Part shown: piece by piece, positions 1 to 64,000 of the stretch
Numbering within the stretch: position 1 is the stretch's first letter
How the letters are laid out: each line of letters opens with the position of its first letter
Assembly (NCBI GenBank): GCA_034668705.1
Contig: JAXDOV010000220.1
Coordinates: forward strand, 478 to 64,477
From: Sphingomonadales bacterium
GTDB lineage: Bacteria; Pseudomonadota; Alphaproteobacteria; Sphingomonadales; Sphingomonadaceae
Reading direction: 5' to 3'
DNA: 64,000 nucleotides
The notes under the pieces: model-generated
Seen by the model: only the letters and a program-made list of their open reading frames with translations
The model's database searches: none
Told to the model about the DNA's origin: nothing
Position numbers and translations under genes: made by a program

Positions 1-1885
1 CGCGCTCGAGCACCGCTTTCTCGTTGACCTTGCAGGTGAGGCACCAATCGGCGGTGAAATAGACGAAGACCGGCCGTCCGGAGGCGCGCAGGGCCGCCAG
101 CCGCGCCTCGCCGAACCTTTCCGCCTTCAGCATCCCGCCCGTCTCCGCCGCGGCGGGCGCGGCGACGGCCGGCAGGACGAGGACCGCGGCGATGGAAGCG
201 GCGGCCATGGCGGCGAGGGCCGGGCGCCATCGCTGCCGCCTCCCCGCCCACCGGAGCGAAGCCGCCACGATCAGGGCGGCGGCGAGGCCGAGCGCCAGCC
301 CTTCCCGTCCCGACAGCCGGCCGAGCAGCCAGGCCAGCCACAAGGCGGTGAGGAACATCGGCACGGCGAGGATGCGCCGCAGCCGGTTCATCCACGGGCC
401 CGGCCGCGGCAGCAGCCGCCGCAGCGGCGGCACGAAGCCGAGCAGCAGGAAGGGCAGAGCGAGGCCGAGGCCGAGGCCGCCGAACACGGCCAGAGCGAGC
501 GGCCCGGGCAGGAGCAAAGCGGCGCCGAGCGCGGTCGCCATGAACGGGCCGCTGCACGGCGTGGCGACGAAAGCGGCCAGGGCGCCGGTCCAGAAGGCGC
601 CGGCCATGCCCCCCCGGCCGGCGAGGCCGTCGCCGCCGCCGAAGCCGGGTAGCTCGAACAGGCCGGCGAGGTTGAGCGCGATCGCCGTCACCAGCAGCAG
701 CAGCAGCAGGATCACGCGCGGATCCTGGAGCTGAAAGGCCCAGCCCGCCGCCGAGCCGCCCGCCCGCAGCGCCAGCAATATGCCGCCGAGGCCGAGGCAG
801 ACGAGGATGATGCCGGCCGTATAAGCAAGCGCCTCGCGCCGCGCCGCGCGTTCATGATCGGTCCCCAGGGAGACCGCGGACGAATTCGAAGGGCCTGTCC
901 TGAGCGGCGTCGAAGGGCCGCCGGCCCGGGCGAGGCTGAGCGCCTTGAGGCTGAGGATCGGGAAGACGCAGGGCATGACGTTGAGCAGCAGTCCGCCGAG
1001 CAGGGCGGCAAGCAAGGTGACGAGCAGAGGCTGGCCCGCCGCCGCCCCATCGCTCGAACCGGCCATCACCGGAATACCCGCCGCCGGCACCGTCCCCGGC
1101 GCCGCCGCGACCGTCAGCCCCTGACCGGGGCCGATTCGGAGCACGCCGGCGAGGGCGCCGGGCTTTGTCTCTCCGGCCCCGGTCTCGACGATCAGCAGGT
1201 CGCCGCGGCGGGAGACGCTCTGCGGGGCGGCGTAGAGCGCCGCATTTTCGGTGAGCGGGAAGAAATAGGGATCCTCGACCGGGATCGCGGCGGGGAGCGG
1301 CACCGCGATCCGCAGCCGGCCTCCCGCCGTCTCGAAACGGCCGGTCGCGCCGAGCGGCTTCGGCAGGGCCATGCGGTAGCGGTCGAAATCCGCGCGCCGC
1401 TCGGCGCCGCCCGCGCCGACGACCAGGTCGGCGGAGACCAAAGCGGTTTCGGGCACGCAGATCCGGTCGGTGCAGACGAGATAATCGACCTTCGCGCGCA
1501 CCGGCAGGCGCGTGCCCGGCGCGAGGCCGGAGGGGATGTCGAGCGCGGTCAGCTCGGCATAGGGGCCCTGATAGACATAGTTCATCAGGCCGGAGATCAG
1601 CAGCCTTTCCGGCACCGGATAGAGAAGCGGCGCCGCTTCGACGCCCGGCGGCAGCGTCCAGGCGATCCGCGTCGGCGCGCCGGCATCGCCGGGATTCTGC
1701 CAATAGCCGTGCCAGCCCGGCTTGGGCGTCATCAGCAAGGCGAGTGCGACGCGGCCTCCCGGCGCCGGCCGGTCGGTCTCCGCGACCAGCCGCACCGCCA
1801 TCGCCTTGCCGCCCGGCGGCAGCTGCGCCCGCGCCGGCGCGGCCAGCGCGAGCAGGAGAAGCAGGAAGGGCCAGAATCGAGTCAT
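1..1885 (-). CDS. dsbD: Thiol:disulfide interchange protein, DsbD family (start in window, 3' end runs off the left edge)
   Basis: Own translation of the minus strand from ATG 1885-1883; the frame is absent from the ORF track because it has no stop in the window. Signal peptide MTRFWPFLLLLLALAAPARA, CcdA-type core motifs NVMPCVFPILSLKA and ATPCSGPF, thioredoxin motif FTADWCLTCKVNE at the window edge. Confidence 0.8.
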   Translation of the reverse strand, partial: MTRFWPFLLLLLALAAPARAQLPPGGKAMAVRLVAETDRPAPGGRVALALLMTPKPGWHGYWQNPGDAGAPTRIAWTLPPGVEAAPLLYPVPERLLISGLMNYVYQGPYAELTALDIPSGLAPGTRLPVRAKVDYLVCTDRICVPETALVSADLVVGAGGAERRADFDRYRMALPKPLGATGRFETAGGRLRIAVPLPAAIPVEDPYFFPLTENAALYAAPQSVSRRGDLLIVETGAGETKPGALAGVLRIGPGQGLTVAAAPGTVPAAGIPVMAGSSDGAAAGQPLLVTLLAALLGGLLLNVMPCVFPILSLKALSLARAGGPSTPLRTGPSNSSAVSLGTDHERAARREALAYTAGIILVCLGLGGILLALRAGGSAAGWAFQLQDPRVILLLLLLVTAIALNLAGLFELPGFGGGDGLAGRGGMAGAFWTGALAAFVATPCSGPFMATALGAALLLPGPLALAVFGGLGLGLALPFLLLGFVPPLRRLLPRPGPWMNRLRRILAVPMFLTALWLAWLLGRLSGREGLALGLAAALIVAASLRWAGRRQRWRPALAAMAAASIAAVLVLPAVAAPAAAETGGMLKAERFGEARLAALRASGRPVFVYFTADWCLTCKVNEKAVLER

Positions 1886-3072
1886 CGCGTCGCTATAGCC
1901 TCACCGCCGAGCGCTTTCAGCCGCTCATGGAGGTGGGCAAGATGAACGCCGACCGCCCGGCGCATCGGCTCGGTCGCCTCCCGTCGCTTCGCGGCGGCGT
2001 CCGGCTCGAAGCACCGCGACGGCCGCTTGGCGTCGCGTAAGGCCGCCGCCGCCATCGCCGCACGACCCTCCTCGTCCGGGTCCACGCCGAAATGGGGGAG
2101 AATGCGCGAGACGACCGCGCCCGGCAGATCCGCATAATCGACGAAGAGGCCGCCGCCGGTCGCAGCCATGCCCATCGCCCCCGCGCAGATCCGCGCCAGC
2201 GCCTGGGCGACCTGCTCTTCTCCCGGCGCGGTCGCGTCGATGCCAAGTATCGGCATCACCTTCGGCATCGTCTCGGCGCCCCGTTGGCCCATCTGCGAGA
2301 CCAGCACCTCGACCGGATTGCGGTGGAGGAACAGCCAGGGCACTGCCGGATAGGCCCGTCGAAACAGGGGCAAAGCCGAAGCGTGCCAGAAATGGAGCTT
2401 GATGAAACAGGGGCCCGATCCCGCCGCGCGGCGCCCGAGCGCCGCGGTCATCGCCCGGACGGCATCGACCGCATCGACGGGCGAAGCGGCCTCATCCGCA
2501 AGCCGCACCATCGCGTCGAGCGGCGGCGCTTCGGAAATGACCAGGCTTTGCGGCAGCGCCGCCAGCATGCGGGCGACCAGCGTCGAGCCCGAGCGCGACA
2601 TGTGGAAGATGAAGCCGTCCGGCGCGGGCGCACGCGCCGCCGCGGCGACGAAATCCTCCAGACGCATGCGGTAGCGGAACAGACGATTGAACGGACGGCC
2701 GGAGACTCGGCGGGCGGCGAGGCCGAAAAAGGCCTCGGGCCAGGGCGCATCGCCGAAACGGGCCCAGTCGACGGCTGCACCCCTGCCCGACAGGCCGGTG
2801 ACGGCGACCGGGCGCCAGGCGGGCGACGGCCAGGAAAGGTGCGACGGCAGCGGGTCGGAGAAATGGGAAATGCCGAGCGGGTCGGGCCGCAGGCCATCGG
2901 CCAGATCGCTCGCGGCGAGCGCGATGCCGTTCGCCGCGGCGAGCGCCAGCACCCGCTCCGACAGCTGCGCCGGATCCTCGATCGGGGCCAGCTCCGCCTG
3001 CAGCCGCTCGTCCGCCATGACCAATGCGCGCAGGCGATCGAGCGGGCGGGATTGCGGCGGGGGCTCGATCAT
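1882..3072 (-). CDS. Sulfotransferase-family protein with Nif11-like N-terminal domain
   Basis: 396-aa ORF with PAPS-loop-like FIFHMSRSGSTLVARM. Stop overlaps the dsbD start as ATGA (1882-1885). Confidence 0.6.
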   Translation of the reverse strand: MIEPPPQSRPLDRLRALVMADERLQAELAPIEDPAQLSERVLALAAANGIALAASDLADGLRPDPLGISHFSDPLPSHLSWPSPAWRPVAVTGLSGRGAAVDWARFGDAPWPEAFFGLAARRVSGRPFNRLFRYRMRLEDFVAAAARAPAPDGFIFHMSRSGSTLVARMLAALPQSLVISEAPPLDAMVRLADEAASPVDAVDAVRAMTAALGRRAAGSGPCFIKLHFWHASALPLFRRAYPAVPWLFLHRNPVEVLVSQMGQRGAETMPKVMPILGIDATAPGEEQVAQALARICAGAMGMAATGGGLFVDYADLPGAVVSRILPHFGVDPDEEGRAAMAAAALRDAKRPSRCFEPDAAAKRREATEPMRRAVGVHLAHLHERLKALGGEAIATR

Positions 3073-3108
3073 CGATCCGTCCCTAGTCGCAGACGCGGCC
3101 GGTGGAAA

Positions 3109-4050
3109 TCAGCGGCGCTGGTAGCGGGCGATTCCGGCTGCGAGGCGATTGCCTTCGATCTGCATGGGCTGGCCGGTGAAATCGGCGACGAAGGCGGTAG
3201 CGCGGCTGAGGCCGGGCACCATGCCCGCCTCGTTGTCGCGGACGGCGAGGCCGGCCGAGCTGTTGACGACGCCCTCCGCCGCGACGGTGACGAAGGCGCT
3301 GTAATTCTCCTTGTCGCGCCCCTGGACGAAGACATTGCCGGCGATCAGGCCGGTGGCGCCGTTGGGCAGGTCGATCATGTAATTGGTGAGGTGGCCAAAG
3401 CTGTCATCGAAGCTCGACTCGGCGACCTCGATCCGCGCCGCGCGGCTCTTCACGTAATGGCCGCCGCGGCCGCGCTCGAAGCGGCTGCGGCGGACGGTCA
3501 GCGAGCCATAGCCGCCGATATAGATGCTGTGGGCGCAGTCGAGATCGCGGTCGCAGCGGCCGAGGCCGGAGAAGGTCGACTGCTCGACGAGGATCCGGCC
3601 GCCGCCGTCATTGCCGGCGAGGATGCCGCTCTCGCTGTCGCGGAACAGGCTCTCGCGGACGGTGAGATTGCCCTGCTCGAGCCGGATGCCGGCGCCGTTG
3701 GCGTCGGGCACGCGGATGTTCTGGAAGGTGAGACCCTCGACACGGGCCGCGCGGCCGCGCAGCACCAGGGCCGCTTTCTCCTCGCAGGTCGCGCCGTCGA
3801 GGATGACGGTGCCGGGTTCCTTGGCGACGAAGGCCACCTCCCCCGCTTCCTGCACGGCGCACTGGCGGTAGGTGCCGGGCGCGATCTGAACGGTGCCGCT
3901 GCCATTGCCGATCGCGGACACCGCGTCCTGGAGCGAATTGTAGGCGCGGCCGCGTTCCGGCACGAGGAAGGCACCAGCCCCGGAGCCTGGTTGCGCCGCC
4001 AAAGGCGCCGCGATGAAGGCGAATAGGAGCAAGGCGGGCGCAAGTCTCAT
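3109..4050 (-). CDS. Secreted right-handed parallel beta-helix repeat protein
   Basis: ORF 3109..4149, start trimmed to MRLAPALLLFAFIAAPLAAQ (signal peptide). Repetitive G-x-x-V/I-x-N/D beta-helix-like segments. Confidence 0.6.
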   Translation of the reverse strand: MRLAPALLLFAFIAAPLAAQPGSGAGAFLVPERGRAYNSLQDAVSAIGNGSGTVQIAPGTYRQCAVQEAGEVAFVAKEPGTVILDGATCEEKAALVLRGRAARVEGLTFQNIRVPDANGAGIRLEQGNLTVRESLFRDSESGILAGNDGGGRILVEQSTFSGLGRCDRDLDCAHSIYIGGYGSLTVRRSRFERGRGGHYVKSRAARIEVAESSFDDSFGHLTNYMIDLPNGATGLIAGNVFVQGRDKENYSAFVTVAAEGVVNSSAGLAVRDNEAGMVPGLSRATAFVADFTGQPMQIEGNRLAAGIARYQRR

Positions 4051-4416
4051 GCCCCCCGCTCGCCGAGACAGGCCGCCACGTCTAGGCCGGAAGAGGGTTA
4101 ATCGCGGCCCGTCCCTCGCCGGAACAACACTGAGCGCAGTTCGTAACACGGCTGCGGCTTGGCCGATGCCTGGAGCCGCTTGCGCTCCGTTCGTGTGTCA
4201 CGATGGATTTAGCAAGCAGGTCTACCATCGGCCGTTAGCTGGCGGACGGCTGTCAGGCTCGAGATGACAATAGCCACCACTCGGCGGCCCATCCTTCCAA
4301 TGACCGCATCCGGCCCAGAACGGCTATTCCAGCCGGGTGATAGCGGACGCCCTCCCGGAAACTGGCGCTTTTCCGGCATCGTCCGGGATGACGGCTCCCG
4401 ACGCAACCAGCCCGCC

Positions 4417-4446
4417 TTGACACGTAACTCTACATAGGTTGTGTAG
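4417..4446 (+). promoter_or_regulatory. Candidate promoter/operator of the PadR operon
   Basis: TTGACACGTAACTCTACATA (4417-4436) recurs at 5473-5492 with 18/20 identity. It overlaps the palindrome CTACATAGGTTGTGTAG (4430-4446), just upstream of the padR ATG 4451. Confidence 0.5.
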
Positions 4447-4450
4447 CGTT

Positions 4451-4753
4451 ATGCCCCGCAACCGACGACCATCGAAACAGATGCTCATGCTCCTGGCAAC
4501 TCTCTCCGAGCGAGCGGCGCAATGGCGCCATGGCTATGAGCTGATGAAGGAAACCGGCCTTATGTCGGGTACGCTCTATCCGCTGCTGATGCGCATGACC
4601 GAGCAGGGGCTTGTCGCAGCCGAATGGCGCGAGCCGACACAGCCGGGCCGCCCCGCGCGCCACGCCTACAGGCTCACCGCCGCGGGGATCGCGTTTGCAC
4701 GGGCGGCAATCGACGATAGCCTCAGGCTCCCCTCCCGGGCTGCCCTGGCGTGA
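4451..4753 (+). CDS. PadR-family transcriptional regulator
   Basis: ORF 4439..4753, with ATG at 4451 preferred over TTG 4439. Winged-helix region HGYELMKETGLMSGTLYPLLMRMTEQGLV is typical of PadR. Confidence 0.8.
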   Translation: MPRNRRPSKQMLMLLATLSERAAQWRHGYELMKETGLMSGTLYPLLMRMTEQGLVAAEWREPTQPGRPARHAYRLTAAGIAFARAAIDDSLRLPSRAALA

Positions 4754-5400
4754 CCGCGGCTTTGGCAAGAGCCGTGATGTCGCTGGCGATAAGCTGTCTT
4801 GGCGAAAGTCGCCGCGAGTGGGCGCTTGCCATGCAGGGGGAATTCGGAGCGGCAATCGATGAGGGAAAGCCGCTCGCCTTTGCGACCGGGTGCTTGATGG
4901 CGGCCGGGCTGGAGATGCCGAAACATGAAGAAGGGCGCTTCGTTCTGGCGAACTATTCGCTTGCCCTTGGCCTGATCATCCCGATGGCGGCACTCCAATT
5001 CGCATGCGCAGCCGGCTTGTCCAGCCTATTCTCAGCGAAGGACGGGCTCTATGGCGTGCCTGCACTGGGCACGACCCAGGAGCTTTATTTGTCCTGGGCC
5101 TATTTAGCTGCCCAACCGACCCTGCTGGGTCTCTGGCTCTTGCTCTGCATATTGCATCTTCGGCTTGCCTGGGGGCTGCTGGAAGGCGACTGGTCGCGGG
5201 TCATCCGTACCGCCTCCTTGTCCGCAGCGGTGACTGCGACACTCATGATCTTCAACGGGGTGATGCTTGTCGTTGATGATCGCGCGATTCTGCAAGCCGC
5301 GGTGCTGCCGATCGAGCTCATGGCCATCGTCGCTTCGGCACGGTGGCATGCCCGGCTTACCCGAGCCCTCGCCAGAGACGCCAGCCTCGTAATTTTCTGA
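4750..5400 (+). CDS. PadR-associated integral membrane protein, function unknown
   Basis: 216-aa ORF overlapping the padR stop by 4 nt, with several hydrophobic helices. Confidence 0.6.
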   Translation: MTAALARAVMSLAISCLGESRREWALAMQGEFGAAIDEGKPLAFATGCLMAAGLEMPKHEEGRFVLANYSLALGLIIPMAALQFACAAGLSSLFSAKDGLYGVPALGTTQELYLSWAYLAAQPTLLGLWLLLCILHLRLAWGLLEGDWSRVIRTASLSAAVTATLMIFNGVMLVVDDRAILQAAVLPIELMAIVASARWHARLTRALARDASLVIF

Positions 5401-5472
5401 AGCTGAACGCGCCTGCTGCGCGACCAGTTTACGCAAGCCGCACTGACTGCACTCGTCCAGCCCGCCTGTCCC

Positions 5473-5492
5473 TTGACTCATAACTCTACATA
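5473..5492 (+). promoter_or_regulatory. Second copy of the PadR-operon motif, upstream of the S41 peptidase gene
   Basis: TTGACTCATAACTCTACATA, 18/20 identical to 4417-4436. Followed by the AT-rich near-palindrome TACATATATAGTA, 50 nt before ATG 5544. Confidence 0.5.
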
Positions 5493-5543
5493 TATAGTAA
5501 TAAGGCATGCCATGGGCTTTGAAGCGTAATCTGGAGGTCTCCA

Positions 5544-6644
5544 ATGAAATCCGATCGGATCAGCCCTTTGCTCGCCGCTTCACTCCTTTCGGTGAGCGTC
5601 ATCTGCTCACCCGTGACTGCGCAGACGCCCCCGCCGGCGAATGTGCCGACTCCCACCCTGAGCGCCGCGGCGCGCAAGGCGGTCATCGAAAGCGCCATCG
5701 CCCAAATCTCGGCCAGCTACGTCTTTCCGGACAGGACGGCGGTCATCGCGCAGGCGCTTCGCGGCAAGCTGTCATCCGGCGGGTTCGACGCTCTCAGCGA
5801 TCCCAAGGCCTTCGCCGACGCGGTGAACGCCGTCATCGCGCCCGTGGCGCATGACCGGCATCTCCGCCTGTTCTGGTCTCGCCAGCCATTGCCGCAGCTT
5901 GGCGCCGACGGCGAGCCCGATGCGGCGACCATGGCGCAGCAGCAGACGATGATGCGCCGGATCAATTATGACATTCGCAAAGTGGAAGTGCTCGACGGCA
6001 ACATCGGCTATCTGAAGTTCAACTTTTTTGCCCGGCCTCAGAATGCCGGGCCCACCCTCGTTGCAGCAATGGCGTTCCTGCAGTACACCGACGCGCTGAT
6101 CTTCGACCTGCGCGACAATGGCGGGGGCGATCCGGCTATGGTGGCGATGGCGCTAAGCTATCTCGTCCCGCCTGGGACGGAGATTGATCGCATCCATCGG
6201 CGCGACGAGGCCGTCGACCGGCAGGTATGGGCTCTTCCCTATCTCCCGGGAGGGCGCTGGAGCACCGACAAGCCCGTCTATGTGCTCACCAGCAACAAGA
6301 CGGCATCGGGCGCGGAAGAATTTGCTTACGATCTCCAGCAGATGAAGCGCGGCACGATCGTTGGCGCCGTGACCGGAGGCGGCGCGAATCCCGGGGAATT
6401 TCTCCTGATCGACCGGCATTTCGCCATCTTCGTCCCCACCGGGGCAGCCGTGAACCCGATTTCGAAGACGAATTGGGAAGGGGTGGGCGTGAAGCCCGAT
6501 GTGGCGGTCGATCCCGCGATAGCGCTCGAAACCGCCCGGCGCATGGCGCTCGAAAAGCTCATCGCCGGGGCGACGGGCGATCGTGCGGCGGAATTGAAGA
6601 AGCTGCTGGGCGCCCAGCCACCGTCTGAAGCCAATCCCCGCTGA
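5544..6644 (+). CDS. S41-family (tail-specific/IRBP-like) peptidase, secreted
   Basis: 366-aa ORF with RBS GGAGG before the ATG and a signal peptide. Motifs IGYLKFNFF, LIFDLRDNGGGD and TSNKTASGAEEFAY are typical of peptidase S41. Confidence 0.75.
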   Translation: MKSDRISPLLAASLLSVSVICSPVTAQTPPPANVPTPTLSAAARKAVIESAIAQISASYVFPDRTAVIAQALRGKLSSGGFDALSDPKAFADAVNAVIAPVAHDRHLRLFWSRQPLPQLGADGEPDAATMAQQQTMMRRINYDIRKVEVLDGNIGYLKFNFFARPQNAGPTLVAAMAFLQYTDALIFDLRDNGGGDPAMVAMALSYLVPPGTEIDRIHRRDEAVDRQVWALPYLPGGRWSTDKPVYVLTSNKTASGAEEFAYDLQQMKRGTIVGAVTGGGANPGEFLLIDRHFAIFVPTGAAVNPISKTNWEGVGVKPDVAVDPAIALETARRMALEKLIAGATGDRAAELKKLLGAQPPSEANPR

Positions 6645-6660
6645 CGTCGGGCGCGGCGGC

Positions 6661-7194
6661 ATGCTTGGCATTATCGAGTGGACGCTCTTCCTGTATCTGG
6701 CCCTCAAGGTGTGCCACTTCCTGTTCGGACCGCTTGCGCGCCGGACGGACGCGCCGCTGTGGACGAAGCTACGCTCAGGCGAGCCCATGTTGATGATTGG
6801 GGTATTCGGTAGCTCCGCGCTCCTCACAATCTATGGCATGTGGTTCAGTCACACAAATGCTGAGCGTTGGTATGCCTATTCAACAGGATGCTACGCAAAG
6901 TTGGCGGCTGCTCACCAGCTCCCCCTGCTTATGCGGGCGAAAAATTTCGGTGCGTACGATGCGGCCATGATTACCAGCAACTATTTCGACTCTGCCGAAA
7001 TCCACGGTTTGAAGCTTGGGATCCGCTTGGAGGTGATCAAGAAGAAGCTGAACTACGACGGGCTAAGCTACTCCGGTTATTATGGGAGGATTACCGCGAA
7101 GAACGATCGACGGGCGATCGCTGCTTCCTTCGCTGATCTGCATCGATGCCTGAAACACGTCGGAGCTCCTCGTGGGGAATTTCTCAGCCCATGA
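6661..7194 (+). CDS. Hypothetical membrane protein in an AT-richer tract
   Basis: 177-aa ORF with two N-terminal hydrophobic segments. Codon third positions are visibly less G/C-biased than in neighbours. No family recognised. Confidence 0.45.
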   Translation: MLGIIEWTLFLYLALKVCHFLFGPLARRTDAPLWTKLRSGEPMLMIGVFGSSALLTIYGMWFSHTNAERWYAYSTGCYAKLAAAHQLPLLMRAKNFGAYDAAMITSNYFDSAEIHGLKLGIRLEVIKKKLNYDGLSYSGYYGRITAKNDRRAIAASFADLHRCLKHVGAPRGEFLSP

Positions 7195-7267
7195 CTTCGA
7201 GGCTTACCGCCCAGCCGATCGGGGATTCAGGAGCTCTCCGTGGCTTCCATTTTCGAATGATGGCCGA

Positions 7268-7921
7268 TCAGCCGGTCGCCGCGCTGCCGGTGAAAACCGC
7301 CAATTGAGCGTCGAACGCACGCTGCCAGGCCGGCCGCTTTTCGCCGCGGGCGACATAGGCGGCGAGGTTGGGATATTCCTCCAGCAGGCCCGATGCGCTC
7401 AGCCTGCGCAGCACCGTCACCATCAGCAGGTCACCGGCGGTGAACGCGTCGTCGAGCCAGTCGGCATCGCCAAGCCGGTTTGAAAGTTCGTCCAGCCGGT
7501 CACGCACCCGATCCTGGACGAGAGGCAGGCGCTCCTCGTACCAGCTTTTGTCGCGCTCCATGAGCATGGCCATTCCGAGATTCACGATCGGCGGCTCGAT
7601 CGTGCTGAGCGCGGCGAACATCCATGCGATCGCCCGCGCCCGGGCATTCGCATCCTCGGGCAGCAGGCCCGCATGGCGCTCCGCGATATGGAAGATGATC
7701 GCCCCCGATTCGAACAAAGCGAGATCGCCTTCTTCGTAGGTCGGAATCTGCCCGAAGGGATGAAGCCTGCGATGCGCGGGTTCCTTCATCGCGCTGAACG
7801 AAACGAGACGAACGTCGTAAGCCTGGCCCACTTCCTCGAGCGCCCAGCGGACACCCATGTCGCGCGCCAGGCCCCTGCCGCGATCGGGCGACCGTTCGAA
7901 GGCGGTGATGGTGGGGGTCAT
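7268..7921 (-). CDS. Glutathione S-transferase family protein
   Basis: 217-aa ORF. N-terminal thioredoxin-like fold with HPFGQIPTYEEGDLALFESGAII, plus a helical C-domain. Confidence 0.8.
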   Translation of the reverse strand: MTPTITAFERSPDRGRGLARDMGVRWALEEVGQAYDVRLVSFSAMKEPAHRRLHPFGQIPTYEEGDLALFESGAIIFHIAERHAGLLPEDANARARAIAWMFAALSTIEPPIVNLGMAMLMERDKSWYEERLPLVQDRVRDRLDELSNRLGDADWLDDAFTAGDLLMVTVLRRLSASGLLEEYPNLAAYVARGEKRPAWQRAFDAQLAVFTGSAATG

Positions 7922-8059
7922 CGGAAGCTCCCGGCGACTTCAGCAAGAGGAAGACGCCGGTCTAACAGGACGGCGCGAGGATGTCCGTTTCGCCCAGAAC
8001 GCGCCGTTCGATGCCGCGCTGCTGCTTCCCGATTGCAGACATTCGTTCAGCAAGGCAGC

Positions 8060-8740
8060 ATGGTGCAAGCAGTCGAGGAGGCAAAGGTGGGACGTGTCAG
8101 AGTGGCTGGGTTTTCGCTCTCCCTGGACGGGTTCGGAGCGGGCCCGGAACAGAGCCTTCAGGATCCTCTGGGAAAGCGCGGGAAGGAGCTCCACAGCTGG
8201 TTCTTCGGAACGAAGACGTTCAAGGCCATGTTCGGCGAGGGCGGTGGCTCGGAAGGCGTGGACGAGACCTTTGCCCGCCGCTCGATGGACGGCTTCGGTG
8301 CCTTCATCCTTGGCCGGAACATGTTCGGCCCGGTGCGCGGGGAATGGCTGGACGACAGCTGGAAGGGCTGGTGGGGAGACAATCCGCCCTATCACGCGCC
8401 GACGTTCGTCCTGACGCACCATGCCCGCGAGCCGATCGTGATGGAGGGCGGCACCATTTTCCACTTCGTCACGGACGGGATCCACGCCGCGCTCGAGCGC
8501 GCAAGGGACGCCGCGGGAGCAGGTGACGTCAAGATCGGAGGCGGCGTCTCGACCGTTCGCCAATACCTGGAGGCCGGCCTGATCGACGAACTGCATTTTG
8601 CGCTTTCGCCTGTCCTGCTCGGACGGGGCGAGGCGATGTTCGAGGGCCTGGATCTGCCCGCCCTCGGCTACCGCGTGATGGAAGCCACTGCCACGGACCT
8701 CGCGACGCACGTCGTGCTGGGGCGCCAGGAGAACGAATAA
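8060..8740 (+). CDS. Dihydrofolate reductase-like (RibD C-terminal domain) protein
   Basis: ORF 7673..8740 trimmed to ATG 8060, because the upstream part is antisense to the GST gene. FILGRNMF and KIGGGVSTVRQYLEAGLIDELH are typical of the RibD_C family. Confidence 0.7.
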   Translation: MVQAVEEAKVGRVRVAGFSLSLDGFGAGPEQSLQDPLGKRGKELHSWFFGTKTFKAMFGEGGGSEGVDETFARRSMDGFGAFILGRNMFGPVRGEWLDDSWKGWWGDNPPYHAPTFVLTHHAREPIVMEGGTIFHFVTDGIHAALERARDAAGAGDVKIGGGVSTVRQYLEAGLIDELHFALSPVLLGRGEAMFEGLDLPALGYRVMEATATDLATHVVLGRQENE

Positions 8741-8966
8741 ACCTCCGCTTCTGCAGGTTCGTCGCCGGATCGCTGTCAGGCCGCGAACCACCATCAGCGC
8801 AGGCTCAGGCCTCCGCCCATCCTGCATCCGAACGGACCGCAGCTTTCAGGGTCGGCGTTCAGCCTAGGTCCCGCTCGCCACCGGTTGAATCGACAGCCGA
8901 AAGCGATCGTTGAGCAGGACGGGCACCGGGTGTAGGATGCCGCCTCGATCGCCGATGGAGACAGCC

Positions 8967-9464
8967 ATGACGCGCATTCGATCCGCTTTCCTGACGATGG
9001 CTTTTGCCGGTCTGCTCGCCGTGCCTCTCGCCGCGGCCGCGGCGCAGCCCGGATCGGCCGCGCAGATGGAGGCGCGGCTGCGCGCGCTCGAGACGCGGGT
9101 CGCCGCGCTGGAAAATCGCGCCGGCTCCGCGGCGCCGGCGGGCGGAACAGCCGGGGCGGGCCCCACCTGCGCGCGGCTCGCTGTCGTTGCGGGGCAGATT
9201 CCGCCCGAAGCGACGCTGACGATCACCGTCAACGGAGCCGTCGTCGCCACCTTCGACAAGACCGCCAATGGCGAGATCGCGCCGTTCATGCGGCCCGGCG
9301 CCAACACGATCGGCCTCGCCTTCGCGGCGCCCGGAGGGCCGGGCACAGAGGCGGAGCTGCGCTGCCTGCCCGCGGGGGAGAATAGCCGCACCGTCATCCT
9401 GCGGCTGAAGCCCACGCCCCAGCACCTCTCCACCCAGGCGCAGGTGAACCTGCCCGGACGCTGA
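8967..9464 (+). CDS. Secreted hypothetical protein
   Basis: ORF 8910..9464 trimmed to MTRIRSAFLTMAFAGLLAVPLAAAAAQ (signal peptide), followed by a short coiled-coil-like segment. Confidence 0.55.
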   Translation: MTRIRSAFLTMAFAGLLAVPLAAAAAQPGSAAQMEARLRALETRVAALENRAGSAAPAGGTAGAGPTCARLAVVAGQIPPEATLTITVNGAVVATFDKTANGEIAPFMRPGANTIGLAFAAPGGPGTEAELRCLPAGENSRTVILRLKPTPQHLSTQAQVNLPGR

Positions 9465-9572
9465 GCCGGGGCGCCGCCGGTCGCAATTGAATGTCCGCGA
9501 CAGGTCGAATGGCGCGGGCGCGGCCCTCAACGCGGCGACGTGCTTCGCCGCAGTCTCAGCGCCTGACTCTGC

Positions 9573-12224
<2,652 letters not shown>

Positions 12225-12266
12225 TTTCGGAACGTGGCTTCCTGAAAGAAGAAGACCCTCACCCTG

Positions 12267-12290
12267 CCCTCTCCCGCGAGCGGGAGAGGG
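12267..12290. repeat. REP-like GC hairpin in the spacer between the two metH genes
   Basis: CCCTCTCCCG-CGAG-CGGGAGAGGG: a 10-bp perfect stem 7 nt after the stop of the upstream gene. Sequence type (CCTCACCCTGCCCTCTCCCGC...) resembles dispersed alphaproteobacterial intergenic repeats. Confidence 0.6.
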
Positions 12291-12296
12291 GATTTC

Positions 12297-13331
12297 TCAG
12301 GCGGCCAGGATCATGGGCTCGATGCCGGCAAGCAACGTCCGCCGGGGCGGTGATGCGATCTGCCGCGGCGGAAAGTCCCCGGCGGTGCGGGCGATGGCGG
12401 CGATATGCTCCGGCGTGGTGCCGCAGCAGCCGCCGACGATGTTGACGATCCCCTGCTCGCACCATTGCCGGACCTGGGCGGCGGTGGTCTCCGGCCCCTC
12501 GTCATAGGCGCCGAGATCGTTGGGCAGGCCGGCATTGGGATAGGCCATGATCAACGTGTCGGCGATCGCCGACAGAGCGGCGACATGGGCGCGAAGCTGG
12601 GCCGCGCCGAACGAGCAGTTGAGGCCGACCGAGAGCGGCCGCGCGTGCCGGATCGAGGCCCAGAAGGCCTCGATCGAATGGCCGGAGAGGTTGCGCCCGG
12701 ACAGATCGGTGATGGTCATCGACAGCATGATCGGCAGCGCCGGATCGACGCGGCGGGCGGCGTGGATCGCCGCCTTGGCGTTCAACGTGTCGAACACCGT
12801 CTCGATCAGCACGATCTCGGCGCCGCCTTCGACCAGCCCCTCGATCTGCTCGACATAGACGTCGGACAGGGTGTCGAAATCGACCTCGCGATAGCCGGGA
12901 TCGTTGACGTTGGGCGACAGCGACAGGGTCTTGTTGGTCGGGCCGAGCGCGCCGGCGACGAAGCGCTTGCGCCCGTCCTTCTGCGCTTCCCGCTCCGCCA
13001 CCTCGCAGATGATGCGGGCGGCGGCATGGTTGATCTCGCGCACCAGATGCTCGGCGCCGTAATCGGCCTGGCTGATCCGGTTGGCGTTGAAGCTGTTGGT
13101 GGCGAGGATGTCCGCGCCGGCGTCGGCGAAGCTCCGGGCGATGGCGTCGACCAGCTCCGGCCGGGTCAGGTTGAGGAGATCGTTATTGCCCTTCTGGTCG
13201 CGGGCGAGGTCGAGGCCGCCGCGATAATCGGCTTCCTGGAGGCGGCGCGCCTGGACCTGCGTGCCATAGGCGCCGTCCTTGATCAGGATGCGCTCGGCCG
13301 CCGCGGCCCTAAGCTGTTCGGCGATGTTCAT
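12297..13331 (-). CDS. Homocysteine S-methyltransferase module (N-terminal part of a split MetH)
   Basis: 344-aa ORF. Hcy-binding barrel with the zinc-ligand motif [11 protein letters not shown], directly upstream of metH. Confidence 0.9.
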
Positions 13332-13332
13332 A

Positions 13333-13605
13333 GGGGTTCAAGTCCTCCATCGGAGGTGGTCGGGATCGGCCGGGGAAGGCGGCTGAGTAGGAGAGGGCCG
13401 AAGGGCGGGCCAGGAAGCCCGGTCGAGGCGCTCGACGCCCGCAGCCGCCTTCCCCGGCCGACCGCGTAGCGGCGGACTGTCTTTTGTCGCCCGGACGTCG
13501 TCGCTTCGTCGGTCACAATGGGGTCTCCATTGCTCCCTCCTCGCTCCTCGCCGGACAACAAAATCCAGTCCGTCACGACCGCCCCCGATGGAGGACTTGA
13601 ACCCC
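13333..13605 (-). promoter_or_regulatory. Highly structured intercistronic element (outer helix plus two long hairpins) between metF and the homocysteine-module gene
   Basis: Perfect 21-nt inverted repeat 13333-13353 / 13585-13605. Perfect 20-bp hairpin 13366-13385 / 13442-13461. 22-nt-arm hairpin 13473-13494 / 13551-13572 (18 WC, 2 G-U, 2 mismatches). See findings. Confidence 0.6.
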
Positions 13606-14535
13606 ATCTTCCCTGGGCCTGAGGCCGAGCAGGTGGCAGATCGCATAAGCCAGCTCGGCGCGGTTCAACGTGTAGAAATGGAACTGGCGGACGCCGCCGG
13701 CATAAAGCTGCCCGCAAAGCTCGGCGGCGACGGTGGCGGCGACGAGCTGGCGCGCCGACGGCAGATTGTCGAGCCCTTCGAACAGGCGGTCCATCCACGG
13801 CGGGATGGTGGCGCCGCAGCTCGCGGCGAAGCGGCGGGTCTGAGCGACGTTGGAGACGGGGAGGATGCCCGGCACCAGCTCGGCATGGATGCCGGCCGCC
13901 GCCGCCGCGTCGCGGAAGCGGAAGAAGCAGTCGGGCGAGAAGAAGAATTGGGTGATCGCCCGGTCGGCGCCGGCGTCGATCTTGCGCTTCAGATTATCGA
14001 GGTCAGCGGCCAAAGTCGGCGAGTCCGGATGGACCTCCGGATAAGCGGCGACGGAGATTTCGAACGGCGCCACCCGCTTCAGCCCGGCCACCAGCTCGGC
14101 GGCGTTGCGATAGCCGCCGGGATGCGCCTCGAACGGCTTGCCGGGCTCCGGCGCATCGCCGCGCAAGGCGACGATGTGGCGGATCCCCGCCTCCCAATAA
14201 GCGCGGGCGATGGCGTCGACCTCGTCGCGATCCGCTTCGACGCAGGTGAGATGGGCGGCGGCGTGGAGCGACGTCTCGCGCACGATCCGCGCGACGGTGG
14301 CATGGGTCCGCTCGCGGGTCGAGCCGCCGGCGCCGTAGGTGACCGAGACGAAGCGCGGCTGCAGCGGCTCCAGCGTCTTCACCGATTCCCAGAGCGTCTG
14401 CTCCATCTTCTCGGTCTTCGGCGGGAAGAATTCGAAGCTGACGCCGATATCGCCGGCGACGTCGGCGAAGAGCGGCTCGCGCCAGGCGGCGATGGCAGGG
14501 CTGGCGATTACCGGGCTGGCGATTACCGGGCTCAT
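13573..14535 (-). CDS. metF: Methylenetetrahydrofolate reductase
   Basis: 320-aa ORF with FEFFPPKT and VSVTYGAGGSTRERT motifs. Start overlaps the sahR stop as ATGA. Confidence 0.92.
   Translation of the reverse strand: MSPVIASPVIASPAIAAWREPLFADVAGDIGVSFEFFPPKTEKMEQTLWESVKTLEPLQPRFVSVTYGAGGSTRERTHATVARIVRETSLHAAAHLTCVEADRDEVDAIARAYWEAGIRHIVALRGDAPEPGKPFEAHPGGYRNAAELVAGLKRVAPFEISVAAYPEVHPDSPTLAADLDNLKRKIDAGADRAITQFFFSPDCFFRFRDAAAAAGIHAELVPGILPVSNVAQTRRFAASCGATIPPWMDRLFEGLDNLPSARQLVAATVAAELCGQLYAGGVRQFHFYTLNRAELAYAICHLLGLRPREDGVQVLHRGRS
14498..14527. repeat. Perfect 15-bp tandem duplication in the first codons of metF
   Basis: GGGCTGGCGATTACC x2 (14498-14512, 14513-14527), preceded by a degenerate third unit. 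Encodes M-SPVIA-SPVIA-SPAIA. Confidence 0.9.
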
Positions 14536-15497
14536 GCCGCCGCCTTCAGCTTCGTCGGCACCCGCTCGCCGGCCCAGATGGTGACGGTCAGCTCGCCGCC
14601 CTCGAGATGCTCGACGACCCTGCCCCGCAGCCCCGCCGCCTCGAGATATTTCAGCATCGCCTCGTCGGCGAAGCCGAGCCGGACATGGGCGTCGCGGTCG
14701 CGCAATTCCTCGCGCTCATGGGGCGCGAAATCGACGATCAGCAGCCGGCCGCCGGGGCCGAGCAGCCGCGCCGCTTCCTCGACCGCCGCCGCCGGCTGCT
14801 GCGCATAATGGAGCACCTGGTGGATGATCACCGTATCGGCCGAGCCGGAGCCGAGCGGCAGCGCGTACATGTCGCCCTGGCGAAGCTCCGCGGCCTGCAG
14901 CCCGGCCTCGGCGAGCTTGACCCGCGCCAGCCGCAGCATCTCCGGCGAGCGGTCGACGCCGAGGGCATGGGCGGCGGCGCCGCCGAACAGCTCGATCATC
15001 CGGCCGGTGCCGGTGCCGATGTCGACCAGCCGCCCCACCGACCGGTCGGCAAGGGCGCGGCCGACCGCCGCTTCGACCTCGCTCTCGGCGATGTGCAGCG
15101 ATCGGATCTCGTCCCAGTCTTTGGCGCGGGCGGCGAAATAGCGTTCGGCCGCGGCGGCGCGGTCGGCGCGGACCGCGGCGAGCCGGGCGGCGTCGGCGGC
15201 GGTGCGGGAATCCCGCCCTTCCCGCTCCGCCCAGGCGTCGAGCATCGCGACCAGCGGCGCCACCATCACGCCGTCGCCGAGGCTGAGGAACACCCAGCTG
15301 CCCTCCTTGCGCCGCTCCGCAAGACCGGCGTCGATCAGGATCTTGACGTGGCGGGAGACGCGCGGCTGGCTCTGGCCCAGCACCTGCGCCAGCTCGCCGA
15401 CCGACAGCTCCATCGCCCGCAGCAAGGCGAGGATCCGCAGCCGGGTGGGATCGGCGAGCGCGCGGAAGACGTCGGCGAGGGGCATGGCGCTGGACAT
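14532..15497 (-). CDS. sahR: ArsR-type wHTH fused to a SAM-methyltransferase-like domain (SahR-type regulator of the methyl cycle)
   Basis: ORF 14532..16340 trimmed to MSSAMPLADVFRALADPTRLRIL (ArsR HTH). Also carries VDIGTGTGR (SAM/SAH-binding motif I). First gene of the metF-metH operon. Confidence 0.75.
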   Translation of the reverse strand: MSSAMPLADVFRALADPTRLRILALLRAMELSVGELAQVLGQSQPRVSRHVKILIDAGLAERRKEGSWVFLSLGDGVMVAPLVAMLDAWAEREGRDSRTAADAARLAAVRADRAAAAERYFAARAKDWDEIRSLHIAESEVEAAVGRALADRSVGRLVDIGTGTGRMIELFGGAAAHALGVDRSPEMLRLARVKLAEAGLQAAELRQGDMYALPLGSGSADTVIIHQVLHYAQQPAAAVEEAARLLGPGGRLLIVDFAPHEREELRDRDAHVRLGFADEAMLKYLEAAGLRGRVVEHLEGGELTVTIWAGERVPTKLKAAA

Positions 15498-15508
15498 GAG
15501 GGATAAGG

Positions 15509-15528
15509 ATATAAAGATATCTTTATAT
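15509..15528. promoter_or_regulatory. Perfect 20-bp AT-rich palindrome, candidate SahR operator
   Basis: ATATAAAGATATCTTTATAT is its own reverse complement. It lies 12 nt upstream of the sahR ATG in otherwise GC-rich DNA, and also faces the divergent lipoprotein gene. Confidence 0.65.
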
Positions 15529-15692
15529 GCGTCAACGCTCGCTGGGTTCCGCCGGCATTTCGCCGCATTTACAACTGAATGAGTAGACTTGGCCCTGCGG
15601 CTCCGATACACCGCGCCCGCTGGATCGCCGGGAGGGAGCTCCCGGCACCTCGCCCAGCATCTTGGATCCGCTCCCAACAGGAGGACATTGTC

Positions 15693-15986
15693 ATGAAGAA
15701 GATCGCTCTCACCCTGGCCGCCGTCGCGGCCTTCGGCATCGCCGGCTGCACGCCCAAGGCCGACACGACCAATAACAGCGTCGACGTCAACGCCACCGCC
15801 AACGAAGCGGCCTTCGACGTCAACGCCTCCGCCAACGAGGCCGATGCCGGCAATGCCGTCACCCCCACCGAGAATGCGGGCAGCGCGGTCGGCAACGCCG
15901 CCGGCGCCGCCGTCGGCGCGACCGGCAATGCCGTCGAATCGGGCGCCGGCGCGGTCGCCAATGCGGCGCATAACGCCACCCACTGA
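15693..15986 (+). CDS. Small Ala/Asn-rich lipoprotein
   Basis: ORF 15579..15986 trimmed to MKKIALTLAAVAAFGIAGC (lipobox), with RBS AGGAGGA upstream. Confidence 0.7.
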   Translation: MKKIALTLAAVAAFGIAGCTPKADTTNNSVDVNATANEAAFDVNASANEADAGNAVTPTENAGSAVGNAAGAAVGATGNAVESGAGAVANAAHNATH

Positions 15987-16010
15987 TCGCCGATCGCGAC
16001 AGGATGAAGA

Positions 16011-16047
16011 GGGCCGTGCGCCGGTTGGCGCACGGCCCTTTTTATTT
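16011..16047 (+). terminator. Rho-independent terminator
   Basis: GGGCCGTGCGCC-GGTT-GGCGCACGGCCC (12-bp stem) followed by TTTTTATTT. Confidence 0.85.
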
Positions 16048-16095
16048 GCCCGCCGATGCGGCAAGCTCGGCGAAATCGACGAGCGGGAGACCCGG

Positions 16096-16347
16096 ATGAA
16101 CAGGATGATCGGCGCCGCGGCGCTCCTCGCGGCGCTCGCCGCCCTCTCCGCCTGCGGCGGCGCGAAGAAGGATCCGAACGCGCTGACCGAGGAGGAGAAT
16201 CGGCAGCTCGACAATGCCGCCGAGATGCTCGACGCCTCGCCCGACGGCCTCGCCGCCAATGAGGACGTCGCGCTCGGCAATGGCGACGAAAGCAGCGCCG
16301 AGGAAGGCGATGTCGAAGTGGCGGAGAACAGCGCCGGCAACCGCTGA
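16096..16347 (+). CDS. Small acidic lipoprotein
   Basis: ORF 15844..16347 trimmed to MNRMIGAAALLAALAALSAC (lipobox). Confidence 0.65.
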   Translation: MNRMIGAAALLAALAALSACGGAKKDPNALTEEENRQLDNAAEMLDASPDGLAANEDVALGNGDESSAEEGDVEVAENSAGNR

Positions 16348-16398
16348 CAGGCGATGTGACGCGTTGCCGGGGCTCGGTCGAGGCCCTAATCTCCCGTC

Positions 16399-17169
16399 AT
16401 GGATCCGGCCGAATCCCTCGACGAATTCGAAGAGCAGCCGCAGCTGCGCGAGGCGGACCGGCTGACGCTCGACCTCGACGGCTGGGAAGGGCCGCTCGAC
16501 CTGCTGCTGACGCTGGCGCGCTCGCAGAAGGTCGACCTGACCGGGATCTCGATCCTCGCCCTGGTCGAGCAATATCTCGCCTTCATCGCCGACGCGAAGA
16601 AGCTGAAGCTCGAGATCGCCGCCGACTATCTGGTGATGGCGGCCTGGCTCGCCTACCTCAAATCCTGTCTGCTGCTGCCCAGGGATCCGGAGGCCGATCC
16701 GAGCCCCGAGGAGCTGGCGATGCGGCTGCAGCTCCGGCTCCAGCGCCTGTCGGCGATGCGCGAGGCCGGGGCGCGGTTGATGGCGCGGGACCGGCTCGGC
16801 CGCGACGTCTTCGCGCGCGGCGCGCCGGAGGGGCTGAAGGTGATCCGCCAGTCGCTGTGGCAGGCCGGGCTCTACGACCTGATCGCGGCCTATGGCGCGG
16901 TGCGGGCGCGGACCGAGCCCGCCTTCCACGTCGTCGCGCGGCGGCCGGTGATGACGCTCGACGAGGCGCTGCACCGGGTCGAGCGGATGCTGGGGGCACG
17001 GCTCGAATGGACCCGGCTCGAATCCTTCCTGCCCGAGACCGAGGATGGCGAGTTCCGCAAATCGGCGCTCGCCTCCAGCTTCGTCGCCGCGCTCGAGCTG
17101 GCGCGGCTCGGCAAGGTCGAGATCGACCAGAAGGACGCCTTCGGACCGCTCTGGGTGCGCGCGGCATGA
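16399..17169 (+). CDS. scpA: Segregation and condensation protein A
   Basis: 256-aa ORF. LDGWEGPLDLLLTLARSQKVDL is typical of ScpA, and it is followed by scpB. Confidence 0.88.
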   Translation: MDPAESLDEFEEQPQLREADRLTLDLDGWEGPLDLLLTLARSQKVDLTGISILALVEQYLAFIADAKKLKLEIAADYLVMAAWLAYLKSCLLLPRDPEADPSPEELAMRLQLRLQRLSAMREAGARLMARDRLGRDVFARGAPEGLKVIRQSLWQAGLYDLIAAYGAVRARTEPAFHVVARRPVMTLDEALHRVERMLGARLEWTRLESFLPETEDGEFRKSALASSFVAALELARLGKVEIDQKDAFGPLWVRAA

Positions 17170-17753
17170 GGGAGATGTCGGACACCAACCGCGCCGTCGA
17201 GGCGGTTCTGTTCGCCGCGGCCGAGCCGATGACGCCCGAGGAGATCGCGGCGCATGTCGGCGGGGAGGGCGGCGTCGAGATGGCGCTGGGCGCGCTCGCC
17301 GCCGATTATGCCGGCCGCGGCGTCAACCTGGTCGAGCGCGGCGGCCGCTGGCATTTCCAGACCGCGGGCGACCTCGCCCATCTCCTGCGGCGCGAGCGGG
17401 AGGAGCCGCGGCGGCTCAGCCGGGCGGCGGTCGAGACGCTGGCGATCATCGCCTATCACGAGCCGGTCAGCCGCGCCGAGATCGAGGCGATCCGCGGCGT
17501 CCAGATCTCGAAGGGCACGCTCGACGTGCTGATGGAGGCGGGCTGGGTGCGTCCGGCGGGCCGGCGCGAAGCGCCCGGGCGGCCGCTCACCTACGCGACC
17601 ACCGCCGCCTTCCTCGCCCATTTCGGCCTCGACAGCCGGCGCGACCTTCCCGGCATCGACGACCTCAAGGCCGCCGGCCTGCTCGACCCGATCGACGCCG
17701 CCCTTGCGGAGCTGGGACAGTCCGAGCTGGAAAGCGAGAGCGAGGAGGACTGA
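17166..17753 (+). CDS. scpB: Segregation and condensation protein B
   Basis: Frame of ORF 16356..17753 trimmed to ATG 17166, a 4-nt overlap with scpA. AVEAVLFAAAEPM and ETLAIIAYHEPVSRAEIEAIRGV are typical of ScpB. Confidence 0.88.
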   Translation: MREMSDTNRAVEAVLFAAAEPMTPEEIAAHVGGEGGVEMALGALAADYAGRGVNLVERGGRWHFQTAGDLAHLLRREREEPRRLSRAAVETLAIIAYHEPVSRAEIEAIRGVQISKGTLDVLMEAGWVRPAGRREAPGRPLTYATTAAFLAHFGLDSRRDLPGIDDLKAAGLLDPIDAALAELGQSELESESEED

Positions 17754-17843
17754 GCCGATCGTCCCGGGTCGGAGCGGTCGCGCGTTGCGGGAAACGCATA
17801 CAGACCCTAGTTAGGGGTCCAAGCGTCATTCGGAGATTTCAAA

Positions 17844-18107
17844 ATGGGCTCGTTCAGCATCTGGCATTGGCTGATCGTGGGGATCGTGCTCCTCCTGCTG
17901 TTCGGCAAGGGCCGCTTCTCCGACATGATGGGCGACGTCGCCAAGGGCCTCAAAAGCTTCAAGAAAGGCATGGTCGAAGAGGAAGAGGAGAATCGCGCGC
18001 CGCCGGCCCGGCCGGCCGAGCCGCCGCGGCTGCGCGACGAGACGACGCTCGAAGTGCCGACCGACCGCACCCGCGATCTCGACACTCCGCCGCGGCGCGA
18101 GCCCTGA
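17844..18107 (+). CDS. tatA: Twin-arginine translocase subunit TatA
   Basis: [25 protein letters not shown] with an amphipathic helix. Confidence 0.9.
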
Positions 18108-18137
18108 GCGCTTCCGCCGCCTGAGGGGCGCGGGCCC

Positions 18138-18566
18138 ATGTTCGGCATCAATTATTCCGAGCTTCTCGTCATCGCGGCCGTGGCTCTGGTCGTGATCGGC
18201 CCGAAGGACCTGCCGCGGGTGATGCGGCAGGTCGGCCGCTGGATCGGCCGCGCCCAGGGCATGGCCCGCCACTTCCGCACCGGCATCGACACCATGATCC
18301 GCGAGGCCGAGCTCGAGGAGATGGAGAAGAAATGGCGCGAGGAGAATGAGCGGATCATGCGCGAGCATCCGCTGCTCGGCCCGGGCGCCGAAATGCTGCC
18401 GCTGACCGGGCCCGCCGCCGCATCCGCGGAGCCGGCATGGGAAGCGGCGGCGGAGATCCCGCCCGGCCCGGAGGCCGCCGCGCCTCCCGCCGCCGCCGCG
18501 CCCGATCCGGAGGCACCGGAGCTGCCGCTGGCGCCGCCGCCCGCGCCGAAGCGCGAGCTGCCATGA
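18138..18566 (+). CDS. tatB: Twin-arginine translocase subunit TatB
   Basis: MFGINYSELLVIAAVALVVIGPKDLP, positioned between tatA and tatC. Confidence 0.88.
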   Translation: MFGINYSELLVIAAVALVVIGPKDLPRVMRQVGRWIGRAQGMARHFRTGIDTMIREAELEEMEKKWREENERIMREHPLLGPGAEMLPLTGPAAASAEPAWEAAAEIPPGPEAAAPPAAAAPDPEAPELPLAPPPAPKRELP

Positions 18567-19348
18567 ACGAGATCGACGACACCAAGCAGCCTTTGCTCGA
18601 GCATCTGACCGAGCTTCGGCGCCGCCTCATCTGGTGCTTCCTGACGCTCGCCGTGGCCTTCGCGATCTGCTTCTATTTCGCCGACGCCATCTTCGCCTTC
18701 CTCGTCCAGCCGCTGGCGACGGCGTTCGGCGGCCCCGGCCATGGGCGGCTGATCTACACCAAGCTCTACGAAGCCTTTTTCGTGCAGATCAAGGTCGCCT
18801 TCTTCGCCGCCTTCTTCCTCTCCTTCCCGGTCATCGCCAACCAGCTCTGGGCCTTCGTGGCGCCCGGCCTCTACGCCAAGGAGAAGAAGGCGTTCCTGCC
18901 CTTCCTCTTCGCCACCCCCGTCCTGTTCATCGGCGGCGGCGCGCTGGCTTATTACGTGGTGATGCCGGCGGCCTTCCGTTTCCTGCTCAAATATCAGGGC
19001 GAGATCGGCGGCATCAGGCGCGAGGCGATGCCCTCCGTCGACGATTATCTCGGCCTCGTCATGCAGTTCATCATGGCGTTCGGCATCGCCTTCCTGCTGC
19101 CGATCGTGCTGATGCTGCTCGAACGCGCCGGCCTCGTCACCCGCATCCAGCTGAAGCGGGGGCGGCGCTACGCCATCCTCCTCGCCTTCGTGATCGCGGC
19201 GGTGATCACGCCGCCCGACGTGGCCTCCCAGTGCATGCTCGCCATCCCTTTGGTGCTGCTCTACGAGCTCACCCTGATCGCGATCTGGTTCACCGAGCGG
19301 CGGCGGGCGAGGAGAGTCGGGGCAAACGGGGCGGCGAGAACGGAATAG
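18563..19348 (+). CDS. tatC: Twin-arginine translocase subunit TatC
   Basis: Frame of ORF 18437..19348 trimmed to ATG 18563 (ATGA overlap with tatB). LLEHLTELRRRLIWC followed by six hydrophobic helices. Confidence 0.9.
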   Translation: MNEIDDTKQPLLEHLTELRRRLIWCFLTLAVAFAICFYFADAIFAFLVQPLATAFGGPGHGRLIYTKLYEAFFVQIKVAFFAAFFLSFPVIANQLWAFVAPGLYAKEKKAFLPFLFATPVLFIGGGALAYYVVMPAAFRFLLKYQGEIGGIRREAMPSVDDYLGLVMQFIMAFGIAFLLPIVLMLLERAGLVTRIQLKRGRRYAILLAFVIAAVITPPDVASQCMLAIPLVLLYELTLIAIWFTERRRARRVGANGAARTE

Positions 19349-19497
19349 AAGTTCGCGCGTTGCGGCAGCGGGGCACAGGTTCTAGAAGCCCCGCAGATCC
19401 CCCGGAAGCAGGTCACATGCCGCCGTTCATCGACGTGAAAGCTTTCGGCTCCCATCGGCGGCGGCGCGTGACCACCCCCGAAGCGACACCGACCCGG

Positions 19498-20742
19498 ATG
19501 AAGACGATGCGGCCGCGGACCGCGGCTTTGCTTGCCTCGACCCTGCTCATCCTCGTCGCCGGCTGCGGCGGCGGGTCCGGTTCGGCGGCCAAGGGCGGCG
19601 CCGGCGGACGCAGGGGCGCCCAGGGAACGCCGGAAGCCGGCTTCGTCGTCGTCAAACCGGGGGCGGTGCCGATCGTCGCCGAGCTCGCCGGCCGCACCTC
19701 CTCCTACGAAGCATCGGACGTCCGGCCCCAGGTCTCGGGCGTGATCCGCTCGCGCAACTTCGTCGAAGGCTCGATCGTGCGCCAGGGCCAGACCCTCTAC
19801 CAGATCGACCCGTCGCTCTATCAGGCGGCGGCGGCGCAGGCGCGGGCCAATGTCGCCAGCGCCATCGCCACTCGGGACGCGGCCCAGATCAAGGCCAATC
19901 GCTACGCGCCGCTGGCCCGGATGCAGGCGGTGAGCCAGCAGGAATATACCGACGCCAGGGCCGCCGCCCGCCTGGCGGCCGCCGTCGTCGCGCAGAACCA
20001 GGCGGCGCTGCAGACCGCCAACATCAATGTGCGCTTCACCCGCGTGCCGGCGCCGATCACCGGGCGGATCGGCCGCTCCCTGTTCACCACCGGCGCTCTG
20101 GTCACCGCCAGCCAGACCCAGCCGCTGGCCACGATCCAGCGGCTCGACCCGATGTTCGTCGACATCCAGCAGTCGAGCGGGCAGCTGCTCGCTTTGCGCA
20201 AGGCGATCGCCGGCGGCGGCGCCGTGCCGGTGCGGGCGAACGTGACCCTCGTGCTCGAGGACGGCAGCGATTACGGCTATACGGGAACGCTCGAATTCGC
20301 CGAGGTGGTGGTCGATCCGAGCACGAGCACGGTGACGCTTCGCGCCCAGTTTCCCAATCCGCAGGGCCTGCTGCTGCCGGGCATGTATGTCCGCGCGCGG
20401 CTCGTCCAGCAGACTATCGCCAACGCCTTCCTGGTGCCGCAGGCGGGCCTGACGCGCGACCCGCAGGGCCGCGCGCTCGTGATGGTGGTCGGGCCCGGCA
20501 ACAAGGCGGTGCAGCGCATCGTCACCGCCGGCGGCACGCTCGGCGCCGACTGGATCGTCACCGCCGGCCTCAATGCCGGCGACCGGGTGATCGTCGAGGG
20601 GCTCGGCAAGATCAAGCCGGGGCAGGCGGTGAAGCCGGTCCCGGCCGGATCGGCGCCGGCCCGACGCCCGGGCAGCGCGGGGGCGGGCGGCGCGGGCACG
20701 GGCGCGGGAAGCGGCGGCGGGGCCGGCGGGTCGGGCCACTGA
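19498..20742 (+). CDS. RND efflux periplasmic adaptor (AcrA/MexA family) lipoprotein
   Basis: Frame of ORF 18634..20742. Lipobox LILVAGC; DVRPQVSGVI, YQIDP and VPAPITGRIG motifs. The start (19498, 19507 or 19417) is uncertain. Gly/Ala-rich C-terminal tail. Confidence 0.85.
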   Translation: MKTMRPRTAALLASTLLILVAGCGGGSGSAAKGGAGGRRGAQGTPEAGFVVVKPGAVPIVAELAGRTSSYEASDVRPQVSGVIRSRNFVEGSIVRQGQTLYQIDPSLYQAAAAQARANVASAIATRDAAQIKANRYAPLARMQAVSQQEYTDARAAARLAAAVVAQNQAALQTANINVRFTRVPAPITGRIGRSLFTTGALVTASQTQPLATIQRLDPMFVDIQQSSGQLLALRKAIAGGGAVPVRANVTLVLEDGSDYGYTGTLEFAEVVVDPSTSTVTLRAQFPNPQGLLLPGMYVRARLVQQTIANAFLVPQAGLTRDPQGRALVMVVGPGNKAVQRIVTAGGTLGADWIVTAGLNAGDRVIVEGLGKIKPGQAVKPVPAGSAPARRPGSAGAGGAGTGAGSGGGAGGSGH

Positions 20743-20749
20743 CCGGCCG

Positions 20750-23700
20750 ATGATCTCCCGCATCTTCATCGATCGTCCGATCTTCGCCTGGGTGATCGCG
20801 ATCGTGATCATGCTGGGCGGCATCGGCGGCATATTGTCGCTGCCGATCGAGCAATATCCGGATATCGCGCCGCCGTCCGTCAACATCCGCGCCAATTATC
20901 CGGGCGCTTCGGCCGACACGGTCGAGACCAGCGTCACCCAGGTGATCGAGCAGCAGCTGACCGGGCTCACCGGCCTGCTCTATTTCCAGGCCAATTCGAG
21001 CTCGAGCGGCAGCGTCAGCATCACCGCCACCTTCGCCAAGGGGATCGATCCGGACATCGCCCAGGTCCAGGTGCAGAACAAGGTCCAGCAGGCCCTGCCC
21101 CGGCTGCCGCAGCCGGTCCAGCAGCAGGGCCTCGTCATCACCAAGTCCAATCCGGACTTCCTGCTGGTGGTCGCGGTCTACGACGCGACCGACAGCCTGA
21201 CCTCGGCCGACGTCTCCGACTATCTCGTCTCCAACCTCCAGGATCCGCTCGGCCGGGTGGCGGGAGTCGGCGACATCAACGTCTTCGGCGCGCAATATGC
21301 GATGCGGATCTGGCTCGATCCGTACAAGCTCTCCGGCTATTCGCTCATGCCCCGCGACGTCATCCTGGCGGTCCAGGCGCAGAATACCCAGGTCGCGGCC
21401 GGCGCGATCGGCGGCCAGCCGGCGCCGGCGACGCAGATGCTGACCGCCACGGTCACCGCCCGCTCGCGCCTGTCGAAGCCCGAGCAGTTCCGGCAGATCA
21501 TCCTCAAGACCCAGCCCGACGGCTCGCACGTGCTGCTCCAGGACGTGGCGCGGGTGGAGCTCGGCAGCGAGAGCTACGGCTCGACCAGCCGCCTCAACGG
21601 CCATCCCGGCGCCGGCATCGCGATCATGCTCGCCCCCGGCGCCGACGCGCTCAAGACGGCGCAGCTGGTCCGCGCCGAGGTCGACGCGCGGGCGAAATCC
21701 TTCCCGCCCAGCTTCCGCTACGCCTATCCCAATGACAGCACCCTGTTCATCAAGCTGTCGATCCAGGAGGTGGTGAAGACCCTGATCGAGGCGATCATCC
21801 TCGTCGTCATCGTCATGTTCGTCTTCCTGCAGAGCTGGCGGGCGACCCTGATCCCGGCCATCGCCGTGCCGGTCGTGCTGCTCGGCACGTTCGGGATCCT
21901 CGCCATCGCCGGCTTCTCGATCAACACGCTCACCCTGTTCGGCCTCGTCCTCTCCATCGGCCTGCTCGTCGACGACGCCATCGTCGTCGTCGAGAATGTC
22001 GAGCGGCTGATGGACGAGGAGGGCCTGAGCCCCCACGACGCGACGGTGAAGTCGATGGGCGAGATCCAGACGGCGCTGATCGCCATCGCCCTCGTCCTCT
22101 CCGCCGTCTTCCTGCCCATGGCTTTCTTCGGCGGCTCGACCGGCGTCATCTACCGGCAATTCTCGGTCACCATCGTCTCCTCGATGATGCTGTCGGTGAT
22201 CGTCGCCCTGATCCTCTCCCCCGCCCTCACCGCCAGCCTGCTCAAGCCCCCCGCCCGGGACGGCGCCGAGGCGCGGACGGGCAGGATCGGCGGCTGGTTC
22301 CGCCGGGCCGGGGCGCGGTTCAACAATTGGTTCAACGCCTCCGCCGACCGCTACCGCCGCGGCGTCGTCTGGACGATCGAGCGGGGCCGGCCGATGATGC
22401 TGGTCTATGTCGTGCTCGCGCTCGTGCTCGGCCTGGTTTTCTTCCGCCTGCCGACCAGCTTCCTCCCCACCGAGGATCAGGGCTCGGCCCAGGTCCAGTT
22501 CACGCTTCCGCCCGGCGCCACCCAGGCGCGGACGACCGCGGCCGCCAAGACGATCGAGCATTATTTCCTCACCACCGAAAAGAACAACATCAGCGCCCTG
22601 TTCACGGTGGTCGGCAGCAGCCAGGCGGGCTCCGGCCAGAATGCCGGCCGCGGCTTCCTCCAGCTGACCCCCTGGAGCCAGCGCAAGGGCACGGCGAACA
22701 GCGCCCAGGCGATCACCCAGCGCGCCAACCGCAACCTGTCATCGATGCGCGACGTCCAGTTCTTCGCGCTGAACCCGTCGCCGGTGCGCGGCCTCGGCCA
22801 GTCGACCGGCTTCACCATGGAGCTGCTCAACAGCGGCTCGCTCTCGCGCGAGGCCTTCAAGGCGGTGCGCGACCGCATCCTCGCCGCCGCCAATCGCGAT
22901 CCGACCCTGGCCTCGGTCCGCCTCAGCACCCTGGAGGACAATCCGACGCTGCAGGTCAACGAGGACCAGGCGAAGATCGGCGCCCTGGGCCTGGCGCAAT
23001 CGGACGTCGATTCGACCCTCAGCGTCGCCTGGGGCGGCAATTACGTCAACGACTTCCTCGATCGCGGCCGGGTGAAGCGCGTCTACGTCCAGGGCGACGC
23101 GCCCTATCGCAGCCGGCCGGAGGATCTCGGCAGCTGGTTCGTGCGCACCTCGACCGGGACGATGGCCCCCTTCTCGGCCTTCGCCACCACCGGCTGGGGC
23201 CAGGCGCCGTCCACCCTCAGCCGGTTCAACGGCCTTCCCTCCTACGAATTTTCGGGCGATGCGGCGCCGGGCACGAGCTCGGGCCAGGCGATGAACCGGA
23301 TGGCGGCTTTGGCCGGCGCCGAAGCGGGCGTGTCGGTCGACTGGAGCGGCCTTTCCTATCAGGAGCGGCTCTCCGGCGGGCAGGCGCCCTATCTCTACGC
23401 CCTGTCGCTCCTCGTCGTCTTCCTCTGCCTCGCCGCCCTTTACGAAAGCTGGTCGATCCCGCTTTCGGTGCTGCTGGTCATTCCGCTGGGCCTGCTCGGC
23501 GCGGCGCTGGCGGTGTTCCTGCGCGGGCTCGAGAACGACGTCTATTTCCAGGTCGGGCTGCTGACGACGATGGGCCTTTCCGCCAAGAACGCGATCCTGA
23601 TCGTCGAATTCGCCGAACAGGCCGAACGGCGCGGGCGCAGCCCGTTCGAAGCGGCGGTCGAAGCGGCGCGCCTGCGGCTGCGGCCGATCCTGATGACCAG

Positions 23701-23935
23701 CCTCGCCTTCATCTTCGGCGTGCTGCCGCTCGCCATCTCGACCGGCGCCGGCGCCCAGAGCCGGATCGAGATCGGCACCGCGGTGATGGGCGGCATGATC
23801 ACCGCCACCATCCTCGCCATCTTCTTCGTGCCGCTCTTCTTCGTCCTCGTCCGCCGCCTGTTCCGGGGCCGGCACCACAACGCCGCCCCCGGCGCCACAC
23901 CCGGCGCCGCGCCAACCGGGGTGCCGGCGCAATGA
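20750..23935 (+). CDS. RND multidrug efflux permease (HAE1, AcrB/MexB family)
   Basis: 1061-aa ORF starting MISRIFIDRPIFAWVIAIVIML, with typical 12-TM architecture. Confidence 0.92.
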   Translation: MISRIFIDRPIFAWVIAIVIMLGGIGGILSLPIEQYPDIAPPSVNIRANYPGASADTVETSVTQVIEQQLTGLTGLLYFQANSSSSGSVSITATFAKGIDPDIAQVQVQNKVQQALPRLPQPVQQQGLVITKSNPDFLLVVAVYDATDSLTSADVSDYLVSNLQDPLGRVAGVGDINVFGAQYAMRIWLDPYKLSGYSLMPRDVILAVQAQNTQVAAGAIGGQPAPATQMLTATVTARSRLSKPEQFRQIILKTQPDGSHVLLQDVARVELGSESYGSTSRLNGHPGAGIAIMLAPGADALKTAQLVRAEVDARAKSFPPSFRYAYPNDSTLFIKLSIQEVVKTLIEAIILVVIVMFVFLQSWRATLIPAIAVPVVLLGTFGILAIAGFSINTLTLFGLVLSIGLLVDDAIVVVENVERLMDEEGLSPHDATVKSMGEIQTALIAIALVLSAVFLPMAFFGGSTGVIYRQFSVTIVSSMMLSVIVALILSPALTASLLKPPARDGAEARTGRIGGWFRRAGARFNNWFNASADRYRRGVVWTIERGRPMMLVYVVLALVLGLVFFRLPTSFLPTEDQGSAQVQFTLPPGATQARTTAAAKTIEHYFLTTEKNNISALFTVVGSSQAGSGQNAGRGFLQLTPWSQRKGTANSAQAITQRANRNLSSMRDVQFFALNPSPVRGLGQSTGFTMELLNSGSLSREAFKAVRDRILAAANRDPTLASVRLSTLEDNPTLQVNEDQAKIGALGLAQSDVDSTLSVAWGGNYVNDFLDRGRVKRVYVQGDAPYRSRPEDLGSWFVRTSTGTMAPFSAFATTGWGQAPSTLSRFNGLPSYEFSGDAAPGTSSGQAMNRMAALAGAEAGVSVDWSGLSYQERLSGGQAPYLYALSLLVVFLCLAALYESWSIPLSVLLVIPLGLLGAALAVFLRGLENDVYFQVGLLTTMGLSAKNAILIVEFAEQAERRGRSPFEAAVEAARLRLRPILMTSLAFIFGVLPLAISTGAGAQSRIEIGTAVMGGMITATILAIFFVPLFFVLVRRLFRGRHHNAAPGATPGAAPTGVPAQ

Positions 23936-25425
23936 GCAAGGCCCCCCTCACCCTGCTGCTGGCGGTTTCGCTCGCCGGCTGCAGCCTCGAGCCCCATTAC
24001 CAGCGCCCCGAGCCGCCGGTTCCGCCGGGCTGGCCGGTCGGCGATTCCTATCTGCGCCAGAGCGAGGCGGCGCTGCCCAGCGTCAGCTATCGCGACATCT
24101 TCCGCGACCCCAAGCTCCAGGCGCTGATCGCGCAGGCTCTGGTCGACAATCGCGACCTCAGGATCGCGGCCGCCAATATCGCCTCGGCCCGCGCCCTGTA
24201 CCGCGTGCAGCGGGCCGCGCTGTTCCCGCAAATCACCGGCGCCGCCGGCGCCAGCATCGCCGGCGGCGGCTCGCGCACCACCACCAGCGGCACCGCTACC
24301 GGAGGAACGACCACCACCACCACCAGCGGCACCAGCTCGCGCTTCTCGGCCGATATCGGGCTGAACAGCTTCGAGCTCGACCTGTTCGGCCGCGTCCGCA
24401 GCCTCAGCCATTCGGCCCTGGATCAATATTTCGCCACCGAAGCCGCGGCCCGCGCCACCCGCCTGTTGCTGGTCGGCGAGATCGCCACCGCCTATTTCAC
24501 CCTCGCCGCCGACCGCAGCCTGCTCGGCGTCGCCCGGGCGACCGCCGACAATGCCCGCCGTTCGGTCCAGCTGACCGGCGCGCGGCTGCAGGGCGGCGTC
24601 TCGTCGCGCATCGAGCTTCGCCAGGCGCAGACGGTGCTCGACCAGGCGCTGAGCGACGTCGCCAGCCAGACCACCCGCGTCGCCCAGGACCGCAACGCCC
24701 TCCAGCTCCTGGTCGGCGCGCCGATCGACGATGCCGACCTACCCGCCTCGATCGAGAGCGTCGACGGCCTCATCGGCGAGCTTCCCGCCGGCCTCGGCTC
24801 CGACATATTGCTGCGCCGGCCCGACGTGGTGGACGCGGAATATCAGCTTCGCGCCGCCAATGCCCGGATCGGCGCCGCCCGCGCCGCCTTCTTCCCGCGG
24901 ATCAGCCTCACCGGCCTGCTCGGCCTCGCCAGCAGCTCGCTGACCGGCCTCTTCTCCGGCGGCGCCTTCAACTGGAGCGCCGGGGCCAATGCGTCGGTGC
25001 CGATCTTCGACGCCGGCGCCAATCGCGGCAACCTCGCTTATGCCCGCGCCCAGCGCGAATTGTTCGTCGCCCGCTACGAGCAGACCATCCAGATCGCCTT
25101 CCGCGAGGTCTCCGACGCGCTTGCCCGCCGCGGCACGATCGACGCGCAGCTGACCGCCCAGAAGGACCTCTTCGCCGCCGCCGAGGATTATTACACGCTG
25201 TCGAATGCGCGCTTCCGCCTCGGCATCGACGAGTTCCTCACCACTTTGATCGCCCAGCGCACGCTCTATGCGGCGCAGCAGTCGCTGGCGCTGACGCGGC
25301 TGCAGCGGGCGATCAACCTCGCCGACCTCTACCGGACGCTCGGCGGCGACGCGCTGATCGAGGCGGCCGCCGCTCCGAACCAGGCGCCGATTCCGCTTTC
25401 GCCTTCCCCCTCCGCCTCCCCTTAA
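23932..25425 (+). CDS. Outer-membrane efflux factor lipoprotein (NodT/OprM family)
   Basis: Frame of ORF 22327..25425 trimmed to ATG 23932 (ATGA overlap with the permease). Lipobox LAGCSL, with FELDLFGR and the repeated helical domains. Confidence 0.88.
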   Translation: MSKAPLTLLLAVSLAGCSLEPHYQRPEPPVPPGWPVGDSYLRQSEAALPSVSYRDIFRDPKLQALIAQALVDNRDLRIAAANIASARALYRVQRAALFPQITGAAGASIAGGGSRTTTSGTATGGTTTTTTSGTSSRFSADIGLNSFELDLFGRVRSLSHSALDQYFATEAAARATRLLLVGEIATAYFTLAADRSLLGVARATADNARRSVQLTGARLQGGVSSRIELRQAQTVLDQALSDVASQTTRVAQDRNALQLLVGAPIDDADLPASIESVDGLIGELPAGLGSDILLRRPDVVDAEYQLRAANARIGAARAAFFPRISLTGLLGLASSSLTGLFSGGAFNWSAGANASVPIFDAGANRGNLAYARAQRELFVARYEQTIQIAFREVSDALARRGTIDAQLTAQKDLFAAAEDYYTLSNARFRLGIDEFLTTLIAQRTLYAAQQSLALTRLQRAINLADLYRTLGGDALIEAAAAPNQAPIPLSPSPSASP

Positions 25426-26204
25426 TCTTCCAGCGAGACCCAGGTCGGGGCGTGGTCGGAGGCTTTTTCCCGGCCGCGATAATCCTTGTCGACGCCGGCA
25501 TCGAGCAACCGGTCGGCCGCCTGCGGGCTGAGCAGCAGATGGTCGATGCGGAAGCCCGCGTCGCGCTGCCAGCAGCCCGCGGTATAATCCCAGAAGGTGT
25601 AGACGGCGCCCTCCGGATAACGGGCGCGGATCGCGTCGGTCCAGCCCTGGTGGAGGATGGTCCGGAAGGCGGCCCGGCTTTCCGGCTGCATCAGCGCGTC
25701 GTGCCGCATGGCGCGGACCGAGAAGACGTCGTCATGGCTGTCGGTCGGGATGACGTTCCAGTCGCCGGCGAGCACCGCCGGCCGCTCCTCGGCGAGCAGC
25801 GCCAGCCCATGGGCGCGGAGGCGGTCCATCCAGGCCAGCTTGTAGGCGAATTTCTCGGTGCCGACCGGATTGCCGTTGGGCAGATAGAGCGAGCCGACGA
25901 CCACTCCGTCCAGCAGCCCTTCGATATAGCGGCTGTGGCTGTCGTCCGGATCGCCCGGCAGGCCGAGGCGGCGGAGGCTGAGGTCGCGTCCCTGCGGCGC
26001 CAGCAGGGCGACGCCGTTAAAGCCCTTCTGGCCGTGCCAATGGCCGTCATAGCCGGCGGCGCGCAGATCGTCGATCGGGAAGGCCTCGTCGGCGCATTTG
26101 ATCTCCTGCAGGCAGAGCAGGTCCGGCTTCTGCTCGGCGAGATACTCGACCAGCCGCGGCAGCCGCGCGCGGATGCCGTTGAGGTTGTAGGTGACGATCT
26201 TCAT
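25422..26204 (-). CDS. xth: Exodeoxyribonuclease III
   Basis: 260-aa ORF: MKIVTYNLNGIRARL, LCLQEIK, SDHAP. Confidence 0.9.
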   Translation of the reverse strand: MKIVTYNLNGIRARLPRLVEYLAEQKPDLLCLQEIKCADEAFPIDDLRAAGYDGHWHGQKGFNGVALLAPQGRDLSLRRLGLPGDPDDSHSRYIEGLLDGVVVGSLYLPNGNPVGTEKFAYKLAWMDRLRAHGLALLAEERPAVLAGDWNVIPTDSHDDVFSVRAMRHDALMQPESRAAFRTILHQGWTDAIRARYPEGAVYTFWDYTAGCWQRDAGFRIDHLLLSPQAADRLLDAGVDKDYRGREKASDHAPTWVSLED

Positions 26205-26249
26205 TGCGCTTCAGTAATCCGGCGAAAGCCGGGGTCCAGCGGAAATGCG

Positions 26250-26585
26250 TCAGACGCTGAAGCTCGAGCCGCAGCCGCAGCCGGACTGGGCGTTGGGGTT
26301 GGTGACCTGGAAGCTGGCGCCGCCGAGATTGTCGACGAAGTCCACCGCGCCGCCCTTGACCAGATCGTTGGTCATCGGATCGACGACCAGGGTGACGCCG
26401 CCTTCGCTGGCGACGAGATCGTCCGCCTCGACGTCCTCGGCGAGGCCGAAGCGATAGCTGAAGCCGGCGCAGCCGCCGCCTTCGACCGAGAGGCGCAGGA
26501 TCGGTTTCCGGCCCTGCCGCTCGGCGATCCAGGCGACGCGGGCGGCGGCGGCCGGGGTCAGGGCGATGTCGGGCGCTGCGGTCAT
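26250..26585 (-). CDS. erpA: Iron-sulfur cluster insertion protein (HesB/IscA/ErpA family)
   Basis: ORF 26250..26741 trimmed to MTAAPDIALT (111 aa). LSVEGGGCAGFSY and a C-terminal CGCGSSF. Confidence 0.8.
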   Translation of the reverse strand: MTAAPDIALTPAAAARVAWIAERQGRKPILRLSVEGGGCAGFSYRFGLAEDVEADDLVASEGGVTLVVDPMTNDLVKGGAVDFVDNLGGASFQVTNPNAQSGCGCGSSFSV

Positions 26586-26634
26586 ATGCCGGAGATAGGG
26601 TGGCGCAAGCGGGGCGGCAAGCTCGGGGCCCTGT

Positions 26635-26784
26635 TCAGCCCTTGGTGCGGTAGCCGCAGATGATGCCGAACAGGAAGGCCATGAACAGCCCGAGCTGGAC
26701 ATGGCCGTCATAATCGGACCAGCCGAGCATCTGCCCGCCAAAGGCGAACAGACCGATGAACATGATCAACGCCAAACCCGTCAT
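26635..26784 (-). CDS. Small (49 aa) hydrophobic protein, not in the ORF track
   Basis: Own translation: MTGLALIMFIGLFAFGGQMLGWSDYDGHVQLGLFMAFLFGIICGYRTKG. GGGAGAG RBS-like sequence 5 nt upstream of the ATG. G/C-rich third positions and two hydrophobic segments. Confidence 0.5.
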   Translation of the reverse strand: MTGLALIMFIGLFAFGGQMLGWSDYDGHVQLGLFMAFLFGIICGYRTKG

Positions 26785-26907
26785 CGGGTCTCTCCCAAAA
26801 CCGCCGGCCGATCATCGCGGCCAAGGGTTACCGCCCCGTAAACGCTTGTCGCGGCGGCGGCCTTTGTCCATAGGGCGGGCACCCTCCCCGGCCAGGCGAG
26901 CGCGCCC

Positions 26908-27159
26908 ATGAAGACCCGAATCTATGTCACCCTGAAGACGGGGGTTCTCGATCCGCAGGGAAAGGCGATCCACCATGCGCTGGAGGGGCTCGGCTTTGCC
27001 GGCGTCAACGAGGTGCGCGCCGGCAAGCTGATCGAGCTCGACCTCGATCCCGGCGTCGGCGAGGCCGAGGTCGAGGCGATGTGCCGCAAGCTGCTCGCGA
27101 ATACGGTGATCGAGAATTTCCGCATCGAGCGCGAGGCATCGACCGAGGCGGGTGCGTGA
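26908..27159 (+). CDS. purS: Phosphoribosylformylglycinamidine synthase subunit PurS
   Basis: 83-aa ORF starting [21 protein letters not shown], followed by purQ. Confidence 0.9.
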
Positions 27160-27821
27160 AGAGCGCCGTCATCGTCTTCCCCGGCTCGAATTGCGACCGC
27201 GACGTCGCCGTCGCGCTCGCGCAGGTGAGCGGCCGCAAGCCGCTGATGGTCTGGCACCGCGAGACCGGATTGCCCGACGGCCTCGACCTCGTCGCCCTCC
27301 CCGGCGGCTTCTCCTATGGCGACTATCTCCGCTCCGGCGCGATGGCCGCCCGATCGCCGGTGATGCGCGCCGTGATCGAGGCGGCGGGCCGCGGAGTCTC
27401 GATCCTCGGCATCTGCAACGGCTTCCAGATTCTGACCGAGGCGGGTCTCCTCCCCGGCGCGCTGATGCGCAATGCCGGCCTCCACTTCGTCTGCCGCGAC
27501 GTGCCGCTGAGAGTGGAGAACAGCCAATCCGCCTTCACCAGCCGCTACGATGCCGGCGAGGAGATCCTGATCCCGGTCGCCCATCATGACGGCAATTACC
27601 AGGCCGATCCCGACACGCTCGACCGGCTCGAGGGCGAGGGCCGGATCGCCTTCCGCTATGCCGGCCAATGCAACGGCTCGGCGCGCGACATTGCGGGCAT
27701 TGTCGGCGAGGCCGGCAACGTGCTCGGCATGATGCCGCATCCCGAGCGGGTGGTGGAGCCGGCCCATGGCGGCACCGACGGCCGGCGGCTGTTCGAAGGC
27801 CTGCTGGAGGCGATCGGCTAA
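27156..27821 (+). CDS. purQ: Phosphoribosylformylglycinamidine synthase glutaminase subunit PurQ
   Basis: Frame of ORF 27081..27821 with GTG 27156 overlapping the purS stop. [16 protein letters not shown] (catalytic Cys), MMPHPER. Confidence 0.9.
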
Positions 27822-27825
27822 ACGA

Positions 27826-28323
27826 TCAGGTCCGCTGGGCCGGCTCGGCAGGCGCGTAGGACGTGCCGAGGACGAGATCGTAGCGGCGGCGGAAATCGGG
27901 GAGCAGCCGGCACCCCGTGCCGGTCAGTGCGAACATCCCGGTCGCGATATCGCTCCTCCGGACCGGCGCCGGCACGCGGCGCGCCCAGCCGAGCTCCGCG
28001 GCGGCGCTCCAGAAGAGGTTTGCAGGGGAACCGGGGACGGTCCCGACATGCGATTCCGGGCTGCCCAGCGCGGCGTCGAGCCGCGCCACGTCCGCGGCGG
28101 AGAGGTGGTGCCAATTGCCAAGGATGTCGCGCATCCGGCGGCGCGCTTCGGCGGATGGCGGACCCGCAATTGCCGCCGACGCGCGGGCATGGGGGCACGG
28201 CGCGGAGAAATCGGCTCTCCCCACGGTTGCGGGCATCGGCTCGGCCATGCTCCGGAGCGTCCACAGAACCGGCAGACCCAGGACGAGCGCGATCAGATCG
28301 AGGAGCAGGAGAGCGGGCGACAT
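27826..28323 (-). CDS. Hypothetical membrane-anchored protein
   Basis: ORF 27826..28455 trimmed to MSPALLLLDLIALVLGLPVLW. No family recognised. Confidence 0.45.
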   Translation of the reverse strand: MSPALLLLDLIALVLGLPVLWTLRSMAEPMPATVGRADFSAPCPHARASAAIAGPPSAEARRRMRDILGNWHHLSAADVARLDAALGSPESHVGTVPGSPANLFWSAAAELGWARRVPAPVRRSDIATGMFALTGTGCRLLPDFRRRYDLVLGTSYAPAEPAQRT

Positions 28324-28366
28324 GCGCCCATCATGCCGCCAAGGCGTTGACGGGCGGTGAAGGGCC

Positions 28367-29104
28367 TCAGACCTTGGCGCGGAACGGCGTGAAGTCGGTG
28401 CCGGTGTCGTAGACGTCGATCCCTTCGCGCCGCTTGAGGAAGCCGACGACCGCATAGGTGGCGGGGGTGAGCAGCACCTCCCAGCCGACCTTCAGCGCCC
28501 ATTGGGCGAGCAGCACCGCGACCAGGTCGCCATTGTCCCAGATTCCGTAGAAAGCGAGCGGGTAGAAGATCAGGCTGTCCACCGCCTGGCCGAGGACGGT
28601 CGAGCCGATCGTCCGGGTCCAGAGATGGCGGCCGCGGGTCAGGATCTTCATCCTGGCGAGGACGAAGCTGTTGACGAACTCGCCCGCCCAGAAGGCGCAG
28701 ATCGAGGCCAGGACGATGCGGGGCACCTGGCCGAACACCTGCTGATAGGCCTCCTGCCCGTGCCAGCTCGGCGAGGGCGGCAGGGCGACGACGACCATGC
28801 TCATCAAGGCCATGAACAGCAGAGCCGCGAAGCCCGCCCAGATGCAGCGCCGGGCGCGGGCATAGCCGTAGACTTCGGTGAGGACGTCGCCGATCACGTA
28901 GGAGACCGGGAAGAAGAGGATGCCGGCACCGAACTTTTGCGGGCCGAGGCCGGGCAGGTCGACCACCGCCACCTTGCCCGCGCCGATCACGTTCGACAGC
29001 AGCAGGATGGTGACGAAGGCCGCCATCACGAAGTCGAAATAGCGGAAATGCACGCCCGCCAGTGCGGCGGCGTCGACCGGCCTGGGCTGCGCTTCCCCCT
29101 GCAT
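28367..29104 (-). CDS. yhhQ: Queuosine-precursor transporter (YhhQ/DUF165, VUT family)
   Basis: 245-aa polytopic ORF. LLLSNVIGAGKV and FFPVSYVIGDVLTEVYGY are typical of the family. Confidence 0.65.
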   Translation of the reverse strand: MQGEAQPRPVDAAALAGVHFRYFDFVMAAFVTILLLSNVIGAGKVAVVDLPGLGPQKFGAGILFFPVSYVIGDVLTEVYGYARARRCIWAGFAALLFMALMSMVVVALPPSPSWHGQEAYQQVFGQVPRIVLASICAFWAGEFVNSFVLARMKILTRGRHLWTRTIGSTVLGQAVDSLIFYPLAFYGIWDNGDLVAVLLAQWALKVGWEVLLTPATYAVVGFLKRREGIDVYDTGTDFTPFRAKV

Positions 29105-29194
29105 GAGGCGGGCCTAGCGCGGATGGGCGCGGCGGGAAAGGGTCGGGCCGTCCGCTGTTTCGCTGGCGCGCAAAGCGGGCTAGAGCCGGCCTGG

Positions 29195-29271
29195 GCGCCC
29201 GTAGCTCAGTTGGACAGAGCACGAGCCTTCTAAGCTTGGGGTCGCAGGTTCGAATCCTGCCGGGCGCGCCA
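29195..29271 (+). tRNA. tRNA-Arg (anticodon UCU)
   Basis: Hand-folded 77-nt cloverleaf. Acceptor GCGCCCG/CGGGCGC, D-arm GCTC/GAGC, anticodon arm CGAGC-CTTCTAA-GCTTG, T-arm GCAGG-TTCGAAT-CCTGC, discriminator G plus an encoded CCA. Confidence 0.95.
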
Positions 29272-29425
29272 GTGATATCAATGACTTAGCACGATTCCGG
29301 GTTTCTCCGATAGAGCCGGAATAGCGGCCACATTTCCGAGGCTTGCAGGTGCGGTCGCCGCGACTTGTGACCGAGAGACGGCTAGAGAAGTGTCCCCAAA
29401 CCGACTTTTGGCCAACTCGGGAGCG
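29238..29425 (+). repeat. Direct repeat copy A: tRNA-Arg 3' part plus about 165 nt of downstream flank
   Basis: GGGGTCGCAGGTTCGAATCCTG is identical to 32659-32680. The following flank aligns by hand to 32681-32850 with roughly three quarters to four fifths identical positions. Confidence 0.8.
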
Positions 29426-29546
29426 TACGCTTGTGGCCGTCAGCAGACCGACCGCTCTCGCGCGCGACCGGCTAAAACTGATATGCGGCGAGTACAGCCG
29501 GTGCGACCCCTGCGAGCGGGGTCTGCCGGGCAGCGCAATGTGAGAA

Positions 29547-29981
29547 TCAAGTTTCTCTCGCCTGATTATTTTGCCCTCCCGCCAGAACAGGCATTATGGC
29601 GAAACCGAGCTGGCCGGCGAGGCCGACGAGGCCGAGCGGAGTGACGAGATCCGCGGCCCATTGCGCTAAACTCTGTCCTCGAATCATGTCCGCAAGCGCA
29701 GCCTCGCTGATCATGGTCAGCGCAAAAGCGCTCGCTCCGATCGAAACCAATTGCCAGAAGGCGAAGAAACGCTTGTGAACGAGGCGGCGGGCTACGAACC
29801 AGCTAACGGTCAACAGCACCGGGATTTCGAGGAAAACCGCTGCGTTTGCCCCGAGCCGGGGCGCTACCACGAGGACGCGGCCAATTCCCATTGCAAAGGC
29901 AAAGGCGAAGACGACTGCGAAGTATAAGAATCCGGTGGCGACGAGGGCCGTGAGCCTCGATGGGCCACGCTGAGCCGTCAC
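29547..29981 (-). CDS. Hypothetical integral membrane protein
   Basis: 144-aa ORF with four hydrophobic segments; start overlaps the stop of the upstream ORF by 4 nt. Confidence 0.55.
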   Translation of the reverse strand: MTAQRGPSRLTALVATGFLYFAVVFAFAFAMGIGRVLVVAPRLGANAAVFLEIPVLLTVSWFVARRLVHKRFFAFWQLVSIGASAFALTMISEAALADMIRGQSLAQWAADLVTPLGLVGLAGQLGFAIMPVLAGGQNNQARET

Positions 29982-30646
29982 AGGTCACGTGGCCTTGTCG
30001 GGTCACAACGCAGGAAGAGGGTTAGGAGCAAGGCGTCCACCACCAGGAAAGCGCCGAGATATCCGGCGATACCGATGTTGCGAATCGTCATGTCGCCCAA
30101 AGCCACACCCGATAATCCGGCGAGGGCCAGCACTCCGCTGACAGCCATACTGATCCGAATTGCGCGATTGATGCCTCCGCCTTCAAAGACGAGCGCGGCG
30201 AACAGCATCGAGAGCGCAAAAAATACATCCCAGGCCAGAATATCAAGCGCGTAAACCACCGAGGGCCATTTAAAGGCAAGCATGGCCCCCGCCAGCGCGT
30301 GGCCGCCAAGGCCGGGCTGGCCGCTCAGCGTCAGAATGCTGAAGTGCACGCTGCATGTTATAGTCGCCAGCATTGCAGTGAAGCTGAGCGCGGCGAGGCT
30401 CAGCGCCTTGGATTCCTGTGGCGACCATGCGTGCACGGTCGCCATCAAAGCGACCATTGCCGGTGCCAGCACGAGGATGAGGACTTCCAACACAGTGAAA
30501 TACGGGTTGCCGATTGGCTCAGCCGGCGAAGACAGGGTTGCAAACCCGAACCCCAGCACGATCGCATAGAGAACACCTACGAGCATGATGGTCGCAGCGG
30601 ACACGACACCCATCACTTTTGCCGATGGTGAAAGCGCTTCGGGCAT
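29978..30646 (-). CDS. Hypothetical integral membrane protein
   Basis: 222-aa polytopic ORF. No family recognised. Confidence 0.55.
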   Translation of the reverse strand: MPEALSPSAKVMGVVSAATIMLVGVLYAIVLGFGFATLSSPAEPIGNPYFTVLEVLILVLAPAMVALMATVHAWSPQESKALSLAALSFTAMLATITCSVHFSILTLSGQPGLGGHALAGAMLAFKWPSVVYALDILAWDVFFALSMLFAALVFEGGGINRAIRISMAVSGVLALAGLSGVALGDMTIRNIGIAGYLGAFLVVDALLLTLFLRCDPTRPRDL

Positions 30647-31032
30647 GCTGCCTCTTGGGCGCTCGGGCCGGAGAAGCCAATGAACGAACGTCCGCTTGTG
30701 GGAGCCGCTCGCCCGGTCGCGAACGATCCTCCAAGTCAGCTTCAGGAAGCGAAGTGATCGACAGACGCCTGGCTTTTCTTACGAGAACAATGATTGCTCC
30801 CAGCCCGCGGCTTGGTGGGCCTTGCGGGATTTTTACCTGCATCCGACCGTAATCTGCGGTCTGCTCTGGCTATTGAGCTAAAGTACCATGAGCGATTTAC
30901 GCTCAATGCCTTTACAGACTGTATGCTCAGCTACGCTCGCGCGATGCAATTGCATAGTAGCGTCCAGGACATGTCCATAGCTCGCCTTAAGGTCAGAACC
31001 GGACAATCAGGTCTCGGTCGCGGCGAGCAGCG

Positions 31033-32355
31033 TTACAGAGCGAATGCGAAAAAGATGATTGTCGCAGCCAGCATGACGAGGGTCGCACACCACCCCAGTA
31101 TGGTCGCGGGCAGCGACAGCGTCAGCCGGCCCATCGCCCGCGGATTTCGGACGATCAACATCATCACTGCCATCAGAGGCGCAGCTAGCACGCCATTGAC
31201 CACCGCTGCCCAATAAAGCGCCCTGACCGGGTCGATCCCTACAGAATTGAGCGAGGCGCCGGCCAAGGTTGTCACCGCGATCGTGGCATAGAACAACCGT
31301 GCGTCGAGCGGCTTGGCATCGAGGCTTCCGGCCGCCCCAACCATCTCGGTCACGGCGTAGGCAGCGGAGCCGGCAAGGATCGGCACTGCGAGCAGGCCGG
31401 TGCCGATAATGCCGAGCGCGAACATCGCAAAAGCGAACTGGCCCGCGATCGGACGCAGCGCTTCGGCCGCCTGAGCCGAGGTCGCGATGTCGGTGATGCC
31501 GTGCGCATTGAGTGTGGCCGCGGTGGCGAACACGATGGCGAGCGAGACGATAGAGCTGAAGGCCATGCCTGTCAGCGTGTCCGTGCGAATTCGCGCCAGC
31601 TCCGGCCCCGCCTCGCGCGGCGCAATGCAAAGCGGCTTGGCGTGGCGGCGGTGCTCCTCCTCGATCTCCTGCCCGGCCTGCCAGAAGAAGAGGTAGGGAC
31701 TGATCGTGGTGCCCAGGATCGCGACCATCGCGGTGGCATAGGCCGCGTTCCATTGCAGCTCGGGTACGACCAGGGCCCTCAGCGCCCGCGCCCACGGAAC
31801 GTGCGAGACAATAACGACCGCTACATAGGTGAAAAGCGATAGCGTGGCCCATTTAAGAATGGCGGCGTAGCGCGAATAGCTCAGTGCCACCTCCAGCACG
31901 ACGCATAGGATACCGAACAATAAGGTGTAGAGTACTGCGTTCCCGCCGGCGAGAAGGGTGAGCGCTGCGCCCATCGCACTCAGATCAGCCCCGAGATTGA
32001 CGACATTGGCGACGAGCAGCAGTGTCACCATCCCCCACAACACCGGCCGCGAATAGTGACGGCGCAGATTGCGCGCGATTCCAGCGCCGGTCACGCAGCC
32101 AATGTCGGCGGCCACCTGCTGGATGACGACCATCAGCGGAAAGCTCAACACGAATGTCCAGGCCAGGCCGTAGCCGAACTGCGCGCCGATTTGGCTGTGC
32201 GTGCCGATGCCGCTGGGATCGTCGTCGGCGGCGCCGGTGACCAGGCCTGGACCGAGACTCCGGAAGAAGCCGACAGCCCTCCCCGGGGAAACGGTGCCGT
32301 CGGTTGAATCCGTCACGGGGGCCTGTGTGCGGTTGTCCACTCCTGAATCTCGCAC
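31033..32355 (-). CDS. NRAMP-family divalent metal cation transporter
   Basis: 440-aa ORF (GTG start, RBS GGGAGG). GPGLVTGAADDDPSGI and an 11-TM-like profile. Confidence 0.8.
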   Translation of the reverse strand: MRDSGVDNRTQAPVTDSTDGTVSPGRAVGFFRSLGPGLVTGAADDDPSGIGTHSQIGAQFGYGLAWTFVLSFPLMVVIQQVAADIGCVTGAGIARNLRRHYSRPVLWGMVTLLLVANVVNLGADLSAMGAALTLLAGGNAVLYTLLFGILCVVLEVALSYSRYAAILKWATLSLFTYVAVVIVSHVPWARALRALVVPELQWNAAYATAMVAILGTTISPYLFFWQAGQEIEEEHRRHAKPLCIAPREAGPELARIRTDTLTGMAFSSIVSLAIVFATAATLNAHGITDIATSAQAAEALRPIAGQFAFAMFALGIIGTGLLAVPILAGSAAYAVTEMVGAAGSLDAKPLDARLFYATIAVTTLAGASLNSVGIDPVRALYWAAVVNGVLAAPLMAVMMLIVRNPRAMGRLTLSLPATILGWCATLVMLAATIIFFAFAL

Positions 32356-32658
32356 GCAAACCCTCCCGATTCAATCCAAGCGGACATTCAGAAAGCTGTC
32401 GATCGGCCTTCCAATCAGCGACTGGATTCTGCGGGCCGAAGAGCACGCCGACTCAGCCCGCCCGCTCAGCGAGGGTGTCACCGGCATCCTCGAAGACATC
32501 GCCAGGGTGGAAGCTGGGACCTACCCCGACTAGGTTTGTCCGCGCTCGCCGCGGTGTGCCCGGGGTTCGGGGAGTCTGGTGCGAACCCGTCTCCACACTG
32601 GAAATTGGCCACATTGGCAACAACTAAGTAACTGATTTCACGCAGCAAAATTATTGCT

Positions 32659-32850
32659 GGGGTCGCAGGTTCGAATCCTGATCAAGGCGCCAATAATTTC
32701 AATGACTTAACTCGATTCCGGGTCTCTCAGATAGGGCCGAAATAGCGGCCACATTCCCGGGACTTGCGGGCGCCCTCACCACCATTTGTGGCCGAGAGAC
32801 GATTGGCCGCACGGCAACGCCCATTTCTGGGCCGAATTCTCGGGACCAAG
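32659..32850 (+). repeat. Direct repeat copy B: tRNA 3'-half remnant plus conserved flank
   Basis: 22-nt identity to the tRNA-Arg variable/T-arm, then a degenerate acceptor (ATCAAGGCGCCA). No matching 5' half upstream. Flank similar to 29260-29425. Confidence 0.8.
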
Positions 32851-32921
32851 TAAATGCCCCAACCCGCGCTCACCAACAGTTCGCCAGTACATGTCCAATT
32901 GACGTGCAAAAAGGCCAGCTC

Positions 32922-33443
32922 TTAGTTTTTGACTTGTGTCCACAGACGCTGCGCATCTGGCGGAAGTTTGTCCATTCGCTCCAAAAATAGAGCCAAGGTC
33001 CAGATCTGCTTGTCGTTGAGATAACCACCCCACGCGGGCATTCCAGTCAGGCGAATGCCATGTTTGATTTTCCAATAGGAGACGCCATCGGGATCGTCTT
33101 CTACTCCGTCGGTCGCCAGTTGCGGCGGGCTCGGGTAAAGGCCCTTCGCGATTGGAGAGGCTGAGGCAGCGCCAGCGGCGGTTCCGTGACAGATTGCACA
33201 GTGCTGGCCAAAAAGTTTGATGCCCTCGACCAGATTAGCGTTTGTCAGCGCAACGGGATTGGAATCTTTGGGAGCCTGGTTTCGCAGAGTCGCATTTAGT
33301 GATGTGGTGGCGACCCATAACTCAAGACCGTCTGGTTTGGCGTCTGCATTGGCTGGAATTAAGCCACTTTGGAGGCCCACGTAGCCTCCGATCAACGCGA
33401 CCACGACGGACGCGGCAACACCCGCGAAAAAGCCTCGTATCAT
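32922..33443 (-). CDS. Membrane-anchored c-type cytochrome
   Basis: ORF 32922..33482 (start 33443 or 33482). N-terminal TM helix, haem motif CAICH, distal M in LTGMPAW. In the AT-richer tract. Confidence 0.75.
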   Translation of the reverse strand: MIRGFFAGVAASVVVALIGGYVGLQSGLIPANADAKPDGLELWVATTSLNATLRNQAPKDSNPVALTNANLVEGIKLFGQHCAICHGTAAGAASASPIAKGLYPSPPQLATDGVEDDPDGVSYWKIKHGIRLTGMPAWGGYLNDKQIWTLALFLERMDKLPPDAQRLWTQVKN

Positions 33444-33665
33444 GTCAAACTCCCAGGAGAGATCGTCTATCCAACCCTTCAATACGCGCGATGGGCACGA
33501 GACGTGCCTTTGCGACCAACGGACGTGCAGATATTTCGATGAATGACCGGAGTTCGCGCAGTTTTATGTGAACCCGCCTCCACGGGCCGAAAACAGCCCA
33601 CATTCGTTCCCCGGACTCATCGGGGTGCGGTGCCGACCATGATCGATCGTCAGCCGGACGTCCGG

Positions 33666-35735
<2,070 letters not shown>

Positions 35736-35750
35736 TCAGCCGTAACCATC

Positions 35751-36092
35751 CTAGAAAGGGAGCCCGAAGCGGAGTCCCAGATGGCGGCCCTGGACGAAGC
35801 CGACGCGCGCGCTCGCGCCGTTGCCGAGGTTGATCGTGTCGAGACGGTGCGGACTGGAACCGGCGATTTGAAAAGGGGTTTCGCGCATGCCGAAATGCTT
35901 CTCGCCCAGGTCGAAGTGGCCCTGATGAACGGTGATGTCCGAGTCCGAATGGCGCAGGTTTCGGCCGAAGTCACGCCGCGCCAAGCCTTCATGCACCGGC
36001 TCGTGCCAGAGCGAAAGCCTTGCATGGCGACCCCCGCCCATCGGACCATGGGCCGCTGCCAGCAGCAGAAACAGAATCGGCACCGAGCGCAT
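35751..36092 (-). CDS. Hypothetical secreted protein with outer-membrane-type C-terminus
   Basis: 113-aa ORF: signal peptide MRSVPILFLLLAAAHG, ends ...GLRFGLPF. Confidence 0.45.
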   Translation of the reverse strand: MRSVPILFLLLAAAHGPMGGGRHARLSLWHEPVHEGLARRDFGRNLRHSDSDITVHQGHFDLGEKHFGMRETPFQIAGSSPHRLDTINLGNGASARVGFVQGRHLGLRFGLPF

Positions 36093-36419
36093 GTCTCATC
36101 CCCCGCGGGCGAGCCTAGGTTAATCTGTCGTTCATGTAAAAGCGGCCGGTCCCGCCCAAGCCCCTAACCACCGCACGGAATCCCGTTATCCGTCCGGCGT
36201 CCGGAACCATCACTTCGCCCTGATCAACCGCGCCTTCGCAAGCGGGGCTGCGGCGGGGTCGAACAGGGCGCAGCGGAAGCAGCTCCAGCCGTGACCGCGC
36301 CGCGCGAGGACTCGCCGGAGCGGACCCGCCCCCCAACGTGCGGAACGCGCGCGCCCGGTAGCGACGGCACGGTTTTTCGGATAAGAAGGCGCCCGGGTCG
36401 CAAGCTTGCGGAGGTGGCG

Positions 36420-37052
36420 ATGACGCCTTGGGAAATCAGCGGATCGGAGCTCGTCAACTGCAATTGCGACTATGGTTGCAACTGCCAGTTCAATGGCTTG
36501 CCGGACAAGGGACATTGCCAGGCGGTCGCCGGCATCCAGATCGACAAGGGGCATTATGGCGACACCCGGCTCGACGGCCTTCGAGTCGCGGCCATCTTCA
36601 AATGGCCGGGAGCGGTTCACGAGGGCAATGGCGAAGCCGTCGCCTTCGTCGACGAGGCCGCCGATGAGGCGCAGCGTGACGCCCTGCTGAAGATCATGAC
36701 CGGCCAGGACACCGATCCGTTCGCGACCATGTTCGCTGTTTACGCGTCCACGGTGACGAAGATGAACCCGCCGGTCTTCGCGCATATCGACTTCGATGTG
36801 GACGTCGACGGGCGCAGGGGCCGCGTCTCCGTCAAGGATTATTTCGAGACCTGGGGCGAGCCGATCCGCAACAAGGTCACGGGAGCCGATACCCGCGCGC
36901 AGATCGTGCTGCCCGAAGGCTTCGAATATGAGGTCGCGGAGATCGGCAGCGCGTCCAGCAAGACGAGCGGGCCGGTCGCGATCGAGATGAGCGACTCCTA
37001 CGGCCAGTTCGCGCGGCTCCATCTCAACAATCATGGCGTTGTGAGGTCGTAA
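36420..37052 (+). CDS. DUF1326-family protein (Cys-rich N-terminus)
   Basis: Frame of ORF 36291..37052 trimmed to MTPWEISGSELVNCNCDYGCNCQFNGLPDKGHC; RBS GGAGG upstream. Confidence 0.7.
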   Translation: MTPWEISGSELVNCNCDYGCNCQFNGLPDKGHCQAVAGIQIDKGHYGDTRLDGLRVAAIFKWPGAVHEGNGEAVAFVDEAADEAQRDALLKIMTGQDTDPFATMFAVYASTVTKMNPPVFAHIDFDVDVDGRRGRVSVKDYFETWGEPIRNKVTGADTRAQIVLPEGFEYEVAEIGSASSKTSGPVAIEMSDSYGQFARLHLNNHGVVRS

Positions 37053-37072
37053 CCCCCCGGCCGGCTCGGCCC

Positions 37073-37897
37073 TTGCTCCCGAGGCTGCTCAAGCGCGACC
37101 GCGCGATCATGATCGCGGCGCTTACCGTCCTGTGCGGGCTCGCCTGGCTCTACATCCTCTCCGGTGCGGGGCTCGGGAGCGGGATGGGTGCCGCAGCGGG
37201 CCTGCCCCTTCGCGCAGGCGCCGTCGCCAGCCGCGATCCCGGAATGGCGATGGCGGCTATGGGCATGGGCGGCTGGGATGCCGGGACATGGGCCCTGGTC
37301 ATCGCAATGTGGTCGGTGATGATGGTGGCGATGATGATCCCCAGCGCCGCGCCGGCGATTCTTCTCTACGATCGAATCCGTCTGCAGCCGCGAAGCCGCG
37401 ACGGCGATCGCGCGGCGCTCGCGCCGAGCTGGGCATTTGCCTCGGGCTATCTGCTGATGTGGCTCGGCTTCGCCTGCCTCGCCGGCATTCTCCAATGGGC
37501 GCTCGAACGAGCGGGCTTTGTTTCCGCGCTCACCATGGGATCGGCAAGCCGGTGGTTTTCAGGCGGCATCCTCGTCGCCGCGGGACTGTACCAGCTCTCG
37601 CCGCTCAAGCGCCTCTGCCTTTCCCATTGCCGCTCGCCCGGCCATTTCTTCACGCGGCATTGGCGACCTGGAACGATCGGTGCGGTGCGGCTGGGCGCCC
37701 TGCACGGCGCTTTCTGCATCGGCTGCTGCTGGGTGCTGATGCTGCTGCTGTTCGTCGGCGGCGTGATGGACCTGGGCTGGATCGCCGCTCTCGCCTGCCT
37801 CATCTTGCTGGAAAAGACCTTGCCCTGGGAGCCCTGGCCTGGACGGCTGGCCGGTATGGGAATGGCGGCCTGGGGCGTGGCCATATTTGCAGCATAA
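37073..37897 (+). CDS. DUF2182-family integral membrane protein (usual partner of DUF1326)
   Basis: 274-aa polytopic ORF (TTG start as given; ATG 37109 is the alternative). Contains CLSHCRSP. Confidence 0.7.
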   Translation: MLPRLLKRDRAIMIAALTVLCGLAWLYILSGAGLGSGMGAAAGLPLRAGAVASRDPGMAMAAMGMGGWDAGTWALVIAMWSVMMVAMMIPSAAPAILLYDRIRLQPRSRDGDRAALAPSWAFASGYLLMWLGFACLAGILQWALERAGFVSALTMGSASRWFSGGILVAAGLYQLSPLKRLCLSHCRSPGHFFTRHWRPGTIGAVRLGALHGAFCIGCCWVLMLLLFVGGVMDLGWIAALACLILLEKTLPWEPWPGRLAGMGMAAWGVAIFAA

Positions 37898-38019
37898 GGC
37901 GGTCGTCATGCCGGCGAATGACCGACGGTTGCGCTGGACACCGGCGCCTGCGGGTTCGAAACGAGGGATGAGCGCGCCAGTCTCGCCGCCGCGCCCGAAC
38001 CCGAAGAGGAGGCTGAACG

Positions 38020-38622
38020 ATGAAGCTCTACCACACCCCCGGCGCCTGCTCGCTCGCGCCTCACATCCTGCTGGAAGAGACGGGGCTCGATTATGAACCG
38101 GTGCGCGTCGACCTCATGGCCAAGCGGCTTGAAGGGGGCGGCGATTATCTCGCGATCAACCCGAAGGGAGCGGTGCCGGCCCTCGATGTCGGCGATGGCG
38201 AGGTGCTGACGGAGAATGCGGTGATCCTCCAATATATCGCCGACCGGGCCGGAAACGAGGCGCTGCTGCCGCCGAGCGGCCTCGCCCGCTACCGGGTGCT
38301 CGAATGGCTGGGATACATCGCGACCGAGCTGCACAAGGGTTTCGGGCCGTTATGGCTTCCCCAGACGCCCAACGCGTTCAAGGACGTGACGCGGGGAATG
38401 ATCGGGAAGAAGCTCGACTTCGTCCAGGGGCGCCTCGGCGGGGGCTATTTGAACGGAAGCGCGTTCACGGCCGCCGACCCCTATCTCTTCACAATCCTGC
38501 GCTGGACCGACATTCACGGCATCGACCTGGCGCGCTGGCCGCAACTGGTCGAGTACCGCAAGCGCGTGGCGGTACGACCGGGCGTCGCCAGGGCGCTCAC
38601 CGATGAAGGGATCACGGGGTAG
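38020..38622 (+). CDS. Glutathione S-transferase (beta-class, GstA-like)
   Basis: 200-aa ORF: MKLYHTPGACSLAPHILLEE, INPKGAVPAL, ENAVILQYIAD. Confidence 0.85.
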   Translation: MKLYHTPGACSLAPHILLEETGLDYEPVRVDLMAKRLEGGGDYLAINPKGAVPALDVGDGEVLTENAVILQYIADRAGNEALLPPSGLARYRVLEWLGYIATELHKGFGPLWLPQTPNAFKDVTRGMIGKKLDFVQGRLGGGYLNGSAFTAADPYLFTILRWTDIHGIDLARWPQLVEYRKRVAVRPGVARALTDEGITG

Positions 38623-38711
38623 GCGGGTTCCGCGAAACAAGGGTTTCGGCGTTCACCTTCGGCTTTGGCGCGGTCGAGAATGTTGTTTCGAACGTCCGCG
38701 AAGGAGAGACT

Positions 38712-38861
38712 ATGTCGCTGGATGATGAGATCATCGACACGCCGGAAGGCCCGATGACATGGGCTCAGTGGAAGAAGAAGAACCCGGTTCAGATTCCTTC
38801 CCGCCGCACCAAGGGGAAGAAGCTTCCGGTCAAGGTCAAGCGCTTCACCTCCGACCCCTAG
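38712..38861 (+). CDS. Small (49 aa) basic protein, not in the ORF track
   Basis: Own translation: MSLDDEIIDTPEGPMTWAQWKKKNPVQIPSRRTKGKKLPVKVKRFTSDP. Strong RBS AAGGAGAG 4 nt upstream of the ATG. Confidence 0.5.
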   Translation: MSLDDEIIDTPEGPMTWAQWKKKNPVQIPSRRTKGKKLPVKVKRFTSDP

Positions 38862-39038
38862 CCGTTGGTCCTTTTGCCGTTGCTGGCGTCCGTGCGCGTC
38901 CCCTCCGCGTCTGCAACGACAGCCGGCGATTTCTCCCGCTCCTCAGGCAGGATCGAGCGCGAGACGCATCATGATCCGGCTCGAATGCACCGCGATGCCC
39001 AGGACATCGGAAAGCCGGTCGCCGCCGAACGCGGCCGG

Positions 39039-39419
39039 CTAGCCCGGCGCTTCGTCGAAAAGACCGAGGAGATCTTCTTCATCGGCGGTGAGGGCGGCGC
39101 AGCCGGGAGCACCGGCACCGATCGGCTTGCCGGTCGCGCGTTCGTACAGGCCGAACAGGCTGTCGAGCACCGGGGCGAGGACGCCGCAGCGATGCGGCTT
39201 GAGGGATCGATAGAGCGCGGGCTGGATCGGGCTGCCGGCATCGCGGGCGCCACGCCAGGCCCGCGCCGCGGCGATGACTATCTCCTTTTCGCGGCCCTTG
39301 GTCCGCGGAATGTCTCCCTCGACGGCGCGGCTGGGGTTCCGATCGGCGATTTCGGATGTCTCGGCCGGATTGAGGGGAAGGAAGCCGATCGCGACCAGGG
39401 CCATGGTTGCTAGGCTCAT
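39039..39419 (-). CDS. Hypothetical protein
   Basis: 126-aa ORF with strong G/C third-position bias. No family recognised. Confidence 0.5.
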   Translation of the reverse strand: MSLATMALVAIGFLPLNPAETSEIADRNPSRAVEGDIPRTKGREKEIVIAAARAWRGARDAGSPIQPALYRSLKPHRCGVLAPVLDSLFGLYERATGKPIGAGAPGCAALTADEEDLLGLFDEAPG

Positions 39420-39754
39420 CCCAGCCGGCCGGAGAAGATCCAGGCCCGGCCAAGGCCGGGGACGAGCGTCGCGCCGCAGCGAAGGCAGCTCTTTCTCAGC
39501 CTGCCGTCGGCACCCTGATGCGCCTTTGACGACGGCCTGTGGTCTCCGTCCTCGCAGCCGCCCAGCGGCCGGCGGCGAACATTCCTGCTCTTGAGCGCCA
39601 TGTTCATAAGGCGGCTATCGGCGGGCGCTGTGGCCGGGGTTTTGCGCCTTTGTGTCGGCGCGTGACCGGATGCGGCCGCCGCGGGCGGACGGCTCCGGCA
39701 AAATCCAGCAACAATCGGCCGTTACGCTGCGGCCGGCTGACCATGGGAGGTTGT

Positions 39755-40531
<777 letters not shown>

Positions 40532-40686
40532 CGGAATTGGCGCTACAGCCCCTCCGGTCGCGCGCCGGAAGATAATCCCGGAACCTGTGGCATCGGTGCC
40601 GCATGGCACCGATGGCGGCGATGCGCGTTATCCCCTCGGCCTCGGCACAAGCCGTTGTTTTGCCCGGCGTATTTGGGAAGCGTGTG

Positions 40687-41259
40687 ATGACTTGCGCGAC
40701 GATGCCGCTCGTCCGGCCCCTGTGGCTTGCCTTCGTCCTGGCGGCGGCGCCGATCTGCGCGGCCGAGGCCCGGCCCCAGCCGTCGTTCGAGGCTGCCGCG
40801 ACCTCCCTGAAGCCGGGCCAGTTCATCTGGCGGCCGGAAAATGCCGCCGACGGGCCGGTGAAGATCGTGGTGAGCCTGCCGCTGCAGCGCGCATTCGTCC
40901 TGCGCGGCGGCGTGCTGATCGGCGTTTCGACCGTCTCCACCGGGCAGCCGGGCTACGATACGCCCGCCGGCACCTTCACCATCTTGGAGAAGCAGGTGGA
41001 TCATCGCTCCACCCTCTACGACGATGCGCCGATGCCCTATATGCAGCGCCTGACCTGGGACGGCGTCGCGCTTCACGCGGGCAAGGTGACGGGCCTGCCG
41101 GAATCGCACGGCTGCATTCGGCTGCCGCTGCGGTTCGCCAAAATCCTCTATGCCGCGACGCCCAAGGGCGCCACGGTGATCGTCACCGACGAAGCCTATG
41201 ACCCGGCCGATGGCGAGGGATCGGCGACATTGCCCGAGGAAATGGGCACTTCGAACTAA
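40687..41259 (+). CDS. L,D-transpeptidase (YkuD domain)
   Basis: ORF 40603..41259, start 40687 preferred (signal peptide MTCATMPLVRPLWLAFVLAAAPICAAEA). Catalytic motif HGCIRL. Confidence 0.8.
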   Translation: MTCATMPLVRPLWLAFVLAAAPICAAEARPQPSFEAAATSLKPGQFIWRPENAADGPVKIVVSLPLQRAFVLRGGVLIGVSTVSTGQPGYDTPAGTFTILEKQVDHRSTLYDDAPMPYMQRLTWDGVALHAGKVTGLPESHGCIRLPLRFAKILYAATPKGATVIVTDEAYDPADGEGSATLPEEMGTSN

Positions 41260-41261
41260 GC

Positions 41262-41927
41262 TCAGCCCTCGCTTTGCATCCGCGCCCGGCGGGCGAGCTC
41301 GGCCTCGGAGGGATGCTCCAGCTGGAACGAGCCGGTGCGGATCGCGCCGGCGCATCGATAGAGGCTCATGATGACGCCCGTCGTCGACGTCTGGGTTTCG
41401 ACCAGCTCGAGCCCGCCGGGCCTGGCCCCCTCGCCGAACAGGCGCTTGCCGGGGCCGAGGATCAGAGGGAAGGTCAACAGCCGGAACTCGTCGATCAGAT
41501 CGTGCGCGAGCAGGGTCTGCAGCAGGACGCTGCTGCCCTGGGTGAGCAGGTCGGGTCCGTCCTCCTGCTTCAGCCGGGCGATCTCCGCCGCGACGTCGCC
41601 ACGGAGCGCGACCGAATTGCGCCAGCCGAGCGGCTCGGTGGAGGAAGTCGCGACATATTTGGTCACGCCGTCGAACAATTTCCCGATCGGGTCGTCGCTC
41701 CCGACGAACGGCCAGTGCGCCGCGAAGATTTCGTAGGTCTTGCGGCCGAGCAGGAGATCGAACGGCGTCGCGAACATGCCGCCCATGAACTGCCCCATCG
41801 GCTCGTCCCAATAGTTGACGGTCCAGCCGCCGCAGGCGAAGCCTCCGGTCGGGTCCTCGGTCGGCCCGCCCGGCGCCTGCATCACGCCGTCGAGGCTCAC
41901 GAAGGCGGCGGCGACGATCTTCCTCAT
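41262..41927 (-). CDS. Dihydrofolate reductase-like (RibD C-terminal domain) protein, second paralogue
   Basis: 221-aa ORF: MRKIVAAAFVSLDGVMQ, LLGRKTYEIF, IDEFRLLTFPLILGPGKRLF. Confidence 0.75.
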   Translation of the reverse strand: MRKIVAAAFVSLDGVMQAPGGPTEDPTGGFACGGWTVNYWDEPMGQFMGGMFATPFDLLLGRKTYEIFAAHWPFVGSDDPIGKLFDGVTKYVATSSTEPLGWRNSVALRGDVAAEIARLKQEDGPDLLTQGSSVLLQTLLAHDLIDEFRLLTFPLILGPGKRLFGEGARPGGLELVETQTSTTGVIMSLYRCAGAIRTGSFQLEHPSEAELARRARMQSEG

Positions 41928-42056
41928 CCCGGAATCCTTTTCGGCATCTGCACCGGAGCCGGTCGGTGCAGGCCGACCCGGCGCTCGTCAAGTCGCCTCC
42001 GGCAGGATCGCGTGACGGCACGGGAGACGTCGCCCACCGGCCGGCATGGGATTTCT

Positions 42057-42695
42057 TTACGCGGCGCGGTCCGAATGCCGCCAGCGGGGGGCCTCGCCAC
42101 GCGACGCGACGCCGGTGCCGGTGATGCCGGCCCCGGTGACGTCGGTCTCGTCGAAGCGGGTGCCCGAAAAGTCCGCGCCCGCCAGCCGGCTGTGGGCGAG
42201 CGTGGCGCCGCCGAGATCGGCGTCCCGGAACGACGCCTCTTCGAGGCTGGCGTAGCTGAGATCGACCATCCGCAGTGACGAGCGGTCGAAGCGCGCCCGC
42301 CGGAACAGGCCGCTGGCGAGCCAGGCGCCGGTGAGATCGCTGTCGCGAAGGTCGATCGGCCATTCCGCCCCGTCCGAGCTTTGCGTTTCCGGCCGCGCCG
42401 CGAGCACGTTCAGCGCGGCCTGAACGTCTTGCGGCGGCGTCGAACCGTTCGGCCGCGCCGCCGTCACGGGCGCGCGGGTCCGGATGAAGGCGCAGAGCGA
42501 GACGATGATGCGGGACCGCTGGTCGACCGGCGCGGTTCGCAGCCGCTCCGCCAGCTGCGCGATCAACCTCACCCGCTTCGCCTGGCCGATATCGGCCGAC
42601 AGCAGGGCGGCGAGCCGCGCCAGGTCGCGCGACGACGGCGAGAGGGGCGGCACGGCAGATTTGTCGCTGAAGAGGGAGTCGGTCATTGCGTCCAT
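42057..42695 (-). CDS. Pentapeptide-repeat protein
   Basis: ORF 42057..42806 trimmed to MDAMTDSLF. The C-terminal half has A(D/N)LxG-type repeats (DLRDSDLTGAWL, FRDADLGGATL, LAGADFSGTRF). Confidence 0.65.
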   Translation of the reverse strand: MDAMTDSLFSDKSAVPPLSPSSRDLARLAALLSADIGQAKRVRLIAQLAERLRTAPVDQRSRIIVSLCAFIRTRAPVTAARPNGSTPPQDVQAALNVLAARPETQSSDGAEWPIDLRDSDLTGAWLASGLFRRARFDRSSLRMVDLSYASLEEASFRDADLGGATLAHSRLAGADFSGTRFDETDVTGAGITGTGVASRGEAPRWRHSDRAA

Positions 42696-43067
42696 TCTGC
42701 TTGGGGATCGGTTGGGCCGCCCTGGAAATGACGGCCCCGCGCGGAGGCGCCGCCGCGGGCATGGGAAATGGGCATGTGGAAGACGGCATCCAACCGCAAA
42801 AGCCATATTCGAAACCGCCTCGGCACCGGCTTCACCGTTCGGACGGCGTTGCGCCGTTGCGCGTCGACCAGAGGAGCAGCCGCACGAGCAGCCCCCAGCC
42901 TTCGCAGCGCCCGAGGTTCTCCAGCGGTTCCTCCGCCTTGAGCACTTCCGGGCATGGGCGCGGCACGACCTTCGTCCGGCGCCGCCGGGCGCGTGGCATG
43001 GTCAGGGTGGAGCTTGCCCGCATCCTCCCTAAGACGCCGCCGCGCGCGAATCCCGCACCTGCCCGGA

Positions 43068-44219
43068 TCAACGGAAATTCCCGGCGCCGGCCGGGCGGAA
43101 GGCGAGGCACCGCGCCGCGAGCGACTGGAAGAATGTGGCGAGGAAACGCTCGATCGCGCCGAAGCCTTTCCTGTCCTGGGCCTTGAGCAGCGCCGCCGCC
43201 GCCGCCCAGCAGGCGATGACGAGGGCGGCATCGGCGAAGGGTGCGACGCCGGTCAGATGGTCCTCCGCGAAAGCCGCGATCTTCCAGTAGAGCACGATGA
43301 TTAGGATGCCGGCGAACAGGCCCAGGCCCGTCGTCGACCGTTTCGGCGGCACGCCGAGCGCGAAGCCGAGCATCGGCAGGCAAAGGCAAAGCCCTCCCGC
43401 CGCGATTCGTCCCGCGGCCGATGCCAAGGCGCGCTCGCGCGAGAATTCGGCGGCGCCGATCGTCCCGAGCTGCGCGAAGGTCAGCCGATCGAGCCGGTTG
43501 CGCGGCGAATCGTTCTCGGCAGGGACTCTGATCTGAAGCGGCACGGTGACGGAGAGCGTCTCGAACTGGACCCGGCGGGGGCCGCCGCTCGTGCGCCAGA
43601 TCGCGATCCCGTTGCGGAGCCCGAGGATGAGGCGATCGTCGCGGGTGCGGATGAGGCTGGCCGAGCCGGCCAGCATGGTGACCGATTTCTGTTCGATGAC
43701 GACGTCGGTCAGCGTGTTCGATTCGGGGCGCAGATGATCGAAATAGAGCTGGGTATGGGGCGGCAGGACGTTGGCGATGCGCGGCTTGAGCGGGATTCCG
43801 AACAGCCCCTGAGCGACGGAATAGCCGATCCGGTCCAGCTTTTCCTCGCCGACCGGCTGGACATAGCCCCGAAGGCCGATCAGCAGGGCGCAGGTGAGGA
43901 GACCGAAGGCGGCCGGCACGAGCAGGATGCGGCGCGTCCCGAGGCCGCTGGCGGCGAGGATGTCGAGCTCCCCGCTCAAGGCCAGACGCCGGAAGGCGAG
44001 GCCGGAGGCCAGGAACAGGGCGATCGGCAGCGCCACCGCGACATATTCGGGAATGAGATAGAAAAAGGCGCGCGCCACCAGCAAGGGCGTCTCGTTGATG
44101 CCGCTCAGGCGCCTGAGAACGACCGGAAAATTCTCGAGGCAGAGGATGACGACGACGATCGCGACGATCGCCGCATAGCGAATGGCGACGAGCTGCGAAA
44201 TGTAGCGGTGGATGATCAG
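43068..44219 (-). CDS. LptF/LptG (YjgP/YjgQ) family permease, solitary
   Basis: Distal 384 codons of ORF 43068..45221, beginning LIIHRYISQLVAIRY (typical LptF/G N-terminus). Six TM segments and a central periplasmic domain. No ATG/GTG is available; the only candidate initiator is CTG 44219-44217, overlapping the upstream stop. Confidence 0.65.
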   Translation of the reverse strand: MIIHRYISQLVAIRYAAIVAIVVVILCLENFPVVLRRLSGINETPLLVARAFFYLIPEYVAVALPIALFLASGLAFRRLALSGELDILAASGLGTRRILLVPAAFGLLTCALLIGLRGYVQPVGEEKLDRIGYSVAQGLFGIPLKPRIANVLPPHTQLYFDHLRPESNTLTDVVIEQKSVTMLAGSASLIRTRDDRLILGLRNGIAIWRTSGGPRRVQFETLSVTVPLQIRVPAENDSPRNRLDRLTFAQLGTIGAAEFSRERALASAAGRIAAGGLCLCLPMLGFALGVPPKRSTTGLGLFAGILIIVLYWKIAAFAEDHLTGVAPFADAALVIACWAAAAALLKAQDRKGFGAIERFLATFFQSLAARCLAFRPAGAGNFR

Positions 44220-45388
44220 GCCGCCCTCGTCCGATAGCCTGCGAGCTGTTCGTAGGAAGCGAAAAGGTCGCGGAAATGATCGCCCATCGTCCTTGCGCGG
44301 CCCGTCGCCCCGGCGCGGATCGCCGCGCGGGGCCTCGGGTGCCGGATGAAGTCCCCGATCGCGCGCGCCGCGTCGGCCGGATCGCCGGCGGCGAATAGCA
44401 GGCCGCCGCTCGCTTCGGCATGATCCGCCGCGCCGCCGCGGTCCGGGGCGATCAGCGGCAGGCCGGATGCCCTCGCCTCCGCGGCGACCATCGAGAAGGT
44501 CTCGGCATCGCAGCCGTGGATCAGGGCGTCGGCGCTGGCGAGGAGGCGGGCGAGGGCGCGCCGGTCCGAAATCGGCGCGACCAGCTGGATATGAGGGTTC
44601 GAGCCGATCTCCCGCTCGAGCCTGGCGCGGTCGCGCCCGTCGCCGACCAGGACCAGGCCGAGCAGATCCCGGGCGCCCGCCGCCGCCGCGGCGCGGATGA
44701 CCATCGGCCATCTCTTCTCCGGCGAATGACGGCCGACGCCGAGCAGCAAGGTGGCGTTGCCGGGCAATCCGCACCGCGCGAGCAGCCGCCTGCGCAGGCC
44801 CTCGTCGCGCAGCCCGGGGGTAAAGACCGAGTCTTCGATGCCCATCGGATTGGTGACGACATTCTTCATGCCGTGGGCGGACAGGCGGCGGGAAAGGCTT
44901 GCGCTCGCGCTGACCACCGCGTCGAAGCCGGCGGAGGTTTCCCGGAAATAGGTCCAGGCGGCATTCAGGCCGCGGTCGATCGTCTCGACCCGGGCGACCG
45001 GGCTCAACAGGCGATAGCCGAAGGCGGCGATCGGATCGGCGTGCATGATCAGCGCGCGCGGGGCGGCGCCCTTCCATTCCCGGACGATCTGGGCGGTGCG
45101 GAACGGCGACGAGGCCTCGACGAAATCGGGCTGCTCGCGGTCGAGCAGGCGGTGGACCGCGTGGTGGCGGGGGAAATAGCGGTAGCGGCGGTCGACCAGC
45201 AATTGCGGCGAGGCCAGCCACTCGATGCGGGCGGCGGCGCCGCGCCGCTCGGTGCGGGTGCGATCTCCGGGCGCGACGATGACGATCTCATGCCCCAGAG
45301 CGGGGCCCAGCAGCAGCTTCTGCTCGATATAGGTCCGCACGCCCCCGCCCGCGGGCGCATAGAAAGCGGCGATGTCGACGATCTTCAC
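44216..45388 (-). CDS. Glycosyltransferase, GT4 (Glycos_transf_1) family
   Basis: 390-aa ORF with a GT-B C-domain: LLLGVGRHSPEKR...AETFSMVAAEARASGLPLIAPDRGG. Confidence 0.8.
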   Translation of the reverse strand: MKIVDIAAFYAPAGGGVRTYIEQKLLLGPALGHEIVIVAPGDRTRTERRGAAARIEWLASPQLLVDRRYRYFPRHHAVHRLLDREQPDFVEASSPFRTAQIVREWKGAAPRALIMHADPIAAFGYRLLSPVARVETIDRGLNAAWTYFRETSAGFDAVVSASASLSRRLSAHGMKNVVTNPMGIEDSVFTPGLRDEGLRRRLLARCGLPGNATLLLGVGRHSPEKRWPMVIRAAAAAGARDLLGLVLVGDGRDRARLEREIGSNPHIQLVAPISDRRALARLLASADALIHGCDAETFSMVAAEARASGLPLIAPDRGGAADHAEASGGLLFAAGDPADAARAIGDFIRHPRPRAAIRAGATGRARTMGDHFRDLFASYEQLAGYRTRAA

Positions 45389-45891
45389 TGGGACAGAGGG
45401 GCGAAACGGAACGGCCCCCGCCGGTAATTGAGCAGGATCCCCGTCGGAGTCAGGCCGGGCCCGGCATTGAACCGCGCCGACGCCGCCTTCGGCTTGGACC
45501 AGCCCAGCTTCGGATTGCCGGTGAAGCCGATGCCGTCGCTCGACAGGCTGAACCGGCGGTCGGCGTTGCGGTCGTGCAGCAGCGACAGGCTATAGGCTCC
45601 GGCCGCGGGGACGCGGATGCAGAGCCTGACCGGCCCGGTCGGCGGGATCCTCTGCTCCACCCGCCGGAAGGCCTTGCCCGCCATGATCAGGATATTGTCG
45701 TCGGCGAGGAAGTCCGCATCGTTCGACGGATAGACTTCGAGCTTCAAGAGGCCCGTCCGGTCCTTGAGGCCGAGCACCTCCACGACGATCGCCGGTCCGC
45801 GTTCGTCCGGGCGGCAACGGCCCTCGGCGATGCCGAGGGTCGGGCTCGACGGGATGAACGGCGCGGCCGCCGCCAGCAGCGCGAGGATCAT
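45385..45891 (-). CDS. DUF2141-like secreted protein
   Basis: Frame of ORF 45385..46362 trimmed to MILALLAAAAPFIPS. 4-nt overlaps on both sides. Confidence 0.6.
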   Translation of the reverse strand: MILALLAAAAPFIPSSPTLGIAEGRCRPDERGPAIVVEVLGLKDRTGLLKLEVYPSNDADFLADDNILIMAGKAFRRVEQRIPPTGPVRLCIRVPAAGAYSLSLLHDRNADRRFSLSSDGIGFTGNPKLGWSKPKAASARFNAGPGLTPTGILLNYRRGPFRFAPLSQ

Positions 45892-46835
45892 CGTGCCCCT
45901 CCCCGGGCGATGCCGTCCGGCACGGCGGCGAGCAGCAGGGCGACGCCGAGATGCGCGCCCAGCACGAGCACGGCCATCATCGCCAGCAGGTCCGCCAAGG
46001 CGGTCTGGCGGCCGACCAGGACGAAGGCGATGCCGGCGAAGACGAGGTCCTTGTTGGTGACGAGCGGCAGCCGGCCGACCAGCAGGTGCAAGGCCGCGAG
46101 GACCACCCACCAGCGCATGCCGACGCCGGGGAGGACCAGGTGCCACATCAAAGCGGTCAGCAGGGTCGTCGCGAGCAGGCGGCCGGCATGGACGAAGGCG
46201 ATGAAGTTGCGGTCGGCGACGGGCAGGCTGAACACGCGGCGCTGCAGGGGCAGCACGGCCAGCGAGCAGACCAGCAGCACGGCCGCGCCGGCATAGAGAT
46301 CGTGGCCGTAGCCGCCGAGAGCGAGCCGGCCGACAAAGGGATAAGCGAGGGCGGCGAGGCAAAGCGTGAAGATATTGCCGACGAGGGCGGAGAGGATCGC
46401 CACGTCCTTGATCGCGCCGAACGGCGCCGCGACCATCGCCGAATTCCGGCGCGACCAGGCGTAGAAATAGACCTCGCCGCTATAGCCGAAGAGGATCTCG
46501 TTGCTGACCATCTTGCGCAGCAGCGGCAGCAGCCCGCCGGCCGGGATCCGCCACAGGCGCCGATAGATCAGCCAGTCGCCGAGCGGCAAAGCGAGATAGC
46601 AAAGGATGAAAATCCCCCAGAAGACGGGGGTCCTGGGGACCATGGTCTGGATGTCGGCGAGGTGAAGCCGCCGGATATTGGCGAGCACGGCGACGATCAT
46701 CGCCGCCGTGAAGGCCGGCCCTATCCAGCGCAACAGGCTCCGGCGGGCCGCGGGGAGCGGCTCGGGATCCGGAACGGACGACAATGGATGCTGGGGAGCG
46801 GCGGCTCCGCCGGTATCGTAGCTGGGCTGAAACAC
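45888..46835 (-). CDS. Polytopic membrane protein, possibly UPF0104/lysyl-PG-synthase-TM (HpnL-like) family
   Basis: 315-aa ORF with ~8 hydrophobic segments. Family assignment from recall only. Confidence 0.55.
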   Translation of the reverse strand: MFQPSYDTGGAAAPQHPLSSVPDPEPLPAARRSLLRWIGPAFTAAMIVAVLANIRRLHLADIQTMVPRTPVFWGIFILCYLALPLGDWLIYRRLWRIPAGGLLPLLRKMVSNEILFGYSGEVYFYAWSRRNSAMVAAPFGAIKDVAILSALVGNIFTLCLAALAYPFVGRLALGGYGHDLYAGAAVLLVCSLAVLPLQRRVFSLPVADRNFIAFVHAGRLLATTLLTALMWHLVLPGVGMRWWVVLAALHLLVGRLPLVTNKDLVFAGIAFVLVGRQTALADLLAMMAVLVLGAHLGVALLLAAVPDGIARGGAR

Positions 46836-46959
46836 GCGTGCTTAATTTCCAGATTGGCATTCCCACAAAGGACGCCGCCGGCCCACCATCTCCGCATCAG
46901 ATTGCATGGCTGCCGACGCTCGACCCCCCCGGATCGTGGACGCGGGCCCCTTGCCACGG

Positions 46960-48141
46960 CTACGGCGCTTTCGCAAGCGCATGCGCCGATCCGCCCTCCC
47001 CGTGCTGGGCGATGGTCCTGACATAGGCTTTGGCCAGGGATGCGTTGACCTCGTCCCAGCCGTAGCGCCGGCTCGCCTGCCAGCCGGCCCGCCCCGCTTC
47101 GCGGCGGGCGGCCTCGTCCCCGCAATAGAAGGCGAGCGCTTCGGCGAAGGCCTCGATGGCCTGGGGAGGGACGAGGCGTCCGGTCCTCCCGTCGGCGACC
47201 AGGCTTTCGCTGCCGGTGGCGATCGCCGCCACCACCGGCAGGCCCGCCGCCATCGCCTCGAGAGTGACGTTGCCGAACGTCTCGGTCACCGACGGGTTGA
47301 ACAGCATGTCCAGCGAGGCCACGGCCCGGCCGAGCTCCCGCCCCTGCCGGAAGCCGGTGAAGACCGCGTCGGGCAGCTTCGCCTCCAGCCAGGCGCGGGC
47401 CGGGCCATCGCCGACCACGAGCACGCGGTGCCGGACGTTGCGGGCGGCGAGGCATTTGATCGAGTCGGCGAAGACGTCGAGCGCCTTTTCCATGACCAGC
47501 CGGCCGACGAAGCCGATCACCGGCTCGTCGTCGGCGATGCCGAGGCTGCGCCGCCAGGCGAGATCGCGGCGGCCGGGATTGAAGATCTCGTCGTCGATGC
47601 CGCGGGTCCAGATCCCGACATTGTGGTTCATCCGCTGCTGCCGAAGCAGCCGGGCCATCGAGCCGGAAGGCGCGAAGATCGCGTCGCAACGCCGGTAGAA
47701 GCGCCGCAACCCCGCCACCACGAGCGGCTCCAGGAAGCCCAGGCCGTAATAGCGCGGATAGGTTTCGAAACGGGTATGGACGGAGGCGACCACCGGCAGA
47801 TCGAGCCGCCGGGCCAGGCTGACCGCCCGGTGGCCGACAATGTCCGGGCTGGCGACGTGGATGATGTTGGGCGCGAAGCGGCCAAGGTCCCGCCGCGCCC
47901 GCGCCGGGAGCATCACCGGGACCCGATATTCCGACCGGCCCGGCACCGTCACGCTGGGAATGTGGACGACCTCGCCGTTGCGCGGAAAGGCGGGTTCCTC
48001 GACCGTCGGCGAATAGATCCTGACCGCAGCCCCCTGCCGCAGCAGATAGCCGACCAGCCGCTGCAGCGACTGCGCCGCGCCGTCCCGCGTATAGTCGTAA
48101 TTGCCGCTGAACAGGGCCACCCGAAGCGCGTCGACGTTCAT
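46960..48141 (-). CDS. Glycosyltransferase, GT4 family (SqdX/SQD2-like)
   Basis: ORF 46960..48420 trimmed to MNVDALRVALFSGNYDYTRDG. C-domain FVGRLVMEKALD...TETFGNVTLEAMAAGLPVV. Confidence 0.8.
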   Translation of the reverse strand: MNVDALRVALFSGNYDYTRDGAAQSLQRLVGYLLRQGAAVRIYSPTVEEPAFPRNGEVVHIPSVTVPGRSEYRVPVMLPARARRDLGRFAPNIIHVASPDIVGHRAVSLARRLDLPVVASVHTRFETYPRYYGLGFLEPLVVAGLRRFYRRCDAIFAPSGSMARLLRQQRMNHNVGIWTRGIDDEIFNPGRRDLAWRRSLGIADDEPVIGFVGRLVMEKALDVFADSIKCLAARNVRHRVLVVGDGPARAWLEAKLPDAVFTGFRQGRELGRAVASLDMLFNPSVTETFGNVTLEAMAAGLPVVAAIATGSESLVADGRTGRLVPPQAIEAFAEALAFYCGDEAARREAGRAGWQASRRYGWDEVNASLAKAYVRTIAQHGEGGSAHALAKAP

Positions 48142-48917
48142 CGGCCGGCCGACGCCCCGTCGAGCGCGGCGGCGAGATCGCCGTACCGGCCGCATCGTCT
48201 CCCCGCGAGCGACGTCCGCACGGTCCGGTCGATGCTCTCGAGCAAAGCCGGCGACCCCTGGTCGCCGGGGTGGAGGGCGATGCGGAGGGTCGGCAGCCGC
48301 TTCAATGCGTGGCGGGCCAAAGCGGCGAAGGCGAGCGAGGAGGCCAGGCGAAAGCGGCTGCGGCTCGCCCAGCCGATCACCGGGCCGCGGGCGAGGATGC
48401 GTCCGTCCGACGGCCGCCACACGCGGAGATGGTCTTCCGCCACCTCGAACCCCTCGTCGGCGAGAGCCTCGCGGGCGCCGTCGCCGTAGAGCCAGGCCGG
48501 CGCCACGAAGCCGGTCACCGGGCGGCCCAAGGCGTCCTCCAGGGCGGCGCGGCCCTCGCGCAGGCGCTGCGTCGCCTCCTCGCGCGACAGGGCCAGGAAC
48601 TCGCCCTCGCGCGCGGTCATGTAATTGGCCTTGAGCCGGGCCAGGCCTTTATGCCCGGTCGATTCGTCGCGGTGGCTCCAGCCGTGGAGCAGCATCTCGA
48701 CTCCGTCCTGCGACCATCGGCGCAGCTTGCGCTGGAAGCCCGGCGACCGGGCCAGCGGCGCCTTCCGCCAGAAATCGGGAACGACGAGCATGGTGAAACG
48801 GGCGCCGCCGAGCAAATCGGTCAGGCGCTCTGAGAGCCGGTCGACTCTGTCCTCGAAAGCCGGCGAGACGTCGTGAATCGAGACGAGGAGGCGCCGCGAC
48901 CGGTTAGAAATTTGCAT
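48138..48917 (-). CDS. DUF2334-like predicted polysaccharide deacetylase
   Basis: 259-aa ORF: LLVSIHDVSPAF, LHGWSHRD. Confidence 0.6.
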   Translation of the reverse strand: MQISNRSRRLLVSIHDVSPAFEDRVDRLSERLTDLLGGARFTMLVVPDFWRKAPLARSPGFQRKLRRWSQDGVEMLLHGWSHRDESTGHKGLARLKANYMTAREGEFLALSREEATQRLREGRAALEDALGRPVTGFVAPAWLYGDGAREALADEGFEVAEDHLRVWRPSDGRILARGPVIGWASRSRFRLASSLAFAALARHALKRLPTLRIALHPGDQGSPALLESIDRTVRTSLAGRRCGRYGDLAAALDGASAGR

Positions 48918-51285
48918 CGAGGGCGATCCTGATGGTGCGCGGCGTCACCGGCGTGATCTGCCTGCGCTGGAAGACGGTGAAAGGGTTGCCGTAGGAGAAG
49001 CGGTTGCCGACGACGTTGCCCAGATTGCTGATGTCGAGCGAGACGCCGAAGCGTCCCAGATCGAGATGCCCCCCCAGGGCCGCCTCCATATACTTGCCCT
49101 GCGGGATGTCCAGTGGCGGCCCGATGCCGAGTTGCGAGCGCCCGACATAGCGAAGCGAACCGTCCACCGTCAGGCGGGCGCCGCGGCCGATACGCGTCTC
49201 GTAGCGGGCCGCGGCCCGCGCGCCGGCTTCGGCGATGTTGGGCAGGCTTCTCTCGTCGGCGGCCAGGAAGTCCGGCGCGGGATGGCTGAGCGCGCTGTCG
49301 GCGAGAAAGGCCGCCGCCTCGATCCGAAGCGAGTCCAGCGGACGCCACATGGCGCGGGCCTCGGCCCCATAGATCCGTCCCCGGCCGATATTGGTGGTGT
49401 ATGGAAGGCCGCGCCGGTCGATCAGATCGGCCTGGATGTCGCTCCACCGTGTCGCCGACAGCACCAGGTCCATGGCCAGCGCGTCGCCCTCCCGGCCGGC
49501 GCGGAACCCCAGTTCCGCGCTGTCCAGCTCGTCGGAGCTGTACCGCTGGGCGGCGGTCGAGACGCCGCTGGCGGCGATGGCAAGCCCGCCGGCCCGGAAC
49601 CCGCCCTCGTAGCGCATGTAGACGAGCAGCGCCGGATCGGCCCGCCAGCTGAGCGCGAAGCTCGGCGTCGCCCGCCCATCCGTCCTGCTATGCTCGCTCC
49701 CGTCCCGCTTGCGGGAGTTGAGCGGGTTGCCGATGCTCTGCGATACGGTCAGCCGGCCGCCGATGCTGGCGATGAGTCCGGATCCGAGGTCGAAGCCGAC
49801 CCGGCCATAGACCGCGGCCTCGTTGACGACGTTCCGCACGCCGGTGATCGGCACCATCGCCTCCGGCGGGCCGATGTTGCGCTCGATCCGGCTCCAGTCG
49901 TGGATGAGGCTCCAGCCGACCACCCAGCCCTTGCCGTTCCGCGAGATTCGCGACAGACGAGTCTCGTTCGACAGCAGGCTGATCCGCACGTCTTCGGTGT
50001 AAAGCCTGAGCCGCTGCGTTCCGCCCGATCCGGTGGCGTCGAACTGGCTGTTGAGCGCGTGGCTGACGAGGCCGGTCGACGAGACCAGCTCCAACGGCCC
50101 CCATCGGCGCCGGACCGTCAACTCGCCGAGCAGATAATCATTGTCGAAGGGCTGCGGAAAATGGGTGCTGTGGGTCAGCGGGGGCAGGCCCCGCTCCGCA
50201 TATTGGCCGTCCTGCCCGGAGATGAACTGGACGACGCCGCCAAGCTCGATCTGCCAGTCGCCCGGCGTGTAGAGCAAGGTCGCCCGGCCGCCGTCGATGG
50301 TCGTGCGGTTGACGTCTTTCGCTCCCCTGCCGAGGTCGTCGATATAGCCCGGCTGCAGCACATGGTAGCCGACCGCCCGCAGGGTGAGCCGGCCCGGCTG
50401 GAGCGGCGCGTTGACGACCGCCGCCAGATCCTCGCCGACATCGCCGTCCTGCATCGCGGCGAGGCCGGCCGAAATCTCGCCATGCCATGCGGACGGATCC
50501 GGCGGGTTGGGAACGACACGAAGGATGCCGCCCAGCGAGCCGGAGCCGTAGAGCGTCCCCTGGGGGCCTTCGAGCAGCTCCACCCGCCGCACGTCGTAGA
50601 GACGCAAATCGGGATCGGGCGCGTTGAAGGTGAGGCGCACGTCGCCGAGATACTGGCCGACGATCGACTGGCTCGGTCCGTTGAAGCTGCTGTCGGCGAC
50701 GCCGCGGATATAGAGCTTGTCGCGGCCCGGCCCGAGGCTGGTCGAGGCCAGCATCGGCAGGCGCGCCAGCGTCGCCTCGCTTCCCGCCGCGCCCATCCTC
50801 CTCGCCTCCTGCGGGGTCAGCTCGACGAGGCGGGCGGTGCCGGCGAGCTCGTCGAGGGCGATCCCCTGCTTGGTCGCGGTGACGACGATGTCCGCCAATG
50901 GCGACTGCGGCGCGGGCGCGGAAAGCTGCTGCGGCGGTGCCGGCGGGGCCCGGCGCGCCTCAGTCGGCGGCCGGGTCGGCGACCTGGGCGCGGGCTCGAT
51001 CCGCACCGCGGCCAGCCCGACGAACTCGAAGCGGAAGCCGCTGCCGGCGAGCAGACGATCGAGCGCCCTGCGCACCGGCATCCGGCCGCGCACAGGCCCG
51101 ACGCGGCGGCCGGCGAGACGCGGATCGTTGGCGACGATGGTCAGACGGGCCTGTTCGGCCAGTGCGACGAGCGCCGCGGTCAGCGGCCCGGCAGGAATGT
51201 CGAAGGAAACGGAATCGGCGGCCTCGACCGGCGTCGCGGCAAGACAGATCGTAAAGGCGCCGGCGAGCGCCCTACCTGCCCGCAC
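48904..51285 (-). CDS. TonB-dependent transducer (receptor with N-terminal STN signalling domain, FecA-like)
   Basis: ORF 48904..51372. GTG 51285 preferred, giving signal peptide RAGRALAGAFTICLAATPVEA. STN-like FDIPAGPLTAALVALAEQARL, plug DIVVTATKQG, C-terminal ...RIALDANF. Confidence 0.85.
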   Translation of the reverse strand: MRAGRALAGAFTICLAATPVEAADSVSFDIPAGPLTAALVALAEQARLTIVANDPRLAGRRVGPVRGRMPVRRALDRLLAGSGFRFEFVGLAAVRIEPAPRSPTRPPTEARRAPPAPPQQLSAPAPQSPLADIVVTATKQGIALDELAGTARLVELTPQEARRMGAAGSEATLARLPMLASTSLGPGRDKLYIRGVADSSFNGPSQSIVGQYLGDVRLTFNAPDPDLRLYDVRRVELLEGPQGTLYGSGSLGGILRVVPNPPDPSAWHGEISAGLAAMQDGDVGEDLAAVVNAPLQPGRLTLRAVGYHVLQPGYIDDLGRGAKDVNRTTIDGGRATLLYTPGDWQIELGGVVQFISGQDGQYAERGLPPLTHSTHFPQPFDNDYLLGELTVRRRWGPLELVSSTGLVSHALNSQFDATGSGGTQRLRLYTEDVRISLLSNETRLSRISRNGKGWVVGWSLIHDWSRIERNIGPPEAMVPITGVRNVVNEAAVYGRVGFDLGSGLIASIGGRLTVSQSIGNPLNSRKRDGSEHSRTDGRATPSFALSWRADPALLVYMRYEGGFRAGGLAIAASGVSTAAQRYSSDELDSAELGFRAGREGDALAMDLVLSATRWSDIQADLIDRRGLPYTTNIGRGRIYGAEARAMWRPLDSLRIEAAAFLADSALSHPAPDFLAADERSLPNIAEAGARAAARYETRIGRGARLTVDGSLRYVGRSQLGIGPPLDIPQGKYMEAALGGHLDLGRFGVSLDISNLGNVVGNRFSYGNPFTVFQRRQITPVTPRTIRIALDANF

Positions 51286-52237
51286 GCGGCGGGGGCTCGA
51301 ATATCCAGAAGCGGCCGGCGCGGCGAACGCTGAGGCTGAGCACCAGGGCCATACGATTGAGGGTTGCCGCATCGTCCTTGTCTACCCGAATCGAGCCAGT
51401 GAACGAAGTGGCTGCCAGGCGCGGGTCGAGACGAATGTCGGCGCCGGTGGTTCGCGCGAGGTCGCCCACCACCATGGCGAGGGAGGCGCCCTGATAGCTG
51501 AGCTGCCCTTTCCGCCATCCGCCGACATGGCGGGGATCGTTGCGGCCGAGCACGGCCCCGCCGCCGCCTTCGCTCCGCAGCGTCTGCCCGGCCGATAGCG
51601 GGATCGCCGGGCCCGCCGGATCGAACAGCACGGCGCCCTCACCCACTTCCAGGCGAAGCCGCCGATCCTCGCTGACGACGTTGAAGACGGTTCCCAGGTC
51701 GCGGAGTTTATGCCCGCCGGCGACGAGCTCGAACGGATGCGCCGGGTCGTGGCGGATCGTGAAGGTCGCCTCGCCCGCGGCCAGCTCGGCGTAACGGGCA
51801 TCGCGGCGATCGAGCACCAGGCGGCTGCTTCCGTTCAGCTCGACCGAGCCGCCGCCCGGCAGCTTCACGCTCTTCTGCTCGCCCGCGGCGGTCGCCACTT
51901 CATAGCGCGCGCTCGTCCCGCCGGTCCCCCACAAGCCGGCGAAGGCGAGGATGAGCGCAGCCGCCACGGCTCCGACGGGCGCGAACCAGCGGCGGCGCGT
52001 CCGGCCGTCCCGATCGGGAAGGGGGTCGGGATCGTTGGCGGCGGCCGCGGCGACCGGCGGCAGCGAAGCGGCGTCGAACCGAGCGTCCGCCGACGCGACG
52101 GCGTCATAGGCGGCGGATCTCGCCTCGCCCTGCTCCAGCCAGCGGACGAACGCCTCCCACTCCTCGGCGCCGCCGTCGCGAAGCCGAATCCGCCATGCGA
52201 TCGCCTCGCCGATCGTCTCTGTTTCAGATCGCATCAT
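51272..52237 (-). CDS. FecR-family anti-sigma factor/sensor
   Basis: ORF 51272..52285 trimmed to MMRSETETIGEAIAWRIRL. Single TM segment and a periplasmic FecR domain. Confidence 0.8.
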   Translation of the reverse strand: MMRSETETIGEAIAWRIRLRDGGAEEWEAFVRWLEQGEARSAAYDAVASADARFDAASLPPVAAAAANDPDPLPDRDGRTRRRWFAPVGAVAAALILAFAGLWGTGGTSARYEVATAAGEQKSVKLPGGGSVELNGSSRLVLDRRDARYAELAAGEATFTIRHDPAHPFELVAGGHKLRDLGTVFNVVSEDRRLRLEVGEGAVLFDPAGPAIPLSAGQTLRSEGGGGAVLGRNDPRHVGGWRKGQLSYQGASLAMVVGDLARTTGADIRLDPRLAATSFTGSIRVDKDDAATLNRMALVLSLSVRRAGRFWIFEPPPRAGR

Positions 52238-52835
52238 CACCCTGTCTCTCCGGGAGACGCCGCGGCGGCGAGGTTTCCGCATCAAGCGAGGCTTCGACGT
52301 CGACCAGCACGCGATAGGCCCGCTGCAGATGCTTCTCCACCGCGCTGACGCTGATCCCGAGCTCGCCGGCGATCTCCCGCTGGGGCAGGTCGTCGATGCG
52401 GAACCTTCGAAAGACCAGAAGAGTCCGCTCCGGCAGATGGGCCAGCCGGTCGGAAACGAGGCGCAGGCGCTCGCGGGCGATCAGCTCGCGTTCGGAGGAC
52501 GGTCTGTCGTCGGCGCCGTCCCCGGCGCCGTGCGACGCCTCCGTCCACTTGCCCTCGCGGGCGACCCGGCGGGCGGATGTCCGCCGGCTGTCGAGCAGGA
52601 GATTGTCGAGCATCCGGTAGAGATAGGCCCGCGGCTCGGCGACCGGGCCGGTGGCGCGCGCAGCCAGCTTGACGAACATGTCCTGCAGCAGGTCCTCCGC
52701 TTCCTCGGCGGCGACGCGGCGCGCGGCGAGGAACCGCAGCAGATCCGCGCGGATCGCCATGAACGAAGCGGTCAGGCCGCTGCTCTGGGACTGGGACTGA
52801 GGGATTCGTCGAGTCCTGCTGGAGGGCCGCGCCAT
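52224..52835 (-). CDS. ECF (sigma-70 family, FecI-like) sigma factor
   Basis: ORF 52224..52928 trimmed to ATG 52835. Region 2 AEDLLQDMFVKL, region 4 QREIAGELGISVSAVEKHLQRA. Confidence 0.85.
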   Translation of the reverse strand: MARPSSRTRRIPQSQSQSSGLTASFMAIRADLLRFLAARRVAAEEAEDLLQDMFVKLAARATGPVAEPRAYLYRMLDNLLLDSRRTSARRVAREGKWTEASHGAGDGADDRPSSERELIARERLRLVSDRLAHLPERTLLVFRRFRIDDLPQREIAGELGISVSAVEKHLQRAYRVLVDVEASLDAETSPPRRLPERQGDDAI

Positions 52836-52870
52836 CTTATTCGTCGCTGCCGGCGAGGACAATTGCCGGG

Positions 52871-53725
52871 TCAGGCGGCCGCGGCCGGCACGTCCGGTTC
52901 TTCGCTCCGTCCCTCCCGCGGAGTCCACCAGGCGAGGCCGGCGGCCGCAGCCAGCATGTCGATCGGCGCCGCGGCAAGAAAATCGAGCTCGCGGGCGCGA
53001 GACGCGGCGACCGGACCGGCGGCATGGGCGGCGGCGGGATGGCAGATGAGGAGGTGCAGCGACGCCGATGAGGTGAGCCAGCGCCGGAACATGGCCGGAT
53101 AATCCGCCTTGTGGCGAAAATTATAGAGGCCGGCGAAGCTGGTATTGGTTTGCAGACCCTTTGCGGCAGCCTGGCGCGCGAGGCCCGACGACAGCAATGA
53201 CGAGCGCGCCGCCAGCCAAGGATAGACGCCGCGCCCGACGATCGCCTGGAGCCGGTCCTCGCAGGTCCGGACCCAGGCGTCCGGCGCGCGGCGGGCGGCG
53301 GTGTCGAGGAAGATCCGCCGGATGCCCGGAAGCATATGGCTGTGCTGATGCGCATCGACGAAGTCCGGGGCCCGGTCGAAGAGCAGCTCGAACCGGTCGT
53401 ATTGGCGCTCGATCTCGGCCGAGATCGCCGCCAGCGGCAGCCGGCCCGCAAAAGCGGCGGCGGTCAGCCGATCGACGTGGGGAAGCCGGCCCTCCGGCGC
53501 GAGGGCGGATCTGGCGAGCGCATCGCCGCCGCCGCTCAGCGTCAGGTGAAGCCCGATCGCCACATCCGCCGTCCGCGCCAGAAGCGGCGCGCCCGCCGCC
53601 GCTTCGCCGCCGCCGACCATTACCGTCGCGGCGTTGATCCGTCGCTTGCCGGCAAGGGCCAGGATCGCTTCGGTGGCGGCTTCGCCGTCGCCGAAATCGT
53701 CGGCGCACAGGATCAGGCGTCGCAT
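52871..53725 (-). CDS. ChbG/HpnK (YdjC-like) carbohydrate deacetylase family protein
   Basis: ORF 52871..53929 trimmed to MRRLILCADDFG; also DAHQHSHMLP. Confidence 0.75.
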   Translation of the reverse strand: MRRLILCADDFGDGEAATEAILALAGKRRINAATVMVGGGEAAAGAPLLARTADVAIGLHLTLSGGGDALARSALAPEGRLPHVDRLTAAAFAGRLPLAAISAEIERQYDRFELLFDRAPDFVDAHQHSHMLPGIRRIFLDTAARRAPDAWVRTCEDRLQAIVGRGVYPWLAARSSLLSSGLARQAAAKGLQTNTSFAGLYNFRHKADYPAMFRRWLTSSASLHLLICHPAAAHAAGPVAASRARELDFLAAAPIDMLAAAAGLAWWTPREGRSEEPDVPAAAA

Positions 53726-54501
53726 TCCGTCCCTCCCCAGTCGCGCTCGCGAAGGCGGGCGCTGTCGAGGCCGCGGCTGGCCAGCCGCTTCGACAGGAAG
53801 TTGCGGAAATAGCGGTCCTGCAGGACGAAGGGGGTCGCATGATAAAGCAGTCGCTCGGCCAGCGACCAGCGAACGGCGTTGAGGTCGTTGCGGCGGTCCG
53901 AGGGGAGGCACCAGAAGGTGCGATGCCAAACCTGCCGTCCGTGCCGCAACACGCGGTTGATGATCTCGTGATCGGCGAGGACATAGGGCCAGACGCTCGC
54001 GTCATAGCCCCCGGCGGCATCGAGCGCGGCGACCCGGAAGCACTGGCCGGCGCCGCCGGTATGCGCCTGCCGGGGCAGCAGGATGTTGACGGCCAGCTGA
54101 TAGACCGCCGAGGCGATCCGCCGCGGCCAGGAAGCGGCCGGCGCGAGATAATAAGCCGAAGCCACCGCCGCGTCCGCTTTCTCGTCCAGGAGCCGCTCCG
54201 CCACGGCGAGATAATGGCGCGGATAGGTGGTGTCGGCGTCGCAGGTGGCGACGAACTCGCTGCGGACCTCCCGCATGCCGCGGGCGAGCGCGGGCACCGG
54301 ACCCGGCTTCGATTCGGCGACGACGATTCCGTCCAGGCCGAAGCGCGCGAGGAGGCGCCGGGCGATGTCGCCGCTGCCGTCGGTGGAGCCGTTGTCGACG
54401 AGGATCAGCCGGAACTTGCGGGTCTGGGCGGCGAGCGACGCGAGGGCGCGCGGCAGATACGCCGCCTCGTTATAGACCGGCATCACCACCGACCACCGCA
54501 T
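53713..54501 (-). CDS. Glycosyltransferase, GT2 family
   Basis: ORF 53713..54609 trimmed to MRWSVVMPVYNEAAYL; also LVDNGSTDGS and CDADT (DXD). Confidence 0.8.
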   Translation of the reverse strand: MRWSVVMPVYNEAAYLPRALASLAAQTRKFRLILVDNGSTDGSGDIARRLLARFGLDGIVVAESKPGPVPALARGMREVRSEFVATCDADTTYPRHYLAVAERLLDEKADAAVASAYYLAPAASWPRRIASAVYQLAVNILLPRQAHTGGAGQCFRVAALDAAGGYDASVWPYVLADHEIINRVLRHGRQVWHRTFWCLPSDRRNDLNAVRWSLAERLLYHATPFVLQDRYFRNFLSKRLASRGLDSARLRERDWGGTECDA

Positions 54502-54739
54502 CGCGGCGCCGCTTTTCGCGCTCGGCCCCGCAGGACGGCCGGCCGACGACTCCTCGTCGTGACTCGCTCGATCCGGGTCGGGGGGTCGTTGCCCTGATCT
54601 CTGTGCCACTCGCTCTTCCGGATTGCGACGGATCGTGGCGAAGTTAGAGAGTCGTTAGCCATAGCTGAAGTCATATTTTTGCAACGCCCCGGCGCGGGAC
54701 GGAAACGCAAGGTGCCGCCCGATCCGCTCCGCCTCGGCG

Positions 54740-54937
54740 TCAGAGCTGGTTGAGCTGGGCCTGGATGGCGGCGACGTCGGCGGCGTTGAGCGGCATGTCG
54801 GAGGCCATTTGCTGGTTGTTGCCGGCGGCGTCGCCGTCGGGCGCGGCGAAGTCATAGGCCATCCAGCAGATCCCCGCCGCCCAGAGCAGCGCCATCCAGC
54901 GCGAACGGAAGATGGTCTGGTAGCGGAACGGGAACAT
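54740..54937 (-). CDS. Small (65 aa) membrane protein
   Basis: ORF-track entry with strong G/C third-position bias and one hydrophobic segment (WMALLWAAGICWMAY). Confidence 0.55.
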   Translation of the reverse strand: MFPFRYQTIFRSRWMALLWAAGICWMAYDFAAPDGDAAGNNQQMASDMPLNAADVAAIQAQLNQL

Positions 54938-54961
54938 GAGGCCCCGTTTACGCTGCCCTGG

Positions 54962-55972
54962 TTAAGGAAAAGCTGCCGTCTCAGCTTCCAGCGCCAGCAG
55001 GGCGAAGGTGGCGAGCCAATGCTCGCCCATATAGTCGCCGGCGACGTGGGGCAGGCTGGCGTCGAGATGCTCGACGGCGGTGCGGCGGGCGAGCTCGGCC
55101 AGCTCCGGCTCCAGCGCCTCGGCGAGCCCGCGCCAACACCAGGCGCGGCTCAGGTTGACGCCGTCGAGATGGGCGATCTTGCCGTCCGAGCGGTCGGAGA
55201 CGAAGGCGGGGGTGAAGAGGCTGCGCGGCTCGCCGGCGGCGAGGTCGGGCAGGAAGGCGTCGAACCAGGCGCGGAAGCGGGCATCGGGGAGGACGCGGCG
55301 CATCAGCAGCGCCTCGGTGAGCGCGGAGGAGAGGAAGTCGTCGCCGCCCGGCTCCCAGGCGGGGCAATTGCGGTCGCCGGCATAATAAGCCTCCGCCCGT
55401 TCCCGGATGAGCGCTGCCAGCGCCGCGTCATTCGCCTCGGCCCAGTCGAGCGCGAGGATCATGGCGAAGGCGGTATTGAAATGGGTGCCGGTGCGGATCG
55501 GATAGGTGAGCCTGGGAAGAAAGGACTCGAACCGTTCGGCGAAGGCGGCGGCGAGCGGCGCCAGCTCGGCCGCCCATGGGCGGTCCTCGTGCCGTTGCGC
55601 CTCGAGGTGGAGGGCGAGCAGCCACGCCCAGCCATAAGGCCGCTCGAAGCCGCCGGTATAGGCGCGATCGAGATAGGCCAGCTCCCCGGCGACCTTGGCC
55701 GGCGTCAGCATCTCGGCGGCCAGCGCCTCGACCCGCCGCGCCTCGGCCAGGTCCGGGAACAGCCGCCGCACGCGCAGCATCAGCCACCAGCCATGGACGC
55801 AGCTGTGCCAGTCAAAGCTGCCGAAGAAGATCGGGTGGAGCGCGCGCGGGCCGAGCAGATCCTCCGGCCCCTCCAACACATGGTCGAGCTTGTGCGGATA
55901 TTCGCGGGCGACATGGCCGAGCGCGATGGCGGCGAAGCGGCCGGCGGTTTCGGGCGTGAGGGCGCGGGTCAT
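54962..55972 (-). CDS. DUF2891-family protein
   Basis: ORF 54962..56662 trimmed to MTRALTPETAGRF (ATGA overlap with the upstream gene); contains FGSFDWHSCVHGWW. Confidence 0.7.
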   Translation of the reverse strand: MTRALTPETAGRFAAIALGHVAREYPHKLDHVLEGPEDLLGPRALHPIFFGSFDWHSCVHGWWLMLRVRRLFPDLAEARRVEALAAEMLTPAKVAGELAYLDRAYTGGFERPYGWAWLLALHLEAQRHEDRPWAAELAPLAAAFAERFESFLPRLTYPIRTGTHFNTAFAMILALDWAEANDAALAALIRERAEAYYAGDRNCPAWEPGGDDFLSSALTEALLMRRVLPDARFRAWFDAFLPDLAAGEPRSLFTPAFVSDRSDGKIAHLDGVNLSRAWCWRGLAEALEPELAELARRTAVEHLDASLPHVAGDYMGEHWLATFALLALEAETAAFP

Positions 55973-56922
55973 CGGAAGGCCAGGAAGTACATGAGGAGAA
56001 GGTTGCAGGCGAGCAGCGGTATGGCCGTTCCTACCTGCGCCTTGATCACGCCGTTCTGGTCCCTGAGCTCGAGCAAGGCGGCGGGAACCAGGTTGAAGTT
56101 GGCGGCCATCGGGGTCAGCAGCGTGCCGCAATAGCCGGCGAGCATGCCGATCGCGCCGATCACCGCCGGATTGCCGTGATAGGTGTGTATCAGCAACGGC
56201 ACGCCAATCGCCGCCGCCATCACCGGGAAGGCGGCAAAGGCATTGCCCATGATCATTGTAAACAAGGCCATGCCGATCCCGAAGACCAGCACCGTGACGA
56301 AGATGCTGCCCTCCGGAATCACCGCGCCGGCGAGGCCGCCGATCACCGTGCCGACGCCGGCGGCGGCGAAGACCACGCCCAGGGCGGCGAGCATCTGCGG
56401 CAGCACCGCCGCCCAGCCGATCGCGTCGATCAGCCGCCTTCCCTCCTGCAGCGGCGCAGCCGCGGGCGGCCTCAGCCAGGCAAACAGGACGAGCAAGGCG
56501 AGGAGGGCGCCCAGGCAAAGGAAGATGTAGGTTTCGCGCTTGGCTTCGATCAGTCCGAGCTGGCCGAGCGGAGTGTAATTGTAGACGAGCGTCCCGACCA
56601 GCGCGGTCGCCGGGATGATCAGCGCCGGCAGGAAGAGCCGGTTGCCGAGCCGGTCCGACCATCCGCTCCGCTCCGCCTCGTCCGTCGTCGGCGGTGCGCT
56701 CCGGCCGACCAGGCCGAAGCCGCCGAGCGCGACAAGGCCGAGTACCAGCAGGCCGTTGCCGAAATCGCCGAGCAGGCCGCCGGCGAGCAGGCTCACCGCC
56801 ATCAGTCCCCAGAAGCCGGCATTGCCCCAGCGCTTGCGGTTCGAGCGGTCAAGCGCGCTGAACAGGGAGAAGGCCGCGAACATCAAGCCGGCGAAGCTGT
56901 GGGCCCACTGGATGGTGATCAT
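55969..56922 (-). CDS. DUF979-family membrane protein (putative 5-oxoproline transporter subunit)
   Basis: Frame of ORF 55969..57645 trimmed to [10 protein letters not shown]. Polytopic, with 4-nt overlaps on both sides. Confidence 0.7.
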   Translation of the reverse strand: MITIQWAHSFAGLMFAAFSLFSALDRSNRKRWGNAGFWGLMAVSLLAGGLLGDFGNGLLVLGLVALGGFGLVGRSAPPTTDEAERSGWSDRLGNRLFLPALIIPATALVGTLVYNYTPLGQLGLIEAKRETYIFLCLGALLALLVLFAWLRPPAAAPLQEGRRLIDAIGWAAVLPQMLAALGVVFAAAGVGTVIGGLAGAVIPEGSIFVTVLVFGIGMALFTMIMGNAFAAFPVMAAAIGVPLLIHTYHGNPAVIGAIGMLAGYCGTLLTPMAANFNLVPAALLELRDQNGVIKAQVGTAIPLLACNLLLMYFLAFR

Positions 56923-57599
56923 GAGACGCGCTTCCCGCGTTTCGAGAGCGTTCGGTCGAGCAGCAGCAGGCGCGTGGAATGGATCAGGAAGGCGAGGATA
57001 GCGGTGGGGATCGACCAGACCGCCAGCTCGAGCGGCGCGAGGTTGTAGCCGTAGGTGGCGAGGGTCTGCTGAATGAGGACGATCGAGCCGATGGCGATGA
57101 AGATGTCCTCGCCGAAGAATACGCCGACATTGTCGGTGGCGGCCGACCAGCTCTTCACTTTCTCCTCGGTCGCCGCGTCCAGCGCGCCGTGCTGCTTCTC
57201 GGCGGCGGCGAGCGCCATCGGCGCGACCAGGGGGCGGACGGTCTGGGGATGGCCGGCGATCGAGATCAGGCCGAGCGAGGCGGTGATCTGCCGGAAGGCA
57301 AGATAGACGATCAGCAGCCGCCCGACGGTCGCCGCCTTGATGCTCCGGATCACCGCCGCGGCGCGCTGCTGCAGGCCGTAGCGCTCGAGCAGGCCGACCA
57401 CGGGCAGCACGACCCAGACGATGGCGATGATGCGGTTGTCGTTGAACGCCTTGCCGAACAAAGAGACGATCTCGACCAGCCCCTTGCCCGCGATCAGGCC
57501 GGTCGCGATCGCCGCGCCGGTGACGACGAGCAAAGGGTTGAGCCGCAGCGCGAAGCCGATGACGACGATCGCGATGCCGGCGAGAAGGAAATAGTTCAC
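56919..57599 (-). CDS. DUF969-family membrane protein (putative 5-oxoproline transporter subunit)
   Basis: 226-aa polytopic ORF, 4-nt overlap with the oxoprolinase gene. Confidence 0.7.
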
Positions 57600-60500
57600 G
57601 GCGTTTTTTCTCCCGGCAGGCCGGGAGGGGAGCTTGGGTGACCATAACCCCCTCCCCCCGGAGTCTCGATCACGAACACGTCGCCCACCGCCATTTCCGC
57701 CGAGGCGGTGGCGCTCAGCGTCTCGACGCTGCCGTCCGCGCGCACGACGCGGTTGACGCCCGGCGCCGCGTCGCCGCCGCCTTCGATGCCGCGCGGCGCC
57801 ACCTTGCGGCGGTTGGAGAGGATGCCGGCATGCATCGCCTCGCGGAAGCGGAGGTGCCGCTCGACGCCGTCGCCGCCGCGATGCCGCCCCTCCCCGCCGG
57901 AGCGGCGACGGATGGCGAAGCGCTCGAGCAGGATCGGATAGCGCGTCTCGAGGATCTCCGGATCGGTGAGGCGGCTGTTGGTCATGTGCGTCTGCACCGC
58001 GCTCGCTCCGTCGAAATCCGGCCCGGCGCCGGCGCCGCCGGCGATCGTCTCATAATATTGATGGCGCGCATTGCCGAAGGTGAAATTGTTCATCGTCCCC
58101 TGGCTCGGCGCCAGCGCGCGGCAGGCGGCGAACAAGGCGTCGGTGACGACCTGGCTGGTCTCGACATTCCCCGCCACCACCGCCGCTGGGTAGCGGGGGT
58201 TCAGCATCGACCCTTCCGGCACCCTCAGCGCGATCGGCCGCAGGCAGCCGTCGTTCATCGGGATCGCGTCGTCGACCATGGTGCGGAAGACGTAGAGCGT
58301 CGCCGCCCGGCAGATCGAATAGGGCGCGTTGAAATTGTCGGGCAGCTGCGCGCTGGTGCCGGTGAAATCGACGATCGCCGAGCGGCTCTCGGCATCGACG
58401 GTGACGGCGACGCAGACCTCCGCGCCATTGTCCATCGCGTAGCGGAAGCTGCCGTCGCCGAGACGGCCGATCAGCCGCCGCACCGCCTCCTCGGCATTGG
58501 CCTGGACGTGGGCCATATAGGCGTCGATCGTCTCGCGACCGTATTCGGCGGCGACGCGCTTCAGCTCGGCGGCGCCGCGCGCGCAGGCGGCGACCTGCGC
58601 CTTCAGATCGGAGATGTTGCGGTCCGGCCGCCGCGCCGGCCAGTCGCCCGAGGCAAGCAGGGCCCGCATCTCCGCTTCGAGGAAGCGGCCCCGGTCGACG
58701 AGCAGGACATTGTCGATCAGCACCCCCTCTTCGAGGATCGTCCGGCTGTCTGGCGGCATCGAGCCCGGGGCGATACCGCCGATATCGGCATGATGGCCGC
58801 GCGCCGCGACATACCATGCAGGATTTGGCCAGGCCGGCGCCTCCGCGCCGTCGAGAAAGACCGGCATGATCACGGTGACGTCGGGGAGATGGGTGCCGCC
58901 GCGATAGGGGGCGTTCAGCACATAGACGTCGCCCGGCTTCATGCCCCGCCCGTCGCGCGGCCTTCCATCAGAGCCCGGGCCACGCGCCTCGATGATGGTG
59001 CGGATCGAATCGCCCATCGAGCCGAGATGGACCGGGATATGCGGCGCATTGGCGATCAGCGCGCCCTCGCCGTCGAACAGGGCGCAGGAGAAATCGAGCC
59101 GCTCCTTGATGTTGACCGAGCTCGCCGTGTTCTGGAGGGCGACGCCCATCTCCTCGGCGATCGCCATGAACAGATTGTTGAACACTTCGAGCGTCACCGG
59201 ATCGGCCTCGGTCCCCGCGGCGCGCGCGGCTTGGCGGGGGGCCGACCGGGTCAGGATGAGGTTGCCGAGCGCGTCGACCTCGGCCTGCCAGCCGGGCTCG
59301 ACCATTGTGGTGGCGGAAGGGTCGATGATGAGCGCGGGACCGGCGATGCGGGCGCCGGACTGAAGGGTGGCGCGGTCGATGACGTTCGGATCCTCCCCTG
59401 CTCTTGCAGGATCGGAGCCGCTCTGAGGTTCGTCCCGGGGACGAACCGGCGGCTCCGATGGGGACCGGCTGAAAGCCTGTGGGGGAGCCTGGCGCGGCGG
59501 CATGGCCCCTCCACCACCCTTCGGGCGGTCCCCCTCCCCTGGAAATCCAGGGGAGGAATTTCCGATCGCCTCGACGATCGCCGTCTCCACCACGACCGGC
59601 GTCTCGGACGAGAGGAAGCCGAAGCGGGTGCGGTGGGCCTCCTCGAAGGCGATGCGCATCTCATCCAGTGATGCGGCGTCCACCTCCAGGCTGGTATCGC
59701 TGCCCTCGTAGCGGAGCGCCGCCCGGCGGCGGAGCTCGATCTCCTCCACCCCCTGCGCCCGCAACCCGGCCTTGGCCTCCTTGGCGAGCTCGGCCAGCAC
59801 CGGCTCCAGCGCCTCGCCGGCGAGGCTGCGCTGCCTGAGCTCGACCATGTCGGCGAGGCCCATGCCATAGGCGCTGAGCACGCCCGCCAGCGGGTGGATC
59901 ATCACCCGCTCCATCCCCAGCGCGTCGGCGACCAGGCAGGCATGCTGGCCGCCGGCGCCGCCGAAACACTGGAGCGTGTAGCGCGTCACGTCATGGCCGC
60001 GGGCGATCGAGATCTTCTTGATCGCGCTCGCCATGGCGTCGACGGCGATGCGGACGAAGCCTTCCGCCGCCTCCCGCTCCGTCATCCCCGCCTCGGCTGC
60101 GATCGCGGCACAGAGCGCGCGCGAAGCCTCGGCGTCGATCGGCTCGTCGCCGCCCGGACCGAACACGGCCGGGAAATGCTCCGGCCGGATCCTGCCGAGC
60201 ACGACGTTGCAATCGGTGACGGTGAGCGGGCCGCCGCGCCGGTAGCAGGCGGGGCCGGGAAGGGCGCCGGCGCTGTCGGGGCCGACGCGGAAGCGGCTGC
60301 CGTCATAATGGCAGATGGAGCCGCCGCCGGCGGCGACGGTGTGGATCTCGAGCATCGGCGCCCGCACCCGCACGCCGGCGACCATGGTCTCGCTGGTCCG
60401 CTCATAGGCGCCTGCATAATGAGAGACGTCGGTCGAGGTGCCGCCCATGTCGAAGCCGATCACCCGGTCGAAGCCGGCCGCGGCCGCGGTCTTGACCATG

Positions 60501-61312
60501 CCGACAATGCCGCCGGCGGGACCGGAGAGGATCGCATCCTTGCCCTGGAAGGCGGATGCGTCGGTCAACCCGCCGCTCGACTGCATGAAGAAGAGGCGCG
60601 TCTCCTCGCCCAAGGCCCCCACCACCTTATCGACATAGCGGCGCAGCACCGGCGACAGATAGGCGTCGACCACGGTGGTGTCGCCGCGGCCGACCAGCTT
60701 GATCAGGGGCCCCACCTTGTGGCTGGCCGAGACCTGGGTGAAGCCGATCTCGCGCGCCAGCGCCTCCAGCGCCGCCTCATGGGTGGTCCAGCGCCAGCCG
60801 TGCATCAGCACGATGGCGAGGGCGCGATAGCCCTCGTCAAAGGCCGCCTGCAGCGCGCGTCGCGCCGCCGCCGGATCGAGCGGCCGCAGCACCTCGCCCT
60901 CGGCGGTCACCCGCTCGTCGATCTCAAGCGTTCGCTCGTAAAGCGCCTCGGGCAGGACGATGTTGCGCGCGAAGATGTCGGGCCGGGCCTGGTAGCCGAT
61001 CCGCAGGGCGTCGCCGAAGCCGCTGGTGATGGCGAGGATCAGCGGCTCGCCCTTGCGCTCGAGCAGGGCGTTGGTGGCGACGGTGGTGCCCATCTTCACC
61101 GCCTCGAGCGGCGCCCTTCGACCCTGCTCAGGACAGGCCTCGCCATGCGCCGCCTGCAGCCGCCTGATGCCCTCGACGGCGGCGTCGTCATAATGTTCGG
61201 GATTGTCGGACAGCAATTTGGCGGTGAGCAGCCGCCCGTCCGGCGCGTGCGCGACGACGTCGGTGAAGGTGCCGCCGCGATCGATCGAAAAGGACCAGCG
61301 CCCGGTCGTCAT
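57596..61312 (-). CDS. 5-oxoprolinase (ATP-hydrolysing), fused hydantoinase A/B (HyuA-HyuB) type
   Basis: 1238-aa ORF. N-terminus [16 protein letters not shown]; HyuB half carries [15 protein letters not shown] and GGGGYG near the C-terminus. Confidence 0.88.
59411..59459. repeat. 49-nt compound palindrome inside the oxoprolinase linker coding region
   Basis: ATCGGAGCCGC-TCTGA-GGTTCGTCC-CGG-GGACGAACC-G-GCGGCTCCGAT (11-bp outer plus 9-bp inner stems). Confidence 0.85.
59533..59556. repeat. Perfect 10-bp-stem hairpin inside the oxoprolinase linker coding region
   Basis: CCTCCCCTGG-AAAT-CCAGGGGAGG. Confidence 0.85.
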
Positions 61313-61336
61313 GATACGAGCCGGACGCCGGACGGA

Positions 61337-61924
61337 TCAGCCAATATGCGCCTGGCCGACCATGCAATAGAGCATCGGGATCGACAGGATCAAATTGGTG
61401 CGCGACGCCATCATCGCGAGGCTGGCCGAGGCCGCCTTCTTCACATCGTCGGACGGAACGATGCCGAGCGCGCGCTTCTGGTTCGGCCAGATGACGAACC
61501 AGACGTTGGCGGCCATGATCAGGCCGAGCCACATGCCGATGCCGATCGTCTTGAAGCCCGGCTTCAGCATCAGCGCGTTGCCGATATAGCCGGGCTGGCT
61601 CATCTCGGCGAGGATCAGGCCGATCAGCACGGTGGCGACCGCCGCCCAGCGGAACCAGAACAGGGCCGCCGGCGCGATATATTTGGAAACCGCCGGCTTC
61701 AGCTCAGCCGGCACCTTCGGCATGGTCGGGATCTGGACGAAGTTGAAATAATAGAGGAGGCCGATCCAGAGGATGCCGGCGAAGATGTGGAGGAAGCGGA
61801 CCCAGCCCACCCAGTAGGCGGATCCCGAGCCGATCAGGGAGCCGTGGAGGCCGACCATCGCCGCCACCAGCAGCACGATTCCGATCAGCAGCGCGATGTG
61901 GAAATTTCCAAGGATCTTGGCCAT
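61337..61924 (-). CDS. Conserved integral membrane protein (resembles the N-terminal membrane domain of PuuD-type proteins)
   Basis: 195-aa ORF with four or five TM segments and motif FLHIFAGILWIGLLYYFNFVQ. Functional assignment is weak. Confidence 0.6.
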   Translation of the reverse strand: MAKILGNFHIALLIGIVLLVAAMVGLHGSLIGSGSAYWVGWVRFLHIFAGILWIGLLYYFNFVQIPTMPKVPAELKPAVSKYIAPAALFWFRWAAVATVLIGLILAEMSQPGYIGNALMLKPGFKTIGIGMWLGLIMAANVWFVIWPNQKRALGIVPSDDVKKAASASLAMMASRTNLILSIPMLYCMVGQAHIG

Positions 61925-61978
61925 TGCGTAACCCCCTCTTTCTGATTGTCGCCTCCCCTCTACCGCAGCCGCCCCCTC

Positions 61979-62656
61979 TCAGTCGAGCCGCCACATGATG
62001 CTTTGGGAAAGCGGCGTCCAGAGACCCGTCCGCACGCCCGCCCGGCGCAGCGCCTGGCCGGTCCAGCTGTTGCAGGTATAGACCGCGTTATAGGGGCCGA
62101 CCGCCTCGTAGAAGATGTCGGAATTGCCGTAGCCGCGGCCGAGCAGGGGAATGGCCCGACCCTGCGCGTCGGTGCGGAAGCTGCCGCGCATGAAGCGGAC
62201 CAGCCGGCCATATTCGTCATGGCTGAGCATGATCGGCCGCTGGACGTCGCTCGGCTGCGGGTCGTTGTCGTGATCGGCGTGGACGAGGCTGTCGCCGCTT
62301 CCGACCATGGCCCAGAAGGCGTTGCGGATGGTCAGGTCCGCCCAGGTCGGCGTGTTCAGATAGAATTGCCGGTTGCCGTAGCCGATCGCGACATAATTGC
62401 CATTGCCCCAGCGCGGGTCCTTCAAATCCCGGCCGGGAAGGAGCGGCCGCCAGTCCATCTCGGCCGCCACTTTCGGCACCATGATCCAGGTGTGGACGCC
62501 ATTGGTGCGGACGAAGATGCGCACGCCCTGCTTCGCTTCGTGCCAGCCGGGATTGGCGGGAATCGCGCCGAAGACGAGTGCCGCGAGCAGATAGAAGAGA
62601 GGCACGGCGACGAGGCCTCCGAAGACATAGAGAAAAATGCGCAGCGCCCGTTTCAC
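61979..62656 (-). CDS. TIGR02117/DUF2459-family conserved hypothetical protein
   Basis: 225-aa ORF: N-terminal TM anchor, VRIFVRTNGVHTWIMVP. Confidence 0.65.
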   Translation of the reverse strand: MKRALRIFLYVFGGLVAVPLFYLLAALVFGAIPANPGWHEAKQGVRIFVRTNGVHTWIMVPKVAAEMDWRPLLPGRDLKDPRWGNGNYVAIGYGNRQFYLNTPTWADLTIRNAFWAMVGSGDSLVHADHDNDPQPSDVQRPIMLSHDEYGRLVRFMRGSFRTDAQGRAIPLLGRGYGNSDIFYEAVGPYNAVYTCNSWTGQALRRAGVRTGLWTPLSQSIMWRLD

Positions 62657-62747
62657 CGCGGCGCAGGCTAAGGCCTAGGGGCGGCATCGCAAGGGTCAAG
62701 CGGCAAGACGACTTGCGGATCTTCCCCGCCGCCCGCAGGGAGGGTCG

Positions 62748-63614
62748 ATGAGCGGGTGGACGATCGGCATTATCGGCGGCTCCGGCCTTTACGAGATCGA
62801 GGCGCTGGAGGAGGTGCAGCGCATCGCCGTCGACACGCCCTGGGGTGCGCCGTCGGAGGAGTTGACGCTCGGCCGGCTCCACGGCATCCGCTTCGTCTTC
62901 CTTCCCCGCCACGGGCGCGGCCACCGCATCGCGCCCGGCGACGTCAATTACCGCGCCAATATCGACGCGCTGAAGCGGGCCGGCTGCACCGACCTGGTCG
63001 CCATCTCCGCCATCGGCTCGTTGCGCGAAGAGCTGCCGCCGGGGCGGTTCGTCCTCATCGACCAGTTCGTCGACCGCACCGTCGCGCGCGCGGCGAGCTT
63101 CTTCGGCACCGGCCTCGTCGCCCATGTCTCGATGGCCGATCCGGTCTGCCCGCGCCTGTCGCGCCTGGCCGCGGACGCCGCCGAGACGGCGGGCGCCGAG
63201 GTGACCCGCGGCGGCTCCTATCTCGCCATGGAGGGGCCGCAATTCTCCTCCCGGGCCGAGAGCGAGCTCTACCGGCAATGGGGCTGCGACGTGATCGGCA
63301 TGACCGCCATGCCGGAGGCGAAGCTCGCCCGCGAGGCGGAGCTGCCTTATGCCCTGGTCGGGATGGTGACCGATTACGATTGCTGGCGGCCTGGCGAGGC
63401 GGTGGACGTGGCCGAGGTGCTGACCCAGCTCCAGGCCAATGCCGGCACGGCGCGGCGGCTGGTCGAGGCGCTGGCGCTGGCGCTGCCGGCGGAGCGCGTC
63501 CCCTCGCCGATCGACACCAACCTCGACTCCGCCTTGATCACCGCCCCCGCCGCGCGCGATCCGGCGATGCTGATGAAGCTCGACGCCGTCTGCCGGCGGG
63601 TGCTGAAGGCCTAG
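62748..63614 (+). CDS. mtnP: S-methyl-5'-thioadenosine phosphorylase
   Basis: 288-aa ORF: IGIIGGSGLY, FLPRHGRGH, GMTAMPEAKLAREAEL. Confidence 0.88.
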   Translation: MSGWTIGIIGGSGLYEIEALEEVQRIAVDTPWGAPSEELTLGRLHGIRFVFLPRHGRGHRIAPGDVNYRANIDALKRAGCTDLVAISAIGSLREELPPGRFVLIDQFVDRTVARAASFFGTGLVAHVSMADPVCPRLSRLAADAAETAGAEVTRGGSYLAMEGPQFSSRAESELYRQWGCDVIGMTAMPEAKLAREAELPYALVGMVTDYDCWRPGEAVDVAEVLTQLQANAGTARRLVEALALALPAERVPSPIDTNLDSALITAPAARDPAMLMKLDAVCRRVLKA

Positions 63615-63617
63615 GCC

Positions 63618-64000
63618 GGTGTCGCGCGCCCTGCCGCCTTATGCCGAGCTGCTCGGCCTCAGCACGCGCCGGGGCGAGGATGGCGAACTGCTGTGGGTGA
63701 TGCCGTTCCGCCAGGAGGTGGTCGGCCGCCCCGGCTTCCTCCACGGCGGCGCGATCGCCGGCCTGCTCGAATTCGCGGCGCTCGGCACGCTCTACGACCG
63801 GCTGGGCGAGGATGCCGGGGTGAGCGCGAGCCCGATCAACGTCAGCGTCGATTTCATGCGCGGCGGCGTCGAGCATGAAACCTATGCCGCCGCCATCGTC
63901 ACCCGGCTCGGCAACCGGGTCGCCAATGTCGAAGCCCATGCCTGGCAGCAGGACCGCGCCAAACCGATCGCCGCGGCGCGGATGAACCTGTTGCTGCGGC
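63618..64000 (+). CDS. PaaI/hotdog-fold thioesterase (partial, runs off the right edge)
   Basis: Own reading from GTG 63618: VSRALPPYAELLGL...GRPGFLHGGAIAGLLEFAA...NVSVDFMRGG. Confidence 0.65.

Follow-up and report, generated by a model that had tools for sequence, protein, structure and literature searches.

The metF-metH junction and its element

The junction of metF with the gene for the homocysteine S-methyltransferase module of a split metH was analysed within a 64-kb window, by which we mean the whole stretch of DNA studied here (64,000 nt), and both genes as well as the features between them are read on the minus strand (Table 1). With the element present, 241 nt separate the metF stop codon from the metH start codon. 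The MTHFR Pfam domain of MetF stops at residue 304 of 320, and the stop codon of the gene, TGA at 13575-13573, closes the outer helix's 5' arm on its inner side.

Table 1. Genes, reading frames and structural parts of the element at the metF-metH junction (window coordinates)
Feature	Position	Strand	Basis or remark
metF, methylenetetrahydrofolate reductase, 320 aa	13573..14535	(-)	
Homocysteine S-methyltransferase module of split metH, 344 aa	12297..13331	(-)	
Relay reading frame, 82 codons	13328..13576	(-)	GTG start on metF stop, TGA on metH start
Inserted element, 273 nt	13333..13605	(-)	Empty versus filled sites; homologous copies in other gene contexts
Outer helix, 5' arm	13573..13605	(-)	Last 10 MetF residues (GVQVLHRGRS) and metF stop codon
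Outer helix, 3' arm	13333..13365	(-)	Ends 1 nt before the homocysteine-module ATG (13331-13329)
Hypervariable but always paired outer-helix segment, 5' side	13586..13602	(-)	Partner 13336-13352; alignment columns 4-20 with 255-271
Hypervariable paired outer-helix segment, 3' side	13336..13352	(-)	Alignment; C-terminal residues of the 113 pseudo-ORFs vary there too
Hairpin I: 22-bp stem, conserved U-G wobbles, branched apical region	13473..13572	(-)	Fold and alignment
Purine-rich SD-like tract GAGGAGGGAGCA then ATG (13530-13528), nearly invariant	13528..13542	(-)	Invariant alignment columns 65-77
Small covarying hairpin GCAATGG...CCATTGT	13514..13533	(-)	Columns 73-80 with 86-92; G-C to A-U changes, variable loop length
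4-bp hairpin CCGC-UAC-GCGG between hairpins I and II	13462..13472	(-)	Fold and alignment (helix 6)
Hairpin II: perfect 20-bp stem, 56-nt branched loop	13366..13461	(-)	Most conserved core of the family

The helices lie where the preliminary description had placed them on the minus strand. A perfect 21-nt pairing (13605-13585 / 13353-13333) forms the outer helix, which lengthens to 33 nt at 91% complementarity (13573-13605 / 13333-13365), and the 21-mer occurs at two places only in the 64-kb window, the chance expectation being 0. Inside it, the arms of hairpin I (13572-13551 / 13494-13473) make 18 Watson-Crick and 2 G-U pairs with one 2x2 mismatch, and the stem of hairpin II (13461-13442 / 13385-13366) can be extended to 25 nt at 92%; the spacers between the helices measure 12, 11 and 12 nt, and 56 nt lie between the arms of either hairpin. 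The equality of the two loops, which had given the layout a strikingly regular look, exists in the window but is not conserved, since the orthologous copy L007 has a loop 1 nt shorter and other copies carry insertions of 45-63 nt. Folding of the minus-strand RNA of positions 13320-13620 bears out the proposed structure: the minimum free energy is -198.7 kcal/mol, where shuffled sequences average -132 (z = -11.95), and the opposite strand folds too (-186.1 kcal/mol, z = -9.9). No further copy was found within the 64-kb window by a 3-mismatch search or by nhmmer.

The element also carries several translation signals. A GTG at 13576-13574 overlaps the metF TGA in a GTGA junction and opens the relay frame, whose own TGA (13330-13328) overlaps the metH ATG in an ATGA junction. 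This frame may be translated; a codon-position test on the family copies detected no amino-acid selection in it. The mini-ORF reported earlier, ATG GAG ACC CCA TTG TGA (13530-13513) with GGAGG upstream, is present in the window, but neither its length nor its frame is conserved and the family keeps a small covarying hairpin instead. Most family members begin a reading frame of their own at this ATG; in the window a loop that is 1 nt longer shortens it to 5 codons. The candidate Shine-Dalgarno sequence GGAGGA (13347-13342) is likewise real, lying within the 3' arm 11 nt from the homocysteine-module ATG, but the orthologous L007 copy reads CTGGAT, and this lack of conservation weakens the claim that a buried GGAGGA is what is regulated.

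Empty junctions and copies at other loci

The history of the junction can be read from relatives. Among the 120 closest MetF homologues, 117 were judged by their C-termini to lack the element, since they carry a tail of the form ...LRPKEE..HRRTA that overlaps the next gene (MetF of element-free relatives ends ...EETHEHRRTA), and the four empty loci that were fetched (L003-L006) show metF running about 23 nt into the homocysteine-module gene. A tail of the form ...REDGVQ.. followed by the element at an identical left junction occurs, among these 120, only in the window, P0002 (L008) and P0007 (L007). At the level of sequence, this comparison shows that the element was inserted into an ancestral overlap of about 23 nt between metF and the homocysteine-module gene, and that the insertion swapped the last 8-9 residues of MetF for an element-encoded tail and stop codon; the Asp that precedes GVQVLHRGRS has its codon completed by the flank and is not wholly element-borne. 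The three filled alleles are not monophyletic on the MetF tree, which requires recombination or losses. Metagenome contigs are broken inside the element at L001 and L008.

The same element is found in unrelated surroundings. A search with a core 24-mer from hairpin II gave five metagenome contigs with other flanking genes, and a profile of the element's conceptual translation gave 113 clusters of "hypothetical proteins", many of them labelled Sphingomonadales. In Allosphingosinicella-like Sphingomonadales the core lies in at least ten gene contexts besides metF-metH, among which the sites looked up include pckA<->chvI, smpB/DUF2062, fmt/truA, cutA/DUF2306, vut<->pfkB and ihf/merR, and copies adjoin genes as unrelated as chvI, yidC, pfkB, merR, smpB and fmt. 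The hosts are Allosphingosinicella or Sphingomonadales MAGs, one genome holds two copies within 10 kb, and copy size ranges from 269 to 332 nt. A scan of the genome collection with the exact 21-mer arm returned only a solo 23-nt copy before clpA in another Sphingomonadaceae MAG, with no second arm near it, and no copies were found on plasmids or in viral contigs. The MITE-like insertion that the preliminary description had listed as one of three explanations, with its termini supplying the MetF tail and the sequence before metH, is thus the one supported by both the empty sites of relatives and the dispersed copies. The family is apparently undescribed, as our search of the literature on MITEs or intergenic repeats with Sphingomonadaceae found no description of it.

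The copies show a preference in where they end. Of the 11 sites that could be assessed, 7 have a co-oriented start codon 0-8 nt beyond the 3' end, a count to be read with the fact that several sites were retrieved via ORFs, a route biased towards copies whose frame is intact and perhaps towards neighbours in the same orientation. Measured from the stop of the element's frame, the start of the next gene lies at -4 in the window (ATGA), L013 (ATGA) and L009 (GTGA), and at 0, +1, +1, +2, +4 and +8 in six other copies. Two of the 11 assessable copies (L014 and L016b) are antisense to both neighbours, which fits poorly with a purely mRNA-level role. Over the final ~160 nt, hardly any copy has a stop in any of the three sense frames; open frames come cheaply at this GC content, with a chance estimated at ~1 in 10 for the ancestral sequence, so that the relay frame is not statistically established.

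The frame that begins at the conserved ATG calls for a similar caution. The pseudo-ORFs of the 113 clusters are 65-107 aa long, most of them exactly 65 aa, and the 65-aa frame (MKIHRDRR...) is annotated as hypothetical in many MAGs, with a strong SD before each ATG, which could suggest a real small protein. This is scarcely credible, however, as variable columns are spread 31/31/31 over the codon positions with minimum substitutions of 43/42/41, the conserved "residues" track the conserved stems, the frame stops after 5 codons in the window and L010 copies, other frames are used by L007 and L009, and P0227, P0228 and P0233 are frameshifted. The conserved ATG is out of frame in ~22% of the pseudo-ORF clusters as well as in the window copy.

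As to class, the family has terminal inverted repeats in every copy (33 nt, 91% complementary), small size (269-332 nt), no transposase gene, the sole long frame being without coding signature, and dispersed copies with empty and filled sites, all of which are features of MITEs. A target-site duplication is lacking, in that none of 12 copies has a direct repeat common to both flanks; TA often follows the 3' end of the element and is not mirrored at its 5' end. No partner transposase or autonomous element came to light, the plasmid and viral-contig searches having given no hit. A REP/BIME assignment, which would call for palindromic units of 20-40 nt, often clustered and accompanied by a RAYT transposase, was rejected, the unit being 270 nt with a complex fold and without clustering in the window. 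An Rfam family or riboswitch (cobalamin, SAM, SAH) was rejected as well: at E<=10 the window copy's region gave only three junk matches (E 2.7-8.9, far below gathering scores), three other copies gave no match at E<=1, and at gathering scores the whole window yields one tRNA only, in keeping with the earlier statement that no riboswitch class could be matched by eye. A tRNA-derived arm, suggested by the T-arm look-alike GGTTCAAGTCC, was discarded, as ARAGORN's sole hit in the window is the tRNA-Arg at 29195 and L002 gives none, and the look-alike lies in the hypervariable segment and is missing from other copies. For an intrinsic terminator there is only a weak 5-pair match at 13581-13566 inside hairpin I, with no U run after hairpin II or the outer helix. 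No internal sigma-70-like promoter was matched, the sigma-70 model being a weak guide for an alphaproteobacterium.

Several known systems offer partial likenesses. According to PMC12548453, start codons are the insertion sites of MIRUs, which bring an ORF coupled at -4, and the family resembles them in being a short mobile-looking repeat that is lodged at start codons between operon genes and has a coupled internal ORF. MIRUs, however, measure 40-100 bp, belong to Actinobacteria, are often tandem and have no large conserved multi-helix fold known, whereas the Sphingomonadales family has single copies of ~270 nt with a 33-bp helix, two 20-bp hairpins, covariation and an SD-ATG of its own; the two are alike in working logic only, not in sequence, and no sequence kinship is expected. 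Correia (CREE) and ERIC elements share with it terminal inverted repeats, the absence of a transposase, dispersed intergenic copies, and empty and filled sites in relatives, and PMC10969869 and PMC3184786 describe them as co-transcribed with their neighbours, their long stems being RNase substrates or altering mRNA fate. They differ in having TA target duplications and sequence-conserved TIRs, whereas the present family has no duplication, a terminal repeat whose middle varies provided that it stays paired, and about twice their size. The bcr1 repeat of the Bacillus cereus group is also transcribed and dispersed, with compensatory changes that keep a cruciform-like RNA structure (PMC3184786); it is of ~155 bp with flanking 5-bp direct repeats and is found in Firmicutes, and the passages on it in that source report no start-codon preference or internal SD-ATG. 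REP2 of Neisseria carries an RBS and ATG upstream of ORFs (PMC3184786). It lacks terminal inverted repeats, brings its own promoter and has its ATG fused to the ORF that follows, whereas the frame of the Sphingomonadales element ends at the start of the next gene and the element gave no sigma-70-like promoter match.

Conserved fold, covariation and constraint

The comparison of copies shows that all family members share a Y-shaped fold in which a terminal helix closes two long hairpins. Conserved are the outermost ends, GGG(G)TYC / GRACCC(C), the inner part of the terminal helix, GGAGGCGGTCGTGA / TCACGGCCACCTCC, most of both hairpins and the exposed AGGAGGGAGC-ATG, while a stretch of 14-17 bp in the terminal helix differs freely between loci and is complementary in every case. 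For nine copies, the RNAalifold consensus has 102 pairs; compensatory changes are seen at 30 of these, and 97.2% of cells are paired. The 30 double-change pairs compare with 12.9 +/- 2.2 in shuffles, of which 0 of 500 reach 30, and with at most 6 when the partners are slid; the arms therefore covary among copies, as the helices first proposed would lead one to expect. Compensatory changes affect 17 of the 32 outer-helix pairs overall and 15 of the 17 in the hypervariable segment (nine copies). The possibility that the variable arm is copied from the insertion site, or guides to it, was rejected, since a copy's own +/-40-nt flanks matched it no better than those of other loci.

This arrangement recalls another kind of structured site. 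Integron attC sites are imperfect palindromes of 57-141 bp whose short terminal boxes are conserved while the paired interior varies, the structure being what is recognised and one strand being active; they have RYYYAAC/GTTRRRY cores and lie beside cassette genes and an integrase. The Sphingomonadales family has the conserved terminal boxes and the variable paired interior, but no such cores, cassettes or integrase were seen, and GTTCAAG in the window arm does not fit GTTRRRY.

The strand on which the fold is selected can be judged from its wobble pairs. U-G at columns 51:117 and G-U at 73:92 are kept in 9 of 9 copies, and G-U is the commonest pair at 9 positions, compared with 2 at which A-C is commonest. 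Of 10 independent copies, 9 have a sense RNA that is more stable than its antisense counterpart. We infer from this that selection acts on the fold of the sense strand, the simplest form of which would be RNA as part of the host's mRNA; conversion from arm to arm at the DNA level could, however, also produce compensatory changes in a palindrome.

Orthologous copies allow the constraint to be measured against neighbouring sequence. Between the window and L007 the element is 87.2% identical, compared with 70.7% for third codon positions in metF, 75.5% for those in metH and 68.5% for another spacer, and between L015 and L016a it is 93.3% identical, compared with 75-79% at third positions. In these two pairs, respectively, 8 and 4 stem pairs have changed on both sides and are still paired, and the unpaired columns have diverged by 14.7% and 9.0%, compared with 21-29% at third positions. 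Recent recombination as the source of the window-L007 identity was rejected: divergence in adjacent 150-nt bins shows no dip, and adjacent third-position identity is 72-80%, like that of distal bins. Sequence comparison thus shows purifying selection, with compensatory changes, acting on the inserted sequence at two independent loci.

Possible roles of the element

We have good, if not complete, confidence that the sequence at 13333-13605 belongs, as one copy, to a dispersed family of structured repeats of ~270 nt, that it was inserted, and that its fold is under selection. On the best reading of its role it is a repeat of MITE-like or MIRU-like kind, and metH goes on being translated by virtue of its RNA fold and relay frame. 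The relay mechanism taken alone is more tentative, and we would sooner doubt it than assert it. Its logic is the one proposed for MIRUs, in that ribosomes translating through the element would melt the fold and be delivered to the downstream gene. In the window, metF ribosomes would unwind the entire 5' arm and halt at the TGA at its inner end, where the overlapping GTG would open the 82-codon frame that would in turn end in ATGA on the metH start. An element lodged between a gene and its ribosome-binding region may make the host depend on its being foldable and traversable, and such dependence would explain the purifying selection and the compensatory changes in fixed copies.

A bolder version, which we offer as speculation with the balance clearly against it, is that of a start-codon-seeking mobile "translation relay cassette" whose terminal helix is read as a folded strand by a structure-specific recombinase or by RNA-based mobility. 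A self-closing RNA module that supplies a strong SD-AUG and, from there to its 3' terminus, a frame without stops could insert between a gene and its RBS without silencing the gene, and after insertion the host would be locked into keeping the fold. The pairing-only 14-17-bp segment between conserved boxes would then mark recognition of a folded single strand and not of a TIR by a classical transposase.

The fold may instead matter only as single-stranded DNA in transposition or recombination, in the manner of attC sites or the ends of IS200/IS605, with no role in the metF-metH mRNA and with arm similarity kept by hairpin-templated conversion or repair. Such a selfish DNA element would be consistent with conserved boxes of the terminal helix that are split by a structure-only spacer, resembling structure-specific recombination sites, with the missing target-site duplication, with the two copies antisense to their neighbours, with the tolerance of DNA hairpins for G-T wobbles, and with the finding that both strands fold far better than shuffles. 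We nevertheless regard it as unlikely. Loops are conserved like stems in the orthologues, which arm-to-arm conversion cannot explain, selection for transposition does not keep an individual fixed copy, and neither the 0-8-nt start-codon bias nor the invariant exposed AGGAGG-ATG would be accounted for.

By analogy with Correia and ERIC, the element could also be an RNase III or mRNA-stability module, in which cleaved or bound helices would separate the fates of metF and metH mRNA or a 5' stem would protect the downstream mRNA. The precondition of an RNase III substrate is present in helices of 20-33 bp, all three being at least 20 bp or about two helical turns, and the G-U bias of the sense strand speaks for RNA; RNase III cleaves the TIRs of Correia elements (PMC10969869), and ERIC alters mRNA decay (PMC3184786). 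The module seems rather improbable as the main role, as it leaves the abutment on start codons and the conserved SD-ATG unexplained, and a cut in the outer helix would take away what lies directly before the metH start. A module of this kind is compatible with the best reading, the two not being exclusive.

About as improbable is the model of the preliminary description in its original form, in which the outer helix buries GGAGGA and ribosomes terminating on metF free it for new 30S subunits to initiate metH. The position of the metF stop at the inner end of the 5' arm does mean that a terminating ribosome must have melted all 33 pairs, and coupling by RNA unfolding over tens of nucleotides is known from rpmI-rplT and from phage f1 genes VII-IX (PMC12548453). 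However, the motif lies 11 nt from the ATG and is replaced in the L007 orthologue, an SD-like run is missing there from most copies of the family, and coupling efficiency drops steeply with stop-start distance (PMC12548453), which here is 241 nt. What survives of the long-range coupling is a modified form, plausible in view of the metF stop at the inner end of the arm and the open frame from GTGA to ATGA, but without the buried GGAGGA as the regulated feature. Finally, a locus-specific riboswitch or translational operator for methionine or folate control of metF-metH, which the highly structured RNA inside a methionine-synthesis operon might call to mind, is refuted by distribution and can practically be dismissed, since the element is missing from nearly all of the closest MetF homologues, as judged by C-termini, its copies adjoin genes of unrelated function, and Rfam gave no meaningful match.

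For the annotation of these bacteria, the family means that more than 100 "hypothetical proteins" (65-107 aa) in Sphingomonadales MAGs are translations of the repeat, and that MetF in the genome of the window bears an element-derived C-terminal tail. A terminal repeat that is in part constrained in structure alone is not usual among MITEs, and is a hint of a mobility mechanism that recognises a folded strand. The locus is also a natural experiment in which 270 nt of very stable RNA structure were dropped into a translationally coupled gene junction. If the relay mechanism is true, it would extend the MIRU principle to Alphaproteobacteria, and the element would be a compact, portable device that couples translation across a structured spacer.

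Structure and strand of the element

The preliminary description had read three helices on the minus strand of the window, the coding strand for metF and the split metH, and had described them correctly. The perfect 21-nt inverted repeat 13605-13585 / 13353-13333 is present and extends to an outer helix of 33 nt with 91% complementarity, hairpin I has 18 Watson-Crick pairs, 2 G-U pairs and one 2x2 mismatch, hairpin II has a perfect 20-bp stem, and the layout is as regular as claimed, with 56-nt loops in both hairpins and spacers of 12, 11 and 12 nt. The outer-arm 21-mer occurs at only two places within the window (0 of 100 shuffles gave a match), and the region folds with a minimum free energy of −198.7 kcal/mol (z = −11.95), the fold of the opposite strand being weaker at −186.1 kcal/mol.

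Features of the window and of related loci (positions on the window unless a locus is named)
Feature	Position	Strand	Basis or remark
MTHFR (metF)	13573-14535	-	Pfam
Homocysteine S-methyltransferase	12297-13331	-	Pfam
Pterin-binding / B12-binding / activation-domain protein	9573-12224		Pfam
Element	13333-13605	-	273 nt
Outer helix, 5' / 3' arm	13573-13605 / 13333-13365	-
Hairpin I arms	13572-13551 / 13494-13473	-
Hairpin II arms	13461-13442 / 13385-13366	-
String like 16S rRNA 3' end	13354-13375		in 3' arm
GTG / metF stop TGA	13576-13574 / 13575-13573	-	overlapping
Stop TGA of GTG frame / metH ATG	13330-13328 / 13331-13329	-	overlapping
Spacer within split metH	12225-12296		72 nt
Tandem repeat, metF 5' end	14488-14532	-	15 nt x3
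Upstream stop / metF ATG	14532-14535		ATGA
Contig ends within element	L001 4075-4096; L008 1044-1102		L001 end garbled, G-rich
Solo outer arm	L002 4228-4250		23 nt
Nested modules	L009 ~2405-2470; L024 ~10130-10180
DUF2062 called start in variable arm	L014 9926-9958		element antisense

Family copies checked for compensatory changes support the same fold. RNAalifold, applied to an alignment of nine independent copies (A3), recovers the three-helix design together with sub-hairpins as 102 pairs, of which 30 have changed on both sides, and standard pairs fill 97.2% of cells. Shuffles yield 12.9 ± 2.2 compensatory pairs, none of 500 reaching 30, and sliding the partners by 1-3 columns leaves at most 6. 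The outer helix, with 17 of 32 pairs covarying, holds most of the covariation; its extreme ends, GGG(G)TYC / GRACCC(C), and inner part, GGAGGCGGTCGTGA / TCACGGCCACCTCC, are conserved. The 14-17 bp between these parts vary freely across loci with pairing always kept; a comparison of this stretch with each copy's own flanks found no relation, and it is inherited with the locus, as the window and the contigs of two MetF relatives (L007, L008) have GGGGTTCAA.TCC... in common and the orthologous copies L015 and L016a share GGG.CCGC.CTCGGGG.C. The 3' arm of all copies also carries a conserved GATCACGGCCACCTCC resembling the 3' end of 16S rRNA, GATCACCTCC; it pairs with GGAGG in the 5' arm, so that Shine-Dalgarno (SD)-like and anti-SD-like strings are mutually paired.

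The fold shows a sense-strand bias. At nine positions G-U outnumbers every other pair, and at two of them all nine copies have it; A-C, equivalent to G-U on the opposite strand, is commonest at two. Of 10 independent copies, 9 fold more stably as sense RNA than as antisense.

Insertion at metF/metH and the dispersed family

Among the best 120 MetF homologues (83-94% identical, labelled Allosphingosinicella or Sphingomonadales), 117 end in ...LRPKEE..HRRTA or similar, and ...LRPREDGVQ... is found only in the window, P0002 and P0007. metF and the homocysteine-module gene share ~23 nt in all four loci fetched for comparison (L003 to L006), for example GAAGAGACACATGAGCATCGCCGAACAGCTTAG. These relatives without the element show that the ancestral junction was overlapping and coupled and that the element was inserted into it, swapping the last 8-9 MetF residues for an element-encoded tail that lies past the end of the MTHFR domain at residue 304 (Pfam). 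The pre-insertion operon was a chain of overlapping, coupled genes throughout. Upstream, the metF ATG shares bases with the stop of an ArsR-HTH/SAM-methyltransferase fusion gene; the metF 5' repeat encodes SPVIA-SPVIA-SPAIA at the N-terminus (two units in the closest relatives), and the spacer between the metH halves is variable, 76-161 nt in L003-L006.

The left junction in L007 (the P0007 contig) is identical to that of the window, GGGAAGAT|GGGG. Two further, independent metagenome contigs, L008 (encoding P0002) and L001 (from JGI, its MetF identical to that of the window), end inside the element, which seems to break short-read assemblies; breaks of this kind are typical of repeats. In the MetF tree each of the three filled alleles is closest to empty alleles, and nevertheless the three carry common locus-specific arms, most simply explained by one insertion and later recombination between lineages, or losses.

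Copies also exist elsewhere. The exact arm 21-mer matched one other genome among 185,579 species representatives, the Sphingomonadaceae MAG STL-PRO45 (L002, JAXMDV010000001.1), where the clpA start codon is preceded, at a distance of 3 nt, by a solo arm (CCGGGGTTCAAGTCCTCCATCGGAG) that has neither a partner arm nor a core nearby and may be what remains of a deleted member of the same subfamily. A conserved-core 24-mer matched five metagenome contigs, where the core lies between genes other than metF and metH, and a profile built on seven pseudo-peptide translations of the core found 113 clusters of "hypothetical proteins", most of 65 aa, several named Sphingomonadales and two from one MAG. Look-ups of six such clusters added sites at pckA<->chvI (L015 and L016-L021, orthologous in two lineages), smpB/DUF2062, fmt/truA (in a genome that also has the chvI copy, 10 kb away), cutA/DUF2306, vut<->pfkB and ihf/merR. 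The window holds a single copy by nhmmer, and no matches were found among plasmids and viral contigs, in Rfam (window and other copies, known riboswitches included) or, as a described repeat family, in the literature. Sites without and with the element, as well as its dispersed copies, bear out the suggested MITE-like insertion; a dedicated metF-metH regulator is not borne out, the element being a copy of a dispersed family.

In some copies, additional small palindromic modules, 63, 60 or 45 nt long, sit within hairpin I or hairpin II (L009, L024, pseudo-ORFs P0147-P0153, P0169-P0170, P0174-P0175 and others). Each type, seen in 6-8 clusters, is itself a hairpin, a mini-repeat inside the repeat; all those detected preserve the reading frame, which the search method favours.

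Constraint in place and position at start codons

Two orthologous pairs, window/L007 and L015/L016a, show how fixed copies evolve. In the first, the element is 87.2% identical, compared with 70.7% and 75.5% at third codon positions of metF and metH, 68.5% in another spacer, and 72% and 80% at third positions within 150 nt of it on either side, no better than distal bins; in the second, the element is 93.3% identical and third positions 75-79%. Stem pairs changed on both sides yet still paired number 8 and 4, another 4 and 3 have a one-sided change via G-U, and only 4 and 1 are mismatched in one member. Unpaired columns are likewise conserved (14.7% and 9.0% divergence). Identity, paired changes and conserved unpaired columns together show that fixed copies are constrained, which would not be expected of a selfish insertion in decay.

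Of 11 independent sites that could be assessed, 7 have a co-oriented gene whose start codon follows the element's 3' end by 0-8 nt; the sample was partly retrieved via the ORF. The downstream N-terminus is mostly genuine-looking (metH, yidC, chvI, pfkB, merR, DUF2306 and a DUF2891-like gene), and the abutment holds despite ~75-100 nt of spacer left on the 5' side at pckA<->chvI and vut<->pfkB. The L014 and L016b copies are antisense to neighbouring genes; in L014 the DUF2062 gene has its called start and first five codons within the variable arm on the opposite strand, and the element may supply that N-terminus.

Reading frames and a possible role in translation

The 65-aa frame was rejected as a protein, its variable columns falling 31/31/31 over the three codon positions; it is broken in the window and L010 copies by a stop after 5 codons, L007 and L009 use other frames, and some pseudo-ORF clusters are frameshifted. 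The mini-ORF reported in the loop of hairpin I is a 5-codon remnant of this frame, but what is conserved there is a small hairpin, GCRATG...CATYGT, preceded by a nearly invariant AGGAGGGAGC.

The element's own frame begins at a conserved SD-ATG and ends either with TAA/TAG at the end of the element or on the start downstream of it, with stop-to-start spacings of -4, -4, 0, +1, +1, +2, +4 and +8. The last ~160 nt are stop-free in all three frames, which is not rare at the element's GC content. In the window the conserved-ATG frame is broken and a second one replaces it, running from the GTG that overlaps the metF stop, open over 82 codons, to a TGA that overlaps the metH ATG. This GTGA...ATGA placement follows the logic described for mycobacterial MIRUs (PMC12548453).

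We infer that ribosomes would traverse the transcribed element, re-initiating at the GTG after metF in the window and loading at the element's own SD-ATG at other copies, and that they would melt the structure and arrive at the downstream start. Insertion would have displaced the native ribosome-binding region and left the host dependent on the element, which is the proposed reason for purifying selection on it. One of the three readings in the preliminary description had instead coupled translation through release of a GGAGGA buried in the outer helix, and it is partly right. A terminating metF ribosome would have opened all 33 pairs, so RNA unfolding may contribute, but the GGAGGA is not the key feature because it is absent from L007 and lies 11 nt from the ATG. 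As Correia elements suggest by analogy (PMC10969869), RNase III might plausibly cleave the 20-33-bp helices, a reading also raised at the outset. A role in DNA only, the folded single strand serving as a recombination substrate, would fit both the structure-only constraint on the arm and the absence of a target-site duplication, sought at the junctions examined and not found, though we consider it unlikely.

As a small structured intergenic repeat, the element belongs to a known class (MITE, MIRU, bcr1, REP2-like). Within that class, what is noteworthy is an arm segment that is hypervariable yet always pairs, and that copies placed at start codons are also constrained in place.

What the first reader, a model, noticed from the sequence alone, without database searches (positions are those of the whole stretch)
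43068..54501. Eleven co-directional genes: three glycosyltransferases, two deacetylase-like proteins, membrane proteins and an LptF/G-like permease. Candidate amino-sugar glycolipid (glycosphingolipid?) assembly/export locus
All genes are on the minus strand. Overlaps are 13 nt (53713/53725), 14 nt (52224/52237, 51272/51285, 48904/48917) and 4 nt (48138/48141, 45888/45891, 45385/45388, 44216/44219). The only two gaps are 35 nt and 124 nt.
Gene order: GT2, YdjC/HpnK-like deacetylase, ECF sigma, FecR, TonB transducer, DUF2334 deacetylase-like, SQD2-like GT4, UPF0104/HpnL-like membrane protein, DUF2141, GT4, LptF/G-like permease.
A GT2 plus an HpnK-type deacetylase plus an HpnL-type membrane protein is the logic used to put a free glucosamine on a lipid in hopanoid modification (HpnI/K/L). 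SQD2-like GT4 enzymes make glucuronosyl lipids.
Sphingomonads lack LPS. As I recall for S. paucimobilis GSL-4A, they carry glycosphingolipids whose glycan is Man-Gal-GlcN-GlcA-ceramide, with a non-acetylated GlcN.
Inference: this block could extend and export such a glycolipid. I know of no described locus with this composition.
Basis: inference. Interest (0 to 1): 0.7.

Follow-up and report, generated by a model that had tools for sequence, protein, structure and literature searches.

The report
Amino-sugar membrane-lipid operon in a sphingomonad
A tightly packed set of eleven genes in a Sphingomonadales bacterium is built around a widely conserved but unstudied operon related to the newly described glucosaminyl-lipid genes of Pseudomonas, and it is a good, testable candidate for the still unknown step that puts a free glucosamine on sphingomonad glycosphingolipids.

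Summary
The eleven minus-strand genes, their overlaps and the two gaps are as described. Ten of eleven domain calls hold. The exception is the "UPF0104/HpnL-like" membrane protein (G8), which matches no known family by any test.

The block is a composite. Its conserved core, seen in 80 fetched Sphingomonadales loci, is:
- a DUF2334 deacetylase (G6)
- a variable glycosyltransferase slot
- the G8 membrane protein
- DUF2141 (G9)
- a GT4 (G10)

G6 and G10 are the nearest relatives of GpgD and GpgS, which make glucosaminyl-phosphatidylglycerol in P. aeruginosa (2025). Both score below those families' cut-offs.

An ECF sigma/FecR/TonB-transducer trio flanks the core in 17 of 80 loci, usually abutting G6. 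An LptF-like permease (G11) follows it in 5. The GT2–YdjC pair is specific to this lineage.

G7, which fills the slot here, is a highly conserved housekeeping GT4. It is probably the glucuronosyl-ceramide synthase, but this is unproven.

Best reading: a signal-induced pathway that adds a de-N-acetylated hexosamine to a membrane lipid and exports it. The acceptor is most likely GlcA-ceramide; a phosphatidylglycerol or other glycerolipid acceptor is the main rival.

The hopanoid HpnI/K/L analogy fails membership tests. This is a new variant of a known kind.

The parts
53713..54501 (-). G1: small soluble GT2 glycosyltransferase (262 aa)
   Evidence: Pfam Glycos_transf_2, 87.6 bits. HpnI scores only 20.6 bits against a cut-off of 310. 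G1-type GT2 genes fill the variable slot between G6 and G8 in L023 and L075.
52871..53725 (-). G2: YdjC-family carbohydrate deacetylase (284 aa)
   Evidence: Pfam YdjC, 149 bits. ChbG scores 62.8 and HpnK 56.6 bits, both far below their cut-offs. It is not found near the core in any of the 80 related loci.
52224..52835 (-). G3: ECF (FecI-like) sigma factor; start codon uncertain
   Evidence: Sigma70_r2 and r4_2; TIGR02937, 70 bits, above its cut-off. Orthologues sit next to the core in 17 of 80 loci.
51272..52237 (-). G4: FecR-type anti-sigma/transducer
   Evidence: FecR 52.7 bits; DUF4880 24.3 bits.
48904..51285 (-). G5: TonB-dependent transducer with N-terminal STN signalling domain
   Evidence: STN, Plug and TonB_dep_Rec_b-barrel. 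In 10 of 11 loci where G6 follows, its 3' end lies -11 to +19 nt from G6.
48138..48917 (-). G6: DUF2334 deacetylase, GpgD-like; core gene
   Evidence: DUF2334, 76.5 bits. Its sole NCBIfam hit is NF053788, the GlcNAc-PG deacetylase, at 151 bits against a cut-off of 280. More than 564 relatives were found in GTDB genomes, and the best 80 are nearly all titled Sphingomonadales.
46960..48141 (-). G7: GT4 lipid glycosyltransferase in the variable slot; probable housekeeping GlcA-ceramide synthase orthologue (inference)
   Evidence: NF053787 165 bits; DAG-glucosyltransferase models 35-67 bits. The rank-120 homologue is still 72% identical, at 392-393 aa. Orthologues stand alone elsewhere in other genomes. 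It lies in the slot only here and in L003, L004 and L007.
45888..46835 (-). G8: polytopic inner-membrane protein of an unannotated family; sits where the GpgF/HexF flippase would be; core gene
   Evidence: 1088 homologues, none with a Pfam domain. AF2 model is all-helical, pLDDT 81.5. No PDB fold match, no UPF0104 signal. Present in 73 of 80 loci.
45385..45891 (-). G9: DUF2141 protein with a hydrophobic N-terminus (probably periplasmic)
   Evidence: DUF2141, 52 bits. Present in 60 of 80 loci. Paralogues sit next to crtG in Sphingomonadales (PMC5989583).
44216..45388 (-). G10: GT4, GpgS-like; the conserved core glycosyltransferase
   Evidence: NF053787 168 bits over residues 1-360, with the next family at 56 bits. 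Best PDB relative is the lipid mannosyltransferase PimB'. Present in 71 of 80 loci.
43068..44219 (-). G11: solitary LptF-like permease with a non-canonical CTG start overlapping the TGA of G10
   Evidence: LptF_LptG 134 bits. LptF TIGR04407 scores 123.5 (cut-off 230) against 53.6 for LptG. PDB LptF chains align from residue 1. Start-codon analysis. It follows G10 in L006, L009, L010 and L038, and is inverted in L062.
54502..54739 (-). Upstream intergenic region with an AT-rich patch; putative promoter region of G1 (inferred)
   Evidence: Sequence read. No consensus sigma-70 match and no Fur-box-like site.
43080..43095 (-). G+C-rich hairpin with a weak T tail at the 3' end of G11; possible operon terminator
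   Evidence: The number of terminator-like sites in the region equals chance, so this is weak evidence.

Best explanation
The block is a signal-inducible operon for making and exporting an amino-sugar membrane glycolipid.

Shown by homology:
- G10 is a GT4 of the GpgS/SQD2-like lipid-glycosyltransferase group.
- G6 is a DUF2334 deacetylase like GpgD.
- Together they form the same two-step logic as P. aeruginosa gpgSD and C. difficile hexSD: a cytoplasmic transfer of an N-acetylhexosamine to a membrane lipid, then de-N-acetylation to a free, cationic amino sugar.

Inferred:
- In Sphingomonadales the acceptor is glucuronosyl-ceramide (GSL-1), made here by G7. The product would be the GlcN-GlcA-ceramide core of the oligoglycosyl glycosphingolipids (GSL-3/4).
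- The slot between G6 and G8 carries whichever further transferase a lineage uses to extend the glycan. In this organism G1 (GT2) and G2 (YdjC) may add and deacetylate one more sugar.
- G8 (a new membrane-protein family) flips the product, periplasmic G9 (DUF2141) handles it, and the LptF paralogue G11 feeds it to the Lpt bridge towards the outer membrane.
- The ECF sigma/FecR/TonB-transducer trio switches G5-G11 on in response to an unknown extracellular ligand.
For: - NCBIfam: G6's only hit is the GlcNAc-PG deacetylase (151 bits). The top hit of both G10 and G7 is the GlcNAc-PG synthase (168 and 165 bits). The published function of gpgSDF is in PMC12713373.
- The core G6-G8-(G9)-G10 is conserved in 71-80 of 80 loci titled almost entirely as Sphingomonadales.
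- 29 loci have no second transferase but keep G6 and G10. This ties the deacetylase substrate to G10.
- The slot varies: cluster-4 GT4 in 35 loci, G7 in 3, GT2 in 2. That is what a conserved inner sugar with lineage-specific outer sugars would predict.
- G7 is a very conserved, normally stand-alone GT4 of 392-393 aa. Its length matches the characterised Cer-GlcAT enzymes of 392 and 394 aa (PMC13318209, Table S7). It has been recruited into or next to the core in two different arrangements (window/L003/4/7, and L038).
- L038 carries 9 of the 11 genes in another order.
- LptF/G paralogues are required for sphingolipid export in Caulobacter, and Sphingomonas keeps a full Lpt system without LPS.
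- The TBDR-G6 junction is -11 to +19 nt in 10 of 11 loci. The trio is linked to the core in three different arrangements.
- The glycosyltransferases for GSL glycan extension are still unknown (PMC13028669).
- From my own memory (not checked here): GSL-3/4 carry non-acetylated GlcN on GlcA. N. capsulatum is reported to make Gal-GlcN-GlcA-Cer, and its locus L037 has exactly one deacetylase and two GT4 genes.
Against: - No lipid was measured, and the only characterised homologues act on phosphatidylglycerol or a glyceroglycolipid.
- G6, G7 and G10 all score well below the equivalog cut-offs, so donor and acceptor cannot be read from them.
- The identity of G7 with the ceramide glucuronosyltransferase could not be tested, because no reference sequence was reachable.
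- G8 has no detectable relation to any flippase. Its role is assigned by position only.
- G11 accompanies the core in only 5 of 80 loci and the trio in 17 of 80. G2 is seen nowhere else.
- No spt or other ceramide gene lies in the window or was identified in the flanks examined.
- No sigma-dependent promoter was found.
Confidence: 0.45

Rival explanations
1. This is a true functional analogue of gpgSDF/hexSDF acting on a glycerolipid. G10 puts GlcNAc on phosphatidylglycerol, or on a glucuronosyl- or glucosyl-diacylglycerol. G6 deacetylates it to a zwitterionic or cationic lipid that lowers surface charge. Sphingolipids are not involved.
For: The only experimentally characterised relatives of G6 and G10 make GlcN-PG. 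The hexSDF product is a glyceroglycolipid. Both enzymes lack signal peptides and TM segments, like GpgS and GpgD (sequences).
Against: - Scores are a third to a half of the equivalog cut-offs.
- The UPF0104 flippase that accompanies GpgS/D is replaced by an unrelated membrane protein plus DUF2141.
- There is recurrent linkage to an LptF paralogue and to G7.
- All close relatives found are in a sphingolipid-producing order.
- I know of no report of GlcN-PG in sphingomonads (memory; weak).
Confidence: 0.3
2. The block is a juxtaposition of independent units: a GT2-YdjC pair, an ordinary iron/siderophore cell-surface signalling trio, a lipid module and a stray LptF paralogue. Tight packing reflects a compact genome rather than one pathway, and the trio regulates only its own receptor.
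For: Only G6, G8, G9 and G10 are conserved together. Novosphingobium loci have the core between glycogen genes with no trio. G1-G2 are unique to this lineage. The co-directional run extends well beyond the block.
Against: - The TBDR stop abuts or overlaps G6 in 10 of 11 loci across several genera.
- The trio is linked to the core in three different arrangements, and L038 repeats 9 of the 11 genes in another order.
- G1-type GT2 genes occupy the core's slot in L023 and L075.
- No Fur-box-like site was found.
Confidence: 0.12
3. The block is an exopolysaccharide, PNAG-like or protein-glycosylation cluster. The GT4/GT2 enzymes build a glycan on a carrier and the deacetylases modify the polymer.
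For: DUF2334 and YdjC belong to carbohydrate-deacetylase superfamilies. G6 also touches Polysacc_deac_1 at 29 bits. The cluster-4 GT4 found in other loci resembles PEP-CTERM/Pgl-type transferases.
Against: No priming phosphoglycosyltransferase, Wzx/Wzy, synthase, Wza/Wzc or ABC exporter was found in the block or in the window genes scanned. G6's only NCBIfam match is a lipid deacetylase.
Confidence: 0.08
4. The block makes a hopanoid head group (bacteriohopanetetrol-glucosamine) by HpnI/HpnK/HpnL-like proteins, following the reader's analogy.
For: G1 is GT2 and G2 is in the same Pfam family (YdjC) as HpnK.
Against: HpnI scores 20.6 bits against 310 and HpnK 56.6 against 232.6. G8 has no HpnL/UPF0104 signal. 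No shc or hpn genes were identified in the window genes scanned by Pfam. G1-G2 are not conserved with the core.
Confidence: 0.03

Closest known systems
gpgSDF of Pseudomonas aeruginosa (glucosaminyl-phosphatidylglycerol; Khan, Palmer & Guan 2025, PMC12713373)
   Same: A cytoplasmic GT4 and a COG3233/DUF2334 deacetylase sit next to a polytopic membrane protein in one operon. G6's only NCBIfam hit and G10's top hit are GpgD and GpgS.
   Different: - Scores are below the equivalog cut-offs (151 vs 280; 168 vs 480).
- The membrane protein is not UPF0104.
- There are extra DUF2141, second or third transferases, a second deacetylase, an LptF paralogue and a cell-surface signalling trio.
- The acceptor lipid is unknown and may be a glycosphingolipid.
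hexSDF of Clostridioides difficile (aminohexosyl-hexosyl-diradylglycerol), as described in PMC12713373
   Same: A synthase-deacetylase-flippase module adds an amino sugar on top of an existing glycolipid. This is the logic proposed here for GlcA-ceramide.
   Different: It comes from a Gram-positive organism with a glycerolipid acceptor.
Bacterial ceramide glycosyltransferases: Cer-GlcAT of Zymomonas/Sphingobium (Okino 2020) and Sgt1/Sgt2 of Caulobacter (PMC6445935)
   Same: These are GT4 enzymes that build GSL head groups in Alphaproteobacteria. G7 matches Cer-GlcAT in length and in order-wide conservation.
   Different: Orthology was not tested because no reference sequences were available. 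None of the described loci includes a deacetylase, G8 or DUF2141. The step that adds GlcN is undescribed.
LptF2/LptG2 sphingolipid transporter of Caulobacter (bioRxiv 10.64898/2026.04.12.717747)
   Same: An LptF-family paralogue is encoded beside lipid head-group genes rather than with LPS genes.
   Different: G11 is a single gene without an LptG-like partner. It sits beside glycosylation genes rather than spt, occurs in only 5 of 80 loci, and is fast-evolving (28-45% identity between genera).
Fec-type cell-surface signalling (FecI/FecR/FecA)
   Same: An ECF sigma, a FecR anti-sigma and a TonB-dependent transducer with an STN domain.
   Different: All three fall far below the FecI/R/A equivalog scores. 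The transducer gene runs straight into lipid-modification genes rather than transport genes. The ligand is unknown.
Hopanoid HpnI/HpnK/HpnL
   Same: The general idea of GT2 + YdjC deacetylase + membrane protein producing a free glucosamine on a lipid.
   Different: All three membership tests failed (G8).

Membership tests
gpgSDF (GlcN-PG synthesis) | GpgS equivalog: NF053787 at or above 480 bits | tested here: not met
   G10 scores 168.1 bits and G7 165.3 bits. This is the top family for both, but far below the cut-off.
gpgSDF (GlcN-PG synthesis) | GpgD equivalog: NF053788 at or above 280 bits; DUF2334/COG3233 | tested here: inconclusive
   G6 scores 151.4 bits, below the cut-off, though this is its only NCBIfam hit. 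Pfam DUF2334 is met at 76.5 bits.
gpgSDF (GlcN-PG synthesis) | GpgF: UPF0104/PF03706 flippase-like membrane protein in the operon | tested here: not met
   G8 and 24 homologues have no Pfam or NCBIfam hit. hhalign against YbhN gave probability 0.1%. There is no PDB fold match.
gpgSDF (GlcN-PG synthesis) | Product is GlcNAc-PG / GlcN-PG | not testable with these tools
   This needs lipidomics or heterologous expression.
Hopanoid HpnI/HpnK/HpnL | HpnI TIGR03472 at or above 310 bits | tested here: not met
   G1 scores 20.6 bits.
Hopanoid HpnI/HpnK/HpnL | HpnK TIGR03473 at or above 232.6 bits | tested here: not met
   G2 scores 56.6 bits. It shares only the Pfam family YdjC.
Hopanoid HpnI/HpnK/HpnL | HpnL (UPF0104) membrane protein | tested here: not met
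   G8 has no hit.
LptF/LptG permeases | Pfam PF03739 over the full length | tested here: met
   G11 scores 134 bits over residues 5-329. PDB LptF chains align from residue 1.
LptF/LptG permeases | LptF equivalog TIGR04407 at or above 230 bits | tested here: not met
   G11 scores 123.5 bits, against 53.6 for LptG. It is a divergent paralogue.
LptF/LptG permeases | Adjacent LptG-type partner | tested here: not met
   No second LptF_LptG gene was found among the window genes scanned, nor next to the orthologues in L006, L009, L010 and L038.
Fec-type cell-surface signalling | ECF sigma + FecR-domain anti-sigma + TonB-dependent transducer with STN domain, adjacent | tested here: met
   Pfam hits. 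TIGR02937 scores 70.3 bits, above its 42.9 cut-off.
Fec-type cell-surface signalling | FecI/FecR/FecA equivalogs (ferric citrate) | tested here: not met
   FecI scores 35 vs 260, FecR 56.6 vs 385, and FecA 19.9 vs 1100.
Ceramide glucuronosyltransferase (Cer-GlcAT/Sgt1) | Orthology to AAV90581.1 / ATI80198.1 / ACL94258.1 | not testable with these tools
   The reference sequences could not be fetched and the Okino 2020 paper is not held. The indirect evidence is consistent: length 393 aa, order-wide conservation above 70%, and stand-alone orthologues.

The most novel reading that the evidence does not exclude
The conserved Sphingomonadales operon (DUF2334 deacetylase, G8, DUF2141, GT4) is the missing machinery that installs the free glucosamine of the oligoglycosyl glycosphingolipids that replace LPS in sphingomonads. 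On this reading G8 is a new lipid-flippase family, DUF2141 is a periplasmic lipid-handling protein, and a dedicated LptF paralogue exports the product. In several lineages the whole pathway is switched on by a TonB-dependent cell-surface signalling system. This would be outer-membrane charge remodelling analogous to the amino-sugar modifications of lipid A, but carried out on a sphingolipid.
Probability: 0.35. Interest if true: 0.75.

Novelty: new variant of a known kind. Interest (0 to 1): 0.55.

Why it matters
Sphingomonads build their outer membrane from glycosphingolipids instead of LPS. Only the first glycosylation step (GlcA-ceramide) has known genes. Recent papers state that the transferases for the rest of the glycan are unknown.

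This locus offers a concrete, order-wide candidate for the glucosamine step and its deacetylase. It also gives candidate flipping and export components, and a regulatory input.

The candidates can be tested with a few deletions and lipid mass spectrometry. If the acceptor proves to be phosphatidylglycerol instead, the result would still be useful. It would extend the newly found GlcN-PG pathway to another bacterial order, with a different membrane partner.

Tried and rejected
- **G8 as UPF0104/MprF-like flippase.** Tested five ways: Pfam and NCBIfam on G8 and 24 homologues, a profile against PDB sequences, hhalign against E. coli YbhN, and an AF2 model searched with Foldseek against the PDB. 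All were negative.
- **G9 structure.** A single-sequence AF2 model failed (pLDDT 40), so it was not used.
- **Promoters and terminators.** The scan gave chance-level results.
- **Fur box.** None found upstream of G1 or G3.
- **Shared promoter motif.** The upstream regions of 17 G3 orthologues show no shared motif by eye.
- **Placing G10 relative to GpgS/Sgt2.** I used the 1.84-billion-representative search plus cluster look-ups. The hits were unnamed metagenome proteins or carried a generic 'alpha-1,6-mannosyltransferase' label.
- **Rfam.** The only match in the window is a tRNA, outside the block.
- **First tblastn synteny pass.** It missed the cluster-4 GT4 in the slot. This was corrected by protein-level clustering.
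- **Flanking genes in Novosphingobium.** These are glycogen metabolism genes and were rejected as unrelated.

Full report
**1. Observation**

The region 43068-54501 carries eleven minus-strand ORFs at the coordinates given. The window is about 70% G+C, and the frame with 80-97% G+C at third positions follows these ORFs.

There are eight overlaps of 4, 13 or 14 nt and two gaps of 35 and 124 nt.

Pfam confirms ten of the eleven assignments:

| Gene | Pfam assignment |
|---|---|
| G1 | GT2 |
| G2 | YdjC |
| G3 | ECF sigma |
| G4 | FecR |
| G5 | TonB-dependent receptor with STN, plug and barrel |
| G6 | DUF2334 |
| G7, G10 | GT4 |
| G9 | DUF2141 |
| G11 | LptF_LptG |

Three corrections are needed.

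- *G8 is not demonstrably UPF0104/HpnL.*
  - G8 and 24 homologues have no Pfam or NCBIfam hit.
  - A family profile finds no relative among PDB sequences.
  - hhalign against E. coli YbhN, a PF03706 protein, gives probability 0.1%.
  - A confident all-helical AF2 model (pLDDT 81.5) has no Foldseek match in the PDB at E<=0.001.
- *G11 has no canonical start codon that would include its first transmembrane helix.*
  - Residue 1 is a CTG overlapping the TGA of G10. No ATG, GTG or TTG lies in frame within 140 codons upstream.
  - PDB LptF chains and the Pfam and TIGRFAM models align from residue 1-5.
  - The orthologue in L010 shows the same lack.
  - An automatic gene call on an identical contig starts at V48.
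- *Co-directionality is not a special feature of this block.* The minus-strand run continues through an unrelated block of oxoprolinase, DUF969, DUF979 and DUF2891 upstream. It also continues through pentapeptide and RibD_C genes downstream.

**2. Whose genome**

Homologues of G6, G7 and G8 carry names from Allosphingosinicella, Sphingosinicella, Sphingomonas, Novosphingobium and relatives. A scan of one genome per GTDB species found more than 564 loci encoding a G6 relative, and the best 80 are almost all titled Sphingomonadales.

Among the window genes scanned, the rest are ordinary chromosomal housekeeping genes such as metH, metF, scpAB, tatABC, an RND pump and purQ. None of them is an spt, ceramide, LPS or hopanoid gene.

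**3. The block is a composite around a conserved core**

I compared the eleven proteins with the 80 loci by tblastn, and by gene calling plus clustering.

| Component | Loci (of 80) |
|---|---|
| G6 | 80 (by design) |
| G8 | 73 |
| G10 | 71 |
| G9 | 60 |
| Sigma/FecR/transducer trio | 17 |
| G7-like | 6 |
| G11-like | 5 |
| G1-like | 3 |
| G2 | 0 |

A variable slot lies between G6 and G8.

| Slot content | Loci |
|---|---|
| Generic GT4 (cluster 4) | 35 |
| Nothing | 29 |
| G7-type GT4 (the closest relatives, L003, L004, L007, as in the window) | 3 |
| G1-type GT2 (L023, L075) | 2 |

The flanks differ between lineages. In Novosphingobium they are glycogen genes.

The minimal unit is therefore a deacetylase, a membrane protein and a GT4. 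In gene content this matches the three-gene S-D-F modules described below.

**4. Closest characterised relatives**

- G6's only NCBIfam hit is NF053788, the N-acetylglucosaminyl-phosphatidylglycerol deacetylase (151 bits, cut-off 280).
- The best hit of both G10 and G7 is NF053787, the corresponding synthase (168 and 165 bits, cut-off 480). The next family for G10 scores 56 bits.

These models derive from P. aeruginosa gpgSDF. There, a GT4 puts GlcNAc on phosphatidylglycerol, a COG3233 deacetylase frees the amine, and a UPF0104 protein is the presumed flippase. C. difficile hexSDF is the stated analogue on a glyceroglycolipid (PMC12713373).

So the chemistry 'N-acetylhexosamine onto a membrane lipid, then de-N-acetylation' is well supported by homology. 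The sub-threshold scores mean that neither donor nor acceptor can be transferred from the known enzymes.

The hopanoid analogy fails its tests. G1 scores 20.6 bits against HpnI (cut-off 310). G2 scores 56.6 bits against HpnK (cut-off 232.6).

**5. Which lipid**

Four observations favour a glycosphingolipid acceptor. None is decisive.

1. *G7 behaves like a housekeeping enzyme.*
   - Its 120th-best homologue is still 72% identical, against about 61% for G6 and about 49% for G8.
   - Its orthologues are 392-393 aa, and in other genomes they stand alone next to PadR or rpoBC.
   - The characterised ceramide glucuronosyltransferases are 392 and 394 aa and are said to be distributed across the order (PMC13318209 Table S7; PMC13028669).
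   - G7 also scores against diacylglycerol glucosyltransferase models.
   - It has been brought into the core in the window lineage, and next to it in a different arrangement in L038.
2. *An LptF paralogue follows G10 in four genera-level lineages*. LptF2/G2 paralogues are required for sphingolipid export in Caulobacter. Sphingomonas is reported to keep a whole Lpt system although it lacks LPS.
3. *The UPF0104 partner of the glycerolipid systems is replaced by an unrelated membrane protein plus DUF2141.*
4. *The variable second transferase fits a conserved inner amino sugar with lineage-specific outer sugars.* From memory, GSL-3/4 have the structure X-Gal-GlcN-GlcA-ceramide with a non-acetylated GlcN. 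N. capsulatum is reported to make the trisaccharide form, and its locus L037 has one deacetylase and two GT4 genes.

Against this:
- The only proven homologues act on glycerolipids.
- I could not compare G7 with the reference enzymes.
- No ceramide genes are linked.

**6. Regulation**

The ECF sigma, the FecR protein and the STN-bearing TonB-dependent transducer form a Fec-type cell-surface signalling set.

Where G6 follows the transducer, its aligned start lies -11 to +19 nt from the end of the transducer's alignment in 10 of 11 loci. These loci span Sphingobium, Sphingosinicella, Rhizorhabdus and several Sphingomonas.

The trio also occurs in other positions:
- directly upstream of G8, with G6 moved behind G10 (L028, L039, L061, L071)
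- downstream of the core (L038, L060)

Linkage in three arrangements argues for a functional tie. The simplest model is that ligand binding at the outer membrane releases the sigma factor, which then transcribes the transducer gene and, by read-through, the lipid genes.

The ligand is unknown. I found no Fur-box-like site, no consensus promoter and no shared upstream motif.

**7. Proposed mechanism**

Steps (b) and (c) rest on homology. Steps (a) and (d)-(g) are inferred.

- (a) G7 makes GlcA-ceramide.
- (b) G10 adds an N-acetylhexosamine at the cytoplasmic face.
- (c) G6 removes the acetyl group.
- (d) G1 and G2, a lineage-specific addition, may add and deacetylate a further sugar.
- (e) G8 translocates the lipid.
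- (f) G9, which has a hydrophobic N-terminus and whose paralogues accompany the carotenoid gene crtG in the same order (PMC5989583), handles it in the periplasm.
- (g) G11 pairs with the housekeeping LptG and LptB to extract it towards the outer membrane.

The net effect would be to neutralise the carboxylate of GSL-1 with an amine. This is a functional parallel to the amino-sugar modifications of lipid A.

**8. Verdict**

The module belongs to a kind described in 2025 (gpgSDF/hexSDF). It is a distinct, order-wide variant with the following differences:
- a new membrane partner
- a DUF2141 protein
- a modular transferase slot
- in some lineages, a dedicated LptF paralogue and a cell-surface signalling input

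Its main value is as a testable candidate for the unknown glucosamine step of sphingomonad glycosphingolipid synthesis.

Noticed in passing
window 43068-44219 (start at 44217-44219); L010 14871; L006 14891: The LptF-like gene has no ATG, GTG or TTG that would include its first transmembrane helix. A CTG overlaps the TGA of the upstream gene (CTGA). The L010 orthologue likewise has no canonical start between an upstream stop and the conserved N-terminus. Automatic gene callers truncate the protein by 47 residues.
   Followed up: partly
window 29195-29271 and about 29300-34000: A tRNA-Arg(TCT) sits at the edge of a stretch with G+C of 0.60-0.61, against about 0.70 elsewhere. The stretch contains an Nramp transporter (31033-32340). 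This may be a genomic island inserted at a tRNA.
   Followed up: no
window about 4000-8000: A second low-G+C stretch (0.62-0.63) holds an S41 peptidase and a glutathione S-transferase.
   Followed up: no
L001-L080, between the G6 and G8 orthologues: The gene slot between the deacetylase and the membrane protein is modular across Sphingomonadales. It holds a generic GT4 in 35 loci, nothing in 29, a G7-type GT4 in 3 and a GT2 in 2.
   Followed up: yes
L028, L039, L061, L071: In these loci the deacetylase gene lies behind the GT4 instead of in front, and the TonB-dependent transducer gene is followed by the membrane-protein gene at a gap of about 100-200 nt.
   Followed up: partly
L038 (Croceibacterium MAG) 9995-19785: This locus carries 9 of the window's 11 genes in a different order: G6 G8 G9 G10 G11 G7 G3 G4 G5.
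   Followed up: partly
window 45385-45891 (G9) and the literature: DUF2141 proteins are also encoded next to the carotenoid hydroxylase gene crtG in many Sphingomonadales (PMC5989583). This is a second lipid-related context for an uncharacterised family.
   Followed up: no
window 54962-61312: A co-directional block of 5-oxoprolinase (hydantoinase A/B-like, 1238 aa), DUF969, DUF979 and DUF2891 lies directly upstream. It is separated from G1 by a 65-aa ORF (54740-54937, no Pfam hit) and a 238-nt gap.
   Followed up: partly
window 9573-15497: Methionine synthase is split into two genes: a homocysteine-binding part (12297-13331) and a pterin/B12/activation part (9573-12224). Downstream of these lie metF and an ArsR-HTH/SAM-methyltransferase fusion.
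   Followed up: no
L083 9182-9820; L084 9783-10412: In two unrelated genomes the stand-alone orthologue of G7 is followed by a convergently oriented (opposite-strand) PadR-family regulator gene.
   Followed up: no
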